Assembly: GCA_045638465.1 (NCBI GenBank)
Contig: JAZUBK010000043.1
Coordinates: 8,416-72,415 of the forward strand
Length of the DNA stretch: 64,000 nt
Direction of reading: 5' to 3'
From: Clostridia bacterium
GTDB taxonomy: Bacteria; Bacillota; Clostridia; Christensenellales; UBA1242
The position numbers and the translations under genes are program-made. Within the stretch, counting starts at the first letter, position 1; each line of letters starts with the position of its first letter. Shown here in pieces: positions 1 through 64,000 of the stretch. Below the pieces are notes generated by a model that saw only the letters and a program-made list of their open reading frames with translations, was not told where the DNA came from and ran no database searches.

Positions 1-1500
1 TTTCCTGATTATAATATATTTCTATCCAGTTTATACTTAATCCAAAAGTCAAACCAATAGAAACGGTTTCGCCTGGTTCTGCACTTTCTACACAGTCAAC
101 AGATCCCACACCGTTGATATTCTTAGTAATATTATAGGTTGTAACAACTTCTTCGAATACTACATAAACAGTTACGTTATTACATGGCATTGAAAAGTGG
201 CCGCTAAAATCAACTTCAGTAGTTGTTCCCTCAGCAATATAATACATTCTTGATACAGCGTATCCTGAATTTGGTGTTGCGTTTACTGCTATCACTGAAG
301 CACTAACAGCCGAATTAACTACTTCAAAAGTGCCACCCACTGTTTGCGCTTTTGTGATTGAATATCGTATTGCTTCAGTTTCTACGTAAATAGTAATATT
401 TGCGCTTGGCATAATGAAACTGCCACTAAAGGTTACTTGAGATAAAGAACCTTCTGCTACATAGTACATGTTTGATATTCTATGTCCAGCATTTGGAGTT
501 GCAGTAACGGTTACAGTAGAATTAGGAGCTGCAGATGATGCAACAGTAACTGTACAGTGCATTATCACGCCTTTTGAGATTGTGTATGATGCGCTTTCAA
601 ATAGAACATAAATAGTTATATTGTTACCAGGCATTGTAAAGTTGCCGCTAAAAGCAACCTCGGTTGTTGTTCCTTCAACAATATAATACATTCTTGCAAT
701 ATTGAAGCCTTCGTTTGCTTGAGCAGTAACAGAAACTGTTTCGCCATGAGTTGCAGAGGTATTAACACTAAAGCTTCCGTTTGTTACAGTGGCTTTGGTT
801 ATTGTATATTCTATTTTTTCAAATTCTACATAAACTGTTACATTTCCGCCAGGCATTGTAAAGCTACCACTAAATTCTACTTCGTCACTTTCGCCTTCTT
901 GCACGTAGTAACTTCTTGCTAGTCTATAATAACTATTTGGTGTAATTGTTACAGCTACGTTAGTGCCGTGTGTTGCGTTGGCAACAACACTAAAGCTGCC
1001 GTTTGTTGTAGCTGCTTTTGTGATTGTGTACTCTATTTTTGCAAATTCCACATAGATTGTAATATTTGCGCTTGGCATAATGAAGCTGTTTGTGAATACT
1101 ACTTCATTTGTTTTGCCTTCTTCTTTGTAGTACATTCTTGCTATTGCAAAATGACTATTTGGAGTTGCAACTATTGTAACCTCATCACCTTGGGCTGCAT
1201 TTGTAGGGGCTGTAAATGAGCCGTTTGTTGTTACAGCTTTTGTGATTGTATATTGTGTTTTTGCAAATTCTACATAAATTGTTACATCACTAGTTGGCAT
1301 TACAAAAGATGTTGTAAAGTCTACTCTATTGCCATTGCCATCAACATAGTATGATCTAATAAAACTATAGCCTACGTTTGCAGCAGTGCTTATAGCAACA
1401 GTTTCGCCAACCCTTGCTGTAGCAGAAGCTGTAAACGAACCGTTATTTGTTGCGGCTTTTGTGATTGTATATTGTCTTGCAAGTTGAGTGTATGTTGCGG
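1..1500 (-). repeat. In-frame tandem coding repeats, 222-bp period (74 aa), at least 6 units, probably continuing off-window
   Basis: The anchor 'ggcat' (rc ATGCC = the MP of the F.MP motif) recurs at 186, 408, 630, 852, 1074 and 1296, exactly 222 bp apart. The flanking sequence is imperfectly conserved. Confidence 0.85.
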
Positions 1501-3097
1501 TATAAGTTGTAACTTGAGTTGCTGCAACAATCTCGCTATCCCAACCAGCAAATACATATTCGTATTCTGCTGTCATTGGGCGTGTTGGGTTTTGACCTTT
1601 GTATTCTGGCATAGAGCCGTGGTTTACTTTGCTAGATTCTAGTTCTGTTCCGTCATAATTTGCAAAAGTAATTGTGTATGAGTGGATTGTGTATTTTGCA
1701 TAGAAATATTTGTTGCCTGTTTGATTTTCAAAAGTTGTAACAACCTCGCCTGTAAACTCATCATTTTCAAACCAACCGTCAAAGTCATAATGGTCTTTTG
1801 TAGGAACTGGCAAGGTTACTACATCTTCGATAGTATAACTTTGTGTATATTCTGTAGGCAATACGCCATCGTCGGTGTAATATGTGATTGTATATAAAGT
1901 TGCAATTATTTCAACGTACACTTCGATATTATTTGTTGGCATAACAAATGTTTGGTCAAATTCTACTTCATCTGTTGAGCCTTCACAAACATAGTAATAT
2001 CTTGATACTTCATAACCTTGAGGAGGAGTTGCTACAACTACTACATCATCACCAACCGAAGCAATTGGATTTTCGATAGTAAATTCGCAATCTTCTACAA
2101 CTGCAGTTATTGTATATTCTACCTTTGCAAATACTGCATATACAGTAATATTTCCCGCAGGAATTGTAAAAGTTTCTTCTATATCAACTTCGTTTTCTTG
2201 TCCATCGATAATATAGTAAAGTCTTGATAAAAAGTAGCCATCTTCTACTGTAATTGTAGGTGTTATATTTTCTTCAAATAAACCACTACCTACAATGTCG
2301 ATTGTTCCTTCACCTATTGTTTGGGTTGAGATATTGTATGTGTTTCTTTCCCAGTTTGCAGTAACTTCAAAGTTTTTCATACAACCTTTTGCTACTTGGT
2401 ATACCATAGCTGGAGATGTAATAATGTCATCTGTCCAACCAATAAATGTAAAACCTTCTTTTACTGGATCTGGAAGATTAAATGTAGGGGTATTGATTGT
2501 ATAATAGTCAATTCTTTCGCCCTCAAAATCTCCGCCTTGCAAATCATATGTAATTGTGTATTTTATTTCAACGATTGATACAAATACTTGGATATCACCC
2601 GCAGGCATAACAAATCTATTGCCAAGGATTAAAGTTTTTTCTTCTGTACCCTCCATGATATAGTACATTTCTTCTATTTCAAAACCTTGAGGAAGATTGA
2701 AGTTTACAACAACTAGTTCGCCCATTCTTGCAGTTTGAGCGACGTGTATATTTCCTTGGTTTTCGTTAGATATTGTATAGTCAAGAGGTGTATATCTTGC
2801 GGTATATTTACCTGCAGTTTCTTCGGTCATAATAAATGAGTAGTTCTGCATATTGCTTACCACTTCATTTTCTTTGATCCAAGCGTCAAAGACATATCCG
2901 TCTCTAGTCTTTGCTTTTAGCATAACAACAGAGCCCTCTTTGTACTTGCCGTCACCAGATAGACAAGAAACAATCTCATCGTCTCCATAAAACTCTATAG
3001 TTAGTCTATCGTCTTTTCTAAAGACAAAAAACCATGTAGCAAAACCTATGCCACAAATAAGTATTAAGCTAAAAAATATCCAAAAAAACTTCTTCAT
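1..3097 (-). CDS. Large secreted/surface repeat protein, N-terminal part only (gene runs off the left edge): signal/anchor, Listeria-Bacteroides (Flg_new)-type repeats, then tandem ~74-aa InlB-B-repeat-like domains
   Basis: Absent from the ORF track because there is no stop in the window. Reverse translation from ATG at 3097 (RBS AGAGGGA just upstream) gives MKKFFWIFFSLILICGIGFATWFF... and stays open to position 1. Motifs YTITYDLQGG...EGFTFIGWT, and repeated YTITKA..NGSF..MYY..EG..FSG.F.MP..N(V/I)T(V/I)YV.F. Confidence 0.8.
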   Translation of the reverse strand, partial: MKKFFWIFFSLILICGIGFATWFFVFRKDDRLTIEFYGDDEIVSCLSGDGKYKEGSVVMLKAKTRDGYVFDAWIKENEVVSNMQNYSFIMTEETAGKYTARYTPLDYTISNENQGNIHVAQTARMGELVVVNFNLPQGFEIEEMYYIMEGTEEKTLILGNRFVMPAGDIQVFVSIVEIKYTITYDLQGGDFEGERIDYYTINTPTFNLPDPVKEGFTFIGWTDDIITSPAMVYQVAKGCMKNFEVTANWERNTYNISTQTIGEGTIDIVGSGLFEENITPTITVEDGYFLSRLYYIIDGQENEVDIEETFTIPAGNITVYAVFAKVEYTITAVVEDCEFTIENPIASVGDDVVVVATPPQGYEVSRYYYVCEGSTDEVEFDQTFVMPTNNIEVYVEIIATLYTITYYTDDGVLPTEYTQSYTIEDVVTLPVPTKDHYDFDGWFENDEFTGEVVTTFENQTGNKYFYAKYTIHSYTITFANYDGTELESSKVNHGSMPEYKGQNPTRPMTAEYEYVFAGWDSEIVAATQVTTYTATYTQLARQYTITKAATNNGSFTASATARVGETVAISTAANVGYSFIRSYYVDGNGNRVDFTTSFVMPTSDVTIYVEFAKTQYTITKAVTTNGSFTAPTNAAQGDEVTIVATPNSHFAIARMYYKEEGKTNEVVFTNSFIMPSANITIYVEFAKIEYTITKAATTNGSFSVVANATHGTNVAVTITPNSYYRLARSYYVQEGESDEVEFSGSFTMPGGNVTVYVEFEKIEYTITKATVTNGSFSVNTSATHGETVSVTAQANEGFNIARMYYIVEGTTTEVAFSGNFTMPGNNITIYVLFESASYTISKGVIMHCTVTVASSAAPNSTVTVTATPNAGHRISNMYYVAEGSLSQVTFSGSFIMPSANITIYVETEAIRYSITKAQTVGGTFEVVNSAVSASVIAVNATPNSGYAVSRMYYIAEGTTTEVDFSGHFSMPCNNVTVYVVFEEVVTTYNITKNINGVGSVDCVESAEPGETVSIGLTFGLSINWIEIYYNQE

Positions 3098-3180
3098 CTC
3101 AATCCCTCTTTATCCGTAAAAAATTACATAGTATTTCATTATATATATTTATTATATATATTAATACAAAAAAAGTAAAT

Positions 3181-3208
3181 AAAAAAACTCTGGCTAAATA
3201 GTCAGAGT
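3181..3208 (-). terminator. Intrinsic terminator downstream of the yqeY-like gene
   Basis: Stem actctg (3187-3192) / cagagt (3203-3208), followed on the minus strand by a T-run (plus-strand A-run 3181-3186). Confidence 0.6.
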
Positions 3209-3219
3209 TTTATTTTTTA

Positions 3220-3642
3220 TTAAAATTTTTTCAAAGTTTCTTGAACAAGCTTCATTTCGCACTTACCAGCGTAGTTTGCTTTAAAATGTTTCATTACAGA
3301 AGGAACGCTCTTATCATCTAAAGAAGCTATAACATTGTAGATTTCTTCTGCAGACATCATTTGAGGAAGGTAACCCTCAAGAAGTTTTGCTTGTCTTTCG
3401 ATTTCTGCAGCTTTGTCTGCATTGTTTGCTTTTTTATAGTTTTCTGCCTCATCGCCAAGTTCTTTGATGGTTTTTTGCAAAATTGCAACCATATCGGCAT
3501 CAACTAATTCTTCGCCTTTTTCTCTTTTTATTATTGTTTGTTGCATAGCTTTTGTCATTACTATACTATATATGCTTCTTGCTACTTGGTCTTTTTCTTT
3601 CAAAGCAGTAACATTTGCTTTTTTGATTTCGTCTAGTATCAT
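3220..3642 (-). CDS. GatB/YqeY-domain protein
   Basis: 140-aa ORF. The sequence MILDEIKKANVTALKEKD...LLEGYLPQMMSAEEI...KANYAGKCEMKLV matches the YqeY family pattern from memory. It lies 15 nt downstream of the preceding gene. Confidence 0.75.
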   Translation of the reverse strand: MILDEIKKANVTALKEKDQVARSIYSIVMTKAMQQTIIKREKGEELVDADMVAILQKTIKELGDEAENYKKANNADKAAEIERQAKLLEGYLPQMMSAEEIYNVIASLDDKSVPSVMKHFKANYAGKCEMKLVQETLKKF

Positions 3643-3657
3643 ATTTATTTCTCCTCA

Positions 3658-6600
3658 TTATATTCTCATTCTACGTTTTACAACTATTACTCTGATGATT
3701 ATAGCCGCAAGAACTACACCCAAAGCTGCAGCTCCGTAATAGATAATTTCCATAGGAAACTCTTTCTTTTCTTCTACAATCAAAGTAAATTCTACAACAG
3801 AAGATGTATTACCATCACTGTCTACAAAGTATAATTTAATTATATATGTTCCAGGTTTGTTTACATCTACAGTGCTATCGTCAATATTCAAAAATCCGCT
3901 TTCTCTTAGATCTTTCCAACCGCTATTGATTGTGCCGTCTTCTGTATCTGTAATTTTGTACATAAAGTCATAAATATTAAACTTTCCACCTACAGGAATT
4001 GATGCACTAGTATTTAGCATTTCAATAATTGGGTTTCCGCCAGATACAACATGAATAGTAATAGATCTTTGTGTTTGGTTACCAGCGCTATCTTTGAATA
4101 GGTACGCTAGTTGATATTCTCTATCTCCACCAACAGTTGTTGCAAAGTCAACAGAAGGAACTTCCACTCCGCCTTTAAAGATTTTAACAGAAATAGGATT
4201 TAGTGCTCCGTCTATTTCGTCAAAAGCTGTAAAGTATCCGTCCGCAGTAAAGTCTGGATATTCTCTTCCTTTGATAAATGATGTTGTTTTGTCTTGAGCT
4301 AGTGTTACCTCTGGGGCTGTTTTGTCTACTATATTTAGTGTAACAGTGTACTCTTCACTCATAGCATCGTCGCTGTCGATAACTTTATATTTTAGATAAC
4401 CAACTCCAATAAAAGGAACATCTCTTTCTTGAACTTCATTGTATACGTCATGGAAAGAGATTGTCACTCTGCCATTTACACCAAATGAAAGGTTGGTGAT
4501 AATTGGTAATCCTTCACCATCTACAATACTGATACCGCTATTGATAAATTGAACACCACTAGCATCATCTGTTGCTAGAGATGATAAATCAAAAGTTATA
4601 TCATCAGTATAAGCAAATTCGTAATCTTTGTTTTGTCCTGTTGGAGCTTGGTTTTGAATCAAAATAGGAACAGTCAAAGTTGTTTCATTGTTTGATTGGT
4701 CAAATAATGTATATTTTACTGCATATTCTGCGATTTCTCTAAATGAATATCTTTCAAGTCCACCGCTAAAACTAAAACCTACGGTTGTAATAATTACATC
4801 ATTTGTACTTAAAGTAGAAGAGTTATCAGCAACATCTTCTAGGTATTCTCTAAAGTAAACTGTTGTATCTCTTCTAACAATAAGGCTATGATCACCTGAT
4901 TCTTCGTCATAAGTTAGAGTAATACTGTCGTCACCATCAAGATCCGCAAGGTAAATTGTTGGCGGTGTTTCGTCTTTAAAAATTATTTTATAGAAAGTGT
5001 TTTCGCTAGTAGAGTGGCCATCACTTACAAAGAATGTAAAAGAGATTTCTCCTGCCATAGCCATTGTTGGAGTAAAACTAAATTTTGTATGGTCGCTACC
5101 ATCTTGAGTAATAGTTCCTCTTGAAGATGTGGCGTTGTATGTGATAGTGTCACCATCATAATCGGTTGCATTGATAATAAAGTAAACTGATGTGCCTAGT
5201 GGTATTTCTTCGTTTACTGCGATATTTGCATCAGTTCCTTCTACTCTTGCCATTACGCTGATAATCTCTGGTGGAGTATCTACAATAACAAGTGTTGCAG
5301 TTGTTGTTCCTGTAAGAGAAGTATCTAAGTCTGTATAAGAGTATGTAATAGTGTAACTACCTGCTATTGTTGTGTCGATTGTTGGGTGGGTAATTATTAC
5401 TTTTGCTGGGTCTTGGAAAACATCTTCGTCAACGTAAGTTCCATCATATAAAACGATGTTTCTTAGGTTACCTCTTGCTGTTTCTTCGATATAATCTACT
5501 TCAGAATATTTTTCCACTTGAATTTCTGTTTGGTACAAAATAATAATTGGTTTTTGAGTTGCGGCTACTACAACAGATAGATAAACTATTTCTTCATATT
5601 CGCTTACAACATCATTCATATAGATTTCTAAGTTAAAAGTTCCTACACTAAGTGTTGATTGTCTCAAAGTAAGTTGTGCACTAAGTGGAGTTGTAAGTTC
5701 TGTATCTTCTGGAGCATAAGAAATATCGTAGCCAAGATCAAAAATATCTGTGTCGCTAAGTGCTGCACTTACATTTCTAAGTCCTGTTGTACAATTTACA
5801 TCAATAACAATATCCTCTCCTGCATTTATAGAAATTGTCTTTCTAGATGTTGTAGAAGTTGTTGGAATAGTTGTTCCACCATAAGATAATGAAATTGTAT
5901 CATCAAGTATTACTTCTTGTTCGATATATACATATAGACGACCAACTGTCTCTAAGTAGTTGTCCAAAACCCTTAGTCTATGTATAGGAATTTCTTGTTG
6001 GGTGTTAAATAATGTTTTATCAATTACACCATTCATAGATACAACACCTTCAGAAACAACACTACCATACATTAGTTCATCTACAGTATAAGTAGTTCCT
6101 TCGTCAAAATATGCAACAAGATAACTTTTTACAAAAGCCTCATCAAAAGTATATGATCCTACACTATCAGCGTCGATTGTTATAAGACCGTCGTATCCAG
6201 ATTTAAAGTAAACACCTTTGTTAGAAAAAGTTATTTTAAAAACTGAAACTGAAGTGTTATATGTATTTCCCCCTTCAGTAACTGTTCCATAATAATACAA
6301 ATTTAGATCGCCAGTGATGTTACCAGCAACAGTAAGGTATAATCTAGTAGAAGTATAAGAAAGAGCTTTTACCCCAGGGATTGAACTGGTTACAGTATGT
6401 GTTCCATTGCTTTCAGTTGTTGTATAAGGGTTACCTGCACTATCGCAAAAATGCAAAACTATAGTTCCTGCTTGTGAGTTGGCAAATAATCTAGAGTATG
6501 CAACAGAAGATAGTGATGGGTCTGAAACTTCGGTTAGTGCAAGGTCCAAACTTGCAGAATCGCTACTTGTTGGTAGAGCACCTGAGTATCTATACTTATT

Positions 6601-6738
6601 GTACATATTATAGGTAGTTTCAAACCCTGTCGCAGTAACTGTCGCATCAGCGTGAGATGTTACCGACAAAAAAGATATGAAATTGTAGTTAAAAGCTATT
6701 GTCAAACATAGCATAATTGCAATAAAAAATCTCTTCAT
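3658..6738 (-). CDS. Large cell-surface protein with Ig-like (DUF5011/HYR-type) modules and a C-terminal membrane anchor
   Basis: ORF 3658..6792. Preferred start is ATG 6738 (MKRFFIAIMLC..., RBS GAGGAAG). Signal peptide present. Module boundaries of the type DTPPEII, ETPPTIY, KTAPEVTL...DEIDG...D.AGN. C-terminal hydrophobic helix followed by KRRMRI. Confidence 0.7.
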   Translation of the reverse strand: MKRFFIAIMLCLTIAFNYNFISFLSVTSHADATVTATGFETTYNMYNKYRYSGALPTSSDSASLDLALTEVSDPSLSSVAYSRLFANSQAGTIVLHFCDSAGNPYTTTESNGTHTVTSSIPGVKALSYTSTRLYLTVAGNITGDLNLYYYGTVTEGGNTYNTSVSVFKITFSNKGVYFKSGYDGLITIDADSVGSYTFDEAFVKSYLVAYFDEGTTYTVDELMYGSVVSEGVVSMNGVIDKTLFNTQQEIPIHRLRVLDNYLETVGRLYVYIEQEVILDDTISLSYGGTTIPTTSTTSRKTISINAGEDIVIDVNCTTGLRNVSAALSDTDIFDLGYDISYAPEDTELTTPLSAQLTLRQSTLSVGTFNLEIYMNDVVSEYEEIVYLSVVVAATQKPIIILYQTEIQVEKYSEVDYIEETARGNLRNIVLYDGTYVDEDVFQDPAKVIITHPTIDTTIAGSYTITYSYTDLDTSLTGTTTATLVIVDTPPEIISVMARVEGTDANIAVNEEIPLGTSVYFIINATDYDGDTITYNATSSRGTITQDGSDHTKFSFTPTMAMAGEISFTFFVSDGHSTSENTFYKIIFKDETPPTIYLADLDGDDSITLTYDEESGDHSLIVRRDTTVYFREYLEDVADNSSTLSTNDVIITTVGFSFSGGLERYSFREIAEYAVKYTLFDQSNNETTLTVPILIQNQAPTGQNKDYEFAYTDDITFDLSSLATDDASGVQFINSGISIVDGEGLPIITNLSFGVNGRVTISFHDVYNEVQERDVPFIGVGYLKYKVIDSDDAMSEEYTVTLNIVDKTAPEVTLAQDKTTSFIKGREYPDFTADGYFTAFDEIDGALNPISVKIFKGGVEVPSVDFATTVGGDREYQLAYLFKDSAGNQTQRSITIHVVSGGNPIIEMLNTSASIPVGGKFNIYDFMYKITDTEDGTINSGWKDLRESGFLNIDDSTVDVNKPGTYIIKLYFVDSDGNTSSVVEFTLIVEEKKEFPMEIIYYGAAALGVVLAAIIIRVIVVKRRMRI

Positions 6739-6842
6739 ATAGACTTCCTCTTTATATACTATAGATATAACATTATTATATTTTTTTGTCAATTTTATTT
6801 AATTGTTTTGCAACTATTCCATAAATTTGTTAATATATATTT

Positions 6843-7166
6843 ATGGAAGAAAATAACACTAGACAATTCACAAAATTAGATGAGGGTTTCATTTGCGAAA
6901 ATTGTAAAAAGCAAGTTTCCCCACTAAAATACACTTCAAGAGACCATTGCCCACATTGTTTATACTCTCTACACGTTGATATCAACCCAGGAGATAGACA
7001 GTGCACCTGCAAAGGCCTTCTTCGTCCGACTGGCCTAGAAAAAAACAAAAAAGGCTATCAAATTGTCTACACTTGCACAAAGTGTGGACAAATAAAGAAA
7101 AACATTGTGGCCGAAGATGACAATTACGACAAAATACTTCGACTAAGTAGCGGTAGAAATATTTAG
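6843..7166 (+). CDS. RNHCP-domain zinc-binding protein
   Basis: 107 aa with CENC ... RDHCPHC ... CTKCG cysteine pairs. The RDHCP motif fits the RNHCP family signature from memory. Confidence 0.6.
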   Translation: MEENNTRQFTKLDEGFICENCKKQVSPLKYTSRDHCPHCLYSLHVDINPGDRQCTCKGLLRPTGLEKNKKGYQIVYTCTKCGQIKKNIVAEDDNYDKILRLSSGRNI

Positions 7167-7231
7167 TTTTGTTTGACTTTAGGCGGTTTGGCCTCTATAA
7201 TAAAAATATAAACAACTTAATAGGAGTAACT

Positions 7232-8041
7232 ATGCTAAAAAAATTATTAGCTTTAGTGCTTATCGTTTTGGTTTCGTTTGCATCTTTTGGTTGCGGGGAG
7301 CTATCTTTTGAAGACACCCCTTATACAAAAAGCGACAAATCAGTAGCAGAAATAATTACTTTTTATAATTCATCATACGCAGGAAACTTGCAGCTTAAAG
7401 CAAAGTATGAAGGTTCTTCTACTCTAAAATCTGGTAGCACTACTACAAAAACAGAATATAAATATATCGTTGGAAAAATAGGAAACGACAACTATTGCAA
7501 AATAGAAGAAGACATTACTGTTAATGGTATTCCTTCTCAAACTATAGTAACAATCTATTACCAAGATACAAAAGCCGTTGCTACAACATCTACTGCAACT
7601 GGCGCTACTACTAAGATAAAAGAATACTACCGTACAGATAATATCAACAGAGACCTTTTGCTTACTATCTTCCCAACACTATATGCCGAAAGTGTCGAAA
7701 AAACTGGCCACAAAGAATATGAGGAAAAACATTATTACAAACTAACATTAACTAAAGATAGTGTTAACGACGAATTTACAAATCCTATCATCACCCGTCC
7801 AGAAGATACATTTATCACTCTATACTCATATGAGTTTGGCGTAAACAAAGGTGGTTATCTATCTTACTTTGTCCTAGATTACGAACTAGAAGATAGCACA
7901 CGCAAAGTAGTTTCTACCTATACATCAAAAATTGAACTTGTACCACCATATGGTGCAGATATGTATATTGGCGAAGCTCCTGACTTTAGCGATTATGTAG
8001 ATCCTACTGAGCCAGGCGGCGGATCAGGTCCTACAGAATAA
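7232..8041 (+). CDS. Lipoprotein of unknown function
   Basis: ORF 7169..8041. Preferred start is ATG 7232 behind the RBS TAGGAG. MLKKLLALVLIVLVSFASFGC carries a lipobox. Confidence 0.7.
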   Translation: MLKKLLALVLIVLVSFASFGCGELSFEDTPYTKSDKSVAEIITFYNSSYAGNLQLKAKYEGSSTLKSGSTTTKTEYKYIVGKIGNDNYCKIEEDITVNGIPSQTIVTIYYQDTKAVATTSTATGATTKIKEYYRTDNINRDLLLTIFPTLYAESVEKTGHKEYEEKHYYKLTLTKDSVNDEFTNPIITRPEDTFITLYSYEFGVNKGGYLSYFVLDYELEDSTRKVVSTYTSKIELVPPYGADMYIGEAPDFSDYVDPTEPGGGSGPTE

Positions 8042-8058
8042 ACCTATAACAAAAAAAA

Positions 8059-8086
8059 ACTATACGAAATCGTATAGTTTTTTTTA
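8059..8086. terminator. Bidirectional intrinsic terminator between convergent genes
   Basis: Perfect stem actatacg (8059-8066) / cgtatagt (8071-8078), flanked by an A-run and a T-run. Confidence 0.75.
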
Positions 8087-8107
8087 TTGCGTTATTTGAT
8101 AAAAATA

Positions 8108-8449
8108 TTACACATTTTTGTTAATATTGGTAATTACAATGTCGGCATCTGTTTTTGCTACATTTGATATAAGCACTTTTCCGATCTCTATGCTTCTAGG
8201 AAGTTTAGCAGTCTTTATTTCTTTCAAAACTTCAAAGACTTTTTCTTTTGGCACAGGCTTTGAAGATTTTAGCGAAATTGTTTTGTCCTCGAACTTTTTG
8301 ATAGTTGTTATCATTCTCTCAGGCTTTGTTACTTCCCTTTCGCCATAGATTACACCTCTTGGGCAACCGCTACCCGTAACAGTAATCTTCTTGCCTTTGG
8401 TAACTTCTAGTTCGCAGCCTCTTGGGCACATAATACATATTACTTTCAT
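8108..8449 (-). CDS. DUF1667-domain protein (small subunit of the anaerobic glycerol-3-P dehydrogenase-type trio)
   Basis: 113 aa. MKVICIMCPRGCELEV...GSGCPRG is the cysteine pattern typical of DUF1667. TAATG start/stop overlap with the upstream gene. Confidence 0.7.
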   Translation of the reverse strand: MKVICIMCPRGCELEVTKGKKITVTGSGCPRGVIYGEREVTKPERMITTIKKFEDKTISLKSSKPVPKEKVFEVLKEIKTAKLPRSIEIGKVLISNVAKTDADIVITNINKNV

Positions 8450-9741
8450 TATTTGCCCTCCTTTACTTCGATGGTTATATCTCCGCTTATTTTTGACTTA
8501 TCCAAAACCAAAGTTTCCATCTCTGCAGGTAACATAATTGGCTTATCTTTTTCGGCGATGATATTATCACCACATTTTACAATAAGCTTTGTGTTTTCAA
8601 AGACTTTGCCAACTCTAAATCTAATATAACAAATACCGCCGCCAACAAATAGAGTTTTTGGAACTGTATACCTTATGCCGTTTCCACAAATAATCTTGAC
8701 GCTGTCACCCTTGGTCAAAGTGCCTTTTACAAATTTACCTGCGTTAAGTCCGCAAGTTTCGGCTTCTACTGTTACATTATCTACAATATCGTGAACATGC
8801 AAAACATTTCCGCAAGAGAATATACCCTCTTTATTTGTTTGCAAGTATTCGTCTACGATAGCGCCACCAGTAATATTATCCATTTCTATTCCAAAATCAC
8901 TTGCAATAGTATTTTCTGGGATAAGACCTACAGACAACACAACAGTGTCGCACTCAACAAATTCCTTTTTGTCAAGGTCTAAACTAAAATCAGGTTTTAC
9001 TGGGGCAACATATATACCCTCTACCCTGTCGGTTCCGACAACTTCGACAATGGTTTTGCTAAGATGTAGTGGGATATTATAATCGTCCAAACATTGAACA
9101 ATATTTCTTTTTAGCCCTGATGGGTACGGTTGAACTTCGTACACGCCTAGAACTTGTGTTCCTTCGTAGGTAAGTCTTCTTGCCATAATAAGTCCGATAT
9201 CACCAGAGCCGATAATTACAGCTTTATTTCCAACTTTTTTGCCATAAATATTTACTATCTTTTGAACACAACCTGCAGACATTACCCCCGCCGGTCTAGT
9301 TCCACAAAGATTAATCGCTCCTGCTGGTCTTTCTCTACAACCCATAGCAAGAACAATCGCTCCTGCGGTTATTTTGAAACTTCCCATAGGGCTTATAACT
9401 TCGATTACGTATCTTTGTTTTTTGCTCAAAGAGTTTATAAGTTTTGGAACAAAACTACACTCTCTTATCTTAGTTACAGTTGTTTCTAGCATCACTGCTA
9501 TATCGCTATTTTTTATCTTTTCGATAAAGGCATTAGCATACTCAGGGCCTGTCATTTCGGTTTTGAAATAAGAAAGGCCAAAACCATTATGAACACATTG
9601 ATTTAATATTCCGCCCAAAGTGGCATTACGCTCTAACAAAAGAACGCTACTTGTTTCTTCTCTTGCTTTTAGTGCTGCTGCCATACCAGCAGAGCCGCCG
9701 CCTATTACTACTACGTCATAATTATAGTTCATAGATGCCAC
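8449..9741 (-). CDS. NAD(P)/FAD-dependent (pyridine nucleotide-disulfide type) oxidoreductase
   Basis: 430 aa. N-terminal dinucleotide fold YDVVVIGGGSAGMAAA and a second fold VIIGSGDIGL. Overlaps the upstream gene by 20 nt. Confidence 0.75.
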   Translation of the reverse strand: MASMNYNYDVVVIGGGSAGMAAALKAREETSSVLLLERNATLGGILNQCVHNGFGLSYFKTEMTGPEYANAFIEKIKNSDIAVMLETTVTKIRECSFVPKLINSLSKKQRYVIEVISPMGSFKITAGAIVLAMGCRERPAGAINLCGTRPAGVMSAGCVQKIVNIYGKKVGNKAVIIGSGDIGLIMARRLTYEGTQVLGVYEVQPYPSGLKRNIVQCLDDYNIPLHLSKTIVEVVGTDRVEGIYVAPVKPDFSLDLDKKEFVECDTVVLSVGLIPENTIASDFGIEMDNITGGAIVDEYLQTNKEGIFSCGNVLHVHDIVDNVTVEAETCGLNAGKFVKGTLTKGDSVKIICGNGIRYTVPKTLFVGGGICYIRFRVGKVFENTKLIVKCGDNIIAEKDKPIMLPAEMETLVLDKSKISGDITIEVKEGK

Positions 9742-11155
9742 CCTCCTTTATGTCGCTAGTAACAACCGAAGTTGAGCCTTTAAATTTAACTTTCTTTTTG
9801 TCTACGCCATATTTTTTTGCCACCACATCCAAAAGTGCTGGATAACAAAAAGACCCTTGGCATCTACCCATAGTTGTTCTAAGACGTCTTTTTATACCGT
9901 CTGTGGTTAGCGGACTAATTGGACCATTTAGCACCTCATTAATTTCGCCTTGAGTTATATTTTCGCATCTGCAAACAACTCTTCCATAGTTACTATCTTT
10001 TTTGATAAGTCTATTTAGAGCAAAGTTACACATTGTTTTTGTGTTTGTATATGGTTTCCTCTTTGTTGCTTTTTTAGGTGTAATAACCATACCTTTTTCA
10101 ACAAGCATATCTTTTACATAATTTGCAATAGCAGGTGCTGCGCTAAGTCCAGGCGAACAAATACCTGCGACAAATAAATAGTTGTCTACCTTTTCGCTAA
10201 ATTTAATATAAAAGTCATCGCCAACCTTTACTCTTACTCCCGCATACATTTTGATTACCTTACGGAAGTTTATATTCGAAATTGTTTGAGAAGTCTTTTC
10301 TTTAATTTCTTTTACACCACTTTGTGATACGCTGGTTTCAAAGTCTGCAATATCAATAGCTGTTGGGCCAAGTGCGGTGTTGCCTGACACTGTAGGCATA
10401 ACTAAGATGCCTTTACCTTTGTTTGTAGGTAGTGGGAATATTGGCATAGGAGTTAGATTTTCGCCTTTGTCAAGGAGCATATACTCACCCTTTGTCAAAG
10501 TAACATCTAATTTTTCTGCGCCGATTACTTTGCTAACATCATTTACACCCGCACCTGCGCAGTTGATAACAAAATCACATTCAACAGTTTCGCCATTGGT
10601 TAGAGCAAGTGTAAAGGCATTTTTTCTCTTACATGATTTGATTTCGGTATTCAAAAGCAGTCTACCACCATTTAAAATACCTTCTTCGCAGTAAGCTATA
10701 CAAAAGTTGTATGGTGAGATAATCTTGGCTGTTTTTGAGTACAAAGCATAACAGATATCGTCAGCGATTTGAGGAACAAGTTTTTTAATAGCATCTCTTT
10801 TCAAAATTTTCATTTGTTTAACGCCATTATTTACACCCCTATCAAAAAGGCTGTTTATTCCGTCAAGGCCATCTTGTTTTGCTACAACCAAAGACCCGCA
10901 AGGCAATATCTTTTCGCCCAATCTTTTTGCCTCTTGCATATACATTTTGTTGCCTTCGACATTTAGTTTTGACTTCAAGGTATTTTCAGCACAGTCGTAT
11001 CCTGCGTGAATTATTCCGCTATTTGCTTTGGTTGCACCAAGCGAAACATCTTCGCCTTTTTCAACTAGCAAAACCGATACTCCATTACGAGCAAGAAGTG
11101 AAAAAATCGAAGCTCCGACTATTCCGCCTCCAACAATTACACAAGAATATTTCAT
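9722..11155 (-). CDS. FAD-dependent glycerol-3-phosphate dehydrogenase/oxidase-like protein with a BFD-like [2Fe-2S] domain
   Basis: 477 aa. CVIVGGGIVGASI FAD fold. C-terminal CRCENITQGEI...MGRCQGSFC is a BFD-type cysteine motif. Divergent from glpK. Confidence 0.75.
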   Translation of the reverse strand: MKYSCVIVGGGIVGASIFSLLARNGVSVLLVEKGEDVSLGATKANSGIIHAGYDCAENTLKSKLNVEGNKMYMQEAKRLGEKILPCGSLVVAKQDGLDGINSLFDRGVNNGVKQMKILKRDAIKKLVPQIADDICYALYSKTAKIISPYNFCIAYCEEGILNGGRLLLNTEIKSCKRKNAFTLALTNGETVECDFVINCAGAGVNDVSKVIGAEKLDVTLTKGEYMLLDKGENLTPMPIFPLPTNKGKGILVMPTVSGNTALGPTAIDIADFETSVSQSGVKEIKEKTSQTISNINFRKVIKMYAGVRVKVGDDFYIKFSEKVDNYLFVAGICSPGLSAAPAIANYVKDMLVEKGMVITPKKATKRKPYTNTKTMCNFALNRLIKKDSNYGRVVCRCENITQGEINEVLNGPISPLTTDGIKRRLRTTMGRCQGSFCYPALLDVVAKKYGVDKKKVKFKGSTSVVTSDIKEGGIYEL

Positions 11156-11301
11156 ATTTACTCCTTTTTGTAAGTTTTTTGTTAAAAAATACTTTATTTA
11201 TTTTCAATTTAATAATATACTTTAGTTAAGAATAAGTCAATTATTAACAAATAGCAAATGTGTTTTATTATACATTTTTTGTTAAAAATAGGGGGGTGGC
11301 T

Positions 11302-12774
11302 ATGAAATATATTGTTGCTTTGGACGAGGGTACAACTTCTGTAAGAGCTGTGCTCTATAACACTAAAAACCACTCTATCGAAAAAATAGAAAAACAAAGA
11401 TTCAAACAAATCTTTCCAGCGTCAGGTCTTGTAGAGCATGATGCAAATGTTATTTGGAATAAACAAACAAATGCTCTAAAAAAATTAACTGCAGATATAA
11501 ACCCTCATGATATCCATGGTATATGTATTACAAACCAAAGAGAAACTGTAGTTGCTTGGGACAAACGCACAGGAAAGCCTATCTGCAACGCAATAGTATG
11601 GCAGTGCCGAAGAACTGCTGATATGTGTAAAAAGTTAAATAAAGACAAAGCACTTTGCAAAAAGATAAAACAAAAAACAGGTCTTTTACCTGACGCATAT
11701 TTTAGCGGAACTAAAATAAAGTGGATTTTAGATAATGTAAAGATTGCAAAAAAACTACTAAAAGAAGGTAACCTGCTTGTAGGTACAATCGATAGTTATT
11801 TAATCTACAGACTTACAAACGGCAAAGTACATGCAACCGATGTAACTAACGCATCACGTACGATGCTATTTAACATCAACACCTTTGAGTGGGACCAAGA
11901 GTTGCTTGATTTATTTGGTATCCCAAGAGAGATTTTGCCAAAGGTTTTAAACTGCTGTGATGATTTTGGAACAACTGATATTTTAGGATCACCAATAAAA
12001 ATCACTGGCGTAGCGGGAGATCAACAAGCTTCGTTATTTGGTCAAGGCTGTTTTGAAAAGGGCGACATAAAAAACACTTATGGTACTGGTTGTTTTATTT
12101 TGCTTAATATCGGCAATAAACCAATAATCAGCAACAACGGACTTTTAACCACAGTTGCTTGTTCTCCAAATGGCGAAAAAGTATATGCTATAGAAGGTAG
12201 CGTATTTAACGCAGGTAGTACACTAGACTGGTTTTTGAAAGAGTTTAGGGTCGTAAGAAACCACGAACTTATCAACAAACAAATTGCCAAAGTTAGTGAC
12301 AATGGCGGAGTGTATCTTGTTCCTGCTTTCACTGGTATCGGAGCTCCTTATTGGGATATGGACGCAAGAGCAATGATCACTGGCCTTAGTCGTGGCTCTA
12401 ACTTATCACATATTTGTAGGGCAGTATACGAAAGTATGGCTTTCTCTACTTATGATGTTATGAAATTAATATCAAAAGAAAGCGACCTAAATATAAAAAC
12501 TCTAAAAGTAGACGGTGGCGTATCATCAAACGATTATATGTTGCAGTTTCAGTCAGATTTGCTTAATGCAAAGGTTGTACGCAGCAACAAAGAAAGTACT
12601 TGCCTTGGCGTAATATACCTATGCGGCCTTGCAACTGGCGTATACAAAAATCTTGACGACATAAAGAAAATCACAACAACTTACGGTGAGTTTTCACCAA
12701 CTAAAGATAGAAAGAAAGTAAACGAAAATATTAAAGGCTGGGAAAAAGCCATTAGACAATGTCTAAAAAAATAG
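11302..12774 (+). CDS. glpK: Glycerol kinase
   Basis: ORF 11260..12774. Preferred start is ATG 11302 behind a G-rich RBS. MKYIVALDEGTTSVRAV..., ITNQRETVVAWD, GAPYWD are FGGY-family/GlpK hallmarks. Confidence 0.9.
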   Translation: MKYIVALDEGTTSVRAVLYNTKNHSIEKIEKQRFKQIFPASGLVEHDANVIWNKQTNALKKLTADINPHDIHGICITNQRETVVAWDKRTGKPICNAIVWQCRRTADMCKKLNKDKALCKKIKQKTGLLPDAYFSGTKIKWILDNVKIAKKLLKEGNLLVGTIDSYLIYRLTNGKVHATDVTNASRTMLFNINTFEWDQELLDLFGIPREILPKVLNCCDDFGTTDILGSPIKITGVAGDQQASLFGQGCFEKGDIKNTYGTGCFILLNIGNKPIISNNGLLTTVACSPNGEKVYAIEGSVFNAGSTLDWFLKEFRVVRNHELINKQIAKVSDNGGVYLVPAFTGIGAPYWDMDARAMITGLSRGSNLSHICRAVYESMAFSTYDVMKLISKESDLNIKTLKVDGGVSSNDYMLQFQSDLLNAKVVRSNKESTCLGVIYLCGLATGVYKNLDDIKKITTTYGEFSPTKDRKKVNENIKGWEKAIRQCLKK

Positions 12775-12783
12775 GAGGCAGAT

Positions 12784-13833
12784 ATGAAAGGTAAATTTAT
12801 AAAATCTTTTGACAAAACAGATATCTACTGCTATACATGGGACAAAGTAACAAAACCCGTTGGTATCGTGCAAATTGTTCACGGTATGCAAGAACACGCA
12901 GCAAGATATGATGATTTTGCAAAATTTTTGAACAAACACGGATATATTGTTTTTGCCGACGACCATAGAGCCCATGGCAAAACCGCAGGAAGTATAGAAA
13001 ACTTAGGAAAATACGAGGGTGGCAATTTGTTTTATGACACAATGAAAGACCAAATGTTTTTCTCTTCTATGCTAAAAGAACAATATGACGATTTACCATT
13101 GTATATTTTTGGCCATAGCTATGGGTCTTTTATCACCCAAAACTATATCCAAAACTGTGACCTTTATAGCAAAGCAATCATCTGCGGCTCTGCTTGTATG
13201 AAAGGAAACATTGGCATCAAACTAGGAAAGTTTATCGCAGGGAGAACTATACACCACAAAGGCCCTAACGCCGTTGCATCTGCTGTTGAAAAAATTATGC
13301 AAGGCACATATAAAAGCATGGTAAAAACTGGTTCTTGGCTAAACACTGATGAAGAAGAAGTAAAGAAATATGCTCAAGACCCATATTGTGGAACTCCATT
13401 TTCTGCTAAATTTTACTATGACTTCTTTACTGGCCTTCTAAACTCATACGGAAAACACAAACTTCAAGAAATTAACCATCACAAACCTATATTGTTAATT
13501 TCTGGCAAAGACGACCCTGTCGGAAGTATGGGAAAATCTGTTGTAAAGCTATTCAAACTTTACCACGAAGATGACCTAGATGTTGCAATGAAGTTGTATG
13601 ACAATGCTAGACACGAAATATTAAATGAACCTATCAAAGAAATGGTTTATCAAGATATCTTAGACTTTATCGAAAAGCCTGTTGACAAAGAGCACTGCAA
13701 ACTTTATCCAAAGTTCAAGACCAAAGCCCACAAAGCAATGGCAAAAAAGACAGAAAAAGCTGAAAAAACAGCTCAAGATAAACCTGCAAAAGAAACTAAA
13801 ACAAAAGCAACAAAAAATACAAAAACAAAATAA
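12784..13833 (+). CDS. Alpha/beta hydrolase (monoacylglycerol lipase / lysophospholipase-like) with a Lys-rich C-terminal tail
   Basis: 349 aa. Nucleophile elbow GHSYGS, HG oxyanion region VHGMQEH, late D and H (DDPV, ARHEIL). Starts 9 nt after glpK. Confidence 0.7.
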   Translation: MKGKFIKSFDKTDIYCYTWDKVTKPVGIVQIVHGMQEHAARYDDFAKFLNKHGYIVFADDHRAHGKTAGSIENLGKYEGGNLFYDTMKDQMFFSSMLKEQYDDLPLYIFGHSYGSFITQNYIQNCDLYSKAIICGSACMKGNIGIKLGKFIAGRTIHHKGPNAVASAVEKIMQGTYKSMVKTGSWLNTDEEEVKKYAQDPYCGTPFSAKFYYDFFTGLLNSYGKHKLQEINHHKPILLISGKDDPVGSMGKSVVKLFKLYHEDDLDVAMKLYDNARHEILNEPIKEMVYQDILDFIEKPVDKEHCKLYPKFKTKAHKAMAKKTEKAEKTAQDKPAKETKTKATKNTKTK

Positions 13834-13841
13834 AAAAAAGG

Positions 13842-13863
13842 CCACCAATTATGGTGGTTTTTT
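13842..13863 (+). terminator. Intrinsic terminator of glpK-hydrolase unit
   Basis: Stem ccacca / tggtgg with loop atta, followed by a T-run. Confidence 0.7.
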
Positions 13864-13943
13864 ATATTTTGATATCATAATAGTTGGGATAACAATAAAT
13901 GTGTGATATATTATAAAAAACAAATATTGAAAGGAGTAACTAT

Positions 13944-14255
13944 ATGCAACAAAAAGTAAAAGATTTCAACAGTTTAATGCCTTGCCACACCAAGCCTATG
14001 CCACCATCAGCAAGACTTATGGATATTACTAGTGAAATAGGAGAACTAGCAAAAGAAGTGCTTAAAGCATCAAAGTACGGCACAAAAGATTTTGCAGTAA
14101 CAGAAGATTTCAAAATGGAATTTGGTGATGTGCTTTATTCTTTACTTTCATTTGCTATAGAAACAGGTATTGATGCTGAAGAAGCTTTAGACAAAATTTT
14201 AGCAAAATACAAAGCTCGTATTGAGACAAAAGGCTCAATGGGAAGCGAAAACTAA
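13944..14255 (+). CDS. MazG-like nucleotide pyrophosphohydrolase domain protein
   Basis: 103 aa. The pattern EIGELAKEV....E.GDVLYSL...A...GID.EEAL..KL.K resembles the small MazG family. Confidence 0.6.
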   Translation: MQQKVKDFNSLMPCHTKPMPPSARLMDITSEIGELAKEVLKASKYGTKDFAVTEDFKMEFGDVLYSLLSFAIETGIDAEEALDKILAKYKARIETKGSMGSEN

Positions 14256-14267
14256 AAAGGTATTTTT

Positions 14268-14726
14268 ATGGAAATAAAACGAGTAACAACAATAGATGAT
14301 GCAGATATTTGCGACCAACTTTTGACCGAACTTATACACTACGAATCAGGCCTTGATAAAGTAATAAATAGTAAATTTGTAGTAAATGATTTTTACCACA
14401 GAGCGATAGAAAGTAGCCAAAAATATCTTGCCCTAGCCCTTGAAAATGGAGAAGCTCTAGGTTTTATTTATGCCTACCGAAAAATTGCCAAAGGCACATC
14501 TTTTGACGATCATATCATAGAGATAGATGGACTATTTATAAAAGAAGGAAGAAGAAGCCAAGGCATCGGCTCTGCCCTTATAAAGTCAGTTGAAAACTGG
14601 GCAAAGAAAACCTATCAAACTGCACATATAGAAATAACATATATAAACGCAAACAAACCCGCCGAAAAGTGTTATACAAAACTAGGCTATACCCCTATCA
14701 AAACCATATTGCGAAAGAAAATATAA
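14268..14726 (+). CDS. GNAT-family N-acetyltransferase
   Basis: 152 aa. RRSQGIGSALI is the acetyl-CoA-binding motif (R/Q-x-x-G-x-G/A). Confidence 0.7.
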   Translation: MEIKRVTTIDDADICDQLLTELIHYESGLDKVINSKFVVNDFYHRAIESSQKYLALALENGEALGFIYAYRKIAKGTSFDDHIIEIDGLFIKEGRRSQGIGSALIKSVENWAKKTYQTAHIEITYINANKPAEKCYTKLGYTPIKTILRKKI

Positions 14727-14728
14727 CG

Positions 14729-14761
14729 AAAAAAAGACCTGCACCATGCAAGTCTTTTTTT
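14729..14761. terminator. Bidirectional terminator between convergent genes
   Basis: Stem gacctgca / tgcaagtc (one mismatch), flanked by an A-run and a T-run. Confidence 0.6.
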
Positions 14762-14768
14762 ATTTTTA

Positions 14769-16649
14769 TTAATTTTCGCTAAGCATATTTTCTAGCTCTT
14801 GTCTAGTTTCTTCGCTCTTATATAATTCTTTATACATTTTGCATCTTCTAAATAGTTGATTGTGTGTGCCTTGGTCTAAGATTTTACCACTTTCTAGCAC
14901 TACAATATTATCCGCACCAACTATTGTTGATAGTCTGTGTGCAACTATGATAATTGTATGGTCTTTCTTTAGGCTATCGATTGCCTTTACGATAAGGCCT
15001 TGGCTTTCGTTATCAAGGGCAGATGTTGCCTCGTCAAATACAATGATTTTGCTATTTTTTAGTAGTATTCTTGCGATAGCAATTCTTTGTTTTTGACCAC
15101 CTGATAACATAACTCCGTTTTCGCCAACCAAACTATCAAGGCCTTTATCAAGTTTTTTGATAAAGTTATAGATTTGAGCTCTCTTTAGGGCAGAGATCAT
15201 TTGCTCTTCGGTAGCGTTAGGATTGATAAACAATAAGTTTTCTCTGATTGTACGGTTAAAGATATATGGGGCTTGAGTTACGATACCGATGTTATCTCTT
15301 ATCGCATCTTCTGTAAGCTCGTTGATATCGTGTCCGTCAATTAATAGTTGTCCGCTCTTTACATCATATAATTTATTTAGCAAGGCAAGTATTGTACTTT
15401 TACCACTGCCTGACTTTCCAACGACTGCTGTTGTTTTGTTTGGTTCAAAAGTAAGGTTTAGATTTTCAAGTACGTTTTCATCTTCTACATAACCAAATGT
15501 AACATCTTTGAATTCGATTCTTCCTTCTACTTTTTCGATTATCTTGTCACCAAATTTTTCTTTTGGGAAATCGTCCATAATCTCAAAAACTCTTTGCGCA
15601 GCAAGTTCTCCCTCGATTGAGTATTGTTTGATCATAGCAAAGTAGTTTGTAAGACCTTTTACATTTCCGTGGTACATATAGATTACAAGGAATCCTGCAA
15701 GGGTGATATATTCTGCTTTAATAAATAATATACCCATAACAAAGAAACCAACCTCAAAACACGCACCAACTATATTACGAATAAGTACCCATTTTCTTCT
15801 AGTAAATCTTGATAGTCTGTGGATATCAAGTGCGTGTTCAAACTTTTCGCCAGAGTCTTTGATTGTATTATTACGAATATTCAAGCTCTTTACATCACGA
15901 AGGCCTCTTACTTGCTCATTGTATGAGCCAGTAGCAATTTCTCTTTTTTCTCTAAATTTCTTTCTTTGCAAAAACCACATTCTTTCTTTTTTGCTATCAA
16001 ACGCCCAAAGAACAAAAACGTATACAACTAACGCTAGGAAAAACCAAACATTAAGAAAAGCAATATAAATAAGGAACGCAAAGTTTGAAATAACGTCCAA
16101 AATTACGCTCATAATATCCATCAAAACGTCAGAGCATTTACCAGCGTCTTCGTTCATTCTTTCGATATATACACCGCTATTTGTTTGATCACTCTTTGTC
16201 ATAGTAACAGATGTTATGCTACGAATAAGTGCTTGTTTGATATCAAATACAACTTTGCTATCCATTTTTACATAACAAACACCATGTATATGGTTGAATA
16301 TTTCTACCAATACTCTTATTCCGACAAAAAGTAGTGCAAACAACAAGGCTTTGTCAAAATCAAGAACTGATAGATTTGCCAGAGCCTGAGCACTAAAGAT
16401 TGGCCCAAAAAGTCCTACCACACCACTGATTACTAGTGATAAGATAGTTGCGATAAACAAACCTAAATATCTGCGGTAAAAAGGAATAAGTTTTTTAAGG
16501 CCTTTATAACCTTTTAGTTTGTTTACAGGCTTTTTAGCTTTTTTGTCTGTTATGATAGGAGTTTCAGCTTTAGGCTGCTCCACTTTTACTTTTGTTTTCT
16601 TCTTTGTAACCTTCTCTGTGATTACAATTTCTTTTGTATTTTTTGCCAT
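14769..16649 (-). CDS. ABC exporter, fused permease/ATPase (MsbA/type I exporter-like) with a Lys-rich N-terminal extension
   Basis: 626 aa. Walker A GKSGSGKST, signature LSGGQKQRIAIAR, Walker B IIVFDEATSALD. Six predicted N-terminal helices. Confidence 0.85.
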   Translation of the reverse strand: MAKNTKEIVITEKVTKKKTKVKVEQPKAETPIITDKKAKKPVNKLKGYKGLKKLIPFYRRYLGLFIATILSLVISGVVGLFGPIFSAQALANLSVLDFDKALLFALLFVGIRVLVEIFNHIHGVCYVKMDSKVVFDIKQALIRSITSVTMTKSDQTNSGVYIERMNEDAGKCSDVLMDIMSVILDVISNFAFLIYIAFLNVWFFLALVVYVFVLWAFDSKKERMWFLQRKKFREKREIATGSYNEQVRGLRDVKSLNIRNNTIKDSGEKFEHALDIHRLSRFTRRKWVLIRNIVGACFEVGFFVMGILFIKAEYITLAGFLVIYMYHGNVKGLTNYFAMIKQYSIEGELAAQRVFEIMDDFPKEKFGDKIIEKVEGRIEFKDVTFGYVEDENVLENLNLTFEPNKTTAVVGKSGSGKSTILALLNKLYDVKSGQLLIDGHDINELTEDAIRDNIGIVTQAPYIFNRTIRENLLFINPNATEEQMISALKRAQIYNFIKKLDKGLDSLVGENGVMLSGGQKQRIAIARILLKNSKIIVFDEATSALDNESQGLIVKAIDSLKKDHTIIIVAHRLSTIVGADNIVVLESGKILDQGTHNQLFRRCKMYKELYKSEETRQELENMLSEN

Positions 16650-16734
16650 AATGATTTACCTATTATATATATTTAAAATTTTAGTATACTAATCTTATAC
16701 CACCAAACTTGCACTGTCAATAGCAAAATCCAAA

Positions 16735-17271
16735 TTAAAATAACATTTTTTGCAAAATTTCACCATCTAGGCTTTTTATTACAATTTCTCTGCCTTCTAT
16801 TACCATATAACTATGCTTACTATTTAGTTTTGGCAAAGACACAGAACCAGGACTTGCAAACACAACACCATTTTCTTCTTTGATAAATGGCACGTGAAAA
16901 TGACCATACAACATAACGTCACCGCAATCAAAAGGCACATTGTCTAAATTATACCTATGACCATGGGTTAGGGTGATAGTCTTGCCCTCATAAGGCAGGT
17001 CTACCCTTTCTTGCATCTCAAAGTCAGATATAAGTTGGTCAACCTCTGCATCGCAATTTCCTTTGATAGCGATAAGGCAGTGTTTATAACCATTTAGGGC
17101 TTTTGCCACATCGCCTGGGTTATACTCTTCTGTCAAAGGGTTTCTTGGCCCGTGATAATAAAAGTCACCCAAGATTATTAATCTGTCGCCCTTTTCGGTT
17201 ACAAACCTATCAAGAAGTTTGTTTGTATAATAAAGCGATCCGTGGATATCTGATGCGATAACAAGTTTCAT
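16735..17271 (-). CDS. YfcE/MJ0936-family metallophosphoesterase
   Basis: 178 aa. SDIHGS, GDFYYHGPRN, GNCD, THGH, GHFH metallophosphatase motifs. Confidence 0.75.
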   Translation of the reverse strand: MKLVIASDIHGSLYYTNKLLDRFVTEKGDRLIILGDFYYHGPRNPLTEEYNPGDVAKALNGYKHCLIAIKGNCDAEVDQLISDFEMQERVDLPYEGKTITLTHGHRYNLDNVPFDCGDVMLYGHFHVPFIKEENGVVFASPGSVSLPKLNSKHSYMVIEGREIVIKSLDGEILQKMLF

Positions 17272-17785
17272 TTCTATCTCCTTTAATTTATAGTTTCATT
17301 TTAGCACAAAAAAGGTATTTTTCTACACTTAATTTTGCTAAAAAACAACATTTTTATATACATTTTTGGAATAGCGGGTATAACCTATAAGTCAAAATTA
17401 AAAAACCTACTAACAAATAGTAGGTTTATGCATTGTATATTAAATTACAAAACTTTGTAGCGAACGTCCTTTGGAACACCTGCTCCTATTCTTTCTACCA
17501 TAGAAAAAATCTCTCAACCACAAAATATAGTCACACCGCTATATGTTGTGGCCAAAATCTATCACTCAAAAACATCTCAAAAACCCCGATGTGTTATGTT
17601 TTTATAACAATTAACCAAAACAAAAAAATAATTTTAAAAATATTTTTGAGTAAAAAAGTTATCCACAATGATTGTTTTTGATTAAAAACACCCCTTTTTT
17701 GATAGTTTTTGAATACCTTTTTGTTCATCAAAAAAAAGCAAGTGTTTTTGATAAGATTTTTTAAAAAAGATTTTTATTTTTTATA

Positions 17786-17814
17786 TTGCCTATATTATAG
17801 CCTTGTGCTATAAA
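17786..17814 (+). promoter_or_regulatory. Putative sigma-A promoter of nrdDG
   Basis: TTGCCT (17786-17791), 17-nt spacer, TATAAA (17809-17814), with TG two nt upstream of the -10. Confidence 0.5.
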
Positions 17815-17817
17815 TAG

Positions 17818-17862
17818 AACATATAGTATTTGTAGCAAAAAACATACCACTATATATTGTGT
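17818..17862 (+). promoter_or_regulatory. Tandem NrdR boxes
   Basis: AACATATAGTATTTGT (17818-17833) and CCACTATATATTGTGT (17847-17862) both fit the NrdR consensus acaCwAtATaTwGtgt as I remember it. They sit between the -10 element and the nrdD RBS. Confidence 0.65.
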
Positions 17863-17883
17863 TACAAGCAAATGGAGGAAACT

Positions 17884-20034
17884 ATGATAAAAGTAATCAA
17901 AAAAGACGGAACTAGAGAAGAATACAACGTAGAAAAGGTTATTGCAGCGATTTCTAAGAGCGCATCAAGAGCACTTATTACCTTTAATGATGCAGAGCTT
18001 GACAGAATCAGAAATTTTGTTAACAACGAAGTAAAAAATCTTGGCATCAAAGAAATTCCTATTCCTACAATGCACAATATTGTAGAAAAGGCCCTAGAGA
18101 GCGTAGACGACAGAGTTGCAAAATCTTATAAAGACTATCGTAACTATCGTCAAGACTTTGTAAAAATGCTAGATAACGTATACCAAAAAGTTCAAAGCAT
18201 CGACTTTATAGGAGATAGAAGTAACGCAAATACTGACAGCACACTAGTATCTACAAAAAGATGTCTTGGCTGGAACGAACTAAACGGTGAGTTTTATAAA
18301 AAGTTCTTCTTGATGCCAGAAGAAAGACAAGCGATGAAAGAAGGATATATCTATATCCACGATAGAAGCGCAAGACTAGATACATATAACTGCTGTTTGT
18401 TTGACCTTGCTACTGTTTTAGATGGTGGTTTTGAACTAGGCAATATCAAATATACAGAGCCTACTACACTTGCTATTTGCTTTAACGTAATAGGTGACGT
18501 TATTATGGCGGCTGCTTCTCAACAATATGGCGGATTTACTTTGCCAGAAATTGACAAAACACTTAGCAAATACGCAGAAAAAAGCTACAAAAAATATTGT
18601 GATGAATATTCAAAAATAGTTGCTGATTTTGGCTCTACTCTACCTAAAAAAGACCTAGAGGCAAAAACTAAAGAATATGCATACAACAAAGTAAAAAGAG
18701 ATTTTGAGCAAGGTTTCCAAGCTCTAGAATACAAACTAAACACTGTAGGATCATCTCGCGGTGACTATCCATTTGTTGCCTTTACGTTTGGTCTTGGCGG
18801 TAGCGATTTTGAAAAGATGGCTACTAAAGCTATGCTAAAAGTAAGAGCTGGTGGTCAAGGTGCTCCAGGATTTAAAAAAGCTGTATTGTTCCCTAAACTT
18901 ATTTTCCTTTATGACGAAAACGTACACGGCAAAGGAAAATGCCTAGAAGATTTGTTTGATGCAGCAGTTGAATGCTCAAGACACGCTCAATACCCAGACT
19001 ATCTATCACTAAGCGGCGAAGGTTATATCGCTGATATGTACAAAACATACGGCAGGGTTATCTCTCCTATGGGTTGCAGAGCTTTCCTTTCTCCATACTG
19101 GGAAAAAGGTGGACAAAAGAAATGTGGCGACGACGACAAACCTGTATTTGTAGGTAGATTTAACGGCGGCGCTATCACACTTAACCTTCCTATGATATTT
19201 ATGAAGGCAAAAACTTCTGGAAGAGATTTCTTTGAAGTTTACCACGAATATCTAGAAATGATCAGACACTTACACAAGAGAACTAAAGATTTCCTTGGAA
19301 AACTAAAAGCTTCAAAAAGCCCACTTGCCTTTATGGAAGGAGGCCTTTACAAAGGTAAACTAAAAGCTAACGACTCTATTGCTCCACTACTTGATTATGT
19401 AACATTTAGCTTTGGTTATACAGCTCTAAACGAAGTACAAAGACTATACAACGGAAAATCAATCGTTGAAGATGGCGAATTTGCCCTAGAGGTAATGAGA
19501 TATCTTAACGAATATGTAAACAAAATCAAAGAAGAAGACAAAATCCTTTATGCAATCTACGGAACACCAGGCGAAAGCTTGATACCACTTCAAGTAAAAC
19601 AATTTAGAGCGGTTTATGGCATCATCGAAGGTGTTTCTGATAAAGACTACTTTACAAATAGTTTCCACTGCCACGTAGGTGAAAAAATCTCTGCTATCCA
19701 AAAACAAGACGCAGAAAAAAGATTCTGGGAACTATCAAACGGCGGAAAAATCACTTATACAAAATACCCTATCGATTACAACACTGAGGCTTTGAAAGCA
19801 GTAATCAGACGTGGTATGGCTATGGGCTTTTATCAAGGCGTAAATATGGATAAATGCTATTGCGAAGATTGTGGTTACGAACAACTAGACATGACAAAAT
19901 GTCCAAAGTGCGGTAGCGAAAACATAACAGAGGTAAACAGAGTATGCGGATACCTTGGTTATTCTAAAGTAAAAGGCAGAAGCTTTATGAACGACGGCAA
20001 ACTAGCCGAAATCAAAGATAGAGTTTCTATGTAG
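17884..20034 (+). CDS. nrdD: Anaerobic (class III) ribonucleoside-triphosphate reductase
   Basis: ORF 17857..20034. Preferred start is ATG 17884 behind GGAGGAA. N-terminal ATP-cone (MIKVIKKDGTREEY), C-terminal Zn ribbon CEDCG...CPKCG and glycyl-radical motif RVCGYLG. Confidence 0.9.
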   Translation: MIKVIKKDGTREEYNVEKVIAAISKSASRALITFNDAELDRIRNFVNNEVKNLGIKEIPIPTMHNIVEKALESVDDRVAKSYKDYRNYRQDFVKMLDNVYQKVQSIDFIGDRSNANTDSTLVSTKRCLGWNELNGEFYKKFFLMPEERQAMKEGYIYIHDRSARLDTYNCCLFDLATVLDGGFELGNIKYTEPTTLAICFNVIGDVIMAAASQQYGGFTLPEIDKTLSKYAEKSYKKYCDEYSKIVADFGSTLPKKDLEAKTKEYAYNKVKRDFEQGFQALEYKLNTVGSSRGDYPFVAFTFGLGGSDFEKMATKAMLKVRAGGQGAPGFKKAVLFPKLIFLYDENVHGKGKCLEDLFDAAVECSRHAQYPDYLSLSGEGYIADMYKTYGRVISPMGCRAFLSPYWEKGGQKKCGDDDKPVFVGRFNGGAITLNLPMIFMKAKTSGRDFFEVYHEYLEMIRHLHKRTKDFLGKLKASKSPLAFMEGGLYKGKLKANDSIAPLLDYVTFSFGYTALNEVQRLYNGKSIVEDGEFALEVMRYLNEYVNKIKEEDKILYAIYGTPGESLIPLQVKQFRAVYGIIEGVSDKDYFTNSFHCHVGEKISAIQKQDAEKRFWELSNGGKITYTKYPIDYNTEALKAVIRRGMAMGFYQGVNMDKCYCEDCGYEQLDMTKCPKCGSENITEVNRVCGYLGYSKVKGRSFMNDGKLAEIKDRVSM

Positions 20035-20044
20035 GAGAAGTATT

Positions 20045-20545
20045 ATGAATTATTACAGCATAACAAAAAACGATATGGTAAACGGAGATGGACTTAGAGT
20101 AGTTCTTTGGGTTGCTGGTTGCGACCACTGTTGCGATGGTTGTCACAACTCATATACTTGGGACAAAAACTCTGGCCTAAAATTTGACGATAGCGCAAAA
20201 AAAGAAATCTTTGACGAACTAGATAAAGACTGGGTTTCTGGTATTACATTTAGCGGTGGAGATCCTTTCCTTTGCGACAATAGAGAAACAGTAACAAACT
20301 TTATTGGCGAAATCGCTGAAAAGTACCCAAACAAAACAATCTGGCTATATACTGGCTTTACTTGGGAAGAAATAAACAACTTGCCAAACATCGACAAAAT
20401 TGATGTGCTAGTTGATGGCGAATTTGTAAGAAAGCTAAAAGTTCCAAAACTAAAATGGAAAGGTAGCTCTAACCAAAGAGTAATCGATGTAAAACAAACT
20501 CTAAACAAAGGTTATATCGTTCTTCATACTACAGATGAAGAGTAA
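20045..20545 (+). CDS. nrdG: Anaerobic RNR activating protein (radical SAM)
   Basis: 166 aa. GCDHCCDGCHN cluster motif. Immediately downstream of nrdD. Confidence 0.85.
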   Translation: MNYYSITKNDMVNGDGLRVVLWVAGCDHCCDGCHNSYTWDKNSGLKFDDSAKKEIFDELDKDWVSGITFSGGDPFLCDNRETVTNFIGEIAEKYPNKTIWLYTGFTWEEINNLPNIDKIDVLVDGEFVRKLKVPKLKWKGSSNQRVIDVKQTLNKGYIVLHTTDEE

Positions 20546-20580
20546 AATATATAACAAACCCCTATTTCTATCAAAAAAAA

Positions 20581-20612
20581 CTACTGGATAAAATGTCCAG
20601 TAGTTTTTTTTA
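20581..20612. terminator. Bidirectional intrinsic terminator
   Basis: Stem ctactgga (20581-20588) / tccagtag (20596-20603), flanked by an A-run and a T-run. Confidence 0.75.
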
Positions 20613-20629
20613 TTTTATATTAAAGTTTT

Positions 20630-21781
20630 TTAAACCAAACACAAAATACCAAAAATCAAAGCTACAGCACCTACGATTATTAGGTTTCTTATCAACTTCT
20701 TTTTGTTTTTTGCCATTTTAATTTCTACAAATTTTTTCTTTAGATTTTTTATACCATTTGTATGTTCTGTTTCCGCCTCTTTTGCTTTGTTTGAAAGCTC
20801 TTCTTTGTTTATGTTTTCAACTTTTATTTTGTTTGTTCTTATTTTGTCAACAAACATTTTTAGTGCCTTTATCTTTGAATCTATTTTATTCATATTTTCA
20901 ACAATACAATCTGCAATAACATCTTGCATCGCAGTAAGCTCGTCTATATCAGAAAATTTCATTTGAGTAAACCAATAAGCATTGTTTTTGTTAAATGTAA
21001 TTTTAAAATCTGCAGAAGTTTCGTCTTCGTTAAAATATGTAATATCAATATCATAAAAAGCTGGTTTATCAATAGAAACTGATTCTTCACTATCTACCCC
21101 CACACCAAATATTCCACCAAGCAAAAGACCTACTTTTGGTTTTCTTGTGGTCTTTATATCTCCACCATTATTAGAAAATTTGATATCAATTAGGTTTTCT
21201 ATAGGACAAACAAATTGCTCTGCTCCATCATACCAAAAACCAAAAGTTTTGTTTTTGTCATCAGTAAAGAAAGCAACACATGCGTCTGGGTGTGGCATCA
21301 ACCAACTATAACCTTTTGAATCTAGGTATTCTATCATTTTCTTTTTGTTTGTTTCAAAGGTATTAGTAGCTAATTCTTTGTCTAGATTCAACACATCAAT
21401 TTGTATAGGATTTCTAGCAAGGATTCCTTTTTCTTCTACTTCATCATATTCGTCTTTTGGAAAAATACCGTGGTCTTCATCTGCCTTCTCCCAGCTAAGT
21501 TCTTTGCCACTATTAAATACTGCTCTATATTTTATGTCAGTACTTATTATATCTTTTGGCACGTCATCCACTTTTGTAACATCAATATTTTCGTCAAGCA
21601 AATAATCAAAAGACACCCCTAGTATTTTTGCCATTTTTTGAATCTTAGCAATATCTGGTTGAGACTCTCCTGTTTCCCATTTGTAAACAGATTGTCTAGA
21701 TACGTCAAGTTCATTGGCTAGGTCTTCTTGAGATAGACCACATCTTTTTCTTAGTATTGGTAACTTGTCACCTATTTTCAT
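20630..21781 (-). CDS. XRE-family HTH protein with a large unknown central domain, coiled-coil-like region and C-terminal tail anchor
   Basis: ORF 20630..21835. Preferred start is ATG 21781 (RBS AAGGAGA). LRKRCGLSQEDLANELDVSRQSVYKWETGESQP is a classic XRE HTH. The last ~22 residues, IIVGAVALIFGILCLV, are hydrophobic. Confidence 0.7.
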   Translation of the reverse strand: MKIGDKLPILRKRCGLSQEDLANELDVSRQSVYKWETGESQPDIAKIQKMAKILGVSFDYLLDENIDVTKVDDVPKDIISTDIKYRAVFNSGKELSWEKADEDHGIFPKDEYDEVEEKGILARNPIQIDVLNLDKELATNTFETNKKKMIEYLDSKGYSWLMPHPDACVAFFTDDKNKTFGFWYDGAEQFVCPIENLIDIKFSNNGGDIKTTRKPKVGLLLGGIFGVGVDSEESVSIDKPAFYDIDITYFNEDETSADFKITFNKNNAYWFTQMKFSDIDELTAMQDVIADCIVENMNKIDSKIKALKMFVDKIRTNKIKVENINKEELSNKAKEAETEHTNGIKNLKKKFVEIKMAKNKKKLIRNLIIVGAVALIFGILCLV

Positions 21782-21874
21782 ATTTTTATCTCCTTTGTTT
21801 GTACTTGTATCTCTGTACTGACTACATTTTAGCAAACAAGTTTATATTTGTTCAACAACCTACACTTTGCATTT

Positions 21875-21893
21875 TGTAAACTAGCAGTTTACA
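21875..21893. promoter_or_regulatory. Perfect inverted repeat TGTAAAC-N5-GTTTACA upstream of the XRE gene (candidate operator)
   Basis: TGTAAAC 21875-21881 and GTTTACA 21887-21893, about 95-110 nt upstream of the start at 21781. The same heptamer recurs at 21968, 21989 and 22003. Confidence 0.4.
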
Positions 21894-21966
21894 TTTTCCA
21901 ATTTTTACCAAAAAATCCCGAAAAATAGGCGTTTTTTTGAAGTTGTTTTTTGCGTTTTATTGCAAA

Positions 21967-21996
21967 ATGTAAACCGCAAGTTCTCTTGGTTTACAT
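21967..21996 (-). terminator. Possible terminator hairpin downstream of the exonuclease gene
   Basis: Stem atgtaaacc (21967-21975) / ggtttacat (21988-21996). The U-tract on the minus strand is short. Confidence 0.35.
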
Positions 21997-22004
21997 TTTG
22001 TAGT

Positions 22005-22589
22005 TTACATATATTTGTCGGCTTTTGTTATATATTTTCGAATATTTCTTCCGTTGATATCTAGCTTTTTTAACAAGCATTTTGCAACGAGCATTGTAAT
22101 CTCCGCATCGTCACTGCTTTTGTGGGCGGCAAGGTGTGATATATCTATCTCTAGGCTTTGGGCAAGTTTTTTAAGGCCCATTGGGTTTTTGTCGCCGCTA
22201 TATTTTTTGTATATATCTTGCACTTCAAACAATTTTACATTATCATCAATTATTAATTCTTTGTTATATCTTTTGCTTTCGCTATTTACATAAGCTACAT
22301 CATTGATAAGTCCATAACCAAAGACTATCGTTTGGCTGTCTTGAATTAAATTTTTTATCTTTTCGTAATATTTGTCAAAAGTCGGATTTGCTCTGATTTG
22401 GTCTAGCGGATATTTTACTATTTTGTTAAGAGCCCACTTGTCTAGTTCACTATCTTGAAGATTAGGATTGATTATTATATCTTCTTTTTGCAAGATATTA
22501 AATCTGTTATCAGTAAGCACATACCCAAAGGTGCAAATTGTCTTGTGCGCCCTATCTATAGATTCTATATCAAAAAATAAATAGTTCAT
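22005..22589 (-). CDS. DEDDh-type 3'-5' exonuclease (DnaQ-like) domain protein
   Basis: 194 aa. FFDIES (Exo I D-x-E), mid-protein NDV, C-terminal HKSSDDAE (H-x4-D). Confidence 0.6.
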   Translation of the reverse strand: MNYLFFDIESIDRAHKTICTFGYVLTDNRFNILQKEDIIINPNLQDSELDKWALNKIVKYPLDQIRANPTFDKYYEKIKNLIQDSQTIVFGYGLINDVAYVNSESKRYNKELIIDDNVKLFEVQDIYKKYSGDKNPMGLKKLAQSLEIDISHLAAHKSSDDAEITMLVAKCLLKKLDINGRNIRKYITKADKYM

Positions 22590-22622
22590 TTGGTCTTCCT
22601 TTTTTTGTATAGTAAAAAGTTA

Positions 22623-23654
22623 TTACCACTTATTAATTACTTTTTCAGCAAAAGCCATAAAGTCTTTTAATTCAACCTTTGTGCCGTCATCAAGTATCAT
22701 AGTTCCATTAAACTTACCAAAGACTTGGTGTTGATTTGAGTATATGACTACAACTGAAGTGAAAGACTTTCTGTCGATGACTGGTGTAAAATTCATTTCA
22801 AACCTACCGTCACTTGATGTAAATGTCCAAGGGCTCATATAGTCATCTTTTCCATCTTTTGTTTTTGGAATATTAAATGTTACGTTTTCTATTTTGTGGG
22901 CTACCCCATCGTAGAAAATCATATTTTCACTAGCAGCACTAGTATCACCAAAGCCATAACCAATATTAAAGCCAACTTTGTGGCCATTACAAGTGCCACA
23001 TCCTGCACCCCAGTACCATGTATTGCTATAAGTCCAAACACCTCTACCCCAGTCTAGTATTGCTTGGGTATTTTTGTCGCTAAATTTAATTTCACTATCT
23101 CCAAGTTTTGCAAAACCTTTTGCCTTCATACCAACAATTTTTTGGTTGTAATAAAAGTGTTTGTCTTTGTCAAATGGGGTTGCAATAACCATACTATCTT
23201 TTGGTTCGTCTGTTAGTGTAAATTCTACCGATAAATCTTTATCTTCACTAAACTTTTTGAAAAGGGCAGATAATTTGCGTTTTTTACCGTCGTTTAGAAA
23301 TTCAAAAAAGCCTTGTTTGTTTTCAAACCTCACATCTCCTATTTTGCTAGTTGATGGAAGGTTTGTTTTGCCTTTTGGCATAAGTGTCATTATTGACTTT
23401 GTAGTTTCGGTAGGAGCGTTAAAATCAATCAACGATAAACTCATAAGTCCCATATAACTATTGTCTGCAATCGTAAGTGCAACAGCATAATCGTCATTAT
23501 AGATAAGGTAATAATCCCACTCTTTGATTCTTAGTTTTCCTGCTTTGATATCTTTTCTATCGTAGTCCAAGATTAGGCTTTTTGCATAGCCTTTTTGAGT
23601 CAGGTTTCCTTTCTCGTCCAAAAGTTTTTGTTTTTTTGTTATTTCGTTTTGCAT
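22623..23654 (-). CDS. DUF2804-family protein
   Basis: 343 aa. LLDEKGNLTQKGYAK...RIKEWDYYLI...ALTIADNSYMGL matches the DUF2804 N-terminal pattern from memory. 33 nt upstream of the exonuclease gene. Confidence 0.55.
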   Translation of the reverse strand: MQNEITKKQKLLDEKGNLTQKGYAKSLILDYDRKDIKAGKLRIKEWDYYLIYNDDYAVALTIADNSYMGLMSLSLIDFNAPTETTKSIMTLMPKGKTNLPSTSKIGDVRFENKQGFFEFLNDGKKRKLSALFKKFSEDKDLSVEFTLTDEPKDSMVIATPFDKDKHFYYNQKIVGMKAKGFAKLGDSEIKFSDKNTQAILDWGRGVWTYSNTWYWGAGCGTCNGHKVGFNIGYGFGDTSAASENMIFYDGVAHKIENVTFNIPKTKDGKDDYMSPWTFTSSDGRFEMNFTPVIDRKSFTSVVVIYSNQHQVFGKFNGTMILDDGTKVELKDFMAFAEKVINKW

Positions 23655-23768
23655 AATTTTCCCCCCCCTTCTTTTTTTATTATTTTAGCACCATTTTGGT
23701 TTTATTCAAAATTGATTATATTACTTTTTTGCATATAAAATTTTTCTATGCCATTTACATTATTAAAA

Positions 23769-23803
23769 CAAAAAAAGATGGATAAACTTTTATCCATCTT
23801 TTT
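23769..23803 (-). terminator. Intrinsic terminator downstream of lipoprotein gene
   Basis: Stem agatggataa / ttatccatct with a 4-nt loop, flanked by an A-run and a T-run. Confidence 0.7.
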
Positions 23804-23810
23804 GTATTTA

Positions 23811-25259
23811 TTATAAAGTAACAACTGTGTCGTTTTCTGATCTTACATTTGATAGTGCTGTAGAGAATACAACATTACCTTTTACAGTAGCTGTACCGTA
23901 AGAGATTTTTTCTGCGCCATTTGCTGCGGTAGAAAATTCATAAATTCCACGGCCATAAGCTGAACTAATAAATCCACCGTTTAGTTCTACTGTAAGAACT
24001 TTTTGATAGCTACCGTTACAAGAGTCAATATTTATACCGCTACCTGTACTTATTGCTCCGCTGCCATTATATGCTGGTGCTGAGTATGCGCCATTTGCAA
24101 AGAATAAACAATTATTAAAGATATGTTTTCCGCTTTTTGCGTAATATCCATCTGCGCCAGTAAATTCACAGTTTGTATATTCATATGTGTAGTTTGATGT
24201 AAGGTAAGCACCAAATCCATAACTTTCTGTTCCGATAAATCTAGAATCTATAGCGTTAATTTTTACTGTAGCAGTTTCTGCAGTTCCATTAGTGTAGATT
24301 CCACCAAAACGGCCTTTCAAAGTTGCGTTGACAATATTGATGTTCCAATTGTCTTGACCCCATACATATAAACCGAAGTCTGATTCGCTACTTCCAAGGC
24401 AACCTGTTCTGCCTACGCTAGAGTCTGTGATTGTAACATCTAATGTGTTGTTTACAGAACTGATTGTTCCATTTGGATTTTTTACATAAGAGAAAAAGTC
24501 TAATTCTGATTCTAATACGTGTCCATTAAGGTCTAGCACAAATTCGTATGCTTCTCTGCCCTCTGTTACAGTATCAAATCTGATATCACCAAGGTATCCG
24601 TCTGCTTTTTCGATATCTTGAGATAGTTTTACATAGTTAGAATATTCAAAAGCCTCAAGCAAAGCTTCTTTTGATGCTACACTTGCAATAATGTCGCCAT
24701 TATTTATAATGCTATTTGCCTTTCCACCAATGTTTTTCTTTGTGTGGATAGTGCCGTTGTTTACGATGTCACCATAGTTTAGTAGTGTATAATCTGCAAA
24801 GTCAACTGTCTTGCCATTGTCGATTGTAACAGTAGCGCCATAAGGAATAGTAATATCCTCTTGCAAAACAACTGCTCTATAGTTAGAACTTCTCAAAGCA
24901 GAATCCATCTCTCCATAAGTGTCAACATATGAAACCCCAGGGGTGATTGTAAAGTTTAGTTCTAGTCTACCTACTAATTCTTGAGTTTCTCTTGCAGCCC
25001 AAACAACTACTGATGCAGTACCTGCATTTCTGTTATCATAATATTTTACTTCGTACTCACTGCTATCAATTACTTCGCCTTGATATGTGATTCTTACTTC
25101 TGGTTGCTTTTCTGTGCCATCATATTCTACTTCTGTATAACTCAAAGTTACAGTAGCATCATTGATATTGATTGGCTCTGTGCTGTCACAAGCAGTAAAA
25201 ATACCTGCCATAGGAACTACTAAAAGACCAGCCAAAAGACCTTTTGTTATTTTTTTCAT
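23811..25259 (-). CDS. Surface lipoprotein with an N-terminal MBG/YDG-type Ig-like domain and a beta-helix-like body
   Basis: 482 aa. Lipobox AGIFTAC. YDGTEKQPEV...SEYEVKYYDNRNAGTASVVV is an MBG-like pattern. The rest is Gly/Asn/Thr-rich and repetitive. Confidence 0.6.
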   Translation of the reverse strand: MKKITKGLLAGLLVVPMAGIFTACDSTEPININDATVTLSYTEVEYDGTEKQPEVRITYQGEVIDSSEYEVKYYDNRNAGTASVVVWAARETQELVGRLELNFTITPGVSYVDTYGEMDSALRSSNYRAVVLQEDITIPYGATVTIDNGKTVDFADYTLLNYGDIVNNGTIHTKKNIGGKANSIINNGDIIASVASKEALLEAFEYSNYVKLSQDIEKADGYLGDIRFDTVTEGREAYEFVLDLNGHVLESELDFFSYVKNPNGTISSVNNTLDVTITDSSVGRTGCLGSSESDFGLYVWGQDNWNINIVNATLKGRFGGIYTNGTAETATVKINAIDSRFIGTESYGFGAYLTSNYTYEYTNCEFTGADGYYAKSGKHIFNNCLFFANGAYSAPAYNGSGAISTGSGINIDSCNGSYQKVLTVELNGGFISSAYGRGIYEFSTAANGAEKISYGTATVKGNVVFSTALSNVRSENDTVVTL

Positions 25260-25512
25260 ATTCCCTCCTTATGTATAAAAACATAATAACCATTTTTATT
25301 ATATTACAACATATGCGATATGTCAATATATATAATTATTCACCGCAAAATTGCCTAAAATATACGCTAAAATGTGCTGTTTTTTGCAATATAATATTAT
25401 GTAATAAAAACTTTATTTCCAAACAAAAAATTTTGCAACAAAATCGACAAAAATTGCTTTTGTAAACTTTGCCTTTGAGATATAATACTTACATATAGGA
25501 GGGAGAAATTAA

Positions 25513-26874
25513 ATGGATACAAATTTGTGGGAAACATATGACCAAAAACAAAGACAACAATTAGAGGCTTTTTGCGGTGAATACAAAGATTTTTTGAGCA
25601 ACTGCAAAACTGAAAGAGAGTGTATAAAATACGCAGTGATAGAGGCCGAAAAAAGAGGCTTTAGATCACTAAAGTATTTGCTGGAAAAAGGCGAAACACT
25701 AAAGTGTGGTGATAAAGTTTATTCTGTTAATATGGATAAATCTATTGTGCTTTTTGTCGTAGGAAAAAGACCTATCGAACAAGGCATCAATATAGTAGGA
25801 GCTCACATTGATTCACCAAGGCTAGACCTAAAGGCAAAGCCACTATACGAAAGTAATGGTTTTTGCATGGTAGACACACATTATTATGGCGGCATAAAAA
25901 AATACCAATGGACTTGTCTTCCACTTGCTATCCATGGAGTTATCTTCCGTAAAGATGGCAGCAAAGTGGAGGTTGTCTTTGGCGAAAATGATGACAACTC
26001 TGTTGCAATTTCAGATCTTTTACCACACCTTGACAAAGATTCTGCAAAAGAAATAAAGGGCGAAGATCTAAACCTTCTTGCTGGAAACAAAGCAGACAAA
26101 GACGCAAAAGATAACAAATTCAAAGCTTTTATTTTGAACATACTAAAAGAAAAGAACATCTCCGAAGAAGACTTTTTCTCTGCAGAACTTGAAGTTGTGC
26201 CATCTGGCAGAGCAAGAGATTGTGGTATAGATAAATCTATGATTATAGGCTATGGCCATGACGATAGAGTTTGTACCTTTGCCAACCTAAAAGCTTTGTT
26301 TGAAACCGAAAATCCAGAGTATTCTGTAATGAGTTTGCTTGTGGACAAAGAAGAAATAGGCAGCGTAGGTGCTACAGGTATGCACAGCAAGGCCTTTGAA
26401 AATAGCGTCGCTGAGATAATGAACCTATGTGGTCAATATAACGAACTTGCCCTAAGAAGAGCTTTTAATCGTTCAAACTGCATATCAAGTGACGTAACTG
26501 CAGCGGTTGACCCTAACTACCCAGCACCTTTTAACGTGGCAACTGACGCACACTTTGCCAAAGGTATCAGCTTTAACAAATTTACTGGCGCTAGGGGAAA
26601 ATCTGGTGCAAACGACGCAAACCCAGAATTTATCGCAACACTTAGAGATTGCCTAGACAAAAACAACGTAACATACCAAGCAACCGAAATGGGAAAAGTT
26701 GACCAAGGCGGTGGCGGAACTATTGCATATATTATGGCAAAACATGGTATGAACGTAATTGATGCTGGTGTTCCTGTACTAAATATGCACTCTCCTTGGG
26801 AAATAATCAGCAAGGCAGATTTATTTGAAACATATAAGTGCTACAAAGCCTTCTACAAAATGGACATAAAATAA
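25513..26874 (+). CDS. M18-family aminopeptidase
   Basis: 453 aa. GAHIDSPRLDLK, GYGHDDRVC, VDKEEIGS, MHSPWE are M18/M42-type metal-ligand motifs. Confidence 0.8.
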   Translation: MDTNLWETYDQKQRQQLEAFCGEYKDFLSNCKTERECIKYAVIEAEKRGFRSLKYLLEKGETLKCGDKVYSVNMDKSIVLFVVGKRPIEQGINIVGAHIDSPRLDLKAKPLYESNGFCMVDTHYYGGIKKYQWTCLPLAIHGVIFRKDGSKVEVVFGENDDNSVAISDLLPHLDKDSAKEIKGEDLNLLAGNKADKDAKDNKFKAFILNILKEKNISEEDFFSAELEVVPSGRARDCGIDKSMIIGYGHDDRVCTFANLKALFETENPEYSVMSLLVDKEEIGSVGATGMHSKAFENSVAEIMNLCGQYNELALRRAFNRSNCISSDVTAAVDPNYPAPFNVATDAHFAKGISFNKFTGARGKSGANDANPEFIATLRDCLDKNNVTYQATEMGKVDQGGGGTIAYIMAKHGMNVIDAGVPVLNMHSPWEIISKADLFETYKCYKAFYKMDIK

Positions 26875-26885
26875 GACAACAAAAA

Positions 26886-26913
26886 ACGGCTAAAATATTT
26901 TAGTCGTTTTTTT
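26886..26913 (+). terminator. Intrinsic terminator
   Basis: Stem acggctaaaa / ttttagtcgt (one G-U pair) followed by a T-run. Confidence 0.65.
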
Positions 26914-26983
26914 ACTTTCGTTTTTTAATAAAAATTTTTTTGCAAAATAAAAAACCCGCTTTTCCAAAACGGGTTTTTATTTT

Positions 26984-27691
26984 TTATATAAAGAAGATTG
27001 CAAACATAATTAGTATTTGTGCTAGATAGTATAATACATAGTTTGTAGTTGTTGTAAGTTTGTTCTTTTGACCACCAAAGTAAATCATAGAAAGTACTAG
27101 ATCTGAAAGTAAAAACAAAGTAAAGCCGACAGCTAGTAATACACTAAACAAACTTCCGCCAAGCATAATTGCACCGGCGATTGATTGCACCATAGTAGTA
27201 CAAAGCATAAATGCATAAACTATGCTAGGAATTAATAATTTGCCAAACTTTAGTTTCATAAGTTTGATAGCTACTACAAATATACCTGCAGTAAGCACTG
27301 CTGCAATTATTATTGACCAATAACTAAATGGAGCGATAAGTATAAGCGCTACAAAGTAGAATATATGACCAATAGCAAAAGCAATTTCGCCACTTAGGAT
27401 AATCATAAAGTCTTTTTCGGTGTCTATTTCTCTTAAAGCTAACACGCCGTCACCAACTAAACCAAATCCTGCACCCGCAAGGAATAGTAGCCCTACTATC
27501 GAAGTGCCATAAGTCATACTCTCGGCAGTAGCAAAACCTACAATGCCAAGCAAAACAAATGCAATACTTGCAAACAATTTTAATATGCAAGACAATACAC
27601 CATTGCCTAGTGTAAAGAAAACTATAAAGTTAATCGCAAGTAAAATCGCAAAACTCAAAGCAAAATAAACTAACATATTATATCCCTCCAA
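26984..27691 (-). CDS. Polytopic membrane protein, YhhN (lysoplasmalogenase)-like
   Basis: 235 aa, about 8 helices. LVGDGVLAL and AIGHIFYF resemble YhhN-family motifs. 6 nt downstream of the TetR gene. The alternative start at 27676 is equally possible. Confidence 0.45.
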   Translation of the reverse strand: MEGYNMLVYFALSFAILLAINFIVFFTLGNGVLSCILKLFASIAFVLLGIVGFATAESMTYGTSIVGLLFLAGAGFGLVGDGVLALREIDTEKDFMIILSGEIAFAIGHIFYFVALILIAPFSYWSIIIAAVLTAGIFVVAIKLMKLKFGKLLIPSIVYAFMLCTTMVQSIAGAIMLGGSLFSVLLAVGFTLFLLSDLVLSMIYFGGQKNKLTTTTNYVLYYLAQILIMFAIFFI

Positions 27692-27697
27692 AATTTA

Positions 27698-28594
27698 TTA
27701 ATAATCAATATCTTCTGGGCCTGTTTCGTCGTCACCGTCTTCTGCGTATTCGTATTGATAGCCGTTCTCGTCGTACTCGCCTTCTTCATATTCACCATCG
27801 GCGTATTCTTCATCTGCGTATTCATCGTCAGCATAATCTTCTTCGGCATATTCTTCTTCGGCGTACTCTTCGTCGTATTCGCCATCTTCGTATTCGCCGT
27901 CTTCTGCGTACTCATCTTCGGCATATTCTTCTTCTGCAGCTTCGTCTTCTGCATAAGCAGTTTCTTCTTCTGCCTCTTCTGGTTGATACTCTGCAGCGTC
28001 TGATGAATCTGTAGATAGGTGTTTGATTAGTTGTGATGTAATTACATCGATAAGCCATGCACCTTGTTCGCTTGTGTAATCAAAATCTTCTGTAACATAT
28101 TTTGCCAAGATACCGATTGCGCCATAGTAAACATACTCAATAGATTGTTCACTATCATCAACGATATATCCTTCTGCAACACCTTTTTTGCAAATAGCAG
28201 TTAGAAGCTTGATAATGATAGTTTGGCTTTTGCCAAGTAGGTCACTTGCTCTAGCGCTATCTTCTGCGTTTAGGTATGATGCGTAAGTGTTAAATGTCCA
28301 AGGAAGCAACATCCATTTGTTTGATTTCATACAAACCATCATCGCTTTGATCCAAATTTTTAGTGATGGTTCAAATGTAGAAATTTTAAAGCTAGATGAG
28401 AAGAACTTTAACATTTTATTAATGTAAAAAATAATTGCATTGTAGATCATTTCGTCTTTGCTAGTAAAATATTCATAGATGGTACTTTTACCCATTTTAC
28501 ATCTTTTTGCTACTTCTGCAAGAGTGATGGCTTTGTACTCTGTACCTGCGTTTAGCATAGCCAAAACCTCTTTGAAAATAAGTTGTTTTTTCAT
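27698..28594 (-). CDS. TetR/AcrR-family regulator with a 105-aa acidic Tyr-periodic C-terminal tail
   Basis: 298 aa. N-terminal HTH TLAEVAKRCKMGKSTIYEYFTSKDEM. From residue 194 on, only D/E/Y/A/G/T/S/Q/P/N/I occur. Confidence 0.8.
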   Translation of the reverse strand: MKKQLIFKEVLAMLNAGTEYKAITLAEVAKRCKMGKSTIYEYFTSKDEMIYNAIIFYINKMLKFFSSSFKISTFEPSLKIWIKAMMVCMKSNKWMLLPWTFNTYASYLNAEDSARASDLLGKSQTIIIKLLTAICKKGVAEGYIVDDSEQSIEYVYYGAIGILAKYVTEDFDYTSEQGAWLIDVITSQLIKHLSTDSSDAAEYQPEEAEEETAYAEDEAAEEEYAEDEYAEDGEYEDGEYDEEYAEEEYAEEDYADDEYADEEYADGEYEEGEYDENGYQYEYAEDGDDETGPEDIDY

Positions 28595-28618
28595 TGTTTT
28601 CTCCTAAAAAATGATTAT

Positions 28619-28700
28619 CGACCAATTGGTTGGTAAATATTATAAAAAAATGGTTTATCCCAACCAAACTTTACTCTTCCATTATACCGACCTTTTGGTC
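28619..28700. promoter_or_regulatory. Two related palindromes (candidate TetR operators) in the TetR-pyk divergent region
   Basis: CGACCAATTGGTT (28619-28631, core ACCAATTGGT is a perfect 10-bp palindrome) and CGACCTTTTGGTC (28688-28700). An additional TGGTT..AACCA pair lies at 28651-28666. Confidence 0.4.
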
Positions 28701-28831
28701 TTTTGTAAATTAAAATTACAATATTTATCAAAAGAATTGCCCTATTTAGTAGATAAAAAGCAAAAATAAATGTATAATAACATTGTAAAATAATCAAGCC
28801 AAAGAGTCTTTGGCTAAAAGGAAGATATTAT

Positions 28832-30247
28832 ATGCAAAAAACAAAAATTGTTTGCACCATAGGTCCATCTTGCAACAACTACAAAACTTTGGCTCAAATG
28901 CTAAAGGCCGGTATGAGTGTAGCAAGACTAAATATGAGCCATGGCGACGAGTCAAGCCATCAAGAAATCGTTGACCTTGTAAAAAGAGTAAGAGAAGAAT
29001 TAGAGATTCCATGTGCCATCATGCTAGACACTCGTGGCCCAGAAGTTAGAATCGGCCAATTCAAAGACGGTAAAGTTACTCTAAAAAAAGGCAAAACATT
29101 TTTCTTCACTTCTAGAAAAATCAAAGGTGATGAAAATGGCGTTTCTTTGAGATTCCCTAAACTTGTAAAATTAGCGAAAAAGGGTATGCACATTTTAGCA
29201 AACAATGGTTTGCTTGACCTAAAGATTACAAACGTTACTGAAACAGATATTATTTGTAAAATAGTAACTGGTGGCGTACTATCAAATAACAAAAGTATTG
29301 CCCTACCACACGTTCCGCTAGATGTTCCTTATCTTAGTGATATAGACAAAACACATCTTGACTTTGCAGTAAAAAACAACCTAGAAATAATTGCTTGTTC
29401 TTTTGTTAACAAAGCAGACGATATCTTAGCCGTAAGAAAATATTTGCATAAACGTGGCGGAGACAAAATCGACCTTGTTGCAAAAATCGAAAGTCTAGAA
29501 GGCATCAAACAATTAGATGATATCATCGAAGTTTCTGATGGGATAATGGTTGCCCGTGGCGATATGGGATCAGAAGTTCCTATGGAACAAATACCATCTA
29601 TTCAAAAAATGATGGTAAGCAAAACAGTTAGCCGTTCTAAATATGTAATCGTTGCAACTGAGATGCTAGAGTCTATGATAGAAAAACGCCGTCCAACTAG
29701 AGCAGAAACAACAGACGTTGCAAATGCAATTTATGACAACACATCAGCAACTATGCTATCTGGCGAAACTGCAAGTGGTTTGTATCCAATAGAGGCTGTA
29801 ACTGCTATGGCAAACATTGCAAAAGCCACTGAAAAAGTTATTGATTATAGCAAAGCTTTTTCTAGTAAACAACTACCAAAATACAACACTCGTAACGCCA
29901 TTGCTTTTTCTGCGGTAGCTACTGCAAACGCACTTGGTGCAAAAGCAATTCTTTGTTTTTCTCATGAGGGAAATAGTGCAAAAGCAATTTCTAGCTTCCG
30001 TCCAGCCGCAAAGATTGTTGCTATAACAAACACTCCTGCTGTTGTACACAAAATGTCAATTTGCTGGGGTATAACTCCTGTACTTTGCGAAACTATCCAT
30101 AACACTGACGATATGTTTAGAAGAGCAAATGATATCGCAAAAAATCTAAAGGTTGCAATGCCTGGAGATACAATAATTATCACATCTGGTGTACCTGTAA
30201 ACAATATGGGTAAAACAAATCTTATCAAAGTACACATTGTAGAATAA
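28832..30247 (+). CDS. pyk: Pyruvate kinase
   Basis: 471 aa. KIVCTIGP, MSVARLNMSHG, MVARGDMG, ATEMLESM are canonical PK motifs. Confidence 0.9.
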   Translation: MQKTKIVCTIGPSCNNYKTLAQMLKAGMSVARLNMSHGDESSHQEIVDLVKRVREELEIPCAIMLDTRGPEVRIGQFKDGKVTLKKGKTFFFTSRKIKGDENGVSLRFPKLVKLAKKGMHILANNGLLDLKITNVTETDIICKIVTGGVLSNNKSIALPHVPLDVPYLSDIDKTHLDFAVKNNLEIIACSFVNKADDILAVRKYLHKRGGDKIDLVAKIESLEGIKQLDDIIEVSDGIMVARGDMGSEVPMEQIPSIQKMMVSKTVSRSKYVIVATEMLESMIEKRRPTRAETTDVANAIYDNTSATMLSGETASGLYPIEAVTAMANIAKATEKVIDYSKAFSSKQLPKYNTRNAIAFSAVATANALGAKAILCFSHEGNSAKAISSFRPAAKIVAITNTPAVVHKMSICWGITPVLCETIHNTDDMFRRANDIAKNLKVAMPGDTIIITSGVPVNNMGKTNLIKVHIVE

Positions 30248-30254
30248 AAAATAA

Positions 30255-30281
30255 AGAGTAGTTTATCACTACTCTTTTTTT
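30255..30281. terminator. Bidirectional intrinsic terminator
   Basis: Stem agagtagt / actactct with a 5-nt loop, followed by a T-run. Confidence 0.7.
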
Positions 30282-30302
30282 ATTTTTTACTTAAAGATTC
30301 TC

Positions 30303-31097
30303 TTATGCTTTATATAGTTTTGACACTACCCACATAACAAAACGTGTAGGAAGGAATCTTTGGATAAAGCACAAGAATCTATAACTACCACCTGCCACTA
30401 CTTGGTATGGTGGATTTTTTCTTTGTGCTACTTTATATATTTTCTTTGCCACCACTATTGGTTCAAGGCCTTTTTCTTCGTCCTGTTCCATTTTTGAGAT
30501 AGAGGCAGACTCTTTGATAAAGTAAGGAGACTTACTATCAACTTTTCTTTCTCTACTAGCAGAAAAACCAGTCTTGATATCACCAGGCAAAACGTTACAT
30601 ACTTTGATATTAAAGTCTTTTAGTTCCAATCTCAAAGCCTTCGCCCAGGTATCAAGCGCAGATTTACTTGCAGAATAAAAAGCTTGATAAGGAATAGGGA
30701 ATACACTAGCAACAGAGCTTGTGTTGATAATCATGCCACCCGATTGTTTACGCATATGCGGTAGTACTTCTTGGGTCATATTTACAGCGCCAAAGAAATT
30801 AACTTTAAATTGTTTTTCGGCAAGTTCAATATCAGTAGTTTCGATAGCACCCGCAATACCCATACCTGCGTTATTTATCAAAACATCAATTTTGCCTTCT
30901 AGTTTTATTACAAAATCCACAATCTCTTTTACAACTTTTTTGTCGGTTATATCACCTAGCACCGGAGATACTCCCTCTATATCAAAGTCTCTACGAGCAA
31001 CGCCATATACTTTGTAGCCGTGTGTTGCAAAATATATTGCAGTCTCTCTGCCTATGCCACTTGATGCGCCAGTAATAAGCGCTACTTTTTTGTCCAT
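30303..31097 (-). CDS. SDR-family oxidoreductase
   Basis: 264 aa. TGASSGIG cofactor motif, NNAG, YSASK catalytic motif. Confidence 0.85.
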   Translation of the reverse strand: MDKKVALITGASSGIGRETAIYFATHGYKVYGVARRDFDIEGVSPVLGDITDKKVVKEIVDFVIKLEGKIDVLINNAGMGIAGAIETTDIELAEKQFKVNFFGAVNMTQEVLPHMRKQSGGMIINTSSVASVFPIPYQAFYSASKSALDTWAKALRLELKDFNIKVCNVLPGDIKTGFSASRERKVDSKSPYFIKESASISKMEQDEEKGLEPIVVAKKIYKVAQRKNPPYQVVAGGSYRFLCFIQRFLPTRFVMWVVSKLYKA

Positions 31098-31151
31098 AAT
31101 TTTCCCTTTTTTATAAAAAGCGACTTAATAACCTAAGTCGCTTTTTTGTTA

Positions 31152-32717
31152 TTATTGTTGTTTGTTATCGTTTTTGCGTTGTTGTCTATCTCTTCTGATT
31201 TGTTCTCTTGCGATTTCTCTGTCGCTAAGTGGAGTAACGATTGCTCCTGATTTGAACCATTTATATAGATAAACACCACCAATAATAAGTACTGCAACAC
31301 CTACTACGATAATAAGTGTCCACATCATACGAGTTGTGCTTGTATTTTCGATAAAGATATATGCTTCTTCTGAAGTAAGGCCATCGATTGTTGCTTGTGC
31401 ATAAATGATATATTTACCGCTTTCTTCTACTTCAATATAGTTACCATCAGAATAATCAGTGTCGGCAAATCTAATTTGTACCAAAGCACCTTCTGGAGCC
31501 ATGGCAATTACTTTAAATGTGCCTTTTACTCTTTCTGGGTTTTTGTCTTGAATTTTGCCATCAATTTCTACTTTTATAGTAGGCATATCTGGGTAAACAT
31601 CAACTCTTTGAGCAGTAAAACCTTCTGTATACTCTGTGCCGTCATTGTAATATCTGATAATTAATCTACCAGTTGGAAGAATTAATCTTCCGTCTGCACC
31701 AGATTCTGATGCTAAAGTTTCTACGCCACCTACAGCAAAATCACTTTCTGCTCTATAAAAAGCTTTTGCAGTGATTAGTTCGTCTGCGGCAAAACCTTCT
31801 GTTGCAAGGTCAGGAGTAATTCTGATATATGTGTTATTAACAAATTTTACAGCTCCACTGCTTTTTTTGATACCTTGAACCAAAAGACTTACTTTATGAC
31901 CTTCAAATTGTTCATTTGCTTCTACAATATTTTCTTTTGTTACATCTGTCAAAAAGTTATTTGCAAGATAAACATACACTTCTGTAGTAGCCGCATTTGG
32001 CATAGTGATTTGTGCAACGTCTTCGATTAGGTTATTTTCTAGATGAGCTACTGCGTATGGCTCTCCGATGCTCTTTTTAGTCAAATAAGAAAGATCAATA
32101 GCTTTAAGCTCATTTCCAGAAAAATCTACATTACAAATTTTTGAAGTAGTAGGAAGTGTAACTGATGTTAAACCATTATTTTTTACAGAGATTGTATTTA
32201 GGTTAGGAAACTCAAGTAGCATATAGCTATCTATTGTTGGAATTTCGTGACCATCTAAGATAAGAGTAGTAAGATTTGTACAACCTCTCAAATATTCTAT
32301 ACCGTCAATGTTTGTGATTTTTCCTCTGATATTTGTAAGCAAGTCATCTTCTGATGTGTTGTCATAAAAGTTTAGTGTGATATCAGGACCAGATGGTGCA
32401 ATAAATGTTACGCTTACTTTGTCTTTAGTCAAATCAAGAACCTTTACAGGGGCAAGGTCACCAGCAAGTAACTTATTATCATTACTACCTGTATATTCTA
32501 TTTTGATTTGTTGAGCGATAGTCTTTAGGGCGGTATACAAATTTTCGTCCATAAAGTGCTCAGCAAGTGTTAATTCTGTATCTACTGTTACAACAGGTAC
32601 GTCCTCTCCGTCGTCTGCTGTTTCTGCGTATGCTTTTCTTCCGCCAAAGCCCATAGCAAACAAACTAAGTACTAGCGCAAGTGCAAAACTACATAGGCAA
32701 ATAATCTTTTTCTTCAT
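31152..32717 (-). CDS. Leucine-rich-repeat surface protein with signal peptide and C-terminal TM anchor
   Basis: 521 aa. LRR units (LTTLILDGHEI, NLNTISVKNNGLTSV, DFSGNELKAIDLSYL), hydrophobic helix WTLIIVVGVAVLIIGGVYLY, then a basic tail. Confidence 0.7.
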   Translation of the reverse strand: MKKKIICLCSFALALVLSLFAMGFGGRKAYAETADDGEDVPVVTVDTELTLAEHFMDENLYTALKTIAQQIKIEYTGSNDNKLLAGDLAPVKVLDLTKDKVSVTFIAPSGPDITLNFYDNTSEDDLLTNIRGKITNIDGIEYLRGCTNLTTLILDGHEIPTIDSYMLLEFPNLNTISVKNNGLTSVTLPTTSKICNVDFSGNELKAIDLSYLTKKSIGEPYAVAHLENNLIEDVAQITMPNAATTEVYVYLANNFLTDVTKENIVEANEQFEGHKVSLLVQGIKKSSGAVKFVNNTYIRITPDLATEGFAADELITAKAFYRAESDFAVGGVETLASESGADGRLILPTGRLIIRYYNDGTEYTEGFTAQRVDVYPDMPTIKVEIDGKIQDKNPERVKGTFKVIAMAPEGALVQIRFADTDYSDGNYIEVEESGKYIIYAQATIDGLTSEEAYIFIENTSTTRMMWTLIIVVGVAVLIIGGVYLYKWFKSGAIVTPLSDREIAREQIRRDRQQRKNDNKQQ

Positions 32718-32856
32718 ATTTCACCTCAATTATAATCTTTGATACAAAAATTATATCATTATTATTTATTTTTAGTCAACTAATGGAATAAAATAGTTAA
32801 CAAAAAAAGAATTAGAAATAAATTTTCTAACTCTTTTTTTATGTTTTTTCTAAATT

Positions 32857-33477
32857 TTAAAATCTCTTTTTTCTTTCTCTGCTGTTTCTTAGAGAAACTC
32901 TTAGTTTATAGAAGATACCAAGTTCTTTTTTCGCAAGGTCTTTTACGTCGTCAAAGTCCTCAATTTTTCTTTCCAAAGTTTGTTTGAAAAGAGGCTCATT
33001 GCGGAATCTATAACGAAAGTTTTTCATACGCATAATAGCATATTTGTTAGCATCTCTTTCGATAGGTTGCATAGAATAGAAAGAATACTTATCAGATTCG
33101 CCATTAACATAACCTTGGAAGTTCTTTTTCCATTTGTATGCCCTACTAAATCTTCTTACCTTTTTACCGCCATAGCAAAGGTGATGTTGGAAAGCGTGTC
33201 TGCCTTCGTGAAACAATGTGGCCATACCAAAGAATCTTAGGTTGTTTTCATATACAAATTTTGAATTAAGCTCAATAGTGTTGCTACTGTTCAAAAATTG
33301 ACCGTTCATATTTGGGTTTTCTTCCCATACTTTTGCAACAACCATACATGCTGGTCTACCAAGTTTTTTTGCTTGGATATTCTCTAGTTTTTGGAAAACA
33401 TTAAGTCTTTTTTGAGGATTTAGTCTTCTCCATTTTCTTTCTTTGAATTTGTTATAGGTAAAAAATCTAAAAAACAT
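32857..33477 (-). CDS. Small basic HExxH protein (putative Zn-metallopeptidase-like), unknown family
   Basis: 206 aa. LFHEGRHAFQHH contains HExxH plus downstream His. No signal peptide seen. Confidence 0.4.
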   Translation of the reverse strand: MFFRFFTYNKFKERKWRRLNPQKRLNVFQKLENIQAKKLGRPACMVVAKVWEENPNMNGQFLNSSNTIELNSKFVYENNLRFFGMATLFHEGRHAFQHHLCYGGKKVRRFSRAYKWKKNFQGYVNGESDKYSFYSMQPIERDANKYAIMRMKNFRYRFRNEPLFKQTLERKIEDFDDVKDLAKKELGIFYKLRVSLRNSRERKKRF

Positions 33478-33618
33478 ATTTTAATCTCCTGCTTTTATAC
33501 TAACATTTTTTTATTTAATAGTCAAAAGATTTACAATTTATAATAAGATTTTTCATTTTTCTGTTTACATTTTTTGGGTTTTCAAGTATACTTACCAAGC
33601 AAAAAAGAGGTTTGTTTA

Positions 33619-34647
33619 ATGAAAAAATATAAAAATGATATTATCAACATTTTATTCATTGTCTTAGGAACTGTGGTTATGGCTTTTGCCTTTAACGTCT
33701 TTTTGTTTCCTAATGACATTTCACCAAGTGGATTCTCTGGTCTTTCTGCTATTTTGTCTATACTACTTGCCCAAATCGGCATCAATATTCCAACATCAGT
33801 AATTTATTTGCTACTAAACGCAGTGCTATATGTCATAGCCTACAGACTCCTTGGCAAAAAGTTTGCCCTTATGGCTTTGATTGGCATTTTGTCATTTTCT
33901 GTTGCCCTAGAACTTATTGCCCTTATCCCACTGGTTGTTGAGGAGGACTTGCTTGTGTGCGCAATTTATGGTGCGGGAATTATGGGACTTGGCACTGGTC
34001 TTGTACTAAGAAACAATGGTTCAACAGGTGGCAGTGATTTACTTGCCCTAATTATCCGTAGTAAAACTCAAGTTTTGACTACAGGCCAAATAATGATGGC
34101 TTTAAATATCGTCGTTTTGGCTCTTAGCTGTATCACATACGGCTTTGGACCACTTATGTATTCTATCATAACATTGGCACTTTCTTCTGTCGTAACCGAC
34201 CTTGTAATAGATGGCGCAACTGGTGTTAGAGCTTACTACGTGTTTACAACAAAGAAAGAAGAAGTTTGTGCTGCAATTTATCAGCAAATAGGCAGAGGTG
34301 TAACTCAAATAAAAGCAGAAGGTATGTATACTCACACAGAAAGAGACATTTTACTTTGCCTTCTAAACAAATACCGTGCTCCATTGCTAAAACATATCGT
34401 TCACAAAATAGATAATGAGGCATTTGTTTTCTGCACACCTGTTAGCGAAGTTATTGGCAGAGGGTTTAGCGTTCCAGTAAAGAAAAATAAAGCAAAAGAA
34501 CTTGCAGACAATATCCATGCAACCACTCAAAAAGCAAACGAAACAAATACACAAGCCTCAGAAAATATGCCTCAAGAAAACACAAAAACAGAAAAAGAAA
34601 CAAAACCAAGCCCAAGAAAAAAAGCCCCAACCACAAAAAACAAATGA
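33619..34647 (+). CDS. YitT-family membrane protein (DUF2179 C-domain) with a Lys/Thr-rich tail
   Basis: ORF 33574..34647. Preferred start is ATG 33619 (RBS AAGAGG). NVFLFPNDISPSGFSGLS and NGSTGGSDLLA are YitT hallmarks. Confidence 0.7.
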   Translation: MKKYKNDIINILFIVLGTVVMAFAFNVFLFPNDISPSGFSGLSAILSILLAQIGINIPTSVIYLLLNAVLYVIAYRLLGKKFALMALIGILSFSVALELIALIPLVVEEDLLVCAIYGAGIMGLGTGLVLRNNGSTGGSDLLALIIRSKTQVLTTGQIMMALNIVVLALSCITYGFGPLMYSIITLALSSVVTDLVIDGATGVRAYYVFTTKKEEVCAAIYQQIGRGVTQIKAEGMYTHTERDILLCLLNKYRAPLLKHIVHKIDNEAFVFCTPVSEVIGRGFSVPVKKNKAKELADNIHATTQKANETNTQASENMPQENTKTEKETKPSPRKKAPTTKNK

Positions 34648-34735
34648 GCAAACTAAAATAAACTAGAATATAAAAAAATAAAATGTTAATAATTAAAAAA
34701 TTCAGTTTGACCATTTATCAATATATACAAAAAAA

Positions 34736-34760
34736 CAGCGAAAACGGATTCGCTGTTTTT
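34736..34760. terminator. Bidirectional intrinsic terminator
   Basis: Stem cagcgaa (34736-34742) / ttcgctg (34749-34755), flanked by an A-run and a T-run. Confidence 0.7.
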
Positions 34761-34794
34761 ATTTTTTTGATTTACTTTGTTATGTGTTTTTAAC

Positions 34795-35637
34795 CTACCT
34801 CAATGGAGCGTCACAGTTTTTGCATTTGCTAGAAGAAAAATCATTTGATGTATTACAATATGGACATCTTATTGTAAGTTCACTTTCTTCTGTATTTTGT
34901 GGCACATACTCTGGGCCTATCTCTGACTCTAAACCTTGTTGGGAAGTTGGCTCTTCTTGTGTAGGTTGCTCTTGAGGATTTTTATATCCGGCAACAGCTC
35001 TTTGAGTTGCGGCTATTTTTTCATTTAACTCCTCTTTTGCATTTTTATGTTCTCTTACCGCCCATTTACCATTTAGTACGATAAGGGTTGTTAATACTGC
35101 AATAAATATACCAACAACCAAGAATGCTACCCACATATTTTCGGCAAGAGTAGTTTTTTCAAGCTCATATAATCCGTTTTCAGTTTGCATCTTCACATTT
35201 CCTACACCACTTACTTTATCCCAATTTTCGCCAATAATTTTTACAGTAAATGTATATCTTACTTCGCCGTTTTTTGTGGTTTTTTTGAAATTAGAAACCT
35301 CGGCTGTTGGAACTGGAATAGCTGAATTTTCGCTATAGTCTACTTTAAAAGCAATCGCATCACCATATTTTTGTTCTCTATCAACTACCGTTATATGATA
35401 TGTGGCCTCTTCAACGTGGATTTCTTCTTTTACATAATAAACGAACTCACCTGGGTGTTTTGATTGGTTAACAAGCATAACCAAGGCAAATATTAACGTA
35501 GCTACAAAAAAACCTAAGAAAAACATAATGAATATGTGTAGGTTTCTTTTTTGTTTTGGTTCGGTTATTTCTTTTCCGTTCACGGTCATTCTGTTGCCAT
35601 CGCCCAATCTTGTTGCTGACCTTATTTTTATTTTCAT
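34795..35637 (-). CDS. Two-TM membrane protein with an extracytoplasmic ~130-aa domain and a C-terminal zinc ribbon
   Basis: 280 aa. TM1 LHIFIMFFLGFFVATLIFALVML, TM2 WVAFLVVGIFIAVLTTLIVL, C-terminal CPYC...CKNC. Confidence 0.55.
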   Translation of the reverse strand: MKIKIRSATRLGDGNRMTVNGKEITEPKQKRNLHIFIMFFLGFFVATLIFALVMLVNQSKHPGEFVYYVKEEIHVEEATYHITVVDREQKYGDAIAFKVDYSENSAIPVPTAEVSNFKKTTKNGEVRYTFTVKIIGENWDKVSGVGNVKMQTENGLYELEKTTLAENMWVAFLVVGIFIAVLTTLIVLNGKWAVREHKNAKEELNEKIAATQRAVAGYKNPQEQPTQEEPTSQQGLESEIGPEYVPQNTEESELTIRCPYCNTSNDFSSSKCKNCDAPLR

Positions 35638-35770
35638 AATGTCGCTCCTTTTTTATGCTTTGAGTATAACACATTAATACAAAAATTAAAAGTTATTTTG
35701 GGTCTTATGTTTGCCTAAAATATTTGTTATTAAAATTAATTTTTGCTAAACTATACTTAGGAGAAAAAAT

Positions 35771-36442
35771 ATGTTTAGTATTTTAGTTGTTGAAGACGAT
35801 GTAAACCTTAATAAACTTATGTGCTCTGTTTTGACCCAAAACGGATACAAAACATACCCTTGTCACAACGCAGATAAAGCACTAGAAAGATTTGGGGACA
35901 ACTACATTGATCTTGTTATCTCAGATATAATGATGCCAGGCAAAGATGGTTACGAACTAGCAAAAGAAATAAGAACAAAAAATAGCGAAGTTCCTATTTT
36001 GTTTGTTACTGCAAAAGAATCTATCGAAGACAAAGAAAAAGGCTTTGATATCGGCATAGATGATTATATGGTAAAACCTATTGACCTCAGCGAACTTATG
36101 CTACGTGTAAAAGCCCTTCTTCGCAGAGCTAAGATAATCAACGAAAGGCAATTAACAATCGGCAAGACAAGACTTGACTATGATAGCCTAAAAGTTCATC
36201 GTGACGGCAAGATTATAGAGCTTCCACAAAAAGAATTCTTGATTTTGTACAAGCTCCTTTCCTTCCCTGACAAAATTTTTACCAGAGCCCAAATAATGGA
36301 AGAGTTTTGGCCAGGAGATAGCGACAGCTTGGAGCGTACAGTCGATGTACATATCACAAGAATAAGAGAAAAATTAAACGACAACCCAGACTTTGAAATA
36401 ATCACTGTTAGAGGTCTAGGATATAAGGCGACAATAAAATGA
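35771..36442 (+). CDS. OmpR-family response regulator
   Basis: 223 aa. Receiver DD...D(LVISDIMMPG)...K, and a C-terminal winged helix (VDVHITRIREKL...VRGLGYK). Confidence 0.85.
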   Translation: MFSILVVEDDVNLNKLMCSVLTQNGYKTYPCHNADKALERFGDNYIDLVISDIMMPGKDGYELAKEIRTKNSEVPILFVTAKESIEDKEKGFDIGIDDYMVKPIDLSELMLRVKALLRRAKIINERQLTIGKTRLDYDSLKVHRDGKIIELPQKEFLILYKLLSFPDKIFTRAQIMEEFWPGDSDSLERTVDVHITRIREKLNDNPDFEIITVRGLGYKATIK

Positions 36443-37515
36443 AAAACAAAAACCAACTAAAAGATAAAAAATCGCAAACTTGGGTATTTACACAACTAGT
36501 AGGGTTATCTTTGCTAACTATCGTAATGTCAATTTTGTTTTTGATAGTAACTACTGCAATATTTAGCCAATTTGATATTTTTAACCTAAACGCCCTTGTT
36601 AATAACGGATTTTTCTATGTAATCATATTTATAGCGTTTGTTATATCAACGGTTATTTCTATCTTTATCCTAAGGGAATTTTCAAAACCTCTTAGCAATC
36701 TTTCGGACGCAGCAATGCAAGTTGCCCAAGGGAATTTTGAGATCAAACTAGAAAGACCAAAAAAACGCAACGGCAAAAGCCCTAAAAAATCTGAAATTGA
36801 TATGGTTTATGATAGTTTCAACAAAATGGTCAACGAACTAAAACAAAACGAAATGTTCAAAACTGACTTTATCTCAAACGTATCACACGAAATGAAAACT
36901 CCCCTTGCAACAATCCAAGGCTATGCGACTTTGCTACAAAACGAAAAACTAACAAAAAAAGAAAAACAAGAGTATCTATCTACAATAATCACAGCAACAA
37001 AACAGTTAACTACTCTTACAACCAATATCCTAAAACTATCTAAACTAGAAAACCAAAGCATCTTTATTGAGCCTAAAGAATACAACCTTGCAGAACAAAT
37101 ACGTAGAGTAATTTTGTCACTAGAGGGACTATGGAATAGCAAAGAGATTGACTTTAATATCGACGTTGACGAAATCTCTGCAAAACTAGATGAGTCTTTG
37201 GTTGAACAAGTATGGAAAAACTTAATAGAAAACGCAATTAAATTTTCACCTCAAAAAGGCAAAATAGATATCTTGCTAAAGCAAGACGAATCTCATATAA
37301 TAGCCACCATAAAAGACAATGGTATAGGCATGTCAGAAAACACCAAAAAGCACCTGTTTGATAAATTCTATCAAGGCGACAACTCACACTCAAAAGAAGG
37401 CAACGGCCTTGGTCTTGCCTTAGTAAAAAAGATAATAGATATCCACAACGCAGAAATAACAGTCGAAAGCGAAGTTGGTATTGGCTCAACCTTTATAATC
37501 AAATTCAAAAAATAA
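36439..37515 (+). CDS. Sensor histidine kinase (HisKA/HATPase_c)
   Basis: 358 aa. 4-nt overlap with the RR gene. Two TMs, H-box SNVSHEMKTPL, N-box, DNGIGM, GNGLGL. Confidence 0.85.
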   Translation: MKNKNQLKDKKSQTWVFTQLVGLSLLTIVMSILFLIVTTAIFSQFDIFNLNALVNNGFFYVIIFIAFVISTVISIFILREFSKPLSNLSDAAMQVAQGNFEIKLERPKKRNGKSPKKSEIDMVYDSFNKMVNELKQNEMFKTDFISNVSHEMKTPLATIQGYATLLQNEKLTKKEKQEYLSTIITATKQLTTLTTNILKLSKLENQSIFIEPKEYNLAEQIRRVILSLEGLWNSKEIDFNIDVDEISAKLDESLVEQVWKNLIENAIKFSPQKGKIDILLKQDESHIIATIKDNGIGMSENTKKHLFDKFYQGDNSHSKEGNGLGLALVKKIIDIHNAEITVESEVGIGSTFIIKFKK

Positions 37516-37549
37516 AAAAAGAAGTGGCAAATTCCACTTCTTTTTTTTT
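37516..37549. terminator. Bidirectional intrinsic terminator
   Basis: Stem gaagtgg (37521-37527) / ccacttc (37534-37540), flanked by an A-run and a T9 run. Confidence 0.75.
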
Positions 37550-37552
37550 GTA

Positions 37553-39364
37553 TTATAATGTATTTTCTTTTGGAGTTACACTAAAGAATGAAACAATCTC
37601 GTCTCCGTCTTTTATAACTATAGAAAATCTTACATTGTTACCATAACTTGTTCCTGTTTTCATCACGCTGAAATATTCAGTTGTATTGATAACATAACAA
37701 TGATTTGTTTTGTCCAAATAATACTCGCAACTTCCAGCATCAGTCCACTCTATTGATTGAGGATTTACGCCATACTCGTCACAATATTTTGTTACGTCCA
37801 AAACAGAGCAGTAAATGTCTTGCATAACAAAGTTTGTTGTAACCGCTCCATCAACTGTAAGTGTATATGAAATAGGAATATTTGTTGTCAAAGAGCTATA
37901 TATTTTTTTATCAACAAGTTCTGACTCTAACTTGTGAAGGGCGTTTTCTACAGTAACCACGATAGAATATGTCTTTCCATCTTGTAGTGATGTAAGGAAG
38001 GTAGAAGGAATAATAATGTTATAATCAGAAATTTGAGCTTCACTAGCATCTAGAGCAATAAATGAGCCGTTATTTATAAATTTACCATCAACACCACCCT
38101 CAGCATCAAGAACTTTTGTTTCAGCCTCTGTGTAGTGAGTTTCGGTTTGGTTGCCTGTATTTTCAAAAGGAACAAGTACATGGCTTTTTTTGTTGCCAAT
38201 AATTACACCATTATTTGTGCAATTAATTACTTCATGAATATTTTGAACTATGGTATTTGTTTTGTATGTGTCATTACCAAAGAATATTCCGATAGAACCT
38301 GTAGTTGTTACATCTGCATTGTTTACACAATTTCTAAAAGTAACTTTTCCATCTGTTTTTGGATAACCACCAACAAAAATTCCACTCCAACTTGAAGTTG
38401 AATTTATTTTTGTTACGTCCATTGTGCAATTTGTTATATCAAAAGACGCATCGTGCATAACGTGACTGATAAACGCAGATTTATTTGTTCCTTGTTGATT
38501 AATTGGGGCGCCGTTTGAATCTATAGTAATATTCTCAAATTTTGTTGTATCTCTACGTGCTCCTTCATTATAAACGCCACCGCTTGTATAAAAAGCAAGA
38601 CCTACAACACTGTCTGCCAAAGAAACATCTAGGTTTTTAATTGTTGTATCTACTATTATGTTAAATATATAACCTGAAGGAAAGTTGGTTGGGTTTACAT
38701 TAGAAAGTTTGTAATTTCCCTCATTATCATTTGTAAAAACATTTGTTTTTGCTCCGTCTAGTACAAATGAAGAATAACCAGTTGCGGTAATTACTTGGCT
38801 ATCAAAGACGATATCATTTATTAATCTAAAATATTGTTTTGAGGTTTCATAAGTCCAAGTTTTTACACCACTTTTCTCAGCGCTTACTACATTTACTGTA
38901 GCATATCCAGTTGTTTTAACAACTTTGTCATAAGTGTCTGAACTAGGGACTTTTGTATCTCCTTGGTAATAATCTACTTCTTCGCTACTTGTAAGTGCAG
39001 AAACAGAATCTGCCATTTTCTTGAAATGCTCTTCGGTAGAAATAAGATATGGATTTTCTTGTGTTCCGTTACCACCTTTTGCAATTAGTGTAGCGGTATC
39101 ATTTTTCCAACCTTTTAATACCCATTGTCTAGCATAACCATTTTCATCTTCTAGAACAGGCCAATTTGTTTGGTCATTTAAATCTTTTTTATCAATCTTC
39201 TTTACAACATTTTTTGTAGAAGAATCGTTATCTTCATCAAAAACCAAGGTATAACTAGAGTTTTCTTTGTCTCCATCGTTATTGCCACAAGCCGTAAACA
39301 TGCCTGTGCAACATATTGCAGCCAAAGAACCTAACGCTATCTTTTTTAGAATATCCTTTTTCAT
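37553..39364 (-). CDS. Large surface lipoprotein of unknown function (beta-helix-like)
   Basis: 603 aa. Lipobox CCTGMFTAC. Asn/Thr/Gly-rich repetitive body with no catalytic motif recognised. Confidence 0.6.
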   Translation of the reverse strand: MKKDILKKIALGSLAAICCTGMFTACGNNDGDKENSSYTLVFDEDNDSSTKNVVKKIDKKDLNDQTNWPVLEDENGYARQWVLKGWKNDTATLIAKGGNGTQENPYLISTEEHFKKMADSVSALTSSEEVDYYQGDTKVPSSDTYDKVVKTTGYATVNVVSAEKSGVKTWTYETSKQYFRLINDIVFDSQVITATGYSSFVLDGAKTNVFTNDNEGNYKLSNVNPTNFPSGYIFNIIVDTTIKNLDVSLADSVVGLAFYTSGGVYNEGARRDTTKFENITIDSNGAPINQQGTNKSAFISHVMHDASFDITNCTMDVTKINSTSSWSGIFVGGYPKTDGKVTFRNCVNNADVTTTGSIGIFFGNDTYKTNTIVQNIHEVINCTNNGVIIGNKKSHVLVPFENTGNQTETHYTEAETKVLDAEGGVDGKFINNGSFIALDASEAQISDYNIIIPSTFLTSLQDGKTYSIVVTVENALHKLESELVDKKIYSSLTTNIPISYTLTVDGAVTTNFVMQDIYCSVLDVTKYCDEYGVNPQSIEWTDAGSCEYYLDKTNHCYVINTTEYFSVMKTGTSYGNNVRFSIVIKDGDEIVSFFSVTPKENTL

Positions 39365-39538
39365 TTTTACCTCCTAAAAAATTCTACTTTTATTGTACAT
39401 TTTTTATTCTCTCTATGTCAAATTATTTATATATATATTATGCGTATAACTTAATTAAAATATCAATCTAAAATCTTCCCCTTGTGCCTAAGCAAAGCTT
39501 TTTTTTATAATTAAAATAATTATTCTAAACTTCATTGT

Positions 39539-39567
39539 TTGATTTTTAATAAAAAGTATATTATAAT
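39539..39567 (+). promoter_or_regulatory. Putative promoter of the tRNA-Arg gene
   Basis: TTGATT (39539-39544), 17-nt spacer, TATAAT (39562-39567), about 30 nt upstream of the tRNA 5' end. Confidence 0.55.
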
Positions 39568-39596
39568 AGCAATATCGCAAAGCAATACAAGATTAT

Positions 39597-39671
39597 GTTT
39601 TTGTAGTTCAATGGATAGAACAGTCGCCTCCTAAGCGACCGATGCGGGTTCGATTCCCGCCGAGAACACCA
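39597..39671 (+). tRNA. tRNA-Arg (anticodon CCT)
   Basis: Manual cloverleaf. Acceptor gtttttg/cgagaac (two G-U pairs), D arm gttc..gaac, anticodon stem gtcgc/gcgac with loop ctCCTaa, T arm gcggg-ttcgatt-cccgc, encoded CCA. Confidence 0.85.
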
Positions 39672-39680
39672 CAAAAAAAA

Positions 39681-39708
39681 CGCCTCAGATTTTTGAGGCG
39701 TTTTTTTT
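39681..39708 (+). terminator. Intrinsic terminator after tRNA-Arg
   Basis: Stem cgcctca / tgaggcg followed by a T8 run. Confidence 0.75.
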
Positions 39709-39794
39709 GATTAAAAGAAAACCACGGCTTTTATATTTGATAAAAATATTGTGCTGTGGTATACTGACCTTGGAATTTTTGAGAGGGAAAAATT

Positions 39795-40823
39795 ATGAAT
39801 AACAAAAAGAACATTGTTGCTTTTGGGGAGATTATGCTAAGGCTTACTCCACCTGATTATACAACTATCGCCCAAGCTAGAAACTTCATCGCAAATTATG
39901 GCGGTGGCGAAGCAAATGTTTTAGTCTCACTATCACATTTGGGCCACAACACTGAGTTTATAACAAAAGTACCTGACAACCAACTTGGCGAATCTGCAAT
40001 AAAACACCTAAAAGGCCACGGAGTAAATACAGATCATATCGCAAGGGGCGGATCTAACCTTGGTATGTATTTTGTAGAAACAGGTTTTGGTGGTAGACCA
40101 TCAAAAGTTTTGTATAACCGTAAATACTCATCTGTTACTACTATTGAACCAAAAGACATTGATTTTGACGAAGTGTTTTCTAACGCTAGTTGGTTTCATC
40201 TTTCTGGCATCACTCTTGCTCTTGGCAATCACACTAGAACACTTGCCTATAAGTGCCTTGAGTACTGCGTAAAGTACGGCGTAAAAGTTTCTTTTGACTT
40301 TAACTACCGCTCTAAACTTTGGGATAATATTGATAGTGCAAGACCATATTTTAAAAAGGTTATTCCTTTTGTTGACGTATTGTTTGCGAACCATTTTGAT
40401 ATTCAAGAGATTTTGGAAGTAAAGCTAGACGAAGAACCTTCAGATCTTATAACAAAGAAAATTGAACTTTCTAAAAAGCTGATTTCTCAAACAAAACTAA
40501 CATATGTGTTTGGCACTGATCGTGTCGTTCACACCGCCAGTGACAACTCGTTGTCTTCATACTGCATAGATAAAAAAGGCAACTACCATAGCCACGGACC
40601 AATTAGATTTTCTATCTATGACCGAATAGGTGGTGGTGATGCTTTTGCCTCTGGAGTTTTACATGGTCTAATCAAAGATTTTAAAAACCCAGAGTACGCA
40701 CTAAAGTTTGGCCTTGCTACATCTATACTAGAGCATACTTTGTATGGCGACGTTTCTACATTGTCAGAAGCAGAGGTTGAAGAGTTTATCAAAACCAACG
40801 GCGACGCCAGTATCCAAAGATAA
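39795..40823 (+). CDS. kdgK: PfkB-family sugar kinase, 2-dehydro-3-deoxygluconokinase-like
   Basis: 342 aa. FGEIMLRLTP, GGGEANV, C-terminal DRIGGGDAFASG is the PfkB signature. Confidence 0.65.
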   Translation: MNNKKNIVAFGEIMLRLTPPDYTTIAQARNFIANYGGGEANVLVSLSHLGHNTEFITKVPDNQLGESAIKHLKGHGVNTDHIARGGSNLGMYFVETGFGGRPSKVLYNRKYSSVTTIEPKDIDFDEVFSNASWFHLSGITLALGNHTRTLAYKCLEYCVKYGVKVSFDFNYRSKLWDNIDSARPYFKKVIPFVDVLFANHFDIQEILEVKLDEEPSDLITKKIELSKKLISQTKLTYVFGTDRVVHTASDNSLSSYCIDKKGNYHSHGPIRFSIYDRIGGGDAFASGVLHGLIKDFKNPEYALKFGLATSILEHTLYGDVSTLSEAEVEEFIKTNGDASIQR

Positions 40824-40831
40824 TCATAAAA

Positions 40832-40859
40832 AGAACCTAAAACATAGGTTCTTTTTTTT
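40832..40859 (+). terminator. Intrinsic terminator
   Basis: Stem agaaccta / taggttct followed by a T-run. Confidence 0.7.
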
Positions 40860-40889
40860 ATTTTTTCAGTTTTTGCAAATTTTGGGGTA

Positions 40890-40918
40890 TTGACAGTGGG
40901 CTTTGGTTGGGGTAAACT
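40890..40918 (+). promoter_or_regulatory. Putative promoter of the 476-aa orphan gene
   Basis: TTGACA (40890-40895), 17-nt spacer, TAAACT (40913-40918). Confidence 0.5.
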
Positions 40919-40950
40919 ATTATTGTCGTAAGACAATAAGGAGATATTAA

Positions 40951-42381
40951 ATGTATTATACTAAACAAAAAGGTTTTGGACCATTTAAGCGTTGGGCTTT
41001 GATGGAAAAGGTTACACCTAGACACAAAGAGGAAGAAGTAAAACTAAGAAATGGCTTTTTGTACACAGAAGGTGGCAAAAGACCTATCAGTTCTGCACAA
41101 ATCACTATTGACAAAGACGGTTTTATTGTATTTGAAGGTACAGGCAGAACTTCTGTTAGGGCAAAATCTTTTGAAGCATATAGTAATGGATATGTATTTA
41201 GAACTGACGAAGGCACACAAGGTTATATAGCAAGAAATGGTAACGTTGTAAATCCAGTTCAAAAAGGATATACATACAAAGATGGTGCTACTGTCACTGG
41301 CGTTGAAGTAAGTGGCAAGACACTTGTTTTCCAAAAGGTTTCTAACGATGGAAAAATCTTCTATACAGTAGGCGACGCTCTATCTGGCCTTGAAGTTTTC
41401 CCAGGAAAATATACTAGTTATTCTTTTGGTGACAGAGAGGAAGGAATCCTTGGCAAATTTATTATCCTAGGCAATGCAGACGGAACAAAAACCATTGTAA
41501 ACCATGCTTGGGCTATGCTAGGCGAAAACATCACAAAATATGCAAAGTGCGATGAAACTTTGTATTTGCTAAGCAACACACCAAAGAATCCAAACGGCCA
41601 CAAAACAGTGCTTGAAGGTTACCCTATAGCAACTGCAACTACTGGAACACCTACTTTGAAATTTTTGCAATATGGCGTAACAGAATTTGACATAGATTAT
41701 AGAGAGTTGATCACATATGATGGCAAACTATCTACAGTATATGACGTTTCACCTTACGAAAAAGGTTCTATTATCCCTAGATTCTCTAGAGAGGGTAAGA
41801 TCACAAACATTTCACCTATGTTCGACGAACATGATTTCTATACATTAGAAAAAGACGGCGAAAAAACAGTTCTTCTAGAAAATGGTACTCCATGTAACAA
41901 CCCAGAGCTAAAAGGCCTAAAATCTATCGGCGAAAGACATGGTTTTGCTTACGTTGTAGATGTAGAAACTAAAGACGGAGTAAAACACGGCGTTGTTAGA
42001 ACAAAAGACCTTTCTACACTTGTTGCTCCTCGATATGACAGAATAAAATTTTTGGGAAGAGATGAAGACGAAGAAAAACTTTGTCTTGCAACTTTTGGTC
42101 AAACATTTAGAATAGACAAATTTACTCCTGCATGTATTTCTGGACAAGAAACAATTTATACATCAGAAAATTTAGTTCCTCTAAACCAATATGAAAAGGC
42201 ACAACTAATCAAAAACGAGCCTTACACTCTATATGTATCAGATTCTGTTGATGAATGCAAAGTTCTTGACCTTAGCGGAAAAGATAACAGACCAGTTGCT
42301 TATAATGCAGCAGTATATGCAAGTAAACAACTTGGAATTCCTCTTCCATCAAAAGATATTGAATTTGTAAAAGATTGTTAA
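40951..42381 (+). CDS. Hypothetical cytoplasmic protein, no recognisable domain
   Basis: 476-aa ORF with RBS AAGGAG. No signal peptide or TM. Beta-rich, Gly/Thr/Lys-rich sequence. Confidence 0.6.
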   Translation: MYYTKQKGFGPFKRWALMEKVTPRHKEEEVKLRNGFLYTEGGKRPISSAQITIDKDGFIVFEGTGRTSVRAKSFEAYSNGYVFRTDEGTQGYIARNGNVVNPVQKGYTYKDGATVTGVEVSGKTLVFQKVSNDGKIFYTVGDALSGLEVFPGKYTSYSFGDREEGILGKFIILGNADGTKTIVNHAWAMLGENITKYAKCDETLYLLSNTPKNPNGHKTVLEGYPIATATTGTPTLKFLQYGVTEFDIDYRELITYDGKLSTVYDVSPYEKGSIIPRFSREGKITNISPMFDEHDFYTLEKDGEKTVLLENGTPCNNPELKGLKSIGERHGFAYVVDVETKDGVKHGVVRTKDLSTLVAPRYDRIKFLGRDEDEEKLCLATFGQTFRIDKFTPACISGQETIYTSENLVPLNQYEKAQLIKNEPYTLYVSDSVDECKVLDLSGKDNRPVAYNAAVYASKQLGIPLPSKDIEFVKDC

Positions 42382-42385
42382 TAAA

Positions 42386-42421
42386 CAAAAAAACACATAT
42401 CACTTTTGATATGTGTTTTTT
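42386..42421. terminator. Bidirectional intrinsic terminator
   Basis: Perfect 10-bp stem acacatatca / tgatatgtgt, flanked by an A-run and a T-run. Confidence 0.75.
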
Positions 42422-42427
42422 ATTTTT

Positions 42428-43006
42428 CTAAATTGGCAAAGCATATAGCAAAAGCCCTAAAGATGCAGAAATCAAAATAATGATTATTGGTGACAGCTTT
42501 TTGTTTTTTACTTTTAACAAGGTAAAGTATAAAGTAGCAAGAATACCAAATATTACAATACCCTTCCAATCGATAACCATTTTGTCGCCGATAGTTGCAA
42601 CATTGAAGATTGTGCTTATAATCATAGTAATTGAAGTAGCCAAAATAAGTCCAACAACAGCAGGTCTTATCCCACTAAGCACCCCTTGAACTCCTGCGTA
42701 TTTTAGAATATTTTTTAAAACCGCACTAACTATAAGTATAATAATAAAAGCAGGAAGTACCACTCCTAGAGTGGCAAGAAAAGCCCCTAAGATTCCACCC
42801 TGAGAAGAACCTATAAAGGTTGCCATATTTACAGCTATTGGGCCAGGGGTTGATTCTGATACCGCAATAAAGTTCATAAAGACATCTTCAGTTAGCCAAC
42901 CATTAGACAACACCTCTTCTCTCATAAGAGGAATCATACCATATCCGCCACCAAAAGAGACTGCACCAATTTTGAGAAAGGTTAAAAATAGTTTTAGATA
43001 AATCAT
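42428..43006 (-). CDS. chrA: Chromate transporter family protein (short CHR, second half of pair)
   Basis: 192 aa. GAVSFGGGYGMIPLMREEV and ESTPGPIAVN are CHR motifs. Confidence 0.75.
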   Translation of the reverse strand: MIYLKLFLTFLKIGAVSFGGGYGMIPLMREEVLSNGWLTEDVFMNFIAVSESTPGPIAVNMATFIGSSQGGILGAFLATLGVVLPAFIIILIVSAVLKNILKYAGVQGVLSGIRPAVVGLILATSITMIISTIFNVATIGDKMVIDWKGIVIFGILATLYFTLLKVKNKKLSPIIIILISASLGLLLYALPI

Positions 43007-43866
43007 TTCTTGCCCTCCTTTTTCTTAGGAGGTTTTTTAGTAGAAGATTTATTTTTTCTTTCTTTTTTATAATCGACCTTTTCAGAATCTGGCTTTGTTT
43101 CTTCTTTTTCTGTATTAGGCTCTATTTCTGTTGAAGTTTTGTTTTCATTTAATTTTTCAAAAATATCATCTAACTTTTCGCTATCGTTTTCTATTTCTTT
43201 TGATATAGCAGATAGTGTTTCTTTGCTTTCGGTTATTTTTTCTTGATTTAGTTTTGAATCTTCTACCTGCATATTTTGGGTTTGTTTAGCAAGTTTTCTT
43301 TTTGTAATTATATTGCAAATGTGATAGCTAAATAGTCCCACGATGCCACTAATTAAAATATAATAAATAGATGAAAATTTAACCGCAAATAACGAAAAAC
43401 AAATCATAAGTATTGCAGTAACTGACAAGATGATTATTGGCAAAGGTTTTCGCTTGATGTCTTTTAACATCTTAACCCCTGCAGTAAATATCAAAAATGC
43501 CACGCCTACTTGAATACCTCTGAAAGCATACGCCACATACTCCAAAGACAAAAAAGCATCTAAAAATAGTGAAATAACAAATATAATAACAAAAGATGGA
43601 ATACATACTGCAACCGTTGCAGCAAGTGAACCCCAAAATTTCGCCATTTTATAACCTATATATGTAGCACTATTTATTGCGATAGGCCCAGGCGAAGATT
43701 CTGCTATAGCTATCATATCCAAAAACTCTTCTTTTGACATCCATTTACGTTTGGATACAAATTCATTTTCTAAAAGCGCAATCATACCATATCCGCCGCC
43801 AAAAGTAAATAAGCCTATCTTGAGCATGGTATAAAATAGCGTAAAAACAATTTTTCCTTTTTTCAT
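43003..43866 (-). CDS. chrA: Chromate transporter family protein (short CHR, first half of pair) with a ~95-aa Lys/Glu-rich C-terminal tail
   Basis: 287 aa. GLFTFGGGYGMIALLENE and ESSPGPIAIN. 4-nt overlap with the downstream partner. Confidence 0.75.
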   Translation of the reverse strand: MKKGKIVFTLFYTMLKIGLFTFGGGYGMIALLENEFVSKRKWMSKEEFLDMIAIAESSPGPIAINSATYIGYKMAKFWGSLAATVAVCIPSFVIIFVISLFLDAFLSLEYVAYAFRGIQVGVAFLIFTAGVKMLKDIKRKPLPIIILSVTAILMICFSLFAVKFSSIYYILISGIVGLFSYHICNIITKRKLAKQTQNMQVEDSKLNQEKITESKETLSAISKEIENDSEKLDDIFEKLNENKTSTEIEPNTEKEETKPDSEKVDYKKERKNKSSTKKPPKKKEGKK

Positions 43867-43929
43867 AGATTTTCCTTTTATGTGTTTATTGTATATTTTT
43901 TATATCTTCTTATCAAGCGTTTGACAAAT

Positions 43930-43957
43930 AAAAAAACCACAAGGGTTTACCTTGTGG
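43930..43957 (-). terminator. Intrinsic terminator
   Basis: Stem ccacaagg / ccttgtgg, followed by a T-run on the minus strand. Confidence 0.65.
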
Positions 43958-43964
43958 TAATTTT

Positions 43965-44594
43965 TTATTCGTCGTCTTCTTCGTATTCGCCGATACCAAA
44001 CTCTCTTTTTATTGCTTGGCTATATTGTCTTACGTGTACTTTGGCTCTCATCATACGATAATTCTTTATCTGACTTGCTCTTAATTTCGGCAGGTCGATG
44101 GCGAGCATCTCAAAACCATCCCAAAAGAATGTCCATGCGATAATTGATATAAGTAGGTCAACAAATGGTTGGCCCCATACATACAATACTACAAATTCTA
44201 AAAGCGCTACTAACACACCTAAAAGAAGTAGCATTGATCCCAAAAGAATATTTTTCTTCATTTCCTTATTTTGGGTTACTATCCTTTCGGCATAGTGTCT
44301 TTTTACGGCTCTTCTTATACGTTTTTTATCAAAGTTGTCAGTTGGCTCTTCGGTATAGATATCTATAGAGATATCGTCTTTTTGTGGAAATTGTCCAGCA
44401 AACATCTCTACATACTCTATAACGTCTTTGCTTACCATATCGTAAGTTTTGAACGAGCATGGATAGAAAAAGTCTTCTAGTTCTTTTAGTCCCACGTTAA
44501 TTATTGCATTGCCTTGGTCATCGTATTCGATATCTTCGGCTTCTTTCATCGGCGTACTTTTCTTTAATTTTCTTAAAGTTTTACTTCCAAACAT
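43965..44594 (-). CDS. Hypothetical membrane protein (cytosolic N-domain, 2 TM, acidic C-terminus)
   Basis: 209-aa ORF. Hydrophobic segments ILLGSMLLLLGVLVALLEFVVLYV and LLISIIAWTFFWDGF. Confidence 0.5.
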   Translation of the reverse strand: MFGSKTLRKLKKSTPMKEAEDIEYDDQGNAIINVGLKELEDFFYPCSFKTYDMVSKDVIEYVEMFAGQFPQKDDISIDIYTEEPTDNFDKKRIRRAVKRHYAERIVTQNKEMKKNILLGSMLLLLGVLVALLEFVVLYVWGQPFVDLLISIIAWTFFWDGFEMLAIDLPKLRASQIKNYRMMRAKVHVRQYSQAIKREFGIGEYEEDDE

Positions 44595-44737
44595 AAAATA
44601 TTTTTTTAATAAACTCCTTATGTCAATATTTCATTGACCACCATATTATACCCTTTTAAACATTTTTTGTCAAATATCCTAACATTGGGGCAATAGTAAA
44701 GGCAACCCAAAAGCCTTTTTGAGTTGCCTTATATTAT

Positions 44738-45325
44738 TTATACAAAGTCGTTTTGCTTTGGTTTTGATTTAGATTTCTTTGAGGCTTTTTCTTTGGTTTC
44801 ATTAATTACTGTTTTGATTTCTTTATAAAGTTCGTATGGATTTTGAACAGAATAAAAACTAAAAGCAGCTCCGCCACCTGCAGTCATTGGACTTGCCACA
44901 CTACCAAAACTAATTGTGCCTGTATTTTTGCGGAATAATTTGTCTAAAAGACCAACCCCTACATCAATCGCACCAATCATATCAATATCAAGGCTTTTAT
45001 AATCAACGCCAATTACACCACATCTTATGATAACTCTTTTGTTAGAGTAAGCATAAAATCTCTTTTTATAAGAAAGATATGTACAGAAGATAAGCAAAAA
45101 GTCTAAAACCACAACTATCGCAACTATTACAATTAATACGCCTATAGGTGCTACTTCTCCCAATTCGTCAGGAATAGTAACAGTCATAACGCCAAAACCA
45201 ACAAAGAATAATGTAAATATTATTGCGCCTAAAACACTAGACCAAAAGAACTTGAACTTATTTGGCTTTAATACTTTAATAATTTTTTCGTCGCTATCTA
45301 AGATATTGTCAAATAGATTTTCCAT
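44738..45325 (-). CDS. Membrane protein with bacterial PH (bPH_2/YdbS-like) domain
   Basis: 195 aa. Two TMs followed by YAYSNKRVIIRCGVIGVDYKSLDIDMIGAIDV, typical of the membrane-flanked bPH_2 family. Confidence 0.6.
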   Translation of the reverse strand: MENLFDNILDSDEKIIKVLKPNKFKFFWSSVLGAIIFTLFFVGFGVMTVTIPDELGEVAPIGVLIVIVAIVVVLDFLLIFCTYLSYKKRFYAYSNKRVIIRCGVIGVDYKSLDIDMIGAIDVGVGLLDKLFRKNTGTISFGSVASPMTAGGGAAFSFYSVQNPYELYKEIKTVINETKEKASKKSKSKPKQNDFV

Positions 45326-45351
45326 AATTATTCTCCTATTTATCTGGTTAA

Positions 45352-45852
45352 TTATTTTGTTGTCTTATTTCTTTTTAGATTCTCTTTGCTCTCATCAACA
45401 ACCTTATAATAAGAAGGAAGGCTAAGCAAAACCATCATTACTACAAAACCTGCGCCTGGCAAAAGAACTAATAATAAATAGAACCATTCTCTGCCACTAT
45501 CTTTAATTCTTCTTATGGTACAAGTTATGCCAGGAATTACTGTACAAATAAGATATACTATTCCTATCCATTGATAAGCTATCACTCCTAGCAAAGCAAT
45601 AATTACATTAACCATTGTCGCATACCAAAATTCTTTTACAGATGTTAGCGACTTAATATCAAATATTTTAACCCAAAAATCTCTTACGGCAAATCCCACA
45701 TCTACAAAGAAGTTTCTTTTGCGGTTGCTTTCTTTACTCTTTTTCAAAAGCATTCTTTCAATTTTGATTTCTCTTTCGGTCATCTTTTTTCCACACACTG
45801 GGCATGGCTCTTTTAAATTTTTAATTTCGTTTCCACATTTTGGACATTTCAT
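45352..45852 (-). CDS. Zinc-ribbon + DUF805-like membrane protein
   Basis: 166 aa. N-terminal CPKCG...CPVCG. TIRRIKDSGREWFYLLL resembles the DUF805 RR(L/I)HD(T/S)G(R/K)SGWW motif. Confidence 0.55.
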   Translation of the reverse strand: MKCPKCGNEIKNLKEPCPVCGKKMTEREIKIERMLLKKSKESNRKRNFFVDVGFAVRDFWVKIFDIKSLTSVKEFWYATMVNVIIALLGVIAYQWIGIVYLICTVIPGITCTIRRIKDSGREWFYLLLVLLPGAGFVVMMVLLSLPSYYKVVDESKENLKRNKTTK

Positions 45853-45870
45853 AAGTAGTTAAATTTCCTT

Positions 45871-46425
45871 TTAGTTGTATTTGTTGCAATATGGACATTC
45901 TGTGTCATTAGTGTTTTTTACATAAACACCGCCACAACCTTCGCACTTGATAGACCTTGCCTTGAAGGTCTTTTTTTCAAAACCATATATTGGCTCTTCG
46001 GTGATTTCAACAGCTGAGATATACCCAAACCTAAATAATCTGCTCACATATTTTCTGGTGCGCCTTGGTGACATTTTTAGCTTTTCGCTTAGTGACTGAT
46101 AATCTGTCACACCCTCTTGAATAAGTGCCCAAGTTCTTTTCATATTTCTTAGTCGTCGAAAGTTTGTCCAGATAAATGGTAAACCATAGAATCCTGCAAA
46201 CACACAAACGATTGAAAATACAAAAGTAACAAGAGATCTTTTTATATCAAAGGCAGACAAAATAATCATTGGTATACACGCTACAAACATCAGCGAAATA
46301 AGTATGCCAACAATCAAATTTAGTTTGATCTTTTTGTTAAGTTGATTCATTAATTTATTCCTTTTTACAATAGGTATTATATCATCACTAAAATATATTC
46401 CCAAACGATTTTGCACCATTGCCAA
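45871..46425 (-). CDS. Two-TM protein with a putative winged-helix segment and a C-terminal zinc ribbon
   Basis: 184-aa ORF. A later start at MNQLNKK is possible. CEGCGG...CPYC at the C-terminus. Confidence 0.5.
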   Translation of the reverse strand: MAMVQNRLGIYFSDDIIPIVKRNKLMNQLNKKIKLNLIVGILISLMFVACIPMIILSAFDIKRSLVTFVFSIVCVFAGFYGLPFIWTNFRRLRNMKRTWALIQEGVTDYQSLSEKLKMSPRRTRKYVSRLFRFGYISAVEITEEPIYGFEKKTFKARSIKCEGCGGVYVKNTNDTECPYCNKYN

Positions 46426-47065
46426 AAAAATTGCTTGTTTTATTTTTTGTCCCTATCCAAACTATTGCCTCATAAATCTTTTAACTTTCCACTCTAAAAG
46501 CATAGTATCTGTTTTGCTTTTTCATAAAAAATTACGTAAAAAACTCACAGTTTATTTTAGATGAAATAGGCATAAAAAAAATTACTCAAACATGCCGCAA
46601 ACAGCACCCCTAATCAAACCTTTATTTTCGACCATAAACTTAATAATTTATATGTCACGAATTTTCATTTTTATTAATTTTGTTGACAGATAAAAAGTCT
46701 CTAAAGTTATAACATTTTTGCAAATAAACGGCAATAAAATATTTTTCAATAAATAGACAATTTCTACTCATCTTACCCCGCCCCTTTAGCAACGGCCAAA
46801 AAACCGACCATGTGGTTTTGTTTCTCAAAAATTGCTTCACTTTTCCCCCGCAAATTGTGAGTCAATTTTTAGCCCAAATTATCACAAAAACCCCGCCGAA
46901 CGTTTGGTCTGATTTTTTATAAAAAGCCTATATTTAGGCGTTTTTTAATAAGACCAGACGGTCGGAAATGATTTTTTATCATCAGAAGAAAAAAGTGAGA
47001 AAACCACCCTAAAAAACACCTCAAAAAATGTTGCAAAAGTGCCACTAATTTTTGAACAAAAAGGA

Positions 47066-47094
47066 TTGAACTTTTAACTTTCTTAGTGTATAAT
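47066..47094 (+). promoter_or_regulatory. Near-consensus sigma-A promoter of the giant-protein operon
   Basis: TTGAAC (47066-47071), 17-nt spacer, TATAAT (47089-47094), preceded directly by TG. Confidence 0.6.
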
Positions 47095-47144
47095 GTTTTT
47101 CGGCAATAAAAATATATTATATATATTTTTAATTATTTATCAAA

Positions 47145-47166
47145 AGTTAACAATTAGTTAACAATT
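47145..47166 (+). repeat. Perfect tandem 11-mer AGTTAACAATT x2 in the operon leader (candidate operator)
   Basis: 47145-47155 and 47156-47166 are identical. Each copy contains the palindrome GTTAAC. Confidence 0.7.
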
Positions 47167-47222
47167 CTATTTTATACTTGCTTTGAGCGAAAAGCAAAAA
47201 TGGAAAAGGAGTCTAAAAAACT

Positions 47223-47972
47223 ATGGCAAGAAAAGCTAGAGAAATCAGCATCATTAATAGTTATGTTATTTGCTTTAACGCTAGAGAGAATTTGACCTTT
47301 GACGTGGGTGATAAAAGAAACTTTTTGTCACTACTAAATGGGCTAAAATCTGACGGCTTTGAACTTCTTGCCTACAACTTAAAAGACAGGGCTTTTTATC
47401 TTTTTGCTTTTGATATCAAAATGAGCATTGACACTTTGCTTAGAAAGATTGCAGTTAGATTTGCAAAAAGCTACAACCAACGCCATTGTCGCAGTGGTAA
47501 AGTTTTTGCTGATAGAGCGACTACTACCCCAGCCCAAAATTATGACGATGTTATTTCTATGATTTTGAGGATACACGAACTTAACGATATTCAACCTACT
47601 AAGTTTTGTAGTTTCAAAAAATACTTTGAAGATTCTAATATTGACCAAGCCTTTATTTTAGAAAAGTTTGGCTCTGAAGAAAACTTCTATGAGTATTCTA
47701 AAAACAAAAGCAACGTATCAACTGACTCTTTACAAAAGAAACTTTCAGACAACGAATTAGAAGAATATATCTTCAACACATACAAACTAGATAGTGAAGA
47801 AATCAAAAACTTATCTACTCGCAAAAAGGAAAACTTCGTAACTAGTTTGATCAAACTAACCAAAGCCTCAGCTAGACAAATAAGTAGAGTTACTAGTTTA
47901 CCTTTGAGATTCCTTTGGGACTTGTACAAAAAATCTTCAACAGAGGAAAGGAAAGATGGAGAAGCAAGATAA
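47223..47972 (+). CDS. Y1/HUH (IS200/RAYT, COG1943-type) transposase-like protein lacking catalytic residues, with a C-terminal DnaA-C-like HTH
   Basis: 249 aa. MARKARE..., LLAYNLKDRAFYLF, SGKVFADR, ILRIHELN align to the family consensus MPRKAR..., AYCLMxNHxHLL, GHLFQDRF, LRYIHxNP. C-terminal ASARQISRVTSLPLRFL is HTH-like. Confidence 0.65.
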   Translation: MARKAREISIINSYVICFNARENLTFDVGDKRNFLSLLNGLKSDGFELLAYNLKDRAFYLFAFDIKMSIDTLLRKIAVRFAKSYNQRHCRSGKVFADRATTTPAQNYDDVISMILRIHELNDIQPTKFCSFKKYFEDSNIDQAFILEKFGSEENFYEYSKNKSNVSTDSLQKKLSDNELEEYIFNTYKLDSEEIKNLSTRKKENFVTSLIKLTKASARQISRVTSLPLRFLWDLYKKSSTEERKDGEAR

Positions 47973-49221
47973 CAAAACAGATAAAGATTTGCCTTTAGAA
48001 AAAGTTAATAAGTCTACTAAAAAATCATCTACAAAAAAGCCACCTCAAAAAACTAACAATAGTGGCAAGAAAAAAGAAATCGAACTTCCAAAGTTTGAGT
48101 ACAAAAAACTTATCAATGAAGATGATGTAAAAAAAGAAGACTCTTTATCTAAAGTAGATGAGTTAACTACTAATTCTATAAAGACAGACAAATCTAAAAA
48201 ACTAAATAAATCTAAAAAAGAAAAAGCCAAGGCAAAAACAGATGAGCCAAAGCAAAAGAAAAAGTTTAACAAAAGATCTTTTGTTTCTATGTTAGTACTT
48301 TTTGTTTTGGGTATCAGTTCGGGACTTTTTGCTGGTAATTGGTATGCAACAAACTTTATAGCAGGACCAGCTACCGACTATAGTTTGTTTTCTGAAGTAG
48401 AACTTAGAGCGGGTAACGACAAAATTGCAGCAGACTACGCAAACAAAGTTCCAACAGCAGATAGTGCATGGAAATCATTTATCGCAGCAGAAAAGAACTT
48501 TTACTCTGCAGATACATTTGATATTTTGACCAACGGCGTTGTTGATACTATCGTAAAACAAGATTTTTATTCTAGAAAAATCTACAACGGCGAAAAATTT
48601 TATTTTGAACAAATAAGTGACGGTATGGTTGCGGTGGCTAGTAAATATGTTTATGAGCCATCTAAATATATCTTGGAAGACAAATCAACACACATTGTTT
48701 GCTCAAAGGCAAAACTTAACGGAACAAGAACTATTAACGATTATCTTACTTGTGATTTTGGCTGTAAGCATGGCAACAAAAATGCTTATATCTTTAACAC
48801 AGATTATTCAAGCAAAACAACTACAATGACAGAAGATGAGTTTATTGAGGCTCTTGGCGGCAAGACTCTTAGCCCTATCTCTTATATAGTCTCTGACAAA
48901 ACCGTACTATCTTGCGGAAAGTTCAAGGTAGTTGGCAGTGGAGACGACACTAGATATACATTTACTATGAACTTACATAGTGGCGCTTCTGTTCTAAACT
49001 ATGTTAAACAAATGAAAACCGTAAGTGGTTTGTCAGATTTTCCTACATTTACCGAAGTCGTTTTTAACGTTAGCCTTCAAATGCTAGACGGCAAGGTAAT
49101 GTTTGATTATATATGCATCTCAGAAAAATATAGCGTTCCTTATGGTTCACTTACACCTAAATGTACAGGAACACTACACCAAAGATTTTTATTTAACGGG
49201 GATTATACAATTCCTGCTTAG
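47956..49221 (+). CDS. Single-pass anchored protein: ~105-aa Lys-rich N-terminus, TM, ~295-aa extracytoplasmic domain of unknown fold
   Basis: 421 aa. Overlaps the upstream gene by 17 nt. TM is FVSMLVLFVLGISSGLFAGNWYA. Confidence 0.65.
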   Translation: MEKQDNKTDKDLPLEKVNKSTKKSSTKKPPQKTNNSGKKKEIELPKFEYKKLINEDDVKKEDSLSKVDELTTNSIKTDKSKKLNKSKKEKAKAKTDEPKQKKKFNKRSFVSMLVLFVLGISSGLFAGNWYATNFIAGPATDYSLFSEVELRAGNDKIAADYANKVPTADSAWKSFIAAEKNFYSADTFDILTNGVVDTIVKQDFYSRKIYNGEKFYFEQISDGMVAVASKYVYEPSKYILEDKSTHIVCSKAKLNGTRTINDYLTCDFGCKHGNKNAYIFNTDYSSKTTTMTEDEFIEALGGKTLSPISYIVSDKTVLSCGKFKVVGSGDDTRYTFTMNLHSGASVLNYVKQMKTVSGLSDFPTFTEVVFNVSLQMLDGKVMFDYICISEKYSVPYGSLTPKCTGTLHQRFLFNGDYTIPA

Positions 49222-49230
49222 GAGAAAGTT

Positions 49231-52200
49231 ATGAAAAAATTTCTAAAAGGATTGAGATACTTTTTGTGCTATGTGGCAATAACGCTATCCACAGCTGTAG
49301 GCGTGGTTGTTTATCAGTCAAATAGTGCAGGTAGTGTTAGCAACGGAAATTTAGCAGGTTCTACCGTAGGACAGGTAGAAAATAACTTAATGGAAGTTGT
49401 TACAAACTTAATGGACCTTGAAAGTTTTAATGTAAATAGCTCTGTATCATTAACTGATACCACAAAGCCTTCTTCAACACCTATTGATATTGACTTTAAT
49501 ATCGATATCAACCTAGGCACTGGGTTTTCTTCTATAGAGGCTGATGGTGTATTTGATATAGCACTAGACAACAAAACTTTTGATGTAGCAATTAGGTTTG
49601 TAGATAATACTTTCTATGTTTCTGCACTAGACCAAGATATTCAGTTCACAGCATCTGGACTTGTCGAGGGTATTGGCGGCGTACTAGCACTGCTTGATGT
49701 AGACCTTCCACTAGACAGTAGCCTTATGGAAAACTTTGACGTTACTGCACTTCTTGGATATATGGGTGAGTACAAAGAAGTAGAAACCGAAACAGGATAT
49801 AATATAAACCTTGAGTTTATGGGTTATGATATAGCAATGGTTTGCGACAACTTGTTTAACTTAAACTCAGTAGTAATAGAAAATATGGCTATTGAAGGGT
49901 TTAAAATTGACCTAAACTTAGGACTTGAAACTTATGAGCAAAAGGTTGAAATCACAAAACCTCAACATAGCTTTATAAATCTTGATACAGTAACAAGCCT
50001 TGTTAATATGACTCAAGATGTTTTAGAAAACAACTTTGTTATGGCAGATATCTCTGCAAGTTACGAAGGTATAAACCTAGACTTTAATGCTAAAGCAGAT
50101 TTTTCAGACAACTTTATTATGAGTCTTACAACTCCAGCTTTTGACGGAATTAACTTCTCTTTCAAAAATGGCAGTTTGTATGCAAACGTTGGCAACCTAA
50201 AAGTTAAAGGAAGAGCTGCCGATATATCTACAATAATTGATTTCGTAAACGGAGACTTGAGAGCAAATATCGAAAGCATCTCTCCAGAAATTGTAGAAAC
50301 TATCACCTCTAAGACAAATGAGATTACTTCATCTATCTCAAACGAACTAAAAAATATAGATGCAAATAAGCTTCTTGATTATATAGACTATCTAACAATA
50401 TCAGATAACCAAATCATTATTGATATACCAAGCACTGCCAAAGTTGTAATAGATATTGAAAGTGGTTATATTACTTCAATTACTGCAAACGCCTATGGCG
50501 TAGATCTTACAATAGATAATATATCTTTTGAAAAACAAGCTATCGAAATTAACACAAATGACTTTGTTGATTTTGACAAAGTATTCCCAACTTTCAAAAC
50601 TTTTGTAAACACACTATTTACAAAAGGTATCAGTGGTACAATGACATTTGGCCGTGGAAACAAAACAAACTCTCTAAACTACGGAATAAGATATACAAAC
50701 CACTTCGAAACAAGTTTTGATACAACTATATTAAACAAAACAGTTTCTGTAGTTTCAGACAACTCAAAAGTTTATTTGATGGTAGATGGCATAAAGGTAA
50801 ATGTAGACCTTGCCGAATACCAAACAATTATTGATTACATAAACGAAACCTTTAATCAAAACATTTCTTTGCCTAGCTTTGAGATGCCAGAGATTGACCC
50901 ATACACAATGGTTGTCGGGGCTATCTCTTCTATAGATTATCTAAAAGCTATTGATAGTGGCATCGAACTATCTATAGGCGGAATTGTTATCCAAATTATT
51001 TCAAACGAAAACTATATCCAAACGCTAAATGTAAAATACAACGATTATTCATTTGCTCTAAATATTACAGGTTACGGCGAAGTTGAATTGTTTGACATAG
51101 ACAAAGACGACTACCTAGTATTTAGCGATCTTACAAACTACGTAGACAAAGCAACAAGCTTTGCAAATAGCACAAGCTTTAATATGCACCTTGGCATTAT
51201 GGCAGACATAAATGGCACAGACATTACAGCGATGGCAGACGGAAGAGTTGGACTAAACGGAAATGTAGAAGCAACCGTTACTACTACAGTTAATGATTTT
51301 GGCCTAGATTTCTCTATGGCTTTGACTGATGATGCTTTGGGCCTAACATATGACGGACTAAACGTTTATGCAAAACAATCATCAATTGGTGCTCTTACAA
51401 ACATTATCAAAAACATTGTTCCAAATTATGTAAATATTGATAGTTTGCTACAACAAAATAATATAGACCTTGATAAAACACTAAGCTCAGACATTAAACT
51501 TCCTGCTATAGATACAAAACAACTTATCTTAGCAGTAAAACGACTAAATCTTAACAAAGATACTCTAACAGCAGAACTTGACTGCAGCGAATTCACTTCA
51601 GGCGAAAAATCAACTGCAATTGTCGTTGTAAGAATGGTAAATGGCGGATACGAACTAAGAATAGGTTTAGTATATAACGATATAGTTATTAATTTGTACC
51701 TAAAACTTACTTCTACAGAAGACTTTACAGCTTCTATTCCAGCAGATGCAATCGATGTGGAAGACTACTTAAATCTTGTAGAATATATGCACAATACAAT
51801 CGATAGCAGAAATCTAGCACTAGACGTAACTGCAACAATCGACCAAACAGAAATTGTAGCTAAAGTTCTTGCAGACTTTAGATCTACTCTAAAAGTTAAA
51901 GCAACAACAGAAAGTTTGGGTAGCAAACTAGATGTTGTTTATGCAAGTGATATAAACAAACTACTTGTTACATTTGGTGATATCAAAATCTCAGGCAAAT
52001 CTTCTGACCTTGCAGATATCCTAAACTTTGTAAAAGTAGACCTAAACAATGCGCTTTTAACTTATGGCGAAAAGGCTTTGTCAAAGGTTAACTTTGAAAG
52101 TCTAACTCAAAGCAAAGATACAACTATTACATTTGAGGATATAAAAGATATCCTACACTCTATCACATTTGGTGATGACACAATTAGTTTTGTAAAAGAT

Positions 52201-55200
52201 AACATTGTTGTTACTTTGACAATTACAAACAAATCAATCTCAAATATCAAGTTTGCTATAGATAATATCGTAGTAAATGTAGGTGTTTCAGACAATACCC
52301 AAGCAATTACATACACAACTGCAGGTTATAGTGCATTTGAAAACATCTTGGATAATCTAAAAGCAATTACAAATGTTGCAACCTCTCAAGCTTTTGGCGG
52401 AAAGGTAACTATAACTTACAACAAAGATAAAACTTACACAGGAAACCTAAAAGTTAACTACATTAATAATGTATTGAGCGTTCATGTAGATTCTAACGTC
52501 TACGACCAAGATATATCTATTGATATTATTGGCTCTATAGTTTATGTAAAACTAAACGAACTAAAACTTCAAGTTTCTTGGGCAGAAAGATATGCTCTTC
52601 AAGAATATCTAAATTCAAAATTTGATTTACAATTAGATATTGATGCTATATTCAATATGGCAAAAGGCGTTGCAAGTTCTACAAAAGACTTTAGCCTAGA
52701 CAATATCAATATCGACTTTATCTCAAACTTTGTAGCAAACAAAAACGGCCTTGACATTACAGTAAGTGATATTCCTGTATCTCTTGGCATCGCAAAATAC
52801 GGCGACACTGACAAAAACTATTTGTCTTATATCTCTGCAGGTTATGACAAATTTGACATTTCAATTAACGAAATGACATTTGGTCAAGACGCAATAGTAA
52901 ATAGCGTAAACGCAACAGAATATCACAAGTACACAGACTTTACAAAATATTTCGACGAGATAGAGAGATTGATCAACGCATCTAAAGATAGCGCAACAGA
53001 CCAATACACTCTAAAAGGCGGAATCAAACTATACAAACTAGACGCAAACGGCAATGCTCTTGTAACTGATGGAGTTGCAGATGAAATCACAATCTCTATT
53101 AATGATTTGAAATTTGACGCAACCAAGAACACCTTTATTGGCGGAATCGATGCTAAAGGCTCTGGCTCACTATACGAAAGTTACCTTTCTGGCTATGACC
53201 ACAGCTTTGATGCGGCATATGATTATAACTTCATCTATTTTGATTACAACGGCCTAAGAGCTAAGTTTAGTAAACAAAGTAACAGTGAGTTTATCACCAC
53301 TCTAAAGAAAATGCTTCCTACATATCTTGGCGACACTCCGCTTACAAGACAATTAGTTTCTATATTTGATATGATTAGGTTTGACACTATGGGTAATATG
53401 TTATTCAACCCAGTAAAACTTGACGTAACATACAATATGATAGAACAATTTGCTCCTATGCTATCTACACTAAAATTAGAAGAAAATGGCAGCCTAACTA
53501 TTGGACTTGACATCTCTACACTAGACCCAACATTTAAAGAAGAATTGCTTTTGAATGTATCTATTGACGAAAGCGGTAGACTTGCTCTAGTTATAAACAA
53601 ATTCAAACTAACAAAAGATCTTGCTATTGACTTTACAATCTATGTAGACACTGCAAGTACCTTTACTGTAAATCCAGAGGGCGACTATCTTGATATGACT
53701 TCTATTGGCAAACTTCTTAGCGATTTTGATAACACAGCCCAAAAGACAACTACCGACAACGAAGTTTATAAACTAAACCTAAGTGGTAGCTTCCACCTAA
53801 AGATTGCAGTAAGCTTTATCAAGATCAACGAAGATATCCCATTTAAAGCACAACTTATCATCGATAGAAACAGCAATCAATTAATCGAAGCAAAAATCGA
53901 AGTTGATATGCCATCTATTATTTTAGTTACCGATGGTTGCTACTCAACTCTATATCTAACCAATAGACTAGAGGGCGAAAATATTTTGTATATTGATAGA
54001 CAAGGCAAAGACCCTCTAAAATCAAAATACAAAGTAAGTGAGCTTGGCGCTAACCTACTAAATGTTATTTCTGATATTACTGCAATATCTTCATCAACCC
54101 TAGAAACATTTATGACTATGGACATCAAATATATCGATGGCCCATCTAAGGCAGAAAATGTATTGAAAGATTATTCTTGCGTAACAGGAATAAATACAAG
54201 AGATTATACTATTGGCCTAGACCTAAGACAAATTACTCGTATGGATATGATGCTTGGCTACTCTGCATCTAACCCTACAGGAGTTGTTATCCATTCACAA
54301 AACAACGCTTTCTCATCAATTGATATCAACAATATAACCTTAGAGGCTATATCAAATGTATTTATTTATGTAAATGGTACAATCGACCTTACAAAGATAA
54401 ATCAAACAAGTGATATTATAGGCGAAATCGAAAACCTTGACGCTACACTTTATGGCTCATGGGGTGATGGTAGCTTAGTTGCTGACTTTATCGAAAATGG
54501 TGGTAGCAACGTTCCAAACAAAATGGGAACAACTGGTAGAAGCTTTACTCTTCCTGTTCCTGTAAAAGAAGTTGTAAACGGCAACACCTTAGAAGTTTAT
54601 AAATTCCTTGGCTGGAGCCTAAATAGTGACGGTAGCGGAGAGCTTTATAACGGCAAATATATGTTCGAAACAAGTTCTCTTACATTCTACGCTGTATGGG
54701 AGCTAGATACTGTCTACACAAGCAGAACAATTAATTTTGTTACAGAGTATCTAATGGCAAATGGTATCGATAGTAAAGTAGAAAACAATATATCATCTAT
54801 TACAAACTATAATGGATACGACATCTCAAACAGCTTACCAACTATAAGCGACACAGTTACTATCTACTACGAAGACGAAGGCGTATCTATCACATATAGA
54901 TATGACGGTTTATTTAAAACAAGAACAGTAAATAGTGACGGAACTATTGTCTATAGCGACAAGTTTGATCAAACAGTTATGCCAAACGAAGATTTGACAT
55001 TGTATGCAAGTTTTGTGGAAATCGACAGAGTTTATAAGAGAAAACTTACTATCTTAGATGAAAGCAAGACTTTGTACGAAGGTTACTTCGTAGAAGGCGA
55101 TGTTATCGACATCTTGAGTTTGGTTGCATACAAAGATACAACTAGATGGTATGATGATTATGACGCTACTGCTACAACAAGATACACCAACGAAATCTTA

Positions 55201-55893
55201 ACAGTTGACCTTCCAACCACAATGCCAAGAGGAAATGACCTATCACTATATGTTAGAAATAAGTATACTATTACTTATACTTCAAACTTCGGTGACAAAA
55301 AGACATATACTCAAACAGATTATCAAGGAGAACCTATTTCTCTTCCTACTCAAACAAGTTATGAAAATATCGTATACAAAGAAGAAAAAGATTCTGACGG
55401 AAATAAGATTCCAAACTACCTATCAACATTTGTATATGAAGGTTATACATTGAGTACTGATTCTTCAGTTGCAGTACCAAGCGTTATTCCAAGCAAAAAC
55501 GCAACATATGCAGCAAAATGGTCAAATATAACTACAAGTTATGTAAAAGTTACCTTCTCTTCTCCTTGGGTAAAACCAAGTGCTTGGTGGTTTGGTTGTT
55601 CTCAAGAAGTGGCGCCTAGAGGAACTCTTGTAAGATATGTTCTAAACGGCTCAACTCTAAACAATACAACCCTAAGCAAAAAGACCTCTATTATTGGTCT
55701 TACTGCAAACGAAGACGAAAACATTTCTGACTACTGTGTATATAAATATGCTATAAAATATAAATTCTCTATTACCGTATGGAATAAAGAAGGCGCTAAA
55801 AACCACAACACAGGAAGTGCAACAGCAAAGAGTTGGACAATTACTGGCGATACAACATTCTATGGAGAATGGGAGTGCACAGGCATTGTTTAA
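49231..55893 (+). CDS. Giant (2,220 aa) N-terminally anchored exoprotein with ~195-aa periodic modules and C-terminal Flg_new-type repeats
   Basis: Uninterrupted ORF with RBS AGGAGA. N-terminal helix YFLCYVAITLSTAVGVVVY. Seven recurring beta-strand/helix anchor motifs. C-terminal YKFLGWSLNSDGSGELYNGKYMF..LTFYAVWE. Confidence 0.8.
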   Translation: MKKFLKGLRYFLCYVAITLSTAVGVVVYQSNSAGSVSNGNLAGSTVGQVENNLMEVVTNLMDLESFNVNSSVSLTDTTKPSSTPIDIDFNIDINLGTGFSSIEADGVFDIALDNKTFDVAIRFVDNTFYVSALDQDIQFTASGLVEGIGGVLALLDVDLPLDSSLMENFDVTALLGYMGEYKEVETETGYNINLEFMGYDIAMVCDNLFNLNSVVIENMAIEGFKIDLNLGLETYEQKVEITKPQHSFINLDTVTSLVNMTQDVLENNFVMADISASYEGINLDFNAKADFSDNFIMSLTTPAFDGINFSFKNGSLYANVGNLKVKGRAADISTIIDFVNGDLRANIESISPEIVETITSKTNEITSSISNELKNIDANKLLDYIDYLTISDNQIIIDIPSTAKVVIDIESGYITSITANAYGVDLTIDNISFEKQAIEINTNDFVDFDKVFPTFKTFVNTLFTKGISGTMTFGRGNKTNSLNYGIRYTNHFETSFDTTILNKTVSVVSDNSKVYLMVDGIKVNVDLAEYQTIIDYINETFNQNISLPSFEMPEIDPYTMVVGAISSIDYLKAIDSGIELSIGGIVIQIISNENYIQTLNVKYNDYSFALNITGYGEVELFDIDKDDYLVFSDLTNYVDKATSFANSTSFNMHLGIMADINGTDITAMADGRVGLNGNVEATVTTTVNDFGLDFSMALTDDALGLTYDGLNVYAKQSSIGALTNIIKNIVPNYVNIDSLLQQNNIDLDKTLSSDIKLPAIDTKQLILAVKRLNLNKDTLTAELDCSEFTSGEKSTAIVVVRMVNGGYELRIGLVYNDIVINLYLKLTSTEDFTASIPADAIDVEDYLNLVEYMHNTIDSRNLALDVTATIDQTEIVAKVLADFRSTLKVKATTESLGSKLDVVYASDINKLLVTFGDIKISGKSSDLADILNFVKVDLNNALLTYGEKALSKVNFESLTQSKDTTITFEDIKDILHSITFGDDTISFVKDNIVVTLTITNKSISNIKFAIDNIVVNVGVSDNTQAITYTTAGYSAFENILDNLKAITNVATSQAFGGKVTITYNKDKTYTGNLKVNYINNVLSVHVDSNVYDQDISIDIIGSIVYVKLNELKLQVSWAERYALQEYLNSKFDLQLDIDAIFNMAKGVASSTKDFSLDNINIDFISNFVANKNGLDITVSDIPVSLGIAKYGDTDKNYLSYISAGYDKFDISINEMTFGQDAIVNSVNATEYHKYTDFTKYFDEIERLINASKDSATDQYTLKGGIKLYKLDANGNALVTDGVADEITISINDLKFDATKNTFIGGIDAKGSGSLYESYLSGYDHSFDAAYDYNFIYFDYNGLRAKFSKQSNSEFITTLKKMLPTYLGDTPLTRQLVSIFDMIRFDTMGNMLFNPVKLDVTYNMIEQFAPMLSTLKLEENGSLTIGLDISTLDPTFKEELLLNVSIDESGRLALVINKFKLTKDLAIDFTIYVDTASTFTVNPEGDYLDMTSIGKLLSDFDNTAQKTTTDNEVYKLNLSGSFHLKIAVSFIKINEDIPFKAQLIIDRNSNQLIEAKIEVDMPSIILVTDGCYSTLYLTNRLEGENILYIDRQGKDPLKSKYKVSELGANLLNVISDITAISSSTLETFMTMDIKYIDGPSKAENVLKDYSCVTGINTRDYTIGLDLRQITRMDMMLGYSASNPTGVVIHSQNNAFSSIDINNITLEAISNVFIYVNGTIDLTKINQTSDIIGEIENLDATLYGSWGDGSLVADFIENGGSNVPNKMGTTGRSFTLPVPVKEVVNGNTLEVYKFLGWSLNSDGSGELYNGKYMFETSSLTFYAVWELDTVYTSRTINFVTEYLMANGIDSKVENNISSITNYNGYDISNSLPTISDTVTIYYEDEGVSITYRYDGLFKTRTVNSDGTIVYSDKFDQTVMPNEDLTLYASFVEIDRVYKRKLTILDESKTLYEGYFVEGDVIDILSLVAYKDTTRWYDDYDATATTRYTNEILTVDLPTTMPRGNDLSLYVRNKYTITYTSNFGDKKTYTQTDYQGEPISLPTQTSYENIVYKEEKDSDGNKIPNYLSTFVYEGYTLSTDSSVAVPSVIPSKNATYAAKWSNITTSYVKVTFSSPWVKPSAWWFGCSQEVAPRGTLVRYVLNGSTLNNTTLSKKTSIIGLTANEDENISDYCVYKYAIKYKFSITVWNKEGAKNHNTGSATAKSWTITGDTTFYGEWECTGIV

Positions 55894-55899
55894 TAAAAC

Positions 55900-55931
55900 A
55901 AAAAAAGACTAGAATTTTTCTAGTCTTTTTT
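55900..55931 (+). terminator. Intrinsic terminator of the giant-protein operon
   Basis: Stem agactag / ctagtct followed by a T-run. Confidence 0.7.
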
Positions 55932-55990
55932 ATTTTTTTTAACTATCTTTTGCAACTATTATCTTAACAATATCTTTATTATATTTCATA

Positions 55991-56024
55991 AAAAAACGCC
56001 CTAAGATAACTTAGGCGCTTTTTT
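55991..56024 (-). terminator. Intrinsic terminator of the HTH-RSH bicistron
   Basis: Minus strand GCGCCTAAG-ttatc-CTTAGGGCG (one bulge) followed by a T-run. Confidence 0.65.
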
Positions 56025-56031
56025 GTTTATA

Positions 56032-57513
56032 TTATTTCTCTGCATATTTTTTCTCAAAATATTTGATTAATACTTTCTTTGCATTTTCGCTATTTACATA
56101 AGCAAACCATCTAATCTCTGCTATTGGTTTTAAAAGTCCAGTTTTGCTGTCAGTTTCGTTATAAACAACGACTTGGTCGCCCTCTACAAGCCTTGTATAA
56201 GGCGGTTTTGGGTTTGGCGACTTATTTATCAAAGCATATTTACACGAAAGCCCTAGGTCATTGTGAACCTTAAAAGCAAAGTCCAAAACCGTACTATTTT
56301 CTGGAAGGCGTATATGTTCTCCGCTACGGGTTTTTACTGTAATATATCTTTTTGCAATATCACCAATAATGTTGTCATCAATAAGGTCAATCTCTGAACT
56401 ATCAGTTGTTCCGTTACGCATCAAAATATATTGTTCCATAGTCATAGCTGTTATTCTATATTTGATCAAACTACGATCTTGAACAATAAGGTAATGAAGG
56501 CCGTATCTATCGTTCTTTTCGTATCCTATAACCTTTAGGTCGTCATTTAGCACTCCTGCGTCAAACATTTCATATACTAGGTGAAATATATTGTCTTTGG
56601 TATTTCCATTAAAAATAAAGTATAGTTTAACAGTAGGCATACGGTTAAAAGAGTTACGCCTTATGTGTTTGATAGAGTTTATCTCAAGGTGCTTTTTCAT
56701 ACGTTCGCAAAGACTATATAGAGTATCCCTTTCAAAAATGATTTTGCTATAAGAATATTCTTTTTTTGCAAAGTAATTGTTGGCCTTATAGTTTATATTA
56801 TCACAAAGGTCATTAATATGGCTTACACACGAATCAAAATATCTATTGTATCTACCACAAAGGTCGCCATACAACTCTCTATTTAGTATTTTGTAGCACT
56901 CATCTTTTAGGTTGTCATAAAAGTATTTTGATCTCAAAAGATATGCTAGAGGAATTATCCACTTTTGAGTTTCTTTAACCTTTTCTACCTGCTTATATTC
57001 GCTAAAAGTTTCTATCGTGCGAAGGTTGTGTAGTCTATCGGCAAACTTGATATAAAAGGCAAGTTTGTTTTGTTTACCAAAAGATATTAACTTGTTAAAA
57101 GTTTGGTCATCAAGGCTTTCTTTTTTGAAATTTTCATCATAAAAGATATCTTTGATTGAAGTTTCGTTTTCTTCGATTGCGGTTACTGCATCTACAATAT
57201 TTGCAACGTTTTCATCAAAAGCTTCTCTTATCTCAGAAATTGTACAACCACAATCTTCTACTACGTCGTGAAGAAGTGCTGCAGCTATCATTTCGCTGTC
57301 AAAGTCTAGTTCGGCCAAAATCTTTGCTACGGCTACGGGGTGGCTTATGTATGGTGTGCCGTCTTTACGCATTTGGCCATTATGTAATTTTTCGGCAAGG
57401 TTGAAGGCGTTGACAACATTTAGTATACCTGTCGATTCGTTCCTTTTCAAAATCGCAAGTATATCTTCAAAATCTTGCTTATAATCTATCATCTTCATCT
57501 CCATATGAGCCAT
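56032..57513 (-). CDS. RelA/SpoT homolog: intact HD (p)ppGpp-hydrolase domain, degenerate synthetase-like region, TGS domain; no C-terminal ZFD/ACT region
   Basis: 493 aa. HNGQMRKDGTPYISHPVAVA, AALLHDVVED (H82 D83), FADRLHNLRT. TGS-like ITVKTRSGEHIRLPENSTVLDFAF. Start ambiguous (57513, 57504 or 57492). Confidence 0.75.
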   Translation of the reverse strand: MAHMEMKMIDYKQDFEDILAILKRNESTGILNVVNAFNLAEKLHNGQMRKDGTPYISHPVAVAKILAELDFDSEMIAAALLHDVVEDCGCTISEIREAFDENVANIVDAVTAIEENETSIKDIFYDENFKKESLDDQTFNKLISFGKQNKLAFYIKFADRLHNLRTIETFSEYKQVEKVKETQKWIIPLAYLLRSKYFYDNLKDECYKILNRELYGDLCGRYNRYFDSCVSHINDLCDNINYKANNYFAKKEYSYSKIIFERDTLYSLCERMKKHLEINSIKHIRRNSFNRMPTVKLYFIFNGNTKDNIFHLVYEMFDAGVLNDDLKVIGYEKNDRYGLHYLIVQDRSLIKYRITAMTMEQYILMRNGTTDSSEIDLIDDNIIGDIAKRYITVKTRSGEHIRLPENSTVLDFAFKVHNDLGLSCKYALINKSPNPKPPYTRLVEGDQVVVYNETDSKTGLLKPIAEIRWFAYVNSENAKKVLIKYFEKKYAEK

Positions 57514-58477
57514 CCCTTATCATACGGAAGAAACTATCATCTTCGCTATTTGATACCTTTGCAAATCGGAACATATTAGCGTCCAAAGTTTCTTTAACAA
57601 TGTTTTCTAAGCTATCGCTTATGATTCTTTGTTTTTGGAAATCATTAAGGCCGCTTGGGTTATCCATGTCCTCAAGGTATAGATTTTTGAACAAAGTAAT
57701 TAATTGGTTACTTTCGGTTTGAACGTTTACTTCGCTTATATCAAGAGACAATCTTTGGTAAAGTTCTCCGTCTGGTATTTTGAATAACTTTTCGCTCATT
57801 ATAATATATTGAACGCAAGGCATCTTTTCTCTACCACGAGCAACAGAGTTAACTGTTCCTAGTCCACCAATATATTTGTTATTGCTAGGTGGGTTGTTTA
57901 AAATAATCAAACAATGGTCTTCTTCTAGATTGTTTTTCATTAAAATAAATATTTGAGCGGCAGAAGATTCCAAAGTTCCAGTATACTTTAGCTCTTGCTC
58001 CATATAATAATCAACTTTTTGCTTTTCGCTCTTTAGCATAGATAGGTATTTAAAAGTTTCTTCCATTTCTTTTCTGCTATCAAAAAACTTAGCAAAAACT
58101 TTCAATCCATCTTTTTCTTTACCTTCGCCAAGAATAGAGATAATACCATATCTTAGGATATTGGTTGATCTGTGCACTCTACCTTTGTAAACGTTGGTGT
58201 CATAATAATATAGTGCGTACTCTCCCACAAATCTAGTGTCGGCTTTTGTTAGTTCTCTCTTTTCGGTAGGGGTGATAGGCCCTGTCAAAAACTTATCTAT
58301 ATCAATGCCATACGCCCTTTTTAATTTCAAAAGAAAACTAGCAGATGGGTCGCTGTTTTTGTTTAGATAATTGTTTACTGACGCAGGAGAAACCCCCGTA
58401 TCTTCAGCAATCTTCTTTTGGCTATATTTATCTGCCAAAACTTTTAGATTCGATGTAAAGTAATTTAGTTCGCTCAT
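57479..58477 (-). CDS. XRE-family HTH protein with ~260-aa unknown C-terminal domain
   Basis: 332 aa. RBS AAGGAGA. KKIAEDTGVSPASVNNYLNKNSDPSASFLLKLKRAYG is an HTH. Overlaps the downstream RSH gene. Confidence 0.7.
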   Translation of the reverse strand: MSELNYFTSNLKVLADKYSQKKIAEDTGVSPASVNNYLNKNSDPSASFLLKLKRAYGIDIDKFLTGPITPTEKRELTKADTRFVGEYALYYYDTNVYKGRVHRSTNILRYGIISILGEGKEKDGLKVFAKFFDSRKEMEETFKYLSMLKSEKQKVDYYMEQELKYTGTLESSAAQIFILMKNNLEEDHCLIILNNPPSNNKYIGGLGTVNSVARGREKMPCVQYIIMSEKLFKIPDGELYQRLSLDISEVNVQTESNQLITLFKNLYLEDMDNPSGLNDFQKQRIISDSLENIVKETLDANMFRFAKVSNSEDDSFFRMIRDGSYGDEDDRL

Positions 58478-58501
58478 ATATTTATCTCCTTTTATGATGT
58501 T

Positions 58502-58531
58502 ATTTTACACGACCAAAACCCACTTTGGCAA
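58502..58531 (-). promoter_or_regulatory. Putative promoter of the HTH-RSH bicistron
   Basis: Minus strand TTGCCA (58531-58526), 18-nt spacer, TAAAAT (58507-58502). The spacer contains the inverted repeat CCAAA-N6-TTTGG (58513-58528). Confidence 0.4.
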
Positions 58532-58651
58532 TTAAAAAAACCTAAAAATGATTAAAAATACTAAATTAATTAAAAATTATAAATTTCTTTTTTATTTATA
58601 TAAAGCGACAACAAAATAAAAGATTTAGATGAGCTTGTAAATGTTGAAATT

Positions 58652-58688
58652 AAAAAATCCAAATTGCAATTTGCAATCTGGATTTTTT
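58652..58688 (-). terminator. Intrinsic terminator downstream of the 295-aa membrane protein gene
   Basis: Stem atcca+attgca / tgcaat+tggat, flanked by an A-run and a T-run. Confidence 0.65.
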
Positions 58689-58701
58689 AGTATAATACAA
58701 A

Positions 58702-59589
58702 TTATTTTTTTGTAGACTTTTTGGTTTTCTTTGCAGGTGTCTTTATTGTTGGATTGTCAATCTCAACAACTTTCATTTTGTTATCACAAAGACCATACTT
58801 AACCTCTGTTATAATATTGTCAATTTCTGCTAACATTTCAACAACGACATCTCCGCCCGGAACTGTGATTTCTACAACAGAACGGTCTTTGCCAAAAACT
58901 ATGCTACCTATTGGTTGAATCTCTTGATATGGCTTGATATAAAACTCCAATGTCACAGCAAAAGCTTTTTGGCTAATTACTTCTTCTACAACTTCTCTTT
59001 TGATAAAAATAATTGAAACGCCTAATGCAATAGCAGCCAAAATATATCCATATTTGAAAGCCGCTCCGGGACCACCCGCTATAACTGGCCCAATTAATGC
59101 TCCTAAGATCATAACCGCAGCAAATGCCCAAAGACCAAAAGCCCAAATAGAAATATTCAATTTGCCTTGAGTTTTTTTATCTGTTTTTTTCTTAACTGTA
59201 TAACCAACCCCTTGGACATCTTCAATGTTTCTTGAAATTTTATTTATTCTACTTCCGTCATCAGAAAGCAAAATAAGCCTTTTATCGGTTATTATAATCT
59301 CTGTTTCTTTTTTCTTTTGGTCGCCAGAATCATTATCGTCATAAAGCTCTGTAAAAGCCCATTTCTTTTTGATTGTTTCGCCTGAAGCTACTTTATTATA
59401 GTAAGATAATGACATATAATCATCTTCAACTATTTCACCATTTTTGTTTTTAGCCTCAGATTTATCATCAGAAGTTGTAAGTTTTACTTTGCGCTTTTCA
59501 GCTAAAGAATCTTCTTTATCATCATCTAAATCTACATCTACTTCTTCAAGTTCTTCATCCTCTTCTATCTTATCATATTTTTTTGCCAT
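58702..59589 (-). CDS. Membrane protein: acidic N-terminus, PH/GRAM-like segment, 2 TM, C-terminal domain, Lys-rich end
   Basis: 295 aa. RBS AAGGAGA. IIITDKRLILLSDDGS, TMs ISIWAFGLWAFAAVMILGALIG and YILAAIALGVSIIFI. Confidence 0.55.
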   Translation of the reverse strand: MAKKYDKIEEDEELEEVDVDLDDDKEDSLAEKRKVKLTTSDDKSEAKNKNGEIVEDDYMSLSYYNKVASGETIKKKWAFTELYDDNDSGDQKKKETEIIITDKRLILLSDDGSRINKISRNIEDVQGVGYTVKKKTDKKTQGKLNISIWAFGLWAFAAVMILGALIGPVIAGGPGAAFKYGYILAAIALGVSIIFIKREVVEEVISQKAFAVTLEFYIKPYQEIQPIGSIVFGKDRSVVEITVPGGDVVVEMLAEIDNIITEVKYGLCDNKMKVVEIDNPTIKTPAKKTKKSTKK

Positions 59590-59735
59590 AGTTTTCTCCT
59601 TTTATTACAAATAATTGTAACATTAAACTTAGAATAAGACAATAAAAAACACATAGCTTTTGCTATGTGTTTATATATGTTTATTGTTTATAAAAGATTT
59701 TTTGTCGCTTGTTTTTGCGATATGTTTGTTTAGAG

Positions 59736-61169
59736 TTATTTGTTTAGTTCCTCTAGTTTTTTGATAATGATTGGTTTGATAAAATCAATCTTTGCAGTGC
59801 CTTTTGTGGCTCTCATTGTTTGACCAATAAAGAAGTTCATTACTTTTTCTGGCTCGTCTTTGTAATCAGGTACTGCTTTTGCATTTTGAGTAAATACCTC
59901 TTCGATAGTTTTTGTTAGGCTGTCTGCGTCAAATGTAACTATCATACCAGATTCTTTTGCAGTTTTACGTGCGTCTTTATCAGAAAAAGCCACCATTTCA
60001 AATAGTTCTTTGCCATTGACACGGGTGATAGTTTTGTCTTCTACCATAGTCATAATATCAACTAGGTTGCTAGAAGATATAACGTCGTTTAGGTCTTCTG
60101 ATGGTTTTTCTTTTAGTTTTCTAAGCACTTCGGTCATAACCCAGTTTGAAACGACTTTTGGGTTATCAAAACCTTTCAAGCACTCTTCAAAATATTGTGA
60201 AATGTAATATTCTGAAGTAAGGATTTTGCTATCGTACTCAGGAAGTCCCAAAGTTTCTACATAATATACTTGTCTTTCTGGTGCAAGTCTAGGAATTTCT
60301 TTGCGGATATTTTCTACGATATCTTGACCGATTGCCACAGACAAAATGTCAGGGTCTGGGAAATATCTATAGTCTTGGGCTTCTTCTTTGCTACGCATAG
60401 TAAGGCTCTTGTTGTGGTTGTCGTCCCATTTACGAGTTTGTTGTTTGATAACTCCGCCTTCGTTTAGAACGTCCATTTGTCTTTGAGCTTCGTATGTGAT
60501 TGCTCTATGAACCATTTTAAATGAGTTTAGGTTTTTCATCTCAGTACGAGTTCCAAATTTTTCGCTACCTTTTGGTTTGATAGAAAGGTTAACGTCACAT
60601 CTCATACCGCCTTGCTCCATACGACAATCAGCGATTTGACCAAAGACAAGGTTTGAACGAAGTTTTGTCATAAACTCTACTGCTTCTTCTGCAGAAGAGA
60701 TGTCTGGCTCTGTAACTATCTCAATAAGTGGTACGCCGCCACGGTTGTAGTCGATAAGTGTTCCGACTGCGCTATTTACGTGGATAAGCTTACCAGCGTC
60801 TTCTTCTAGGTGGATACGGTTAAGTCTGATAAACTTACCGCTATCTAGTCTTATTCCGCCGCCTAGACAAATTGGTTTTTGAAGTTGGCTGATTTGGTAT
60901 GCTTTGCAAAGGTCAGGATAGAAGTAGTTTTTTCTTTCAAAAACTGCAACTGGTGAAATTTCGCAACCCATACAAAGACCAGCTTTTACAGTAAGTTCTA
61001 CTGCTCTTTTGTTAATAACAGGAAGTGTTCCTGGAAGACCAATACAAACAGGGCAAACATTGGTGTTAGGCTCTGAACCAAAAGCATTTTTGCAACTACA
61101 AAAAACTTTTGTGTTAGTTTTTAGTTCGGCGTGAATCTCAAGGCCGATAACTACATCATAATCCTTCAT
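59736..61169 (-). CDS. gatB: Asp/Glu-tRNA amidotransferase subunit B
   Basis: 477 aa. VIGLEIHAEL, NTNVCPVCIGLPGTLP, RMEQGGMRCDVNLS. Confidence 0.9.
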   Translation of the reverse strand: MKDYDVVIGLEIHAELKTNTKVFCSCKNAFGSEPNTNVCPVCIGLPGTLPVINKRAVELTVKAGLCMGCEISPVAVFERKNYFYPDLCKAYQISQLQKPICLGGGIRLDSGKFIRLNRIHLEEDAGKLIHVNSAVGTLIDYNRGGVPLIEIVTEPDISSAEEAVEFMTKLRSNLVFGQIADCRMEQGGMRCDVNLSIKPKGSEKFGTRTEMKNLNSFKMVHRAITYEAQRQMDVLNEGGVIKQQTRKWDDNHNKSLTMRSKEEAQDYRYFPDPDILSVAIGQDIVENIRKEIPRLAPERQVYYVETLGLPEYDSKILTSEYYISQYFEECLKGFDNPKVVSNWVMTEVLRKLKEKPSEDLNDVISSSNLVDIMTMVEDKTITRVNGKELFEMVAFSDKDARKTAKESGMIVTFDADSLTKTIEEVFTQNAKAVPDYKDEPEKVMNFFIGQTMRATKGTAKIDFIKPIIIKKLEELNK

Positions 61170-62596
61170 TATTTGCTCTCCTTGTAATTTTTGTGAATAT
61201 AACTTGCTATGTCAAATACTGTTTGTTCATCAAACTTTTTGCCGATAACTTGCATACCAAGTGGAAGACCATTTTTGCCTGTGCTATAAGGAATATTAAT
61301 AGCAGGTACACCAACTAAGTTTGAGATGATAGTAAACATATCTTCTGCATACATAGCTGTTGGGTCTTTTTTAGAATTTACTGCAAATGCTTCGCCAAAA
61401 GTTGTTGGCATAATGATAGCGTCTACCATTTCAAAAGCTTTTGCAAATTCTCTAGTTAAAGCTTGTTGAATTCTTTTTGCTTTTACATAATAAGCATCGT
61501 AGTACCCAGAAGATAATACGAAGTTTCCTAGCATAATTCTTCTTTTTACTTCTTTGCCAAAACCTTCTGTACGGCTCATTTCATACACATCACCGATAAC
61601 CTTTGCGTCTGGGCTACGTCTTGTGTATTTTACGCCGTCAAATCTACCCAAGTTTGAAGTTGCTTCTGCTGGGGCGATTATATAATAGATAGGTAGTGAA
61701 ATTTCATAACCTTTGATGTCAATAGTTTTTACTATAGCACCTTGGCTCTCTATCCATCTAACTAGTCTGTCAAAATTTGCTTTGTATTCGCAAGATTCTA
61801 GTAGTTTGTCAATTTCGGCTACAACACCAATAGTTTTGCCATCTAGAGCAGGTTTAATATCTTTTAGATAACTACCTACTGGCTCATGGCTACAAGTAGT
61901 ATCGTTGATATCTTCGCCTGACATTATTTCCATAAGTAGTGCTGCATCTTCTACGGTATGAGTAATAGGTCCGATTTGGTCAAGAGAACTTGCAAACGCA
62001 ATAAGACCATATCTTGATACCCTACCGTAACTACCTTTGATACCAACAACGCCATTTAGTGATGCTGGTTGTCTGATAGAACCACCTGTATCGCTACCTA
62101 GAGCCGCTGCGCACATATCTAGTGCCACTGCCGCTGCGCTACCGCCAGAACTACCACCAGCAACTTTGCCATCGTCAAAAGCGTTTAGGCCTGGGCCATA
62201 TGCTGAGTTTTCGCAGCTACTACCCATAGCAAACTCGTCCATATTTGCTCTACCGATAATTACTGCATCTTCGTCAAGAAGTCTTTGTACTGCAGTTGCG
62301 GTATATTGTGCTTTGTGATTTTCTAGAAACTTTGATGCACAAGAGGCAATCTTGCCCTCGTACATAATGTTGTCTTTGAGCAAAATTGGTACACCAGCAA
62401 GGCGACCTACTTTTTCGCCTTTAGCAATCTTTTCGTCGATTTCTTTTGCCCTATCTAGTGCGTCTTCAAATTTTTCTAATATAGCCATTTTGTGGCTGTA
62501 TTTGTCCATATTTGCAAAGTAATATTTTACAAGTTCAACGCATGATTGTTTACCTGCTTTTATATCCTTTGCGATATCTATTAAACTTTTTGCCAT
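61169..62596 (-). CDS. gatA: Asp/Glu-tRNA amidotransferase subunit A
   Basis: ORF 61169..62626. Preferred start is ATG 62596 (TAATG overlap with gatC). Amidase signature GGSSGGSAAAVA, GSDTGGSIRQPA. Confidence 0.9.
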   Translation of the reverse strand: MAKSLIDIAKDIKAGKQSCVELVKYYFANMDKYSHKMAILEKFEDALDRAKEIDEKIAKGEKVGRLAGVPILLKDNIMYEGKIASCASKFLENHKAQYTATAVQRLLDEDAVIIGRANMDEFAMGSSCENSAYGPGLNAFDDGKVAGGSSGGSAAAVALDMCAAALGSDTGGSIRQPASLNGVVGIKGSYGRVSRYGLIAFASSLDQIGPITHTVEDAALLMEIMSGEDINDTTCSHEPVGSYLKDIKPALDGKTIGVVAEIDKLLESCEYKANFDRLVRWIESQGAIVKTIDIKGYEISLPIYYIIAPAEATSNLGRFDGVKYTRRSPDAKVIGDVYEMSRTEGFGKEVKRRIMLGNFVLSSGYYDAYYVKAKRIQQALTREFAKAFEMVDAIIMPTTFGEAFAVNSKKDPTAMYAEDMFTIISNLVGVPAINIPYSTGKNGLPLGMQVIGKKFDEQTVFDIASYIHKNYKESK

Positions 62597-62886
62597 TATT
62601 CTACTACCCTTGGTACGTTGAAGCACCCCTTTCTTTGTTTTGGAGCGTTGATCAAAGCCTTTTCTTGAGACATAGAAGGTCTGATCTCGTCTTCTCTTAG
62701 TTCTGTGATAGGCACGATATTATCAAAGATATATTCGCCATCAACTTCAAAACTTTCGATTTGGTTAATCATATCTAGAGTATTGTTAAACTCTGGCAAG
62801 AAGTTTTCTAATTCTTCGTCGCTAAATTTTAGTGCAGACAAATCTGCCAAGTGCTTTATATCGTCAATTGTTAATTTTTTACTCAT
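62596..62886 (-). CDS. gatC: Asp/Glu-tRNA amidotransferase subunit C
   Basis: ORF 62596..62970. Preferred start is ATG 62886 (MSKKLTIDDIKHLADLSALKFSDEE..., RBS AAAGGA). 96 aa. Confidence 0.85.
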   Translation of the reverse strand: MSKKLTIDDIKHLADLSALKFSDEELENFLPEFNNTLDMINQIESFEVDGEYIFDNIVPITELREDEIRPSMSQEKALINAPKQRKGCFNVPRVVE

Positions 62887-62905
62887 GATAAAATCCTTTC
62901 TTTTA

Positions 62906-64000
62906 TTATGGTCTGATTCTGTCTGGACCACGGAAGATAAACATTGCTTCTCTAAGGTTAGGAAGGTCAAGAAGTAACATTGTTAATCTGTCGATACCCA
63001 TACCAAAACCACCGTGTGGAGGACAACCATATTTAAAGAAGTCAATATATGATTCTCTCATAGTATCTGGGTCGATACCTTTTTCTCTAATTTGAGCTTC
63101 TAGCACGTCAGCTCTATGCTCTCTTTGAGCACCACTTGTGATTTCTACGTCTTTGTAGTATAGGTCGTATGTCTTTGTGTACATTGGGTCATCTTCTTTC
63201 TTCATAGAATAGAAAGGTCTAACGCCTGTTGGATATTCTTTTACAAAGAAGAATTGGTGACCGTTTTTCTTCATCATATATTCGCAAAGTAGTCTTTCGG
63301 CTTCTCTGTCTAGGTCATCGCCTTCTTCTAGTGGATAATCGCACTCTTCGTCTAAGATTTTGTAAGCTTCTTTCATAGTAATACGTGGGAAAGGAAGTGT
63401 AGGAACTACAACATCAACGCCTAGTTCTTCTTTTACTCTGTCGCCTAGCTTTTCGGCTACTAGTTTGATACCAGCATGGATAAGTTCTTCTTCTACTTTC
63501 ATAACGTCTTCAACGTCAGTAACTCCTGCAAATTCTAGGTCAAAGCCAGTAAACTCTGTAGCGTGTTGTTTTGTGTGTGAGTTTTCTGCTCTGTATACTG
63601 GAGTTCCGATAAATACTTTTTCAAAGCCACCAGCGATAGCCATTTGTTTGTAAAATTGTGGGCTTTGGATAAGGTATGCTTTACGCTCAAAGTATTTTAC
63701 TTCAAATACACCTGCACCACTTTCACTTTCGTTACCGCTGATTGTTGGGCAGTGAACTTCGATAAAGCCATTGTCGTAGCAGTAATCTCTCATACCTTTC
63801 ATCAAAGCTGTTTGAACTTCGAATACAAGACGTTTTTTGCTATCTCTTAGGTCGATCCAACGATAGTCTAGTCTTTGGTCGATTGAGCTTTCACTGTCAA
63901 TTGGTGAAATTTCTGCTTTGCTTTGTACAACAACTTCTGTAGGCAATATTTCTTTTCCGCCTAGTTTTACCCATTGGTTTTCTACAAGCTCACCACAAAC
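62906..64000 (-). CDS. aspS: Aspartyl-tRNA synthetase, archaeal/type-2 (probably non-discriminating), N-terminus off the right edge
   Basis: The frame stays open upstream of the listed Met to position 64000 (…VENQWVKLGGKEILPTEVV…). Class II motifs QSPQFYKQ, FRAENS, GMGIDRLTMLLL..FRGPDRIRP. Directly upstream of gatCAB. Confidence 0.8.
   Translation of the reverse strand, partial: VCGELVENQWVKLGGKEILPTEVVVQSKAEISPIDSESSIDQRLDYRWIDLRDSKKRLVFEVQTALMKGMRDYCYDNGFIEVHCPTISGNESESGAGVFEVKYFERKAYLIQSPQFYKQMAIAGGFEKVFIGTPVYRAENSHTKQHATEFTGFDLEFAGVTDVEDVMKVEEELIHAGIKLVAEKLGDRVKEELGVDVVVPTLPFPRITMKEAYKILDEECDYPLEEGDDLDREAERLLCEYMMKKNGHQFFFVKEYPTGVRPFYSMKKEDDPMYTKTYDLYYKDVEITSGAQREHRADVLEAQIREKGIDPDTMRESYIDFFKYGCPPHGGFGMGIDRLTMLLLDLPNLREAMFIFRGPDRIRP

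Follow-up and report, generated by a model that had tools for sequence, protein, structure and literature searches.

Two overlapping genes on the minus strand of the window, a 64,000-nucleotide stretch of DNA from a Clostridia bacterium, encode an XRE-family helix-turn-helix (HTH) protein and a truncated RelA/SpoT homologue (RSH). At roughly even confidence, their sequences suggest an operon that joins a SpoT-like, hydrolase-only paralogue of the long RSHs to its own XRE-type regulator or partner. The truncated RSH would most likely be the main alarmone hydrolase of its lineage, the counterpart of SpoT in a RelA/SpoT-like split, because the full-length Rel of related genomes has a destroyed hydrolase site. 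Comparison with relatives shows that the two genes are real, overlapping and under strong purifying selection, and that they are co-transcribed from a predicted promoter of their own.

The RSH has kept the hydrolase of a long RSH and lost the synthetase. Its HD (p)ppGpp-hydrolase domain (56944..57408, minus strand) matches Pfam HD_4 (PF13328) at residues 36-190 (2e-29). The HD motifs RK..Y..HP, LLHDVVED and ADRLHN are intact, with the metal-binding H...HD...D residues and the ED motif among them, and the domain aligns with the Rel hydrolases of M. smegmatis (1e-33) and B. subtilis (4e-32). Overall, the protein is collinear with residues 27-433 of B. subtilis Rel. The part corresponding to residues ~200-390 (56365..56916, minus strand) is a degenerate, or pseudo-synthetase, domain in which the synthetase motifs are replaced, and the RSH gives no Pfam match to RelA_SpoT (PF04607). 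It is followed by a TGS domain (56170..56343, minus strand; Pfam TGS, PF02824, residues 391-448, 3e-9); conservation within the RSH is highest here (dN 0.004, omega 0.005). The protein ends about 45 residues past the TGS, within a helix that corresponds to the first of the alpha-helical (AH) domain. Alignment with full-length Rel stops at this helix (W..V...AK..I..F), while Rel runs about 230 residues further; the C-terminal AH, RIS/ZFD and ACT/RRM domains are absent.

The same architecture recurs throughout the family. In a motif census of 120 truncated members, the individual HD motifs were found in 103-118 sequences, with HDxxED in 118. The four synthetase motifs (RxKxxxSxxxK, DxxAxRI, YQSLH and EVQIRT) were found in none of the 120, nor in any of 51 distant RSH partners. 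Among these distant partners, 41 carry the HD motifs by a strict regular expression, to which two cases missed by the expression can be added. Measured against the definition of a long RSH, the HD and TGS domains are present, and the PF04607 synthetase and the AH/RIS/ACT region are missing. The combination of an intact HD domain with a degenerate synthetase, which defines the SpoT[Hs] type, is seen in both the census and the alignment. The original prediction of a truncated, hydrolase-type long RSH is thereby borne out.

The complementary half of the split is found in related genomes. Two loci, L081 and L059, have a full-length Rel on the same contig as the pair, each 5-7 kb away from it. The L081 Rel has 695 residues (RelA_SpoT, TGS, AH/RIS and ACT) and lies after recJ. 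The L059 Rel is cut by the contig end and retains RelA_SpoT, TGS and AH/RIS. The reciprocal split is seen on one contig in these two genomes only, and their HTH proteins are ~40-43% identical to that of the window. A census of the full-length Rel family, which covers the 120 closest relatives of the L081 Rel and not the clade of the window, found HD motifs in 0 of 120 and synthetase motifs in 118-120 of 120. The context of the synthetase-only Rel is that of a housekeeping gene (recJ-rel-radical SAM, then rpsO-pnp in L157 and L159). In the window genome, no full-length Rel occurs within the 64 kb or in the 7 kb beyond its right end. Judged by their motifs, the full-length Rel proteins at the recJ-rel locus of related genomes with the pair are shown to have lost the hydrolase site and kept the synthetase. 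The lineage thus seems to have arrived anew at a division of labour like that of RelA and SpoT. Some relatives carry the public annotation “bifunctional (p)ppGpp synthetase/hydrolase”, which by the same motifs would be wrong for both paralogues. The hydrolase-dead full-length Rel of related genomes was not mentioned in the original prediction.

The favoured explanation implies a simple mechanism. As the main (p)ppGpp 3'-pyrophosphohydrolase, the truncated RSH would remove the alarmone coming from the synthetase-only Rel. The HTH protein would bind the promoter region of the operon and thereby regulate itself. Its barrel-plus-helix domain may sense a small, possibly phosphorylated, ligand; it may also, or instead, dock onto the RSH, for instance at the extremely conserved TGS. 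Such sensing or docking would tie the supply or activity of the hydrolase to the state of the cell, and translational coupling would deliver both proteins in fixed proportion.

The layout of the operon is compatible with such coupling. Gene 1 (57479..58477, minus strand, 332 aa) encodes the XRE-family HTH protein with its undescribed C-terminal domain. Gene 2, the hydrolase-only truncated long RSH, occupies 56032..57492 on the same strand (486 aa) within an open reading frame that extends to 57513 (493 aa). As predicted from the sequence originally, the overlap depends on the start codon chosen: counted from the first ATG of the RSH it measures 35 nt, and with the ATG at 57492 it shrinks to 14 nt. 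The latter start is more likely, since an internal Shine-Dalgarno sequence, GGAG (57499..57502, minus strand, within the end of gene 1), can be read 6 nt ahead of it, gene callers report the RSH as 486 aa on contigs of the same species, and relatives start at the -14 or -8 position only. A stop/start overlap is near-universal among relatives, with a modal length of 8 nt and a length of 14 nt in the clade of the window.

The operon appears to be insulated on both sides. Upstream lies the intrinsic terminator of a 295-aa gene (58652..58689, minus strand), an 18-bp stem-loop with a U-run behind it (z -7.2 against shuffled sequences, dG -20.8 kcal/mol), which is predicted to shield the operon from transcription upstream. 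The operon's own intrinsic terminator (55991..56024, minus strand; scan match 56000-56015) has an extended stem with U7 after it (dG -15.6, z -4.7). With both hairpins folding far better than shuffled sequences, and with both reading frames confirmed, the description of the pair as an autonomous, terminator-bounded bicistron holds.

A sigma-70-type promoter, TTGCCA-18 nt-TAAAAT, is predicted at 58502..58531 (minus strand), and the HTH gene has a Shine-Dalgarno sequence, AGGAG (58486..58490, minus strand), 8 nt before its ATG. The consensus match of 10/12 is by itself not above chance, since 23 sites were found against 19.4 expected, but the -35 (TTGC[CAT]A) and -10 (TA[AC]AAT) elements align and keep their positions in the related loci L003-L007, and the GGAG is likewise kept in the upstream alignment of relatives. 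In nearly all of 79 loci, a TTGACA-17-TATAAT-like promoter stands ahead of the HTH gene. The proposal that the pair has its own promoter at this site is therefore sustained by conservation. The inverted repeat CCAAA-N6-TTTGG in the promoter spacer, put forward with it, is indeed present in the window. Only 1 of 77 orthologous upstream regions has it, and it is absent from L003, a 97%-identical relative, so that it is probably a chance repeat and the proposed operator is not conserved. A different candidate emerges about 20 nt upstream of the -35 element, where the box AATTTAGTATTTTT (58554..58567, minus strand) is seen in the window and in L004-L007, and with one mismatch in L003 (AATTTAAT). 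Its core, TTTAGT[AT]T, is found in 26 of 77 orthologous upstream regions against 139 of 1404 AT-matched control windows (OR 4.6, p 4e-8), in most cases 60-110 nt ahead of the start codon and on the coding strand. From this statistical enrichment alone, the box is a candidate operator or activator site.

The HTH protein consists of a familiar DNA-binding domain and an unfamiliar second domain. Residues 17-66 (58280..58429, minus strand) form an XRE/Cro-C1 helix-turn-helix of the HTH_3 type that defines the family (Pfam HTH_3, PF01381, 1.4e-8; HTH_19, PF12844, 1.2e-7), and Foldseek relates it to the DNA-binding domains of P22 c2, SinR and C.AhdI with probability 1.0. Beyond residue 70, searches of Pfam, NCBIfam, PHROG and PDB sequences gave no match. 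The C-terminal domain of ~250 aa (residues ~78-320; 57518..58246, minus strand) has a confident AF2 model (pLDDT 89.4, pTM 0.84), in which eight antiparallel strands with a two-helix insert are followed by a helical bundle. A Foldseek search with this domain reached at best E 0.013 in the PDB and 0.002 in BFVD, with only a loose resemblance to calycin-like barrels; one such likeness is to the cyclic-dinucleotide receptor Cap15 (TM 0.52, E 0.04). The domain has 46 invariant residues across 40 sequences, and its invariant motifs are YxGGLGTxNSxxRGRExxPC and FRFAK...EDD. The HTH protein has 238 close homologues of conserved length, and the C-terminal domain is common to 309 clusters at 50% identity. 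The model thus points to an undescribed, sensor-like domain that matches no known fold or family, in agreement with the earlier description of about 260 uncharacterised residues. XRE-cupin regulators (PuuR) and phage repressors of the CI/ImmR type also combine an N-terminal Cro/C1 HTH with a beta-rich effector domain, and belong to autoregulated operons, as is proposed here. Unlike in these known XRE sensor regulators, the C-terminal domain here belongs neither to the cupins nor to the S24 peptidases.

The two genes are rarely found apart. In 81 of 82 close loci the RSH directly follows the HTH gene on its strand, the exception being a contig end, and in 62 of 63 testable distant loci it also lies downstream. 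This adjacency persists down to ~25-30% identity. About 97 species-level genomes of one lineage contain the pair. Gene order and homology thus show a conserved unit in Christensenellales-like gut Clostridia, with a diverged form in many other Firmicutes. The possibility, raised at the outset, that the pair might not be syntenic in related genomes is removed by these more than 140 loci. No description of the HTH-RSH pairing as a conserved module was found in the literature, which agrees with its original presentation as a module not yet described.

Selection and inheritance point in the same direction. Against L003, dN/dS is 0.028 for the HTH gene and 0.032 for the RSH gene, compared with 0.065 for gatB. 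The pair has a GC content of 34.3%, and the window one of 34.6%. In L003-L007 the pair is flanked by gatB and a giant surface protein, as in the window, and such conserved flanks indicate vertical inheritance. One genome contains two paralogous pairs, whose members differ to the same degree (54% and 53% identity) and thus appear to co-diverge as cognate units. Several distant pairs persist even where the RSH has lost its HD residues. An example is Enterococcus sp. 669A (HD to KD, ED to RK, ADR to ASR); others are the L139/L143-L149 group, with HDQQQD and FAKNLD as the motifs of the L143 group, and L107 (HD to HC). Given these HD-dead proteins, “regulator plus enzyme” cannot account for the wider family in full.

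Such pairs bear on a possible, if doubtful, alternative, in which the two proteins form a sensor switch. The RSH would be a receptor or timer that governs DNA binding by the HTH protein, with a regulon beyond its own operon; the HD pocket would bind alarmone, the TGS would bind uncharged tRNA or the partner, and hydrolysis, where kept, would only reset the switch. That the pair survives in lineages whose RSH is devoid of both catalytic sites but retains its fold and TGS lends some weight to an alarmone-responsive transcription switch, as originally suggested. The near-universal overlap, suggestive of co-production in fixed proportion, the exceptional conservation of the TGS, the co-divergence of paralogous pairs and the 46 invariant residues of the C-terminal domain, a conservation above what is usual in an accessory regulator, all fit as well. 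The strict retention of the HD motifs in the clade of the window and in most of the family is harder to reconcile with it, and the loss of the hydrolase from the Rel of relatives creates a direct need for the enzyme. This reading overlaps with the favoured operon of hydrolase and regulator and does not exclude it. It is improbable that the operon is instead a detoxification module, with a real hydrolase that acts on a different 3'-pyrophosphorylated nucleotide, for example (p)ppApp or pGpp, or on pyrophosphorylated tRNA ends. HD domains of the RSH type do include (p)ppApp hydrolases, one of which (PDB 7smg) was matched at 3.6e-9, and the TGS domains of long RSHs bind tRNA CCA ends. The HD domain is nevertheless far closer to Rel and SpoT (1e-33 to 1e-28) than to that hydrolase or to Mesh1 (5e-11), and in more than 140 loci neither a (p)ppApp synthetase nor a toxSAS was found beside the pair.

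A toxin-antitoxin or anti-phage pair, which had also been suggested, is very improbable. Here the HTH protein would be the antitoxin or repressor, and the RSH the effector or a counter to a nucleotide second messenger. The overlapping bicistronic layout with the XRE gene first resembles autoregulated modules of this kind, one genome has two copies, SAH-type hydrolases are known toxSAS antitoxins (PMC7229694), and the barrel loosely resembles that of Cap15. Against this, none of the components has a toxin-like activity, and with the synthetase motifs absent in all members there is no active-synthetase partner. PADLOC returned nothing significant beyond a weak generic HTH match, and PHROG matches were confined to the generic HTH and HD domains. 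The toxic effector and the patchy, mobile distribution that characterise toxSAS and type II systems are both lacking: the pair has the GC content of its host and housekeeping flanks conserved in near relatives, spans the ~97 genomes of one lineage, is under purifying selection that equals that on gatB in strength, and has no integrases or mobile-element genes beside it in the loci whose neighbours were inspected. There is practically no chance that the RSH is the ordinary bifunctional housekeeping Rel beside an unrelated regulator. The public annotation of some relatives speaks for this candidate; it is already refuted by the lack of a synthetase Pfam match and of all four synthetase motifs. 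The score of 199 bits against the NCBIfam RelA/SpoT model (TIGR00691, cut-off 499), the end of the protein after the TGS, the separate full-length Rel of related genomes and the deeply conserved adjacency of the HTH gene also stand against it.

The closest parallel to the favoured hydrolase-only paralogue is found in Moraxellaceae, where two long RSH paralogues, SpoT[Hs] and RelA[hS], show complete reciprocal loss: one is hydrolase-only with a pseudo-synthetase fold, the other synthetase-only with a pseudo-hydrolase (PMC3153485; PMC9974481). Related genomes with the pair show the same reciprocal loss between long RSH paralogues, and the window RSH matches the SpoT of Acinetobacter baumannii (PDB 7qpr) at 1.5e-28. 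The host is a member of the Clostridia, not the Gammaproteobacteria, so that the split would be an independent event. Unlike SpoT, whose AH, RIS/ZFD and ACT/RRM domains enclose the catalytic core and govern hydrolysis, the window RSH is cut just after the TGS and is operon-linked to a dedicated XRE-type protein. It would thus work like SpoT[Hs] while standing outside the beta/gammaproteobacterial SpoT clade, both by its Christensenellales-like host lineage and by its missing C-terminal region.

Other known RSHs are less similar. RshC[HS] of six Bacillus strains is likewise a second long RSH of a Firmicute that ends in the helical domain, keeping the TGS and lacking CC/ACT; its synthetase is conserved, and no partner gene is reported (PMC3153485). 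In the window family, compared here with the description of RshC only, the synthetase is dead in all members. The small alarmone hydrolases (SAHs: Mesh1, PbcSpo, RelH and the antitoxin ATfaRel) also hydrolyse (p)ppGpp or (p)ppApp with an RSH-type HD domain, and ATfaRel demonstrates that such hydrolases can occur in bicistronic modules (PMC7229694). SAHs are single-domain proteins of ~180-200 aa, whereas the window RSH has 486-493 aa, depending on its start, with a pseudo-synthetase and a TGS. Its HD domain matches Rel at 1e-33 and the SAHs Mesh1 and Lmo0812 at only 1e-11 to 1e-12, and the pair, unlike the ATfaRel module, has no toxSAS partner.

Rsd, ACP, YtfK, DarB and EIIA-Ntr are protein regulators that act on the TGS or catalytic domains of long RSHs. 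To our knowledge, none of them is DNA-binding or operon-coupled to its RSH. What they have in common with the HTH protein is only the idea of tuning an RSH through a separate protein, and none carries its C-terminal domain. The concept itself is established, in that separate proteins tune the balance between RSH hydrolase and synthetase, often through the TGS domain (PMC6055147).

If the split holds, the lineage would have repeated the RelA/SpoT experiment independently, with two differences: the C-terminal domains through which SpoT is regulated are gone from the hydrolase, and it has gained an obligate gene partner, whose DNA-binding product carries a highly conserved and undescribed domain. 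We know of a complete partition of synthesis and hydrolysis between two long RSH paralogues so far only from Moraxellaceae, and the textbook set of the Firmicutes is one bifunctional Rel plus small synthetases. The pair would offer a natural system for the control of an RSH hydrolase without the AH/RIS/ACT region, and the HTH protein adds a new protein domain family, with at least 309 clusters at 50% identity, that is tightly linked to alarmone metabolism.

A wider interpretation, rather unlikely as it stands, is that the pair is a widespread, hitherto unrecognised two-protein alarmone device of the Firmicutes. The XRE factor would respond to (p)ppGpp through docking of the RSH onto its new barrel-plus-helix domain or through a ligand that both share. 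The RSH would be a hydrolase, replaced in some lineages by a receptor without catalysis, and its use as the SpoT half of an independent split of Rel would be a recruitment by the Christensenellales-like lineage. In Firmicutes the alarmone is generally taken to influence transcription only by an indirect route. The HTH proteins, one of them in a cultured Enterococcus, are candidates for a transcription factor of Gram-positive bacteria that responds directly to the alarmone, and if the wider interpretation is true, the Firmicutes would have a dedicated (p)ppGpp-responsive transcription factor.

The truncated RelA/SpoT homolog (RSH) of the window is a long RSH of the hydrolase type, as the original prediction held. 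Pfam detects an RSH-type hydrolase domain (HD; PF13328, 2e-29) and a TGS domain (3e-9) in the protein, and no synthetase domain. Its score on the NCBIfam RelA/SpoT model is 199 bits against a cut-off of 499. In alignment the protein is collinear with residues 27-433 of B. subtilis Rel, so what lies between HD and TGS is left over from the synthetase domain. The hydrolase signature is complete (RK..Y..HP, LLHDVVED, ADRLHN), and the synthetase motifs RxKxxxSxxxK, DxxAxRI, YQSLH and EVQIRT are all replaced. The protein ends about 45 residues past TGS, inside the first helix of the alpha-helical domain, leaving it without AH, RIS and ACT.

Several known proteins invite comparison. The RSH is predicted to work like SpoT[Hs] of Acinetobacter (capitals marking an active domain), but it lies outside that clade and has no regulatory C-terminal part. 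Compared by description only, RshC, known from some Bacillus strains, is truncated at a similar point but keeps its synthetase. The window protein is not a small alarmone hydrolase.

The RSH is the second gene of a minus-strand operon, and ORF calls recover both predicted genes. The first encodes a 332-aa helix-turn-helix (HTH) protein (57479..58477). The RSH, counted from its first ATG, is 493 aa long (56032..57513) and overlaps the HTH gene by 35 nt; from the ATG at 57492 the overlap is 14 nt. The latter is the likely start, since a GGAG Shine-Dalgarno sequence (57502-57499) precedes it at a spacing of 6 nt, 486 aa is the length given by gene callers on same-species contigs, and relatives use starts at -14 or -8 only.

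Upstream of the HTH gene lie a sigma-70-like promoter, TTGCCA-18-TAAAAT (58531-58502, minus strand), and an AGGAG ribosome-binding site read from the sequence. Consensus promoter matches occur at chance level in this AT-rich window (23 found, 19.4 expected). The predicted promoter nevertheless stands, as the -35, -10 and GGAG elements can be aligned and are kept in relatives. The inverted repeat CCAAA-N6-TTTGG, noted in its spacer as part of the same prediction, does not stand as an operator: just 1 of 77 orthologous upstream regions has it, and it is missing from a 97%-identical relative, and is therefore treated as chance. A TTTAGT[AT]T box (AATTTAGTATTTTT, 58554-58567, minus strand) lies some 20 nt before the -35 element and is enriched in orthologous promoters (26 of 77 regions versus 139 of 1404 AT-matched windows, odds ratio 4.6). 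It is a suggestive, not proven, candidate for an autoregulation site of the HTH protein. A few Onthoplasma-like loci carry TTATCA-N6-TGATAA palindromes in its place; at 2-3 of 77 regions these are too rare for a claim. Stem-loops followed by U-runs flank the operon on both sides and fold far better than shuffled controls (z -7.2 and -4.7), in agreement with the intrinsic terminators proposed there.

Convergent with the RSH gene is a gene for a giant 2220-aa secreted or surface protein (49231-55893, plus strand; 2748-2810 aa as called on same-species contigs), with one weak match to a Listeria-Bacteroides repeat. It evolves fast, being 63% identical in the near relative L003, compared with 97% for the HTH protein. 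A perfect 14-bp AT-rich hairpin between A- and T-runs (55901-55931), some 70 nt from the RSH terminator, is a bidirectional terminator after this gene. On the other side of the operon is a gene for a 295-aa hypothetical protein (58702-59589, minus strand; 261 aa according to gene callers) whose N-terminus is acidic and which contains a hydrophobic segment. The gene has the look of a recent insertion specific to this species, because the near relatives L004-L006 have no room for it between gatB and the HTH gene, and tblastn with the protein finds no match in the 82 close loci L001-L082, L003 included. Directly upstream follows an ordinary housekeeping operon (59736-64000, minus strand), an asnS/aspS-like class II tRNA synthetase gene and then gatC-gatA-gatB, which in L004-L006 abuts the HTH promoter.

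The HTH protein carries an XRE/Cro-C1 helix-turn-helix at residues 17-66. The roughly 250 residues after it have no match in Pfam, NCBIfam, PHROGs or PDB sequences, the last also when queried with a profile. This region is strikingly conserved, with 46 residues that are invariant among 40 sequences 43-84% identical to the window protein, including motifs such as YxGGLGTxNSxxRGRExxPC, PDGEIY and FRFAK...EDD. An AF2 model of the full-length protein is poor (pLDDT 67), and Foldseek matches to its C-terminal part are meaningless. A domain-only AlphaFold model from 149 diverse sequences is confident (pLDDT 89.4, pTM 0.84) and consists of eight antiparallel strands with a two-helix insert, then a helical bundle. 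Foldseek with this model returns no significant match in the PDB (best E 0.013) or BFVD, and only a loose likeness to calycin-type ligand-binding barrels such as lipocalins, FABPs, NanoLuc and the cyclic-dinucleotide receptor Cap15. The original description of an uncharacterised domain of about 260 aa is therefore upheld. The domain is undescribed, and plausibly a small-molecule- or partner-binding module. Gene fission, by which it would be the missing C-terminus of the RSH, was rejected: hhalign against full-length Rel gives a probability of 0.3%, and Foldseek hits no Rel or RelA structures.

The two genes form a conserved syntenic unit. Close loci were collected by searching a single genome of each species with the HTH alignment as query, which gave 97 matching stretches. 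In the best 80, which were kept, every host is an uncultured clostridial bacterium of the gut, recorded under such names as Christensenella sp., Ca. Onthoplasma, Christensenellales or Clostridia bacterium. Assemblies bearing the pair include JAZSJH01, CAKVLS01, JAGBFI01, JBKSMV01 and DWVI01. At 81 of 82 loci the next gene downstream, in the same orientation, is the RSH gene; the exception is a contig that ends 116 nt past the HTH gene. The two genes mostly overlap by 8 nt, or by 14 nt within the window's clade. Both protein families are large and conserved in length. Used by itself as the profile in an exhaustive search, the C-terminal domain yields 309 clusters at 50% identity, most of whose members are 345-420 aa long with the HTH at the N-terminus. 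The gene order also holds further afield: among sampled distant members and 67 loci from metagenomes, which span 29% to 57% GC, it is seen in 62 of the 63 cases that could be tested; none of the 51 complete distant RSH partners has the synthetase motifs.

The sole homolog of the C-terminal domain without a following RSH is P0465 (454 aa; L085:149-3585); the gene after it is for a 653-aa protein without a Pfam match. A contig of Ca. Onthoplasma faecipullorum (DWVI01000002.1) bears two paralogous pairs (L064:10001-12365 and L076:5161-7570). Their HTH proteins are 54% and their RSH proteins 53% identical, and the HD motifs are whole in both RSH copies. The two genes of the module duplicate together and diverge together. 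At seven distant loci (L125, L126, L138, L140-L142, L152) a short TGS-like extra ORF comes right after the RSH gene, and at another a second RSH copy stands in tandem (L109:12996-14132).

A full-length long RSH (Rel) is found 5-7 kb from the pair in two related genomes. In L081 (14577-16664) it is 695 aa long, comes right after recJ, and has RelA_SpoT, TGS, AH/RIS and ACT domains; in L059 (13825-15630) the contig ends within it, leaving RelA_SpoT, TGS and AH/RIS. Aligned with the truncated family, both have lost the hydrolase site (VLFQFSKV or LYLPFINE for LLHDVVED, ATILYD or AFVVAT for ADRLHN) and kept every synthetase motif. Across 120 clusters of the truncated family, HD motifs are present in 103-118 and synthetase motifs in none. 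For the L081 Rel and its closest relatives, also 120 clusters (P0241-P0360), the counts are 0 for all three HD motifs and 118-120 for synthetase motifs.

The synthetase-only Rel, which public records label "bifunctional", has the context recJ-rel-radical SAM, followed in L157 and L159 by rpsO-pnp. This housekeeping position marks it as the ancestral Rel, which lost hydrolysis. Since the truncated RSH keeps only the hydrolase site and the full-length Rel only the synthetase site, the lineage appears to have split the two activities of Rel between two paralogs, as with RelA and SpoT in Proteobacteria; both sit on the same contig in the two genomes, whose HTH protein is only about 40-43% identical to that of the window. 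For the window genome itself, tblastn with the Rel synthetase domain finds no full-length Rel in the 64 kb, nor is there one in the 7 kb past the right end, where same-species contigs carry asnS/aspS, a P-type ATPase, queH and an MFS transporter.

The best-supported model, in which the truncated RSH is a (p)ppGpp hydrolase, clearing alarmone made by the synthetase-only Rel, with the HTH protein as its dedicated co-translated regulator or partner, has about an even chance of being correct on these sequence comparisons. The HTH protein would probably autoregulate the operon promoter, and its conserved domain may serve to sense a ligand or to contact the RSH. A different nucleotide substrate is also conceivable, if improbable. 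That the pair is merely an ordinary bifunctional Rel beside an unrelated regulator is refuted, and given virtually no credence, with the synthetase motifs gone and the two genes kept together.

A few distant branches retain the pair and TGS where the RSH is missing HD catalytic residues. The 451-aa RSH-like neighbour of WP_207673236.1 in the cultured Enterococcus sp. 669A (JAFREM010000014.1; L164:8001-10389) has KD for HD, RK for ED and ASR for ADR, and has also lost the synthetase residues. This pair is adjoined divergently by a cluster of Ser/Thr kinase, vWA, PP2C, DUF6273, GrpE and Hsp70-like genes. In human-gut metagenome contigs (L139, L143-L149; RSH at about 11028-12398) the L143 group has HDQQQD and FAKNLD, with TGS the sole Pfam match, and at L107 (11064-12524) HC replaces HD. 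Such persistence of a catalytically dead RSH implies that the partnership does more than join a regulator to an enzyme. It lends some weight to a sensor switch, in which the RSH would serve the transcription factor as receptor or timer, a reading that is nonetheless rather doubtful for the module as a whole.

A toxin-antitoxin or defence system, also part of the original prediction, is very improbable and not supported. PADLOC gives no significant match to the pair, and a defence or phage origin was rejected, as PADLOC and PHROGs return only generic HTH and HD matches. The GC content of the pair (34.3%) is like that of the window (34.6%), and the flanking gatB and giant surface protein genes are conserved in the near relatives L003-L007, not further out. 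Purifying selection is strong: in comparison with L003 the HTH gene has a dN/dS of 0.028 and the RSH gene one of 0.032, versus 0.065 for gatB, and the TGS region is nearly invariant (omega 0.005). Together with the co-divergence of paralogous pairs, these results are evidence for vertical inheritance rather than a mobile or defence element.

Moraxellaceae are the only group for which a complete RelA/SpoT partition has been described; Clostridia are given there as having Rel[HS] and small synthetases (PMC3153485). In the literature as searched, no operon of an XRE protein and a hydrolase-only RSH, no such HTH C-terminal domain and no synthetase-only Rel of Clostridia is described; the supplementary tables of the RSH census of Jimmy et al. 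2020, which has 13 long-RSH subfamilies, lay outside the search and may list the module unnamed. With solid comparative evidence behind it, the HTH-RSH module would be of real interest for the stringent-response field.
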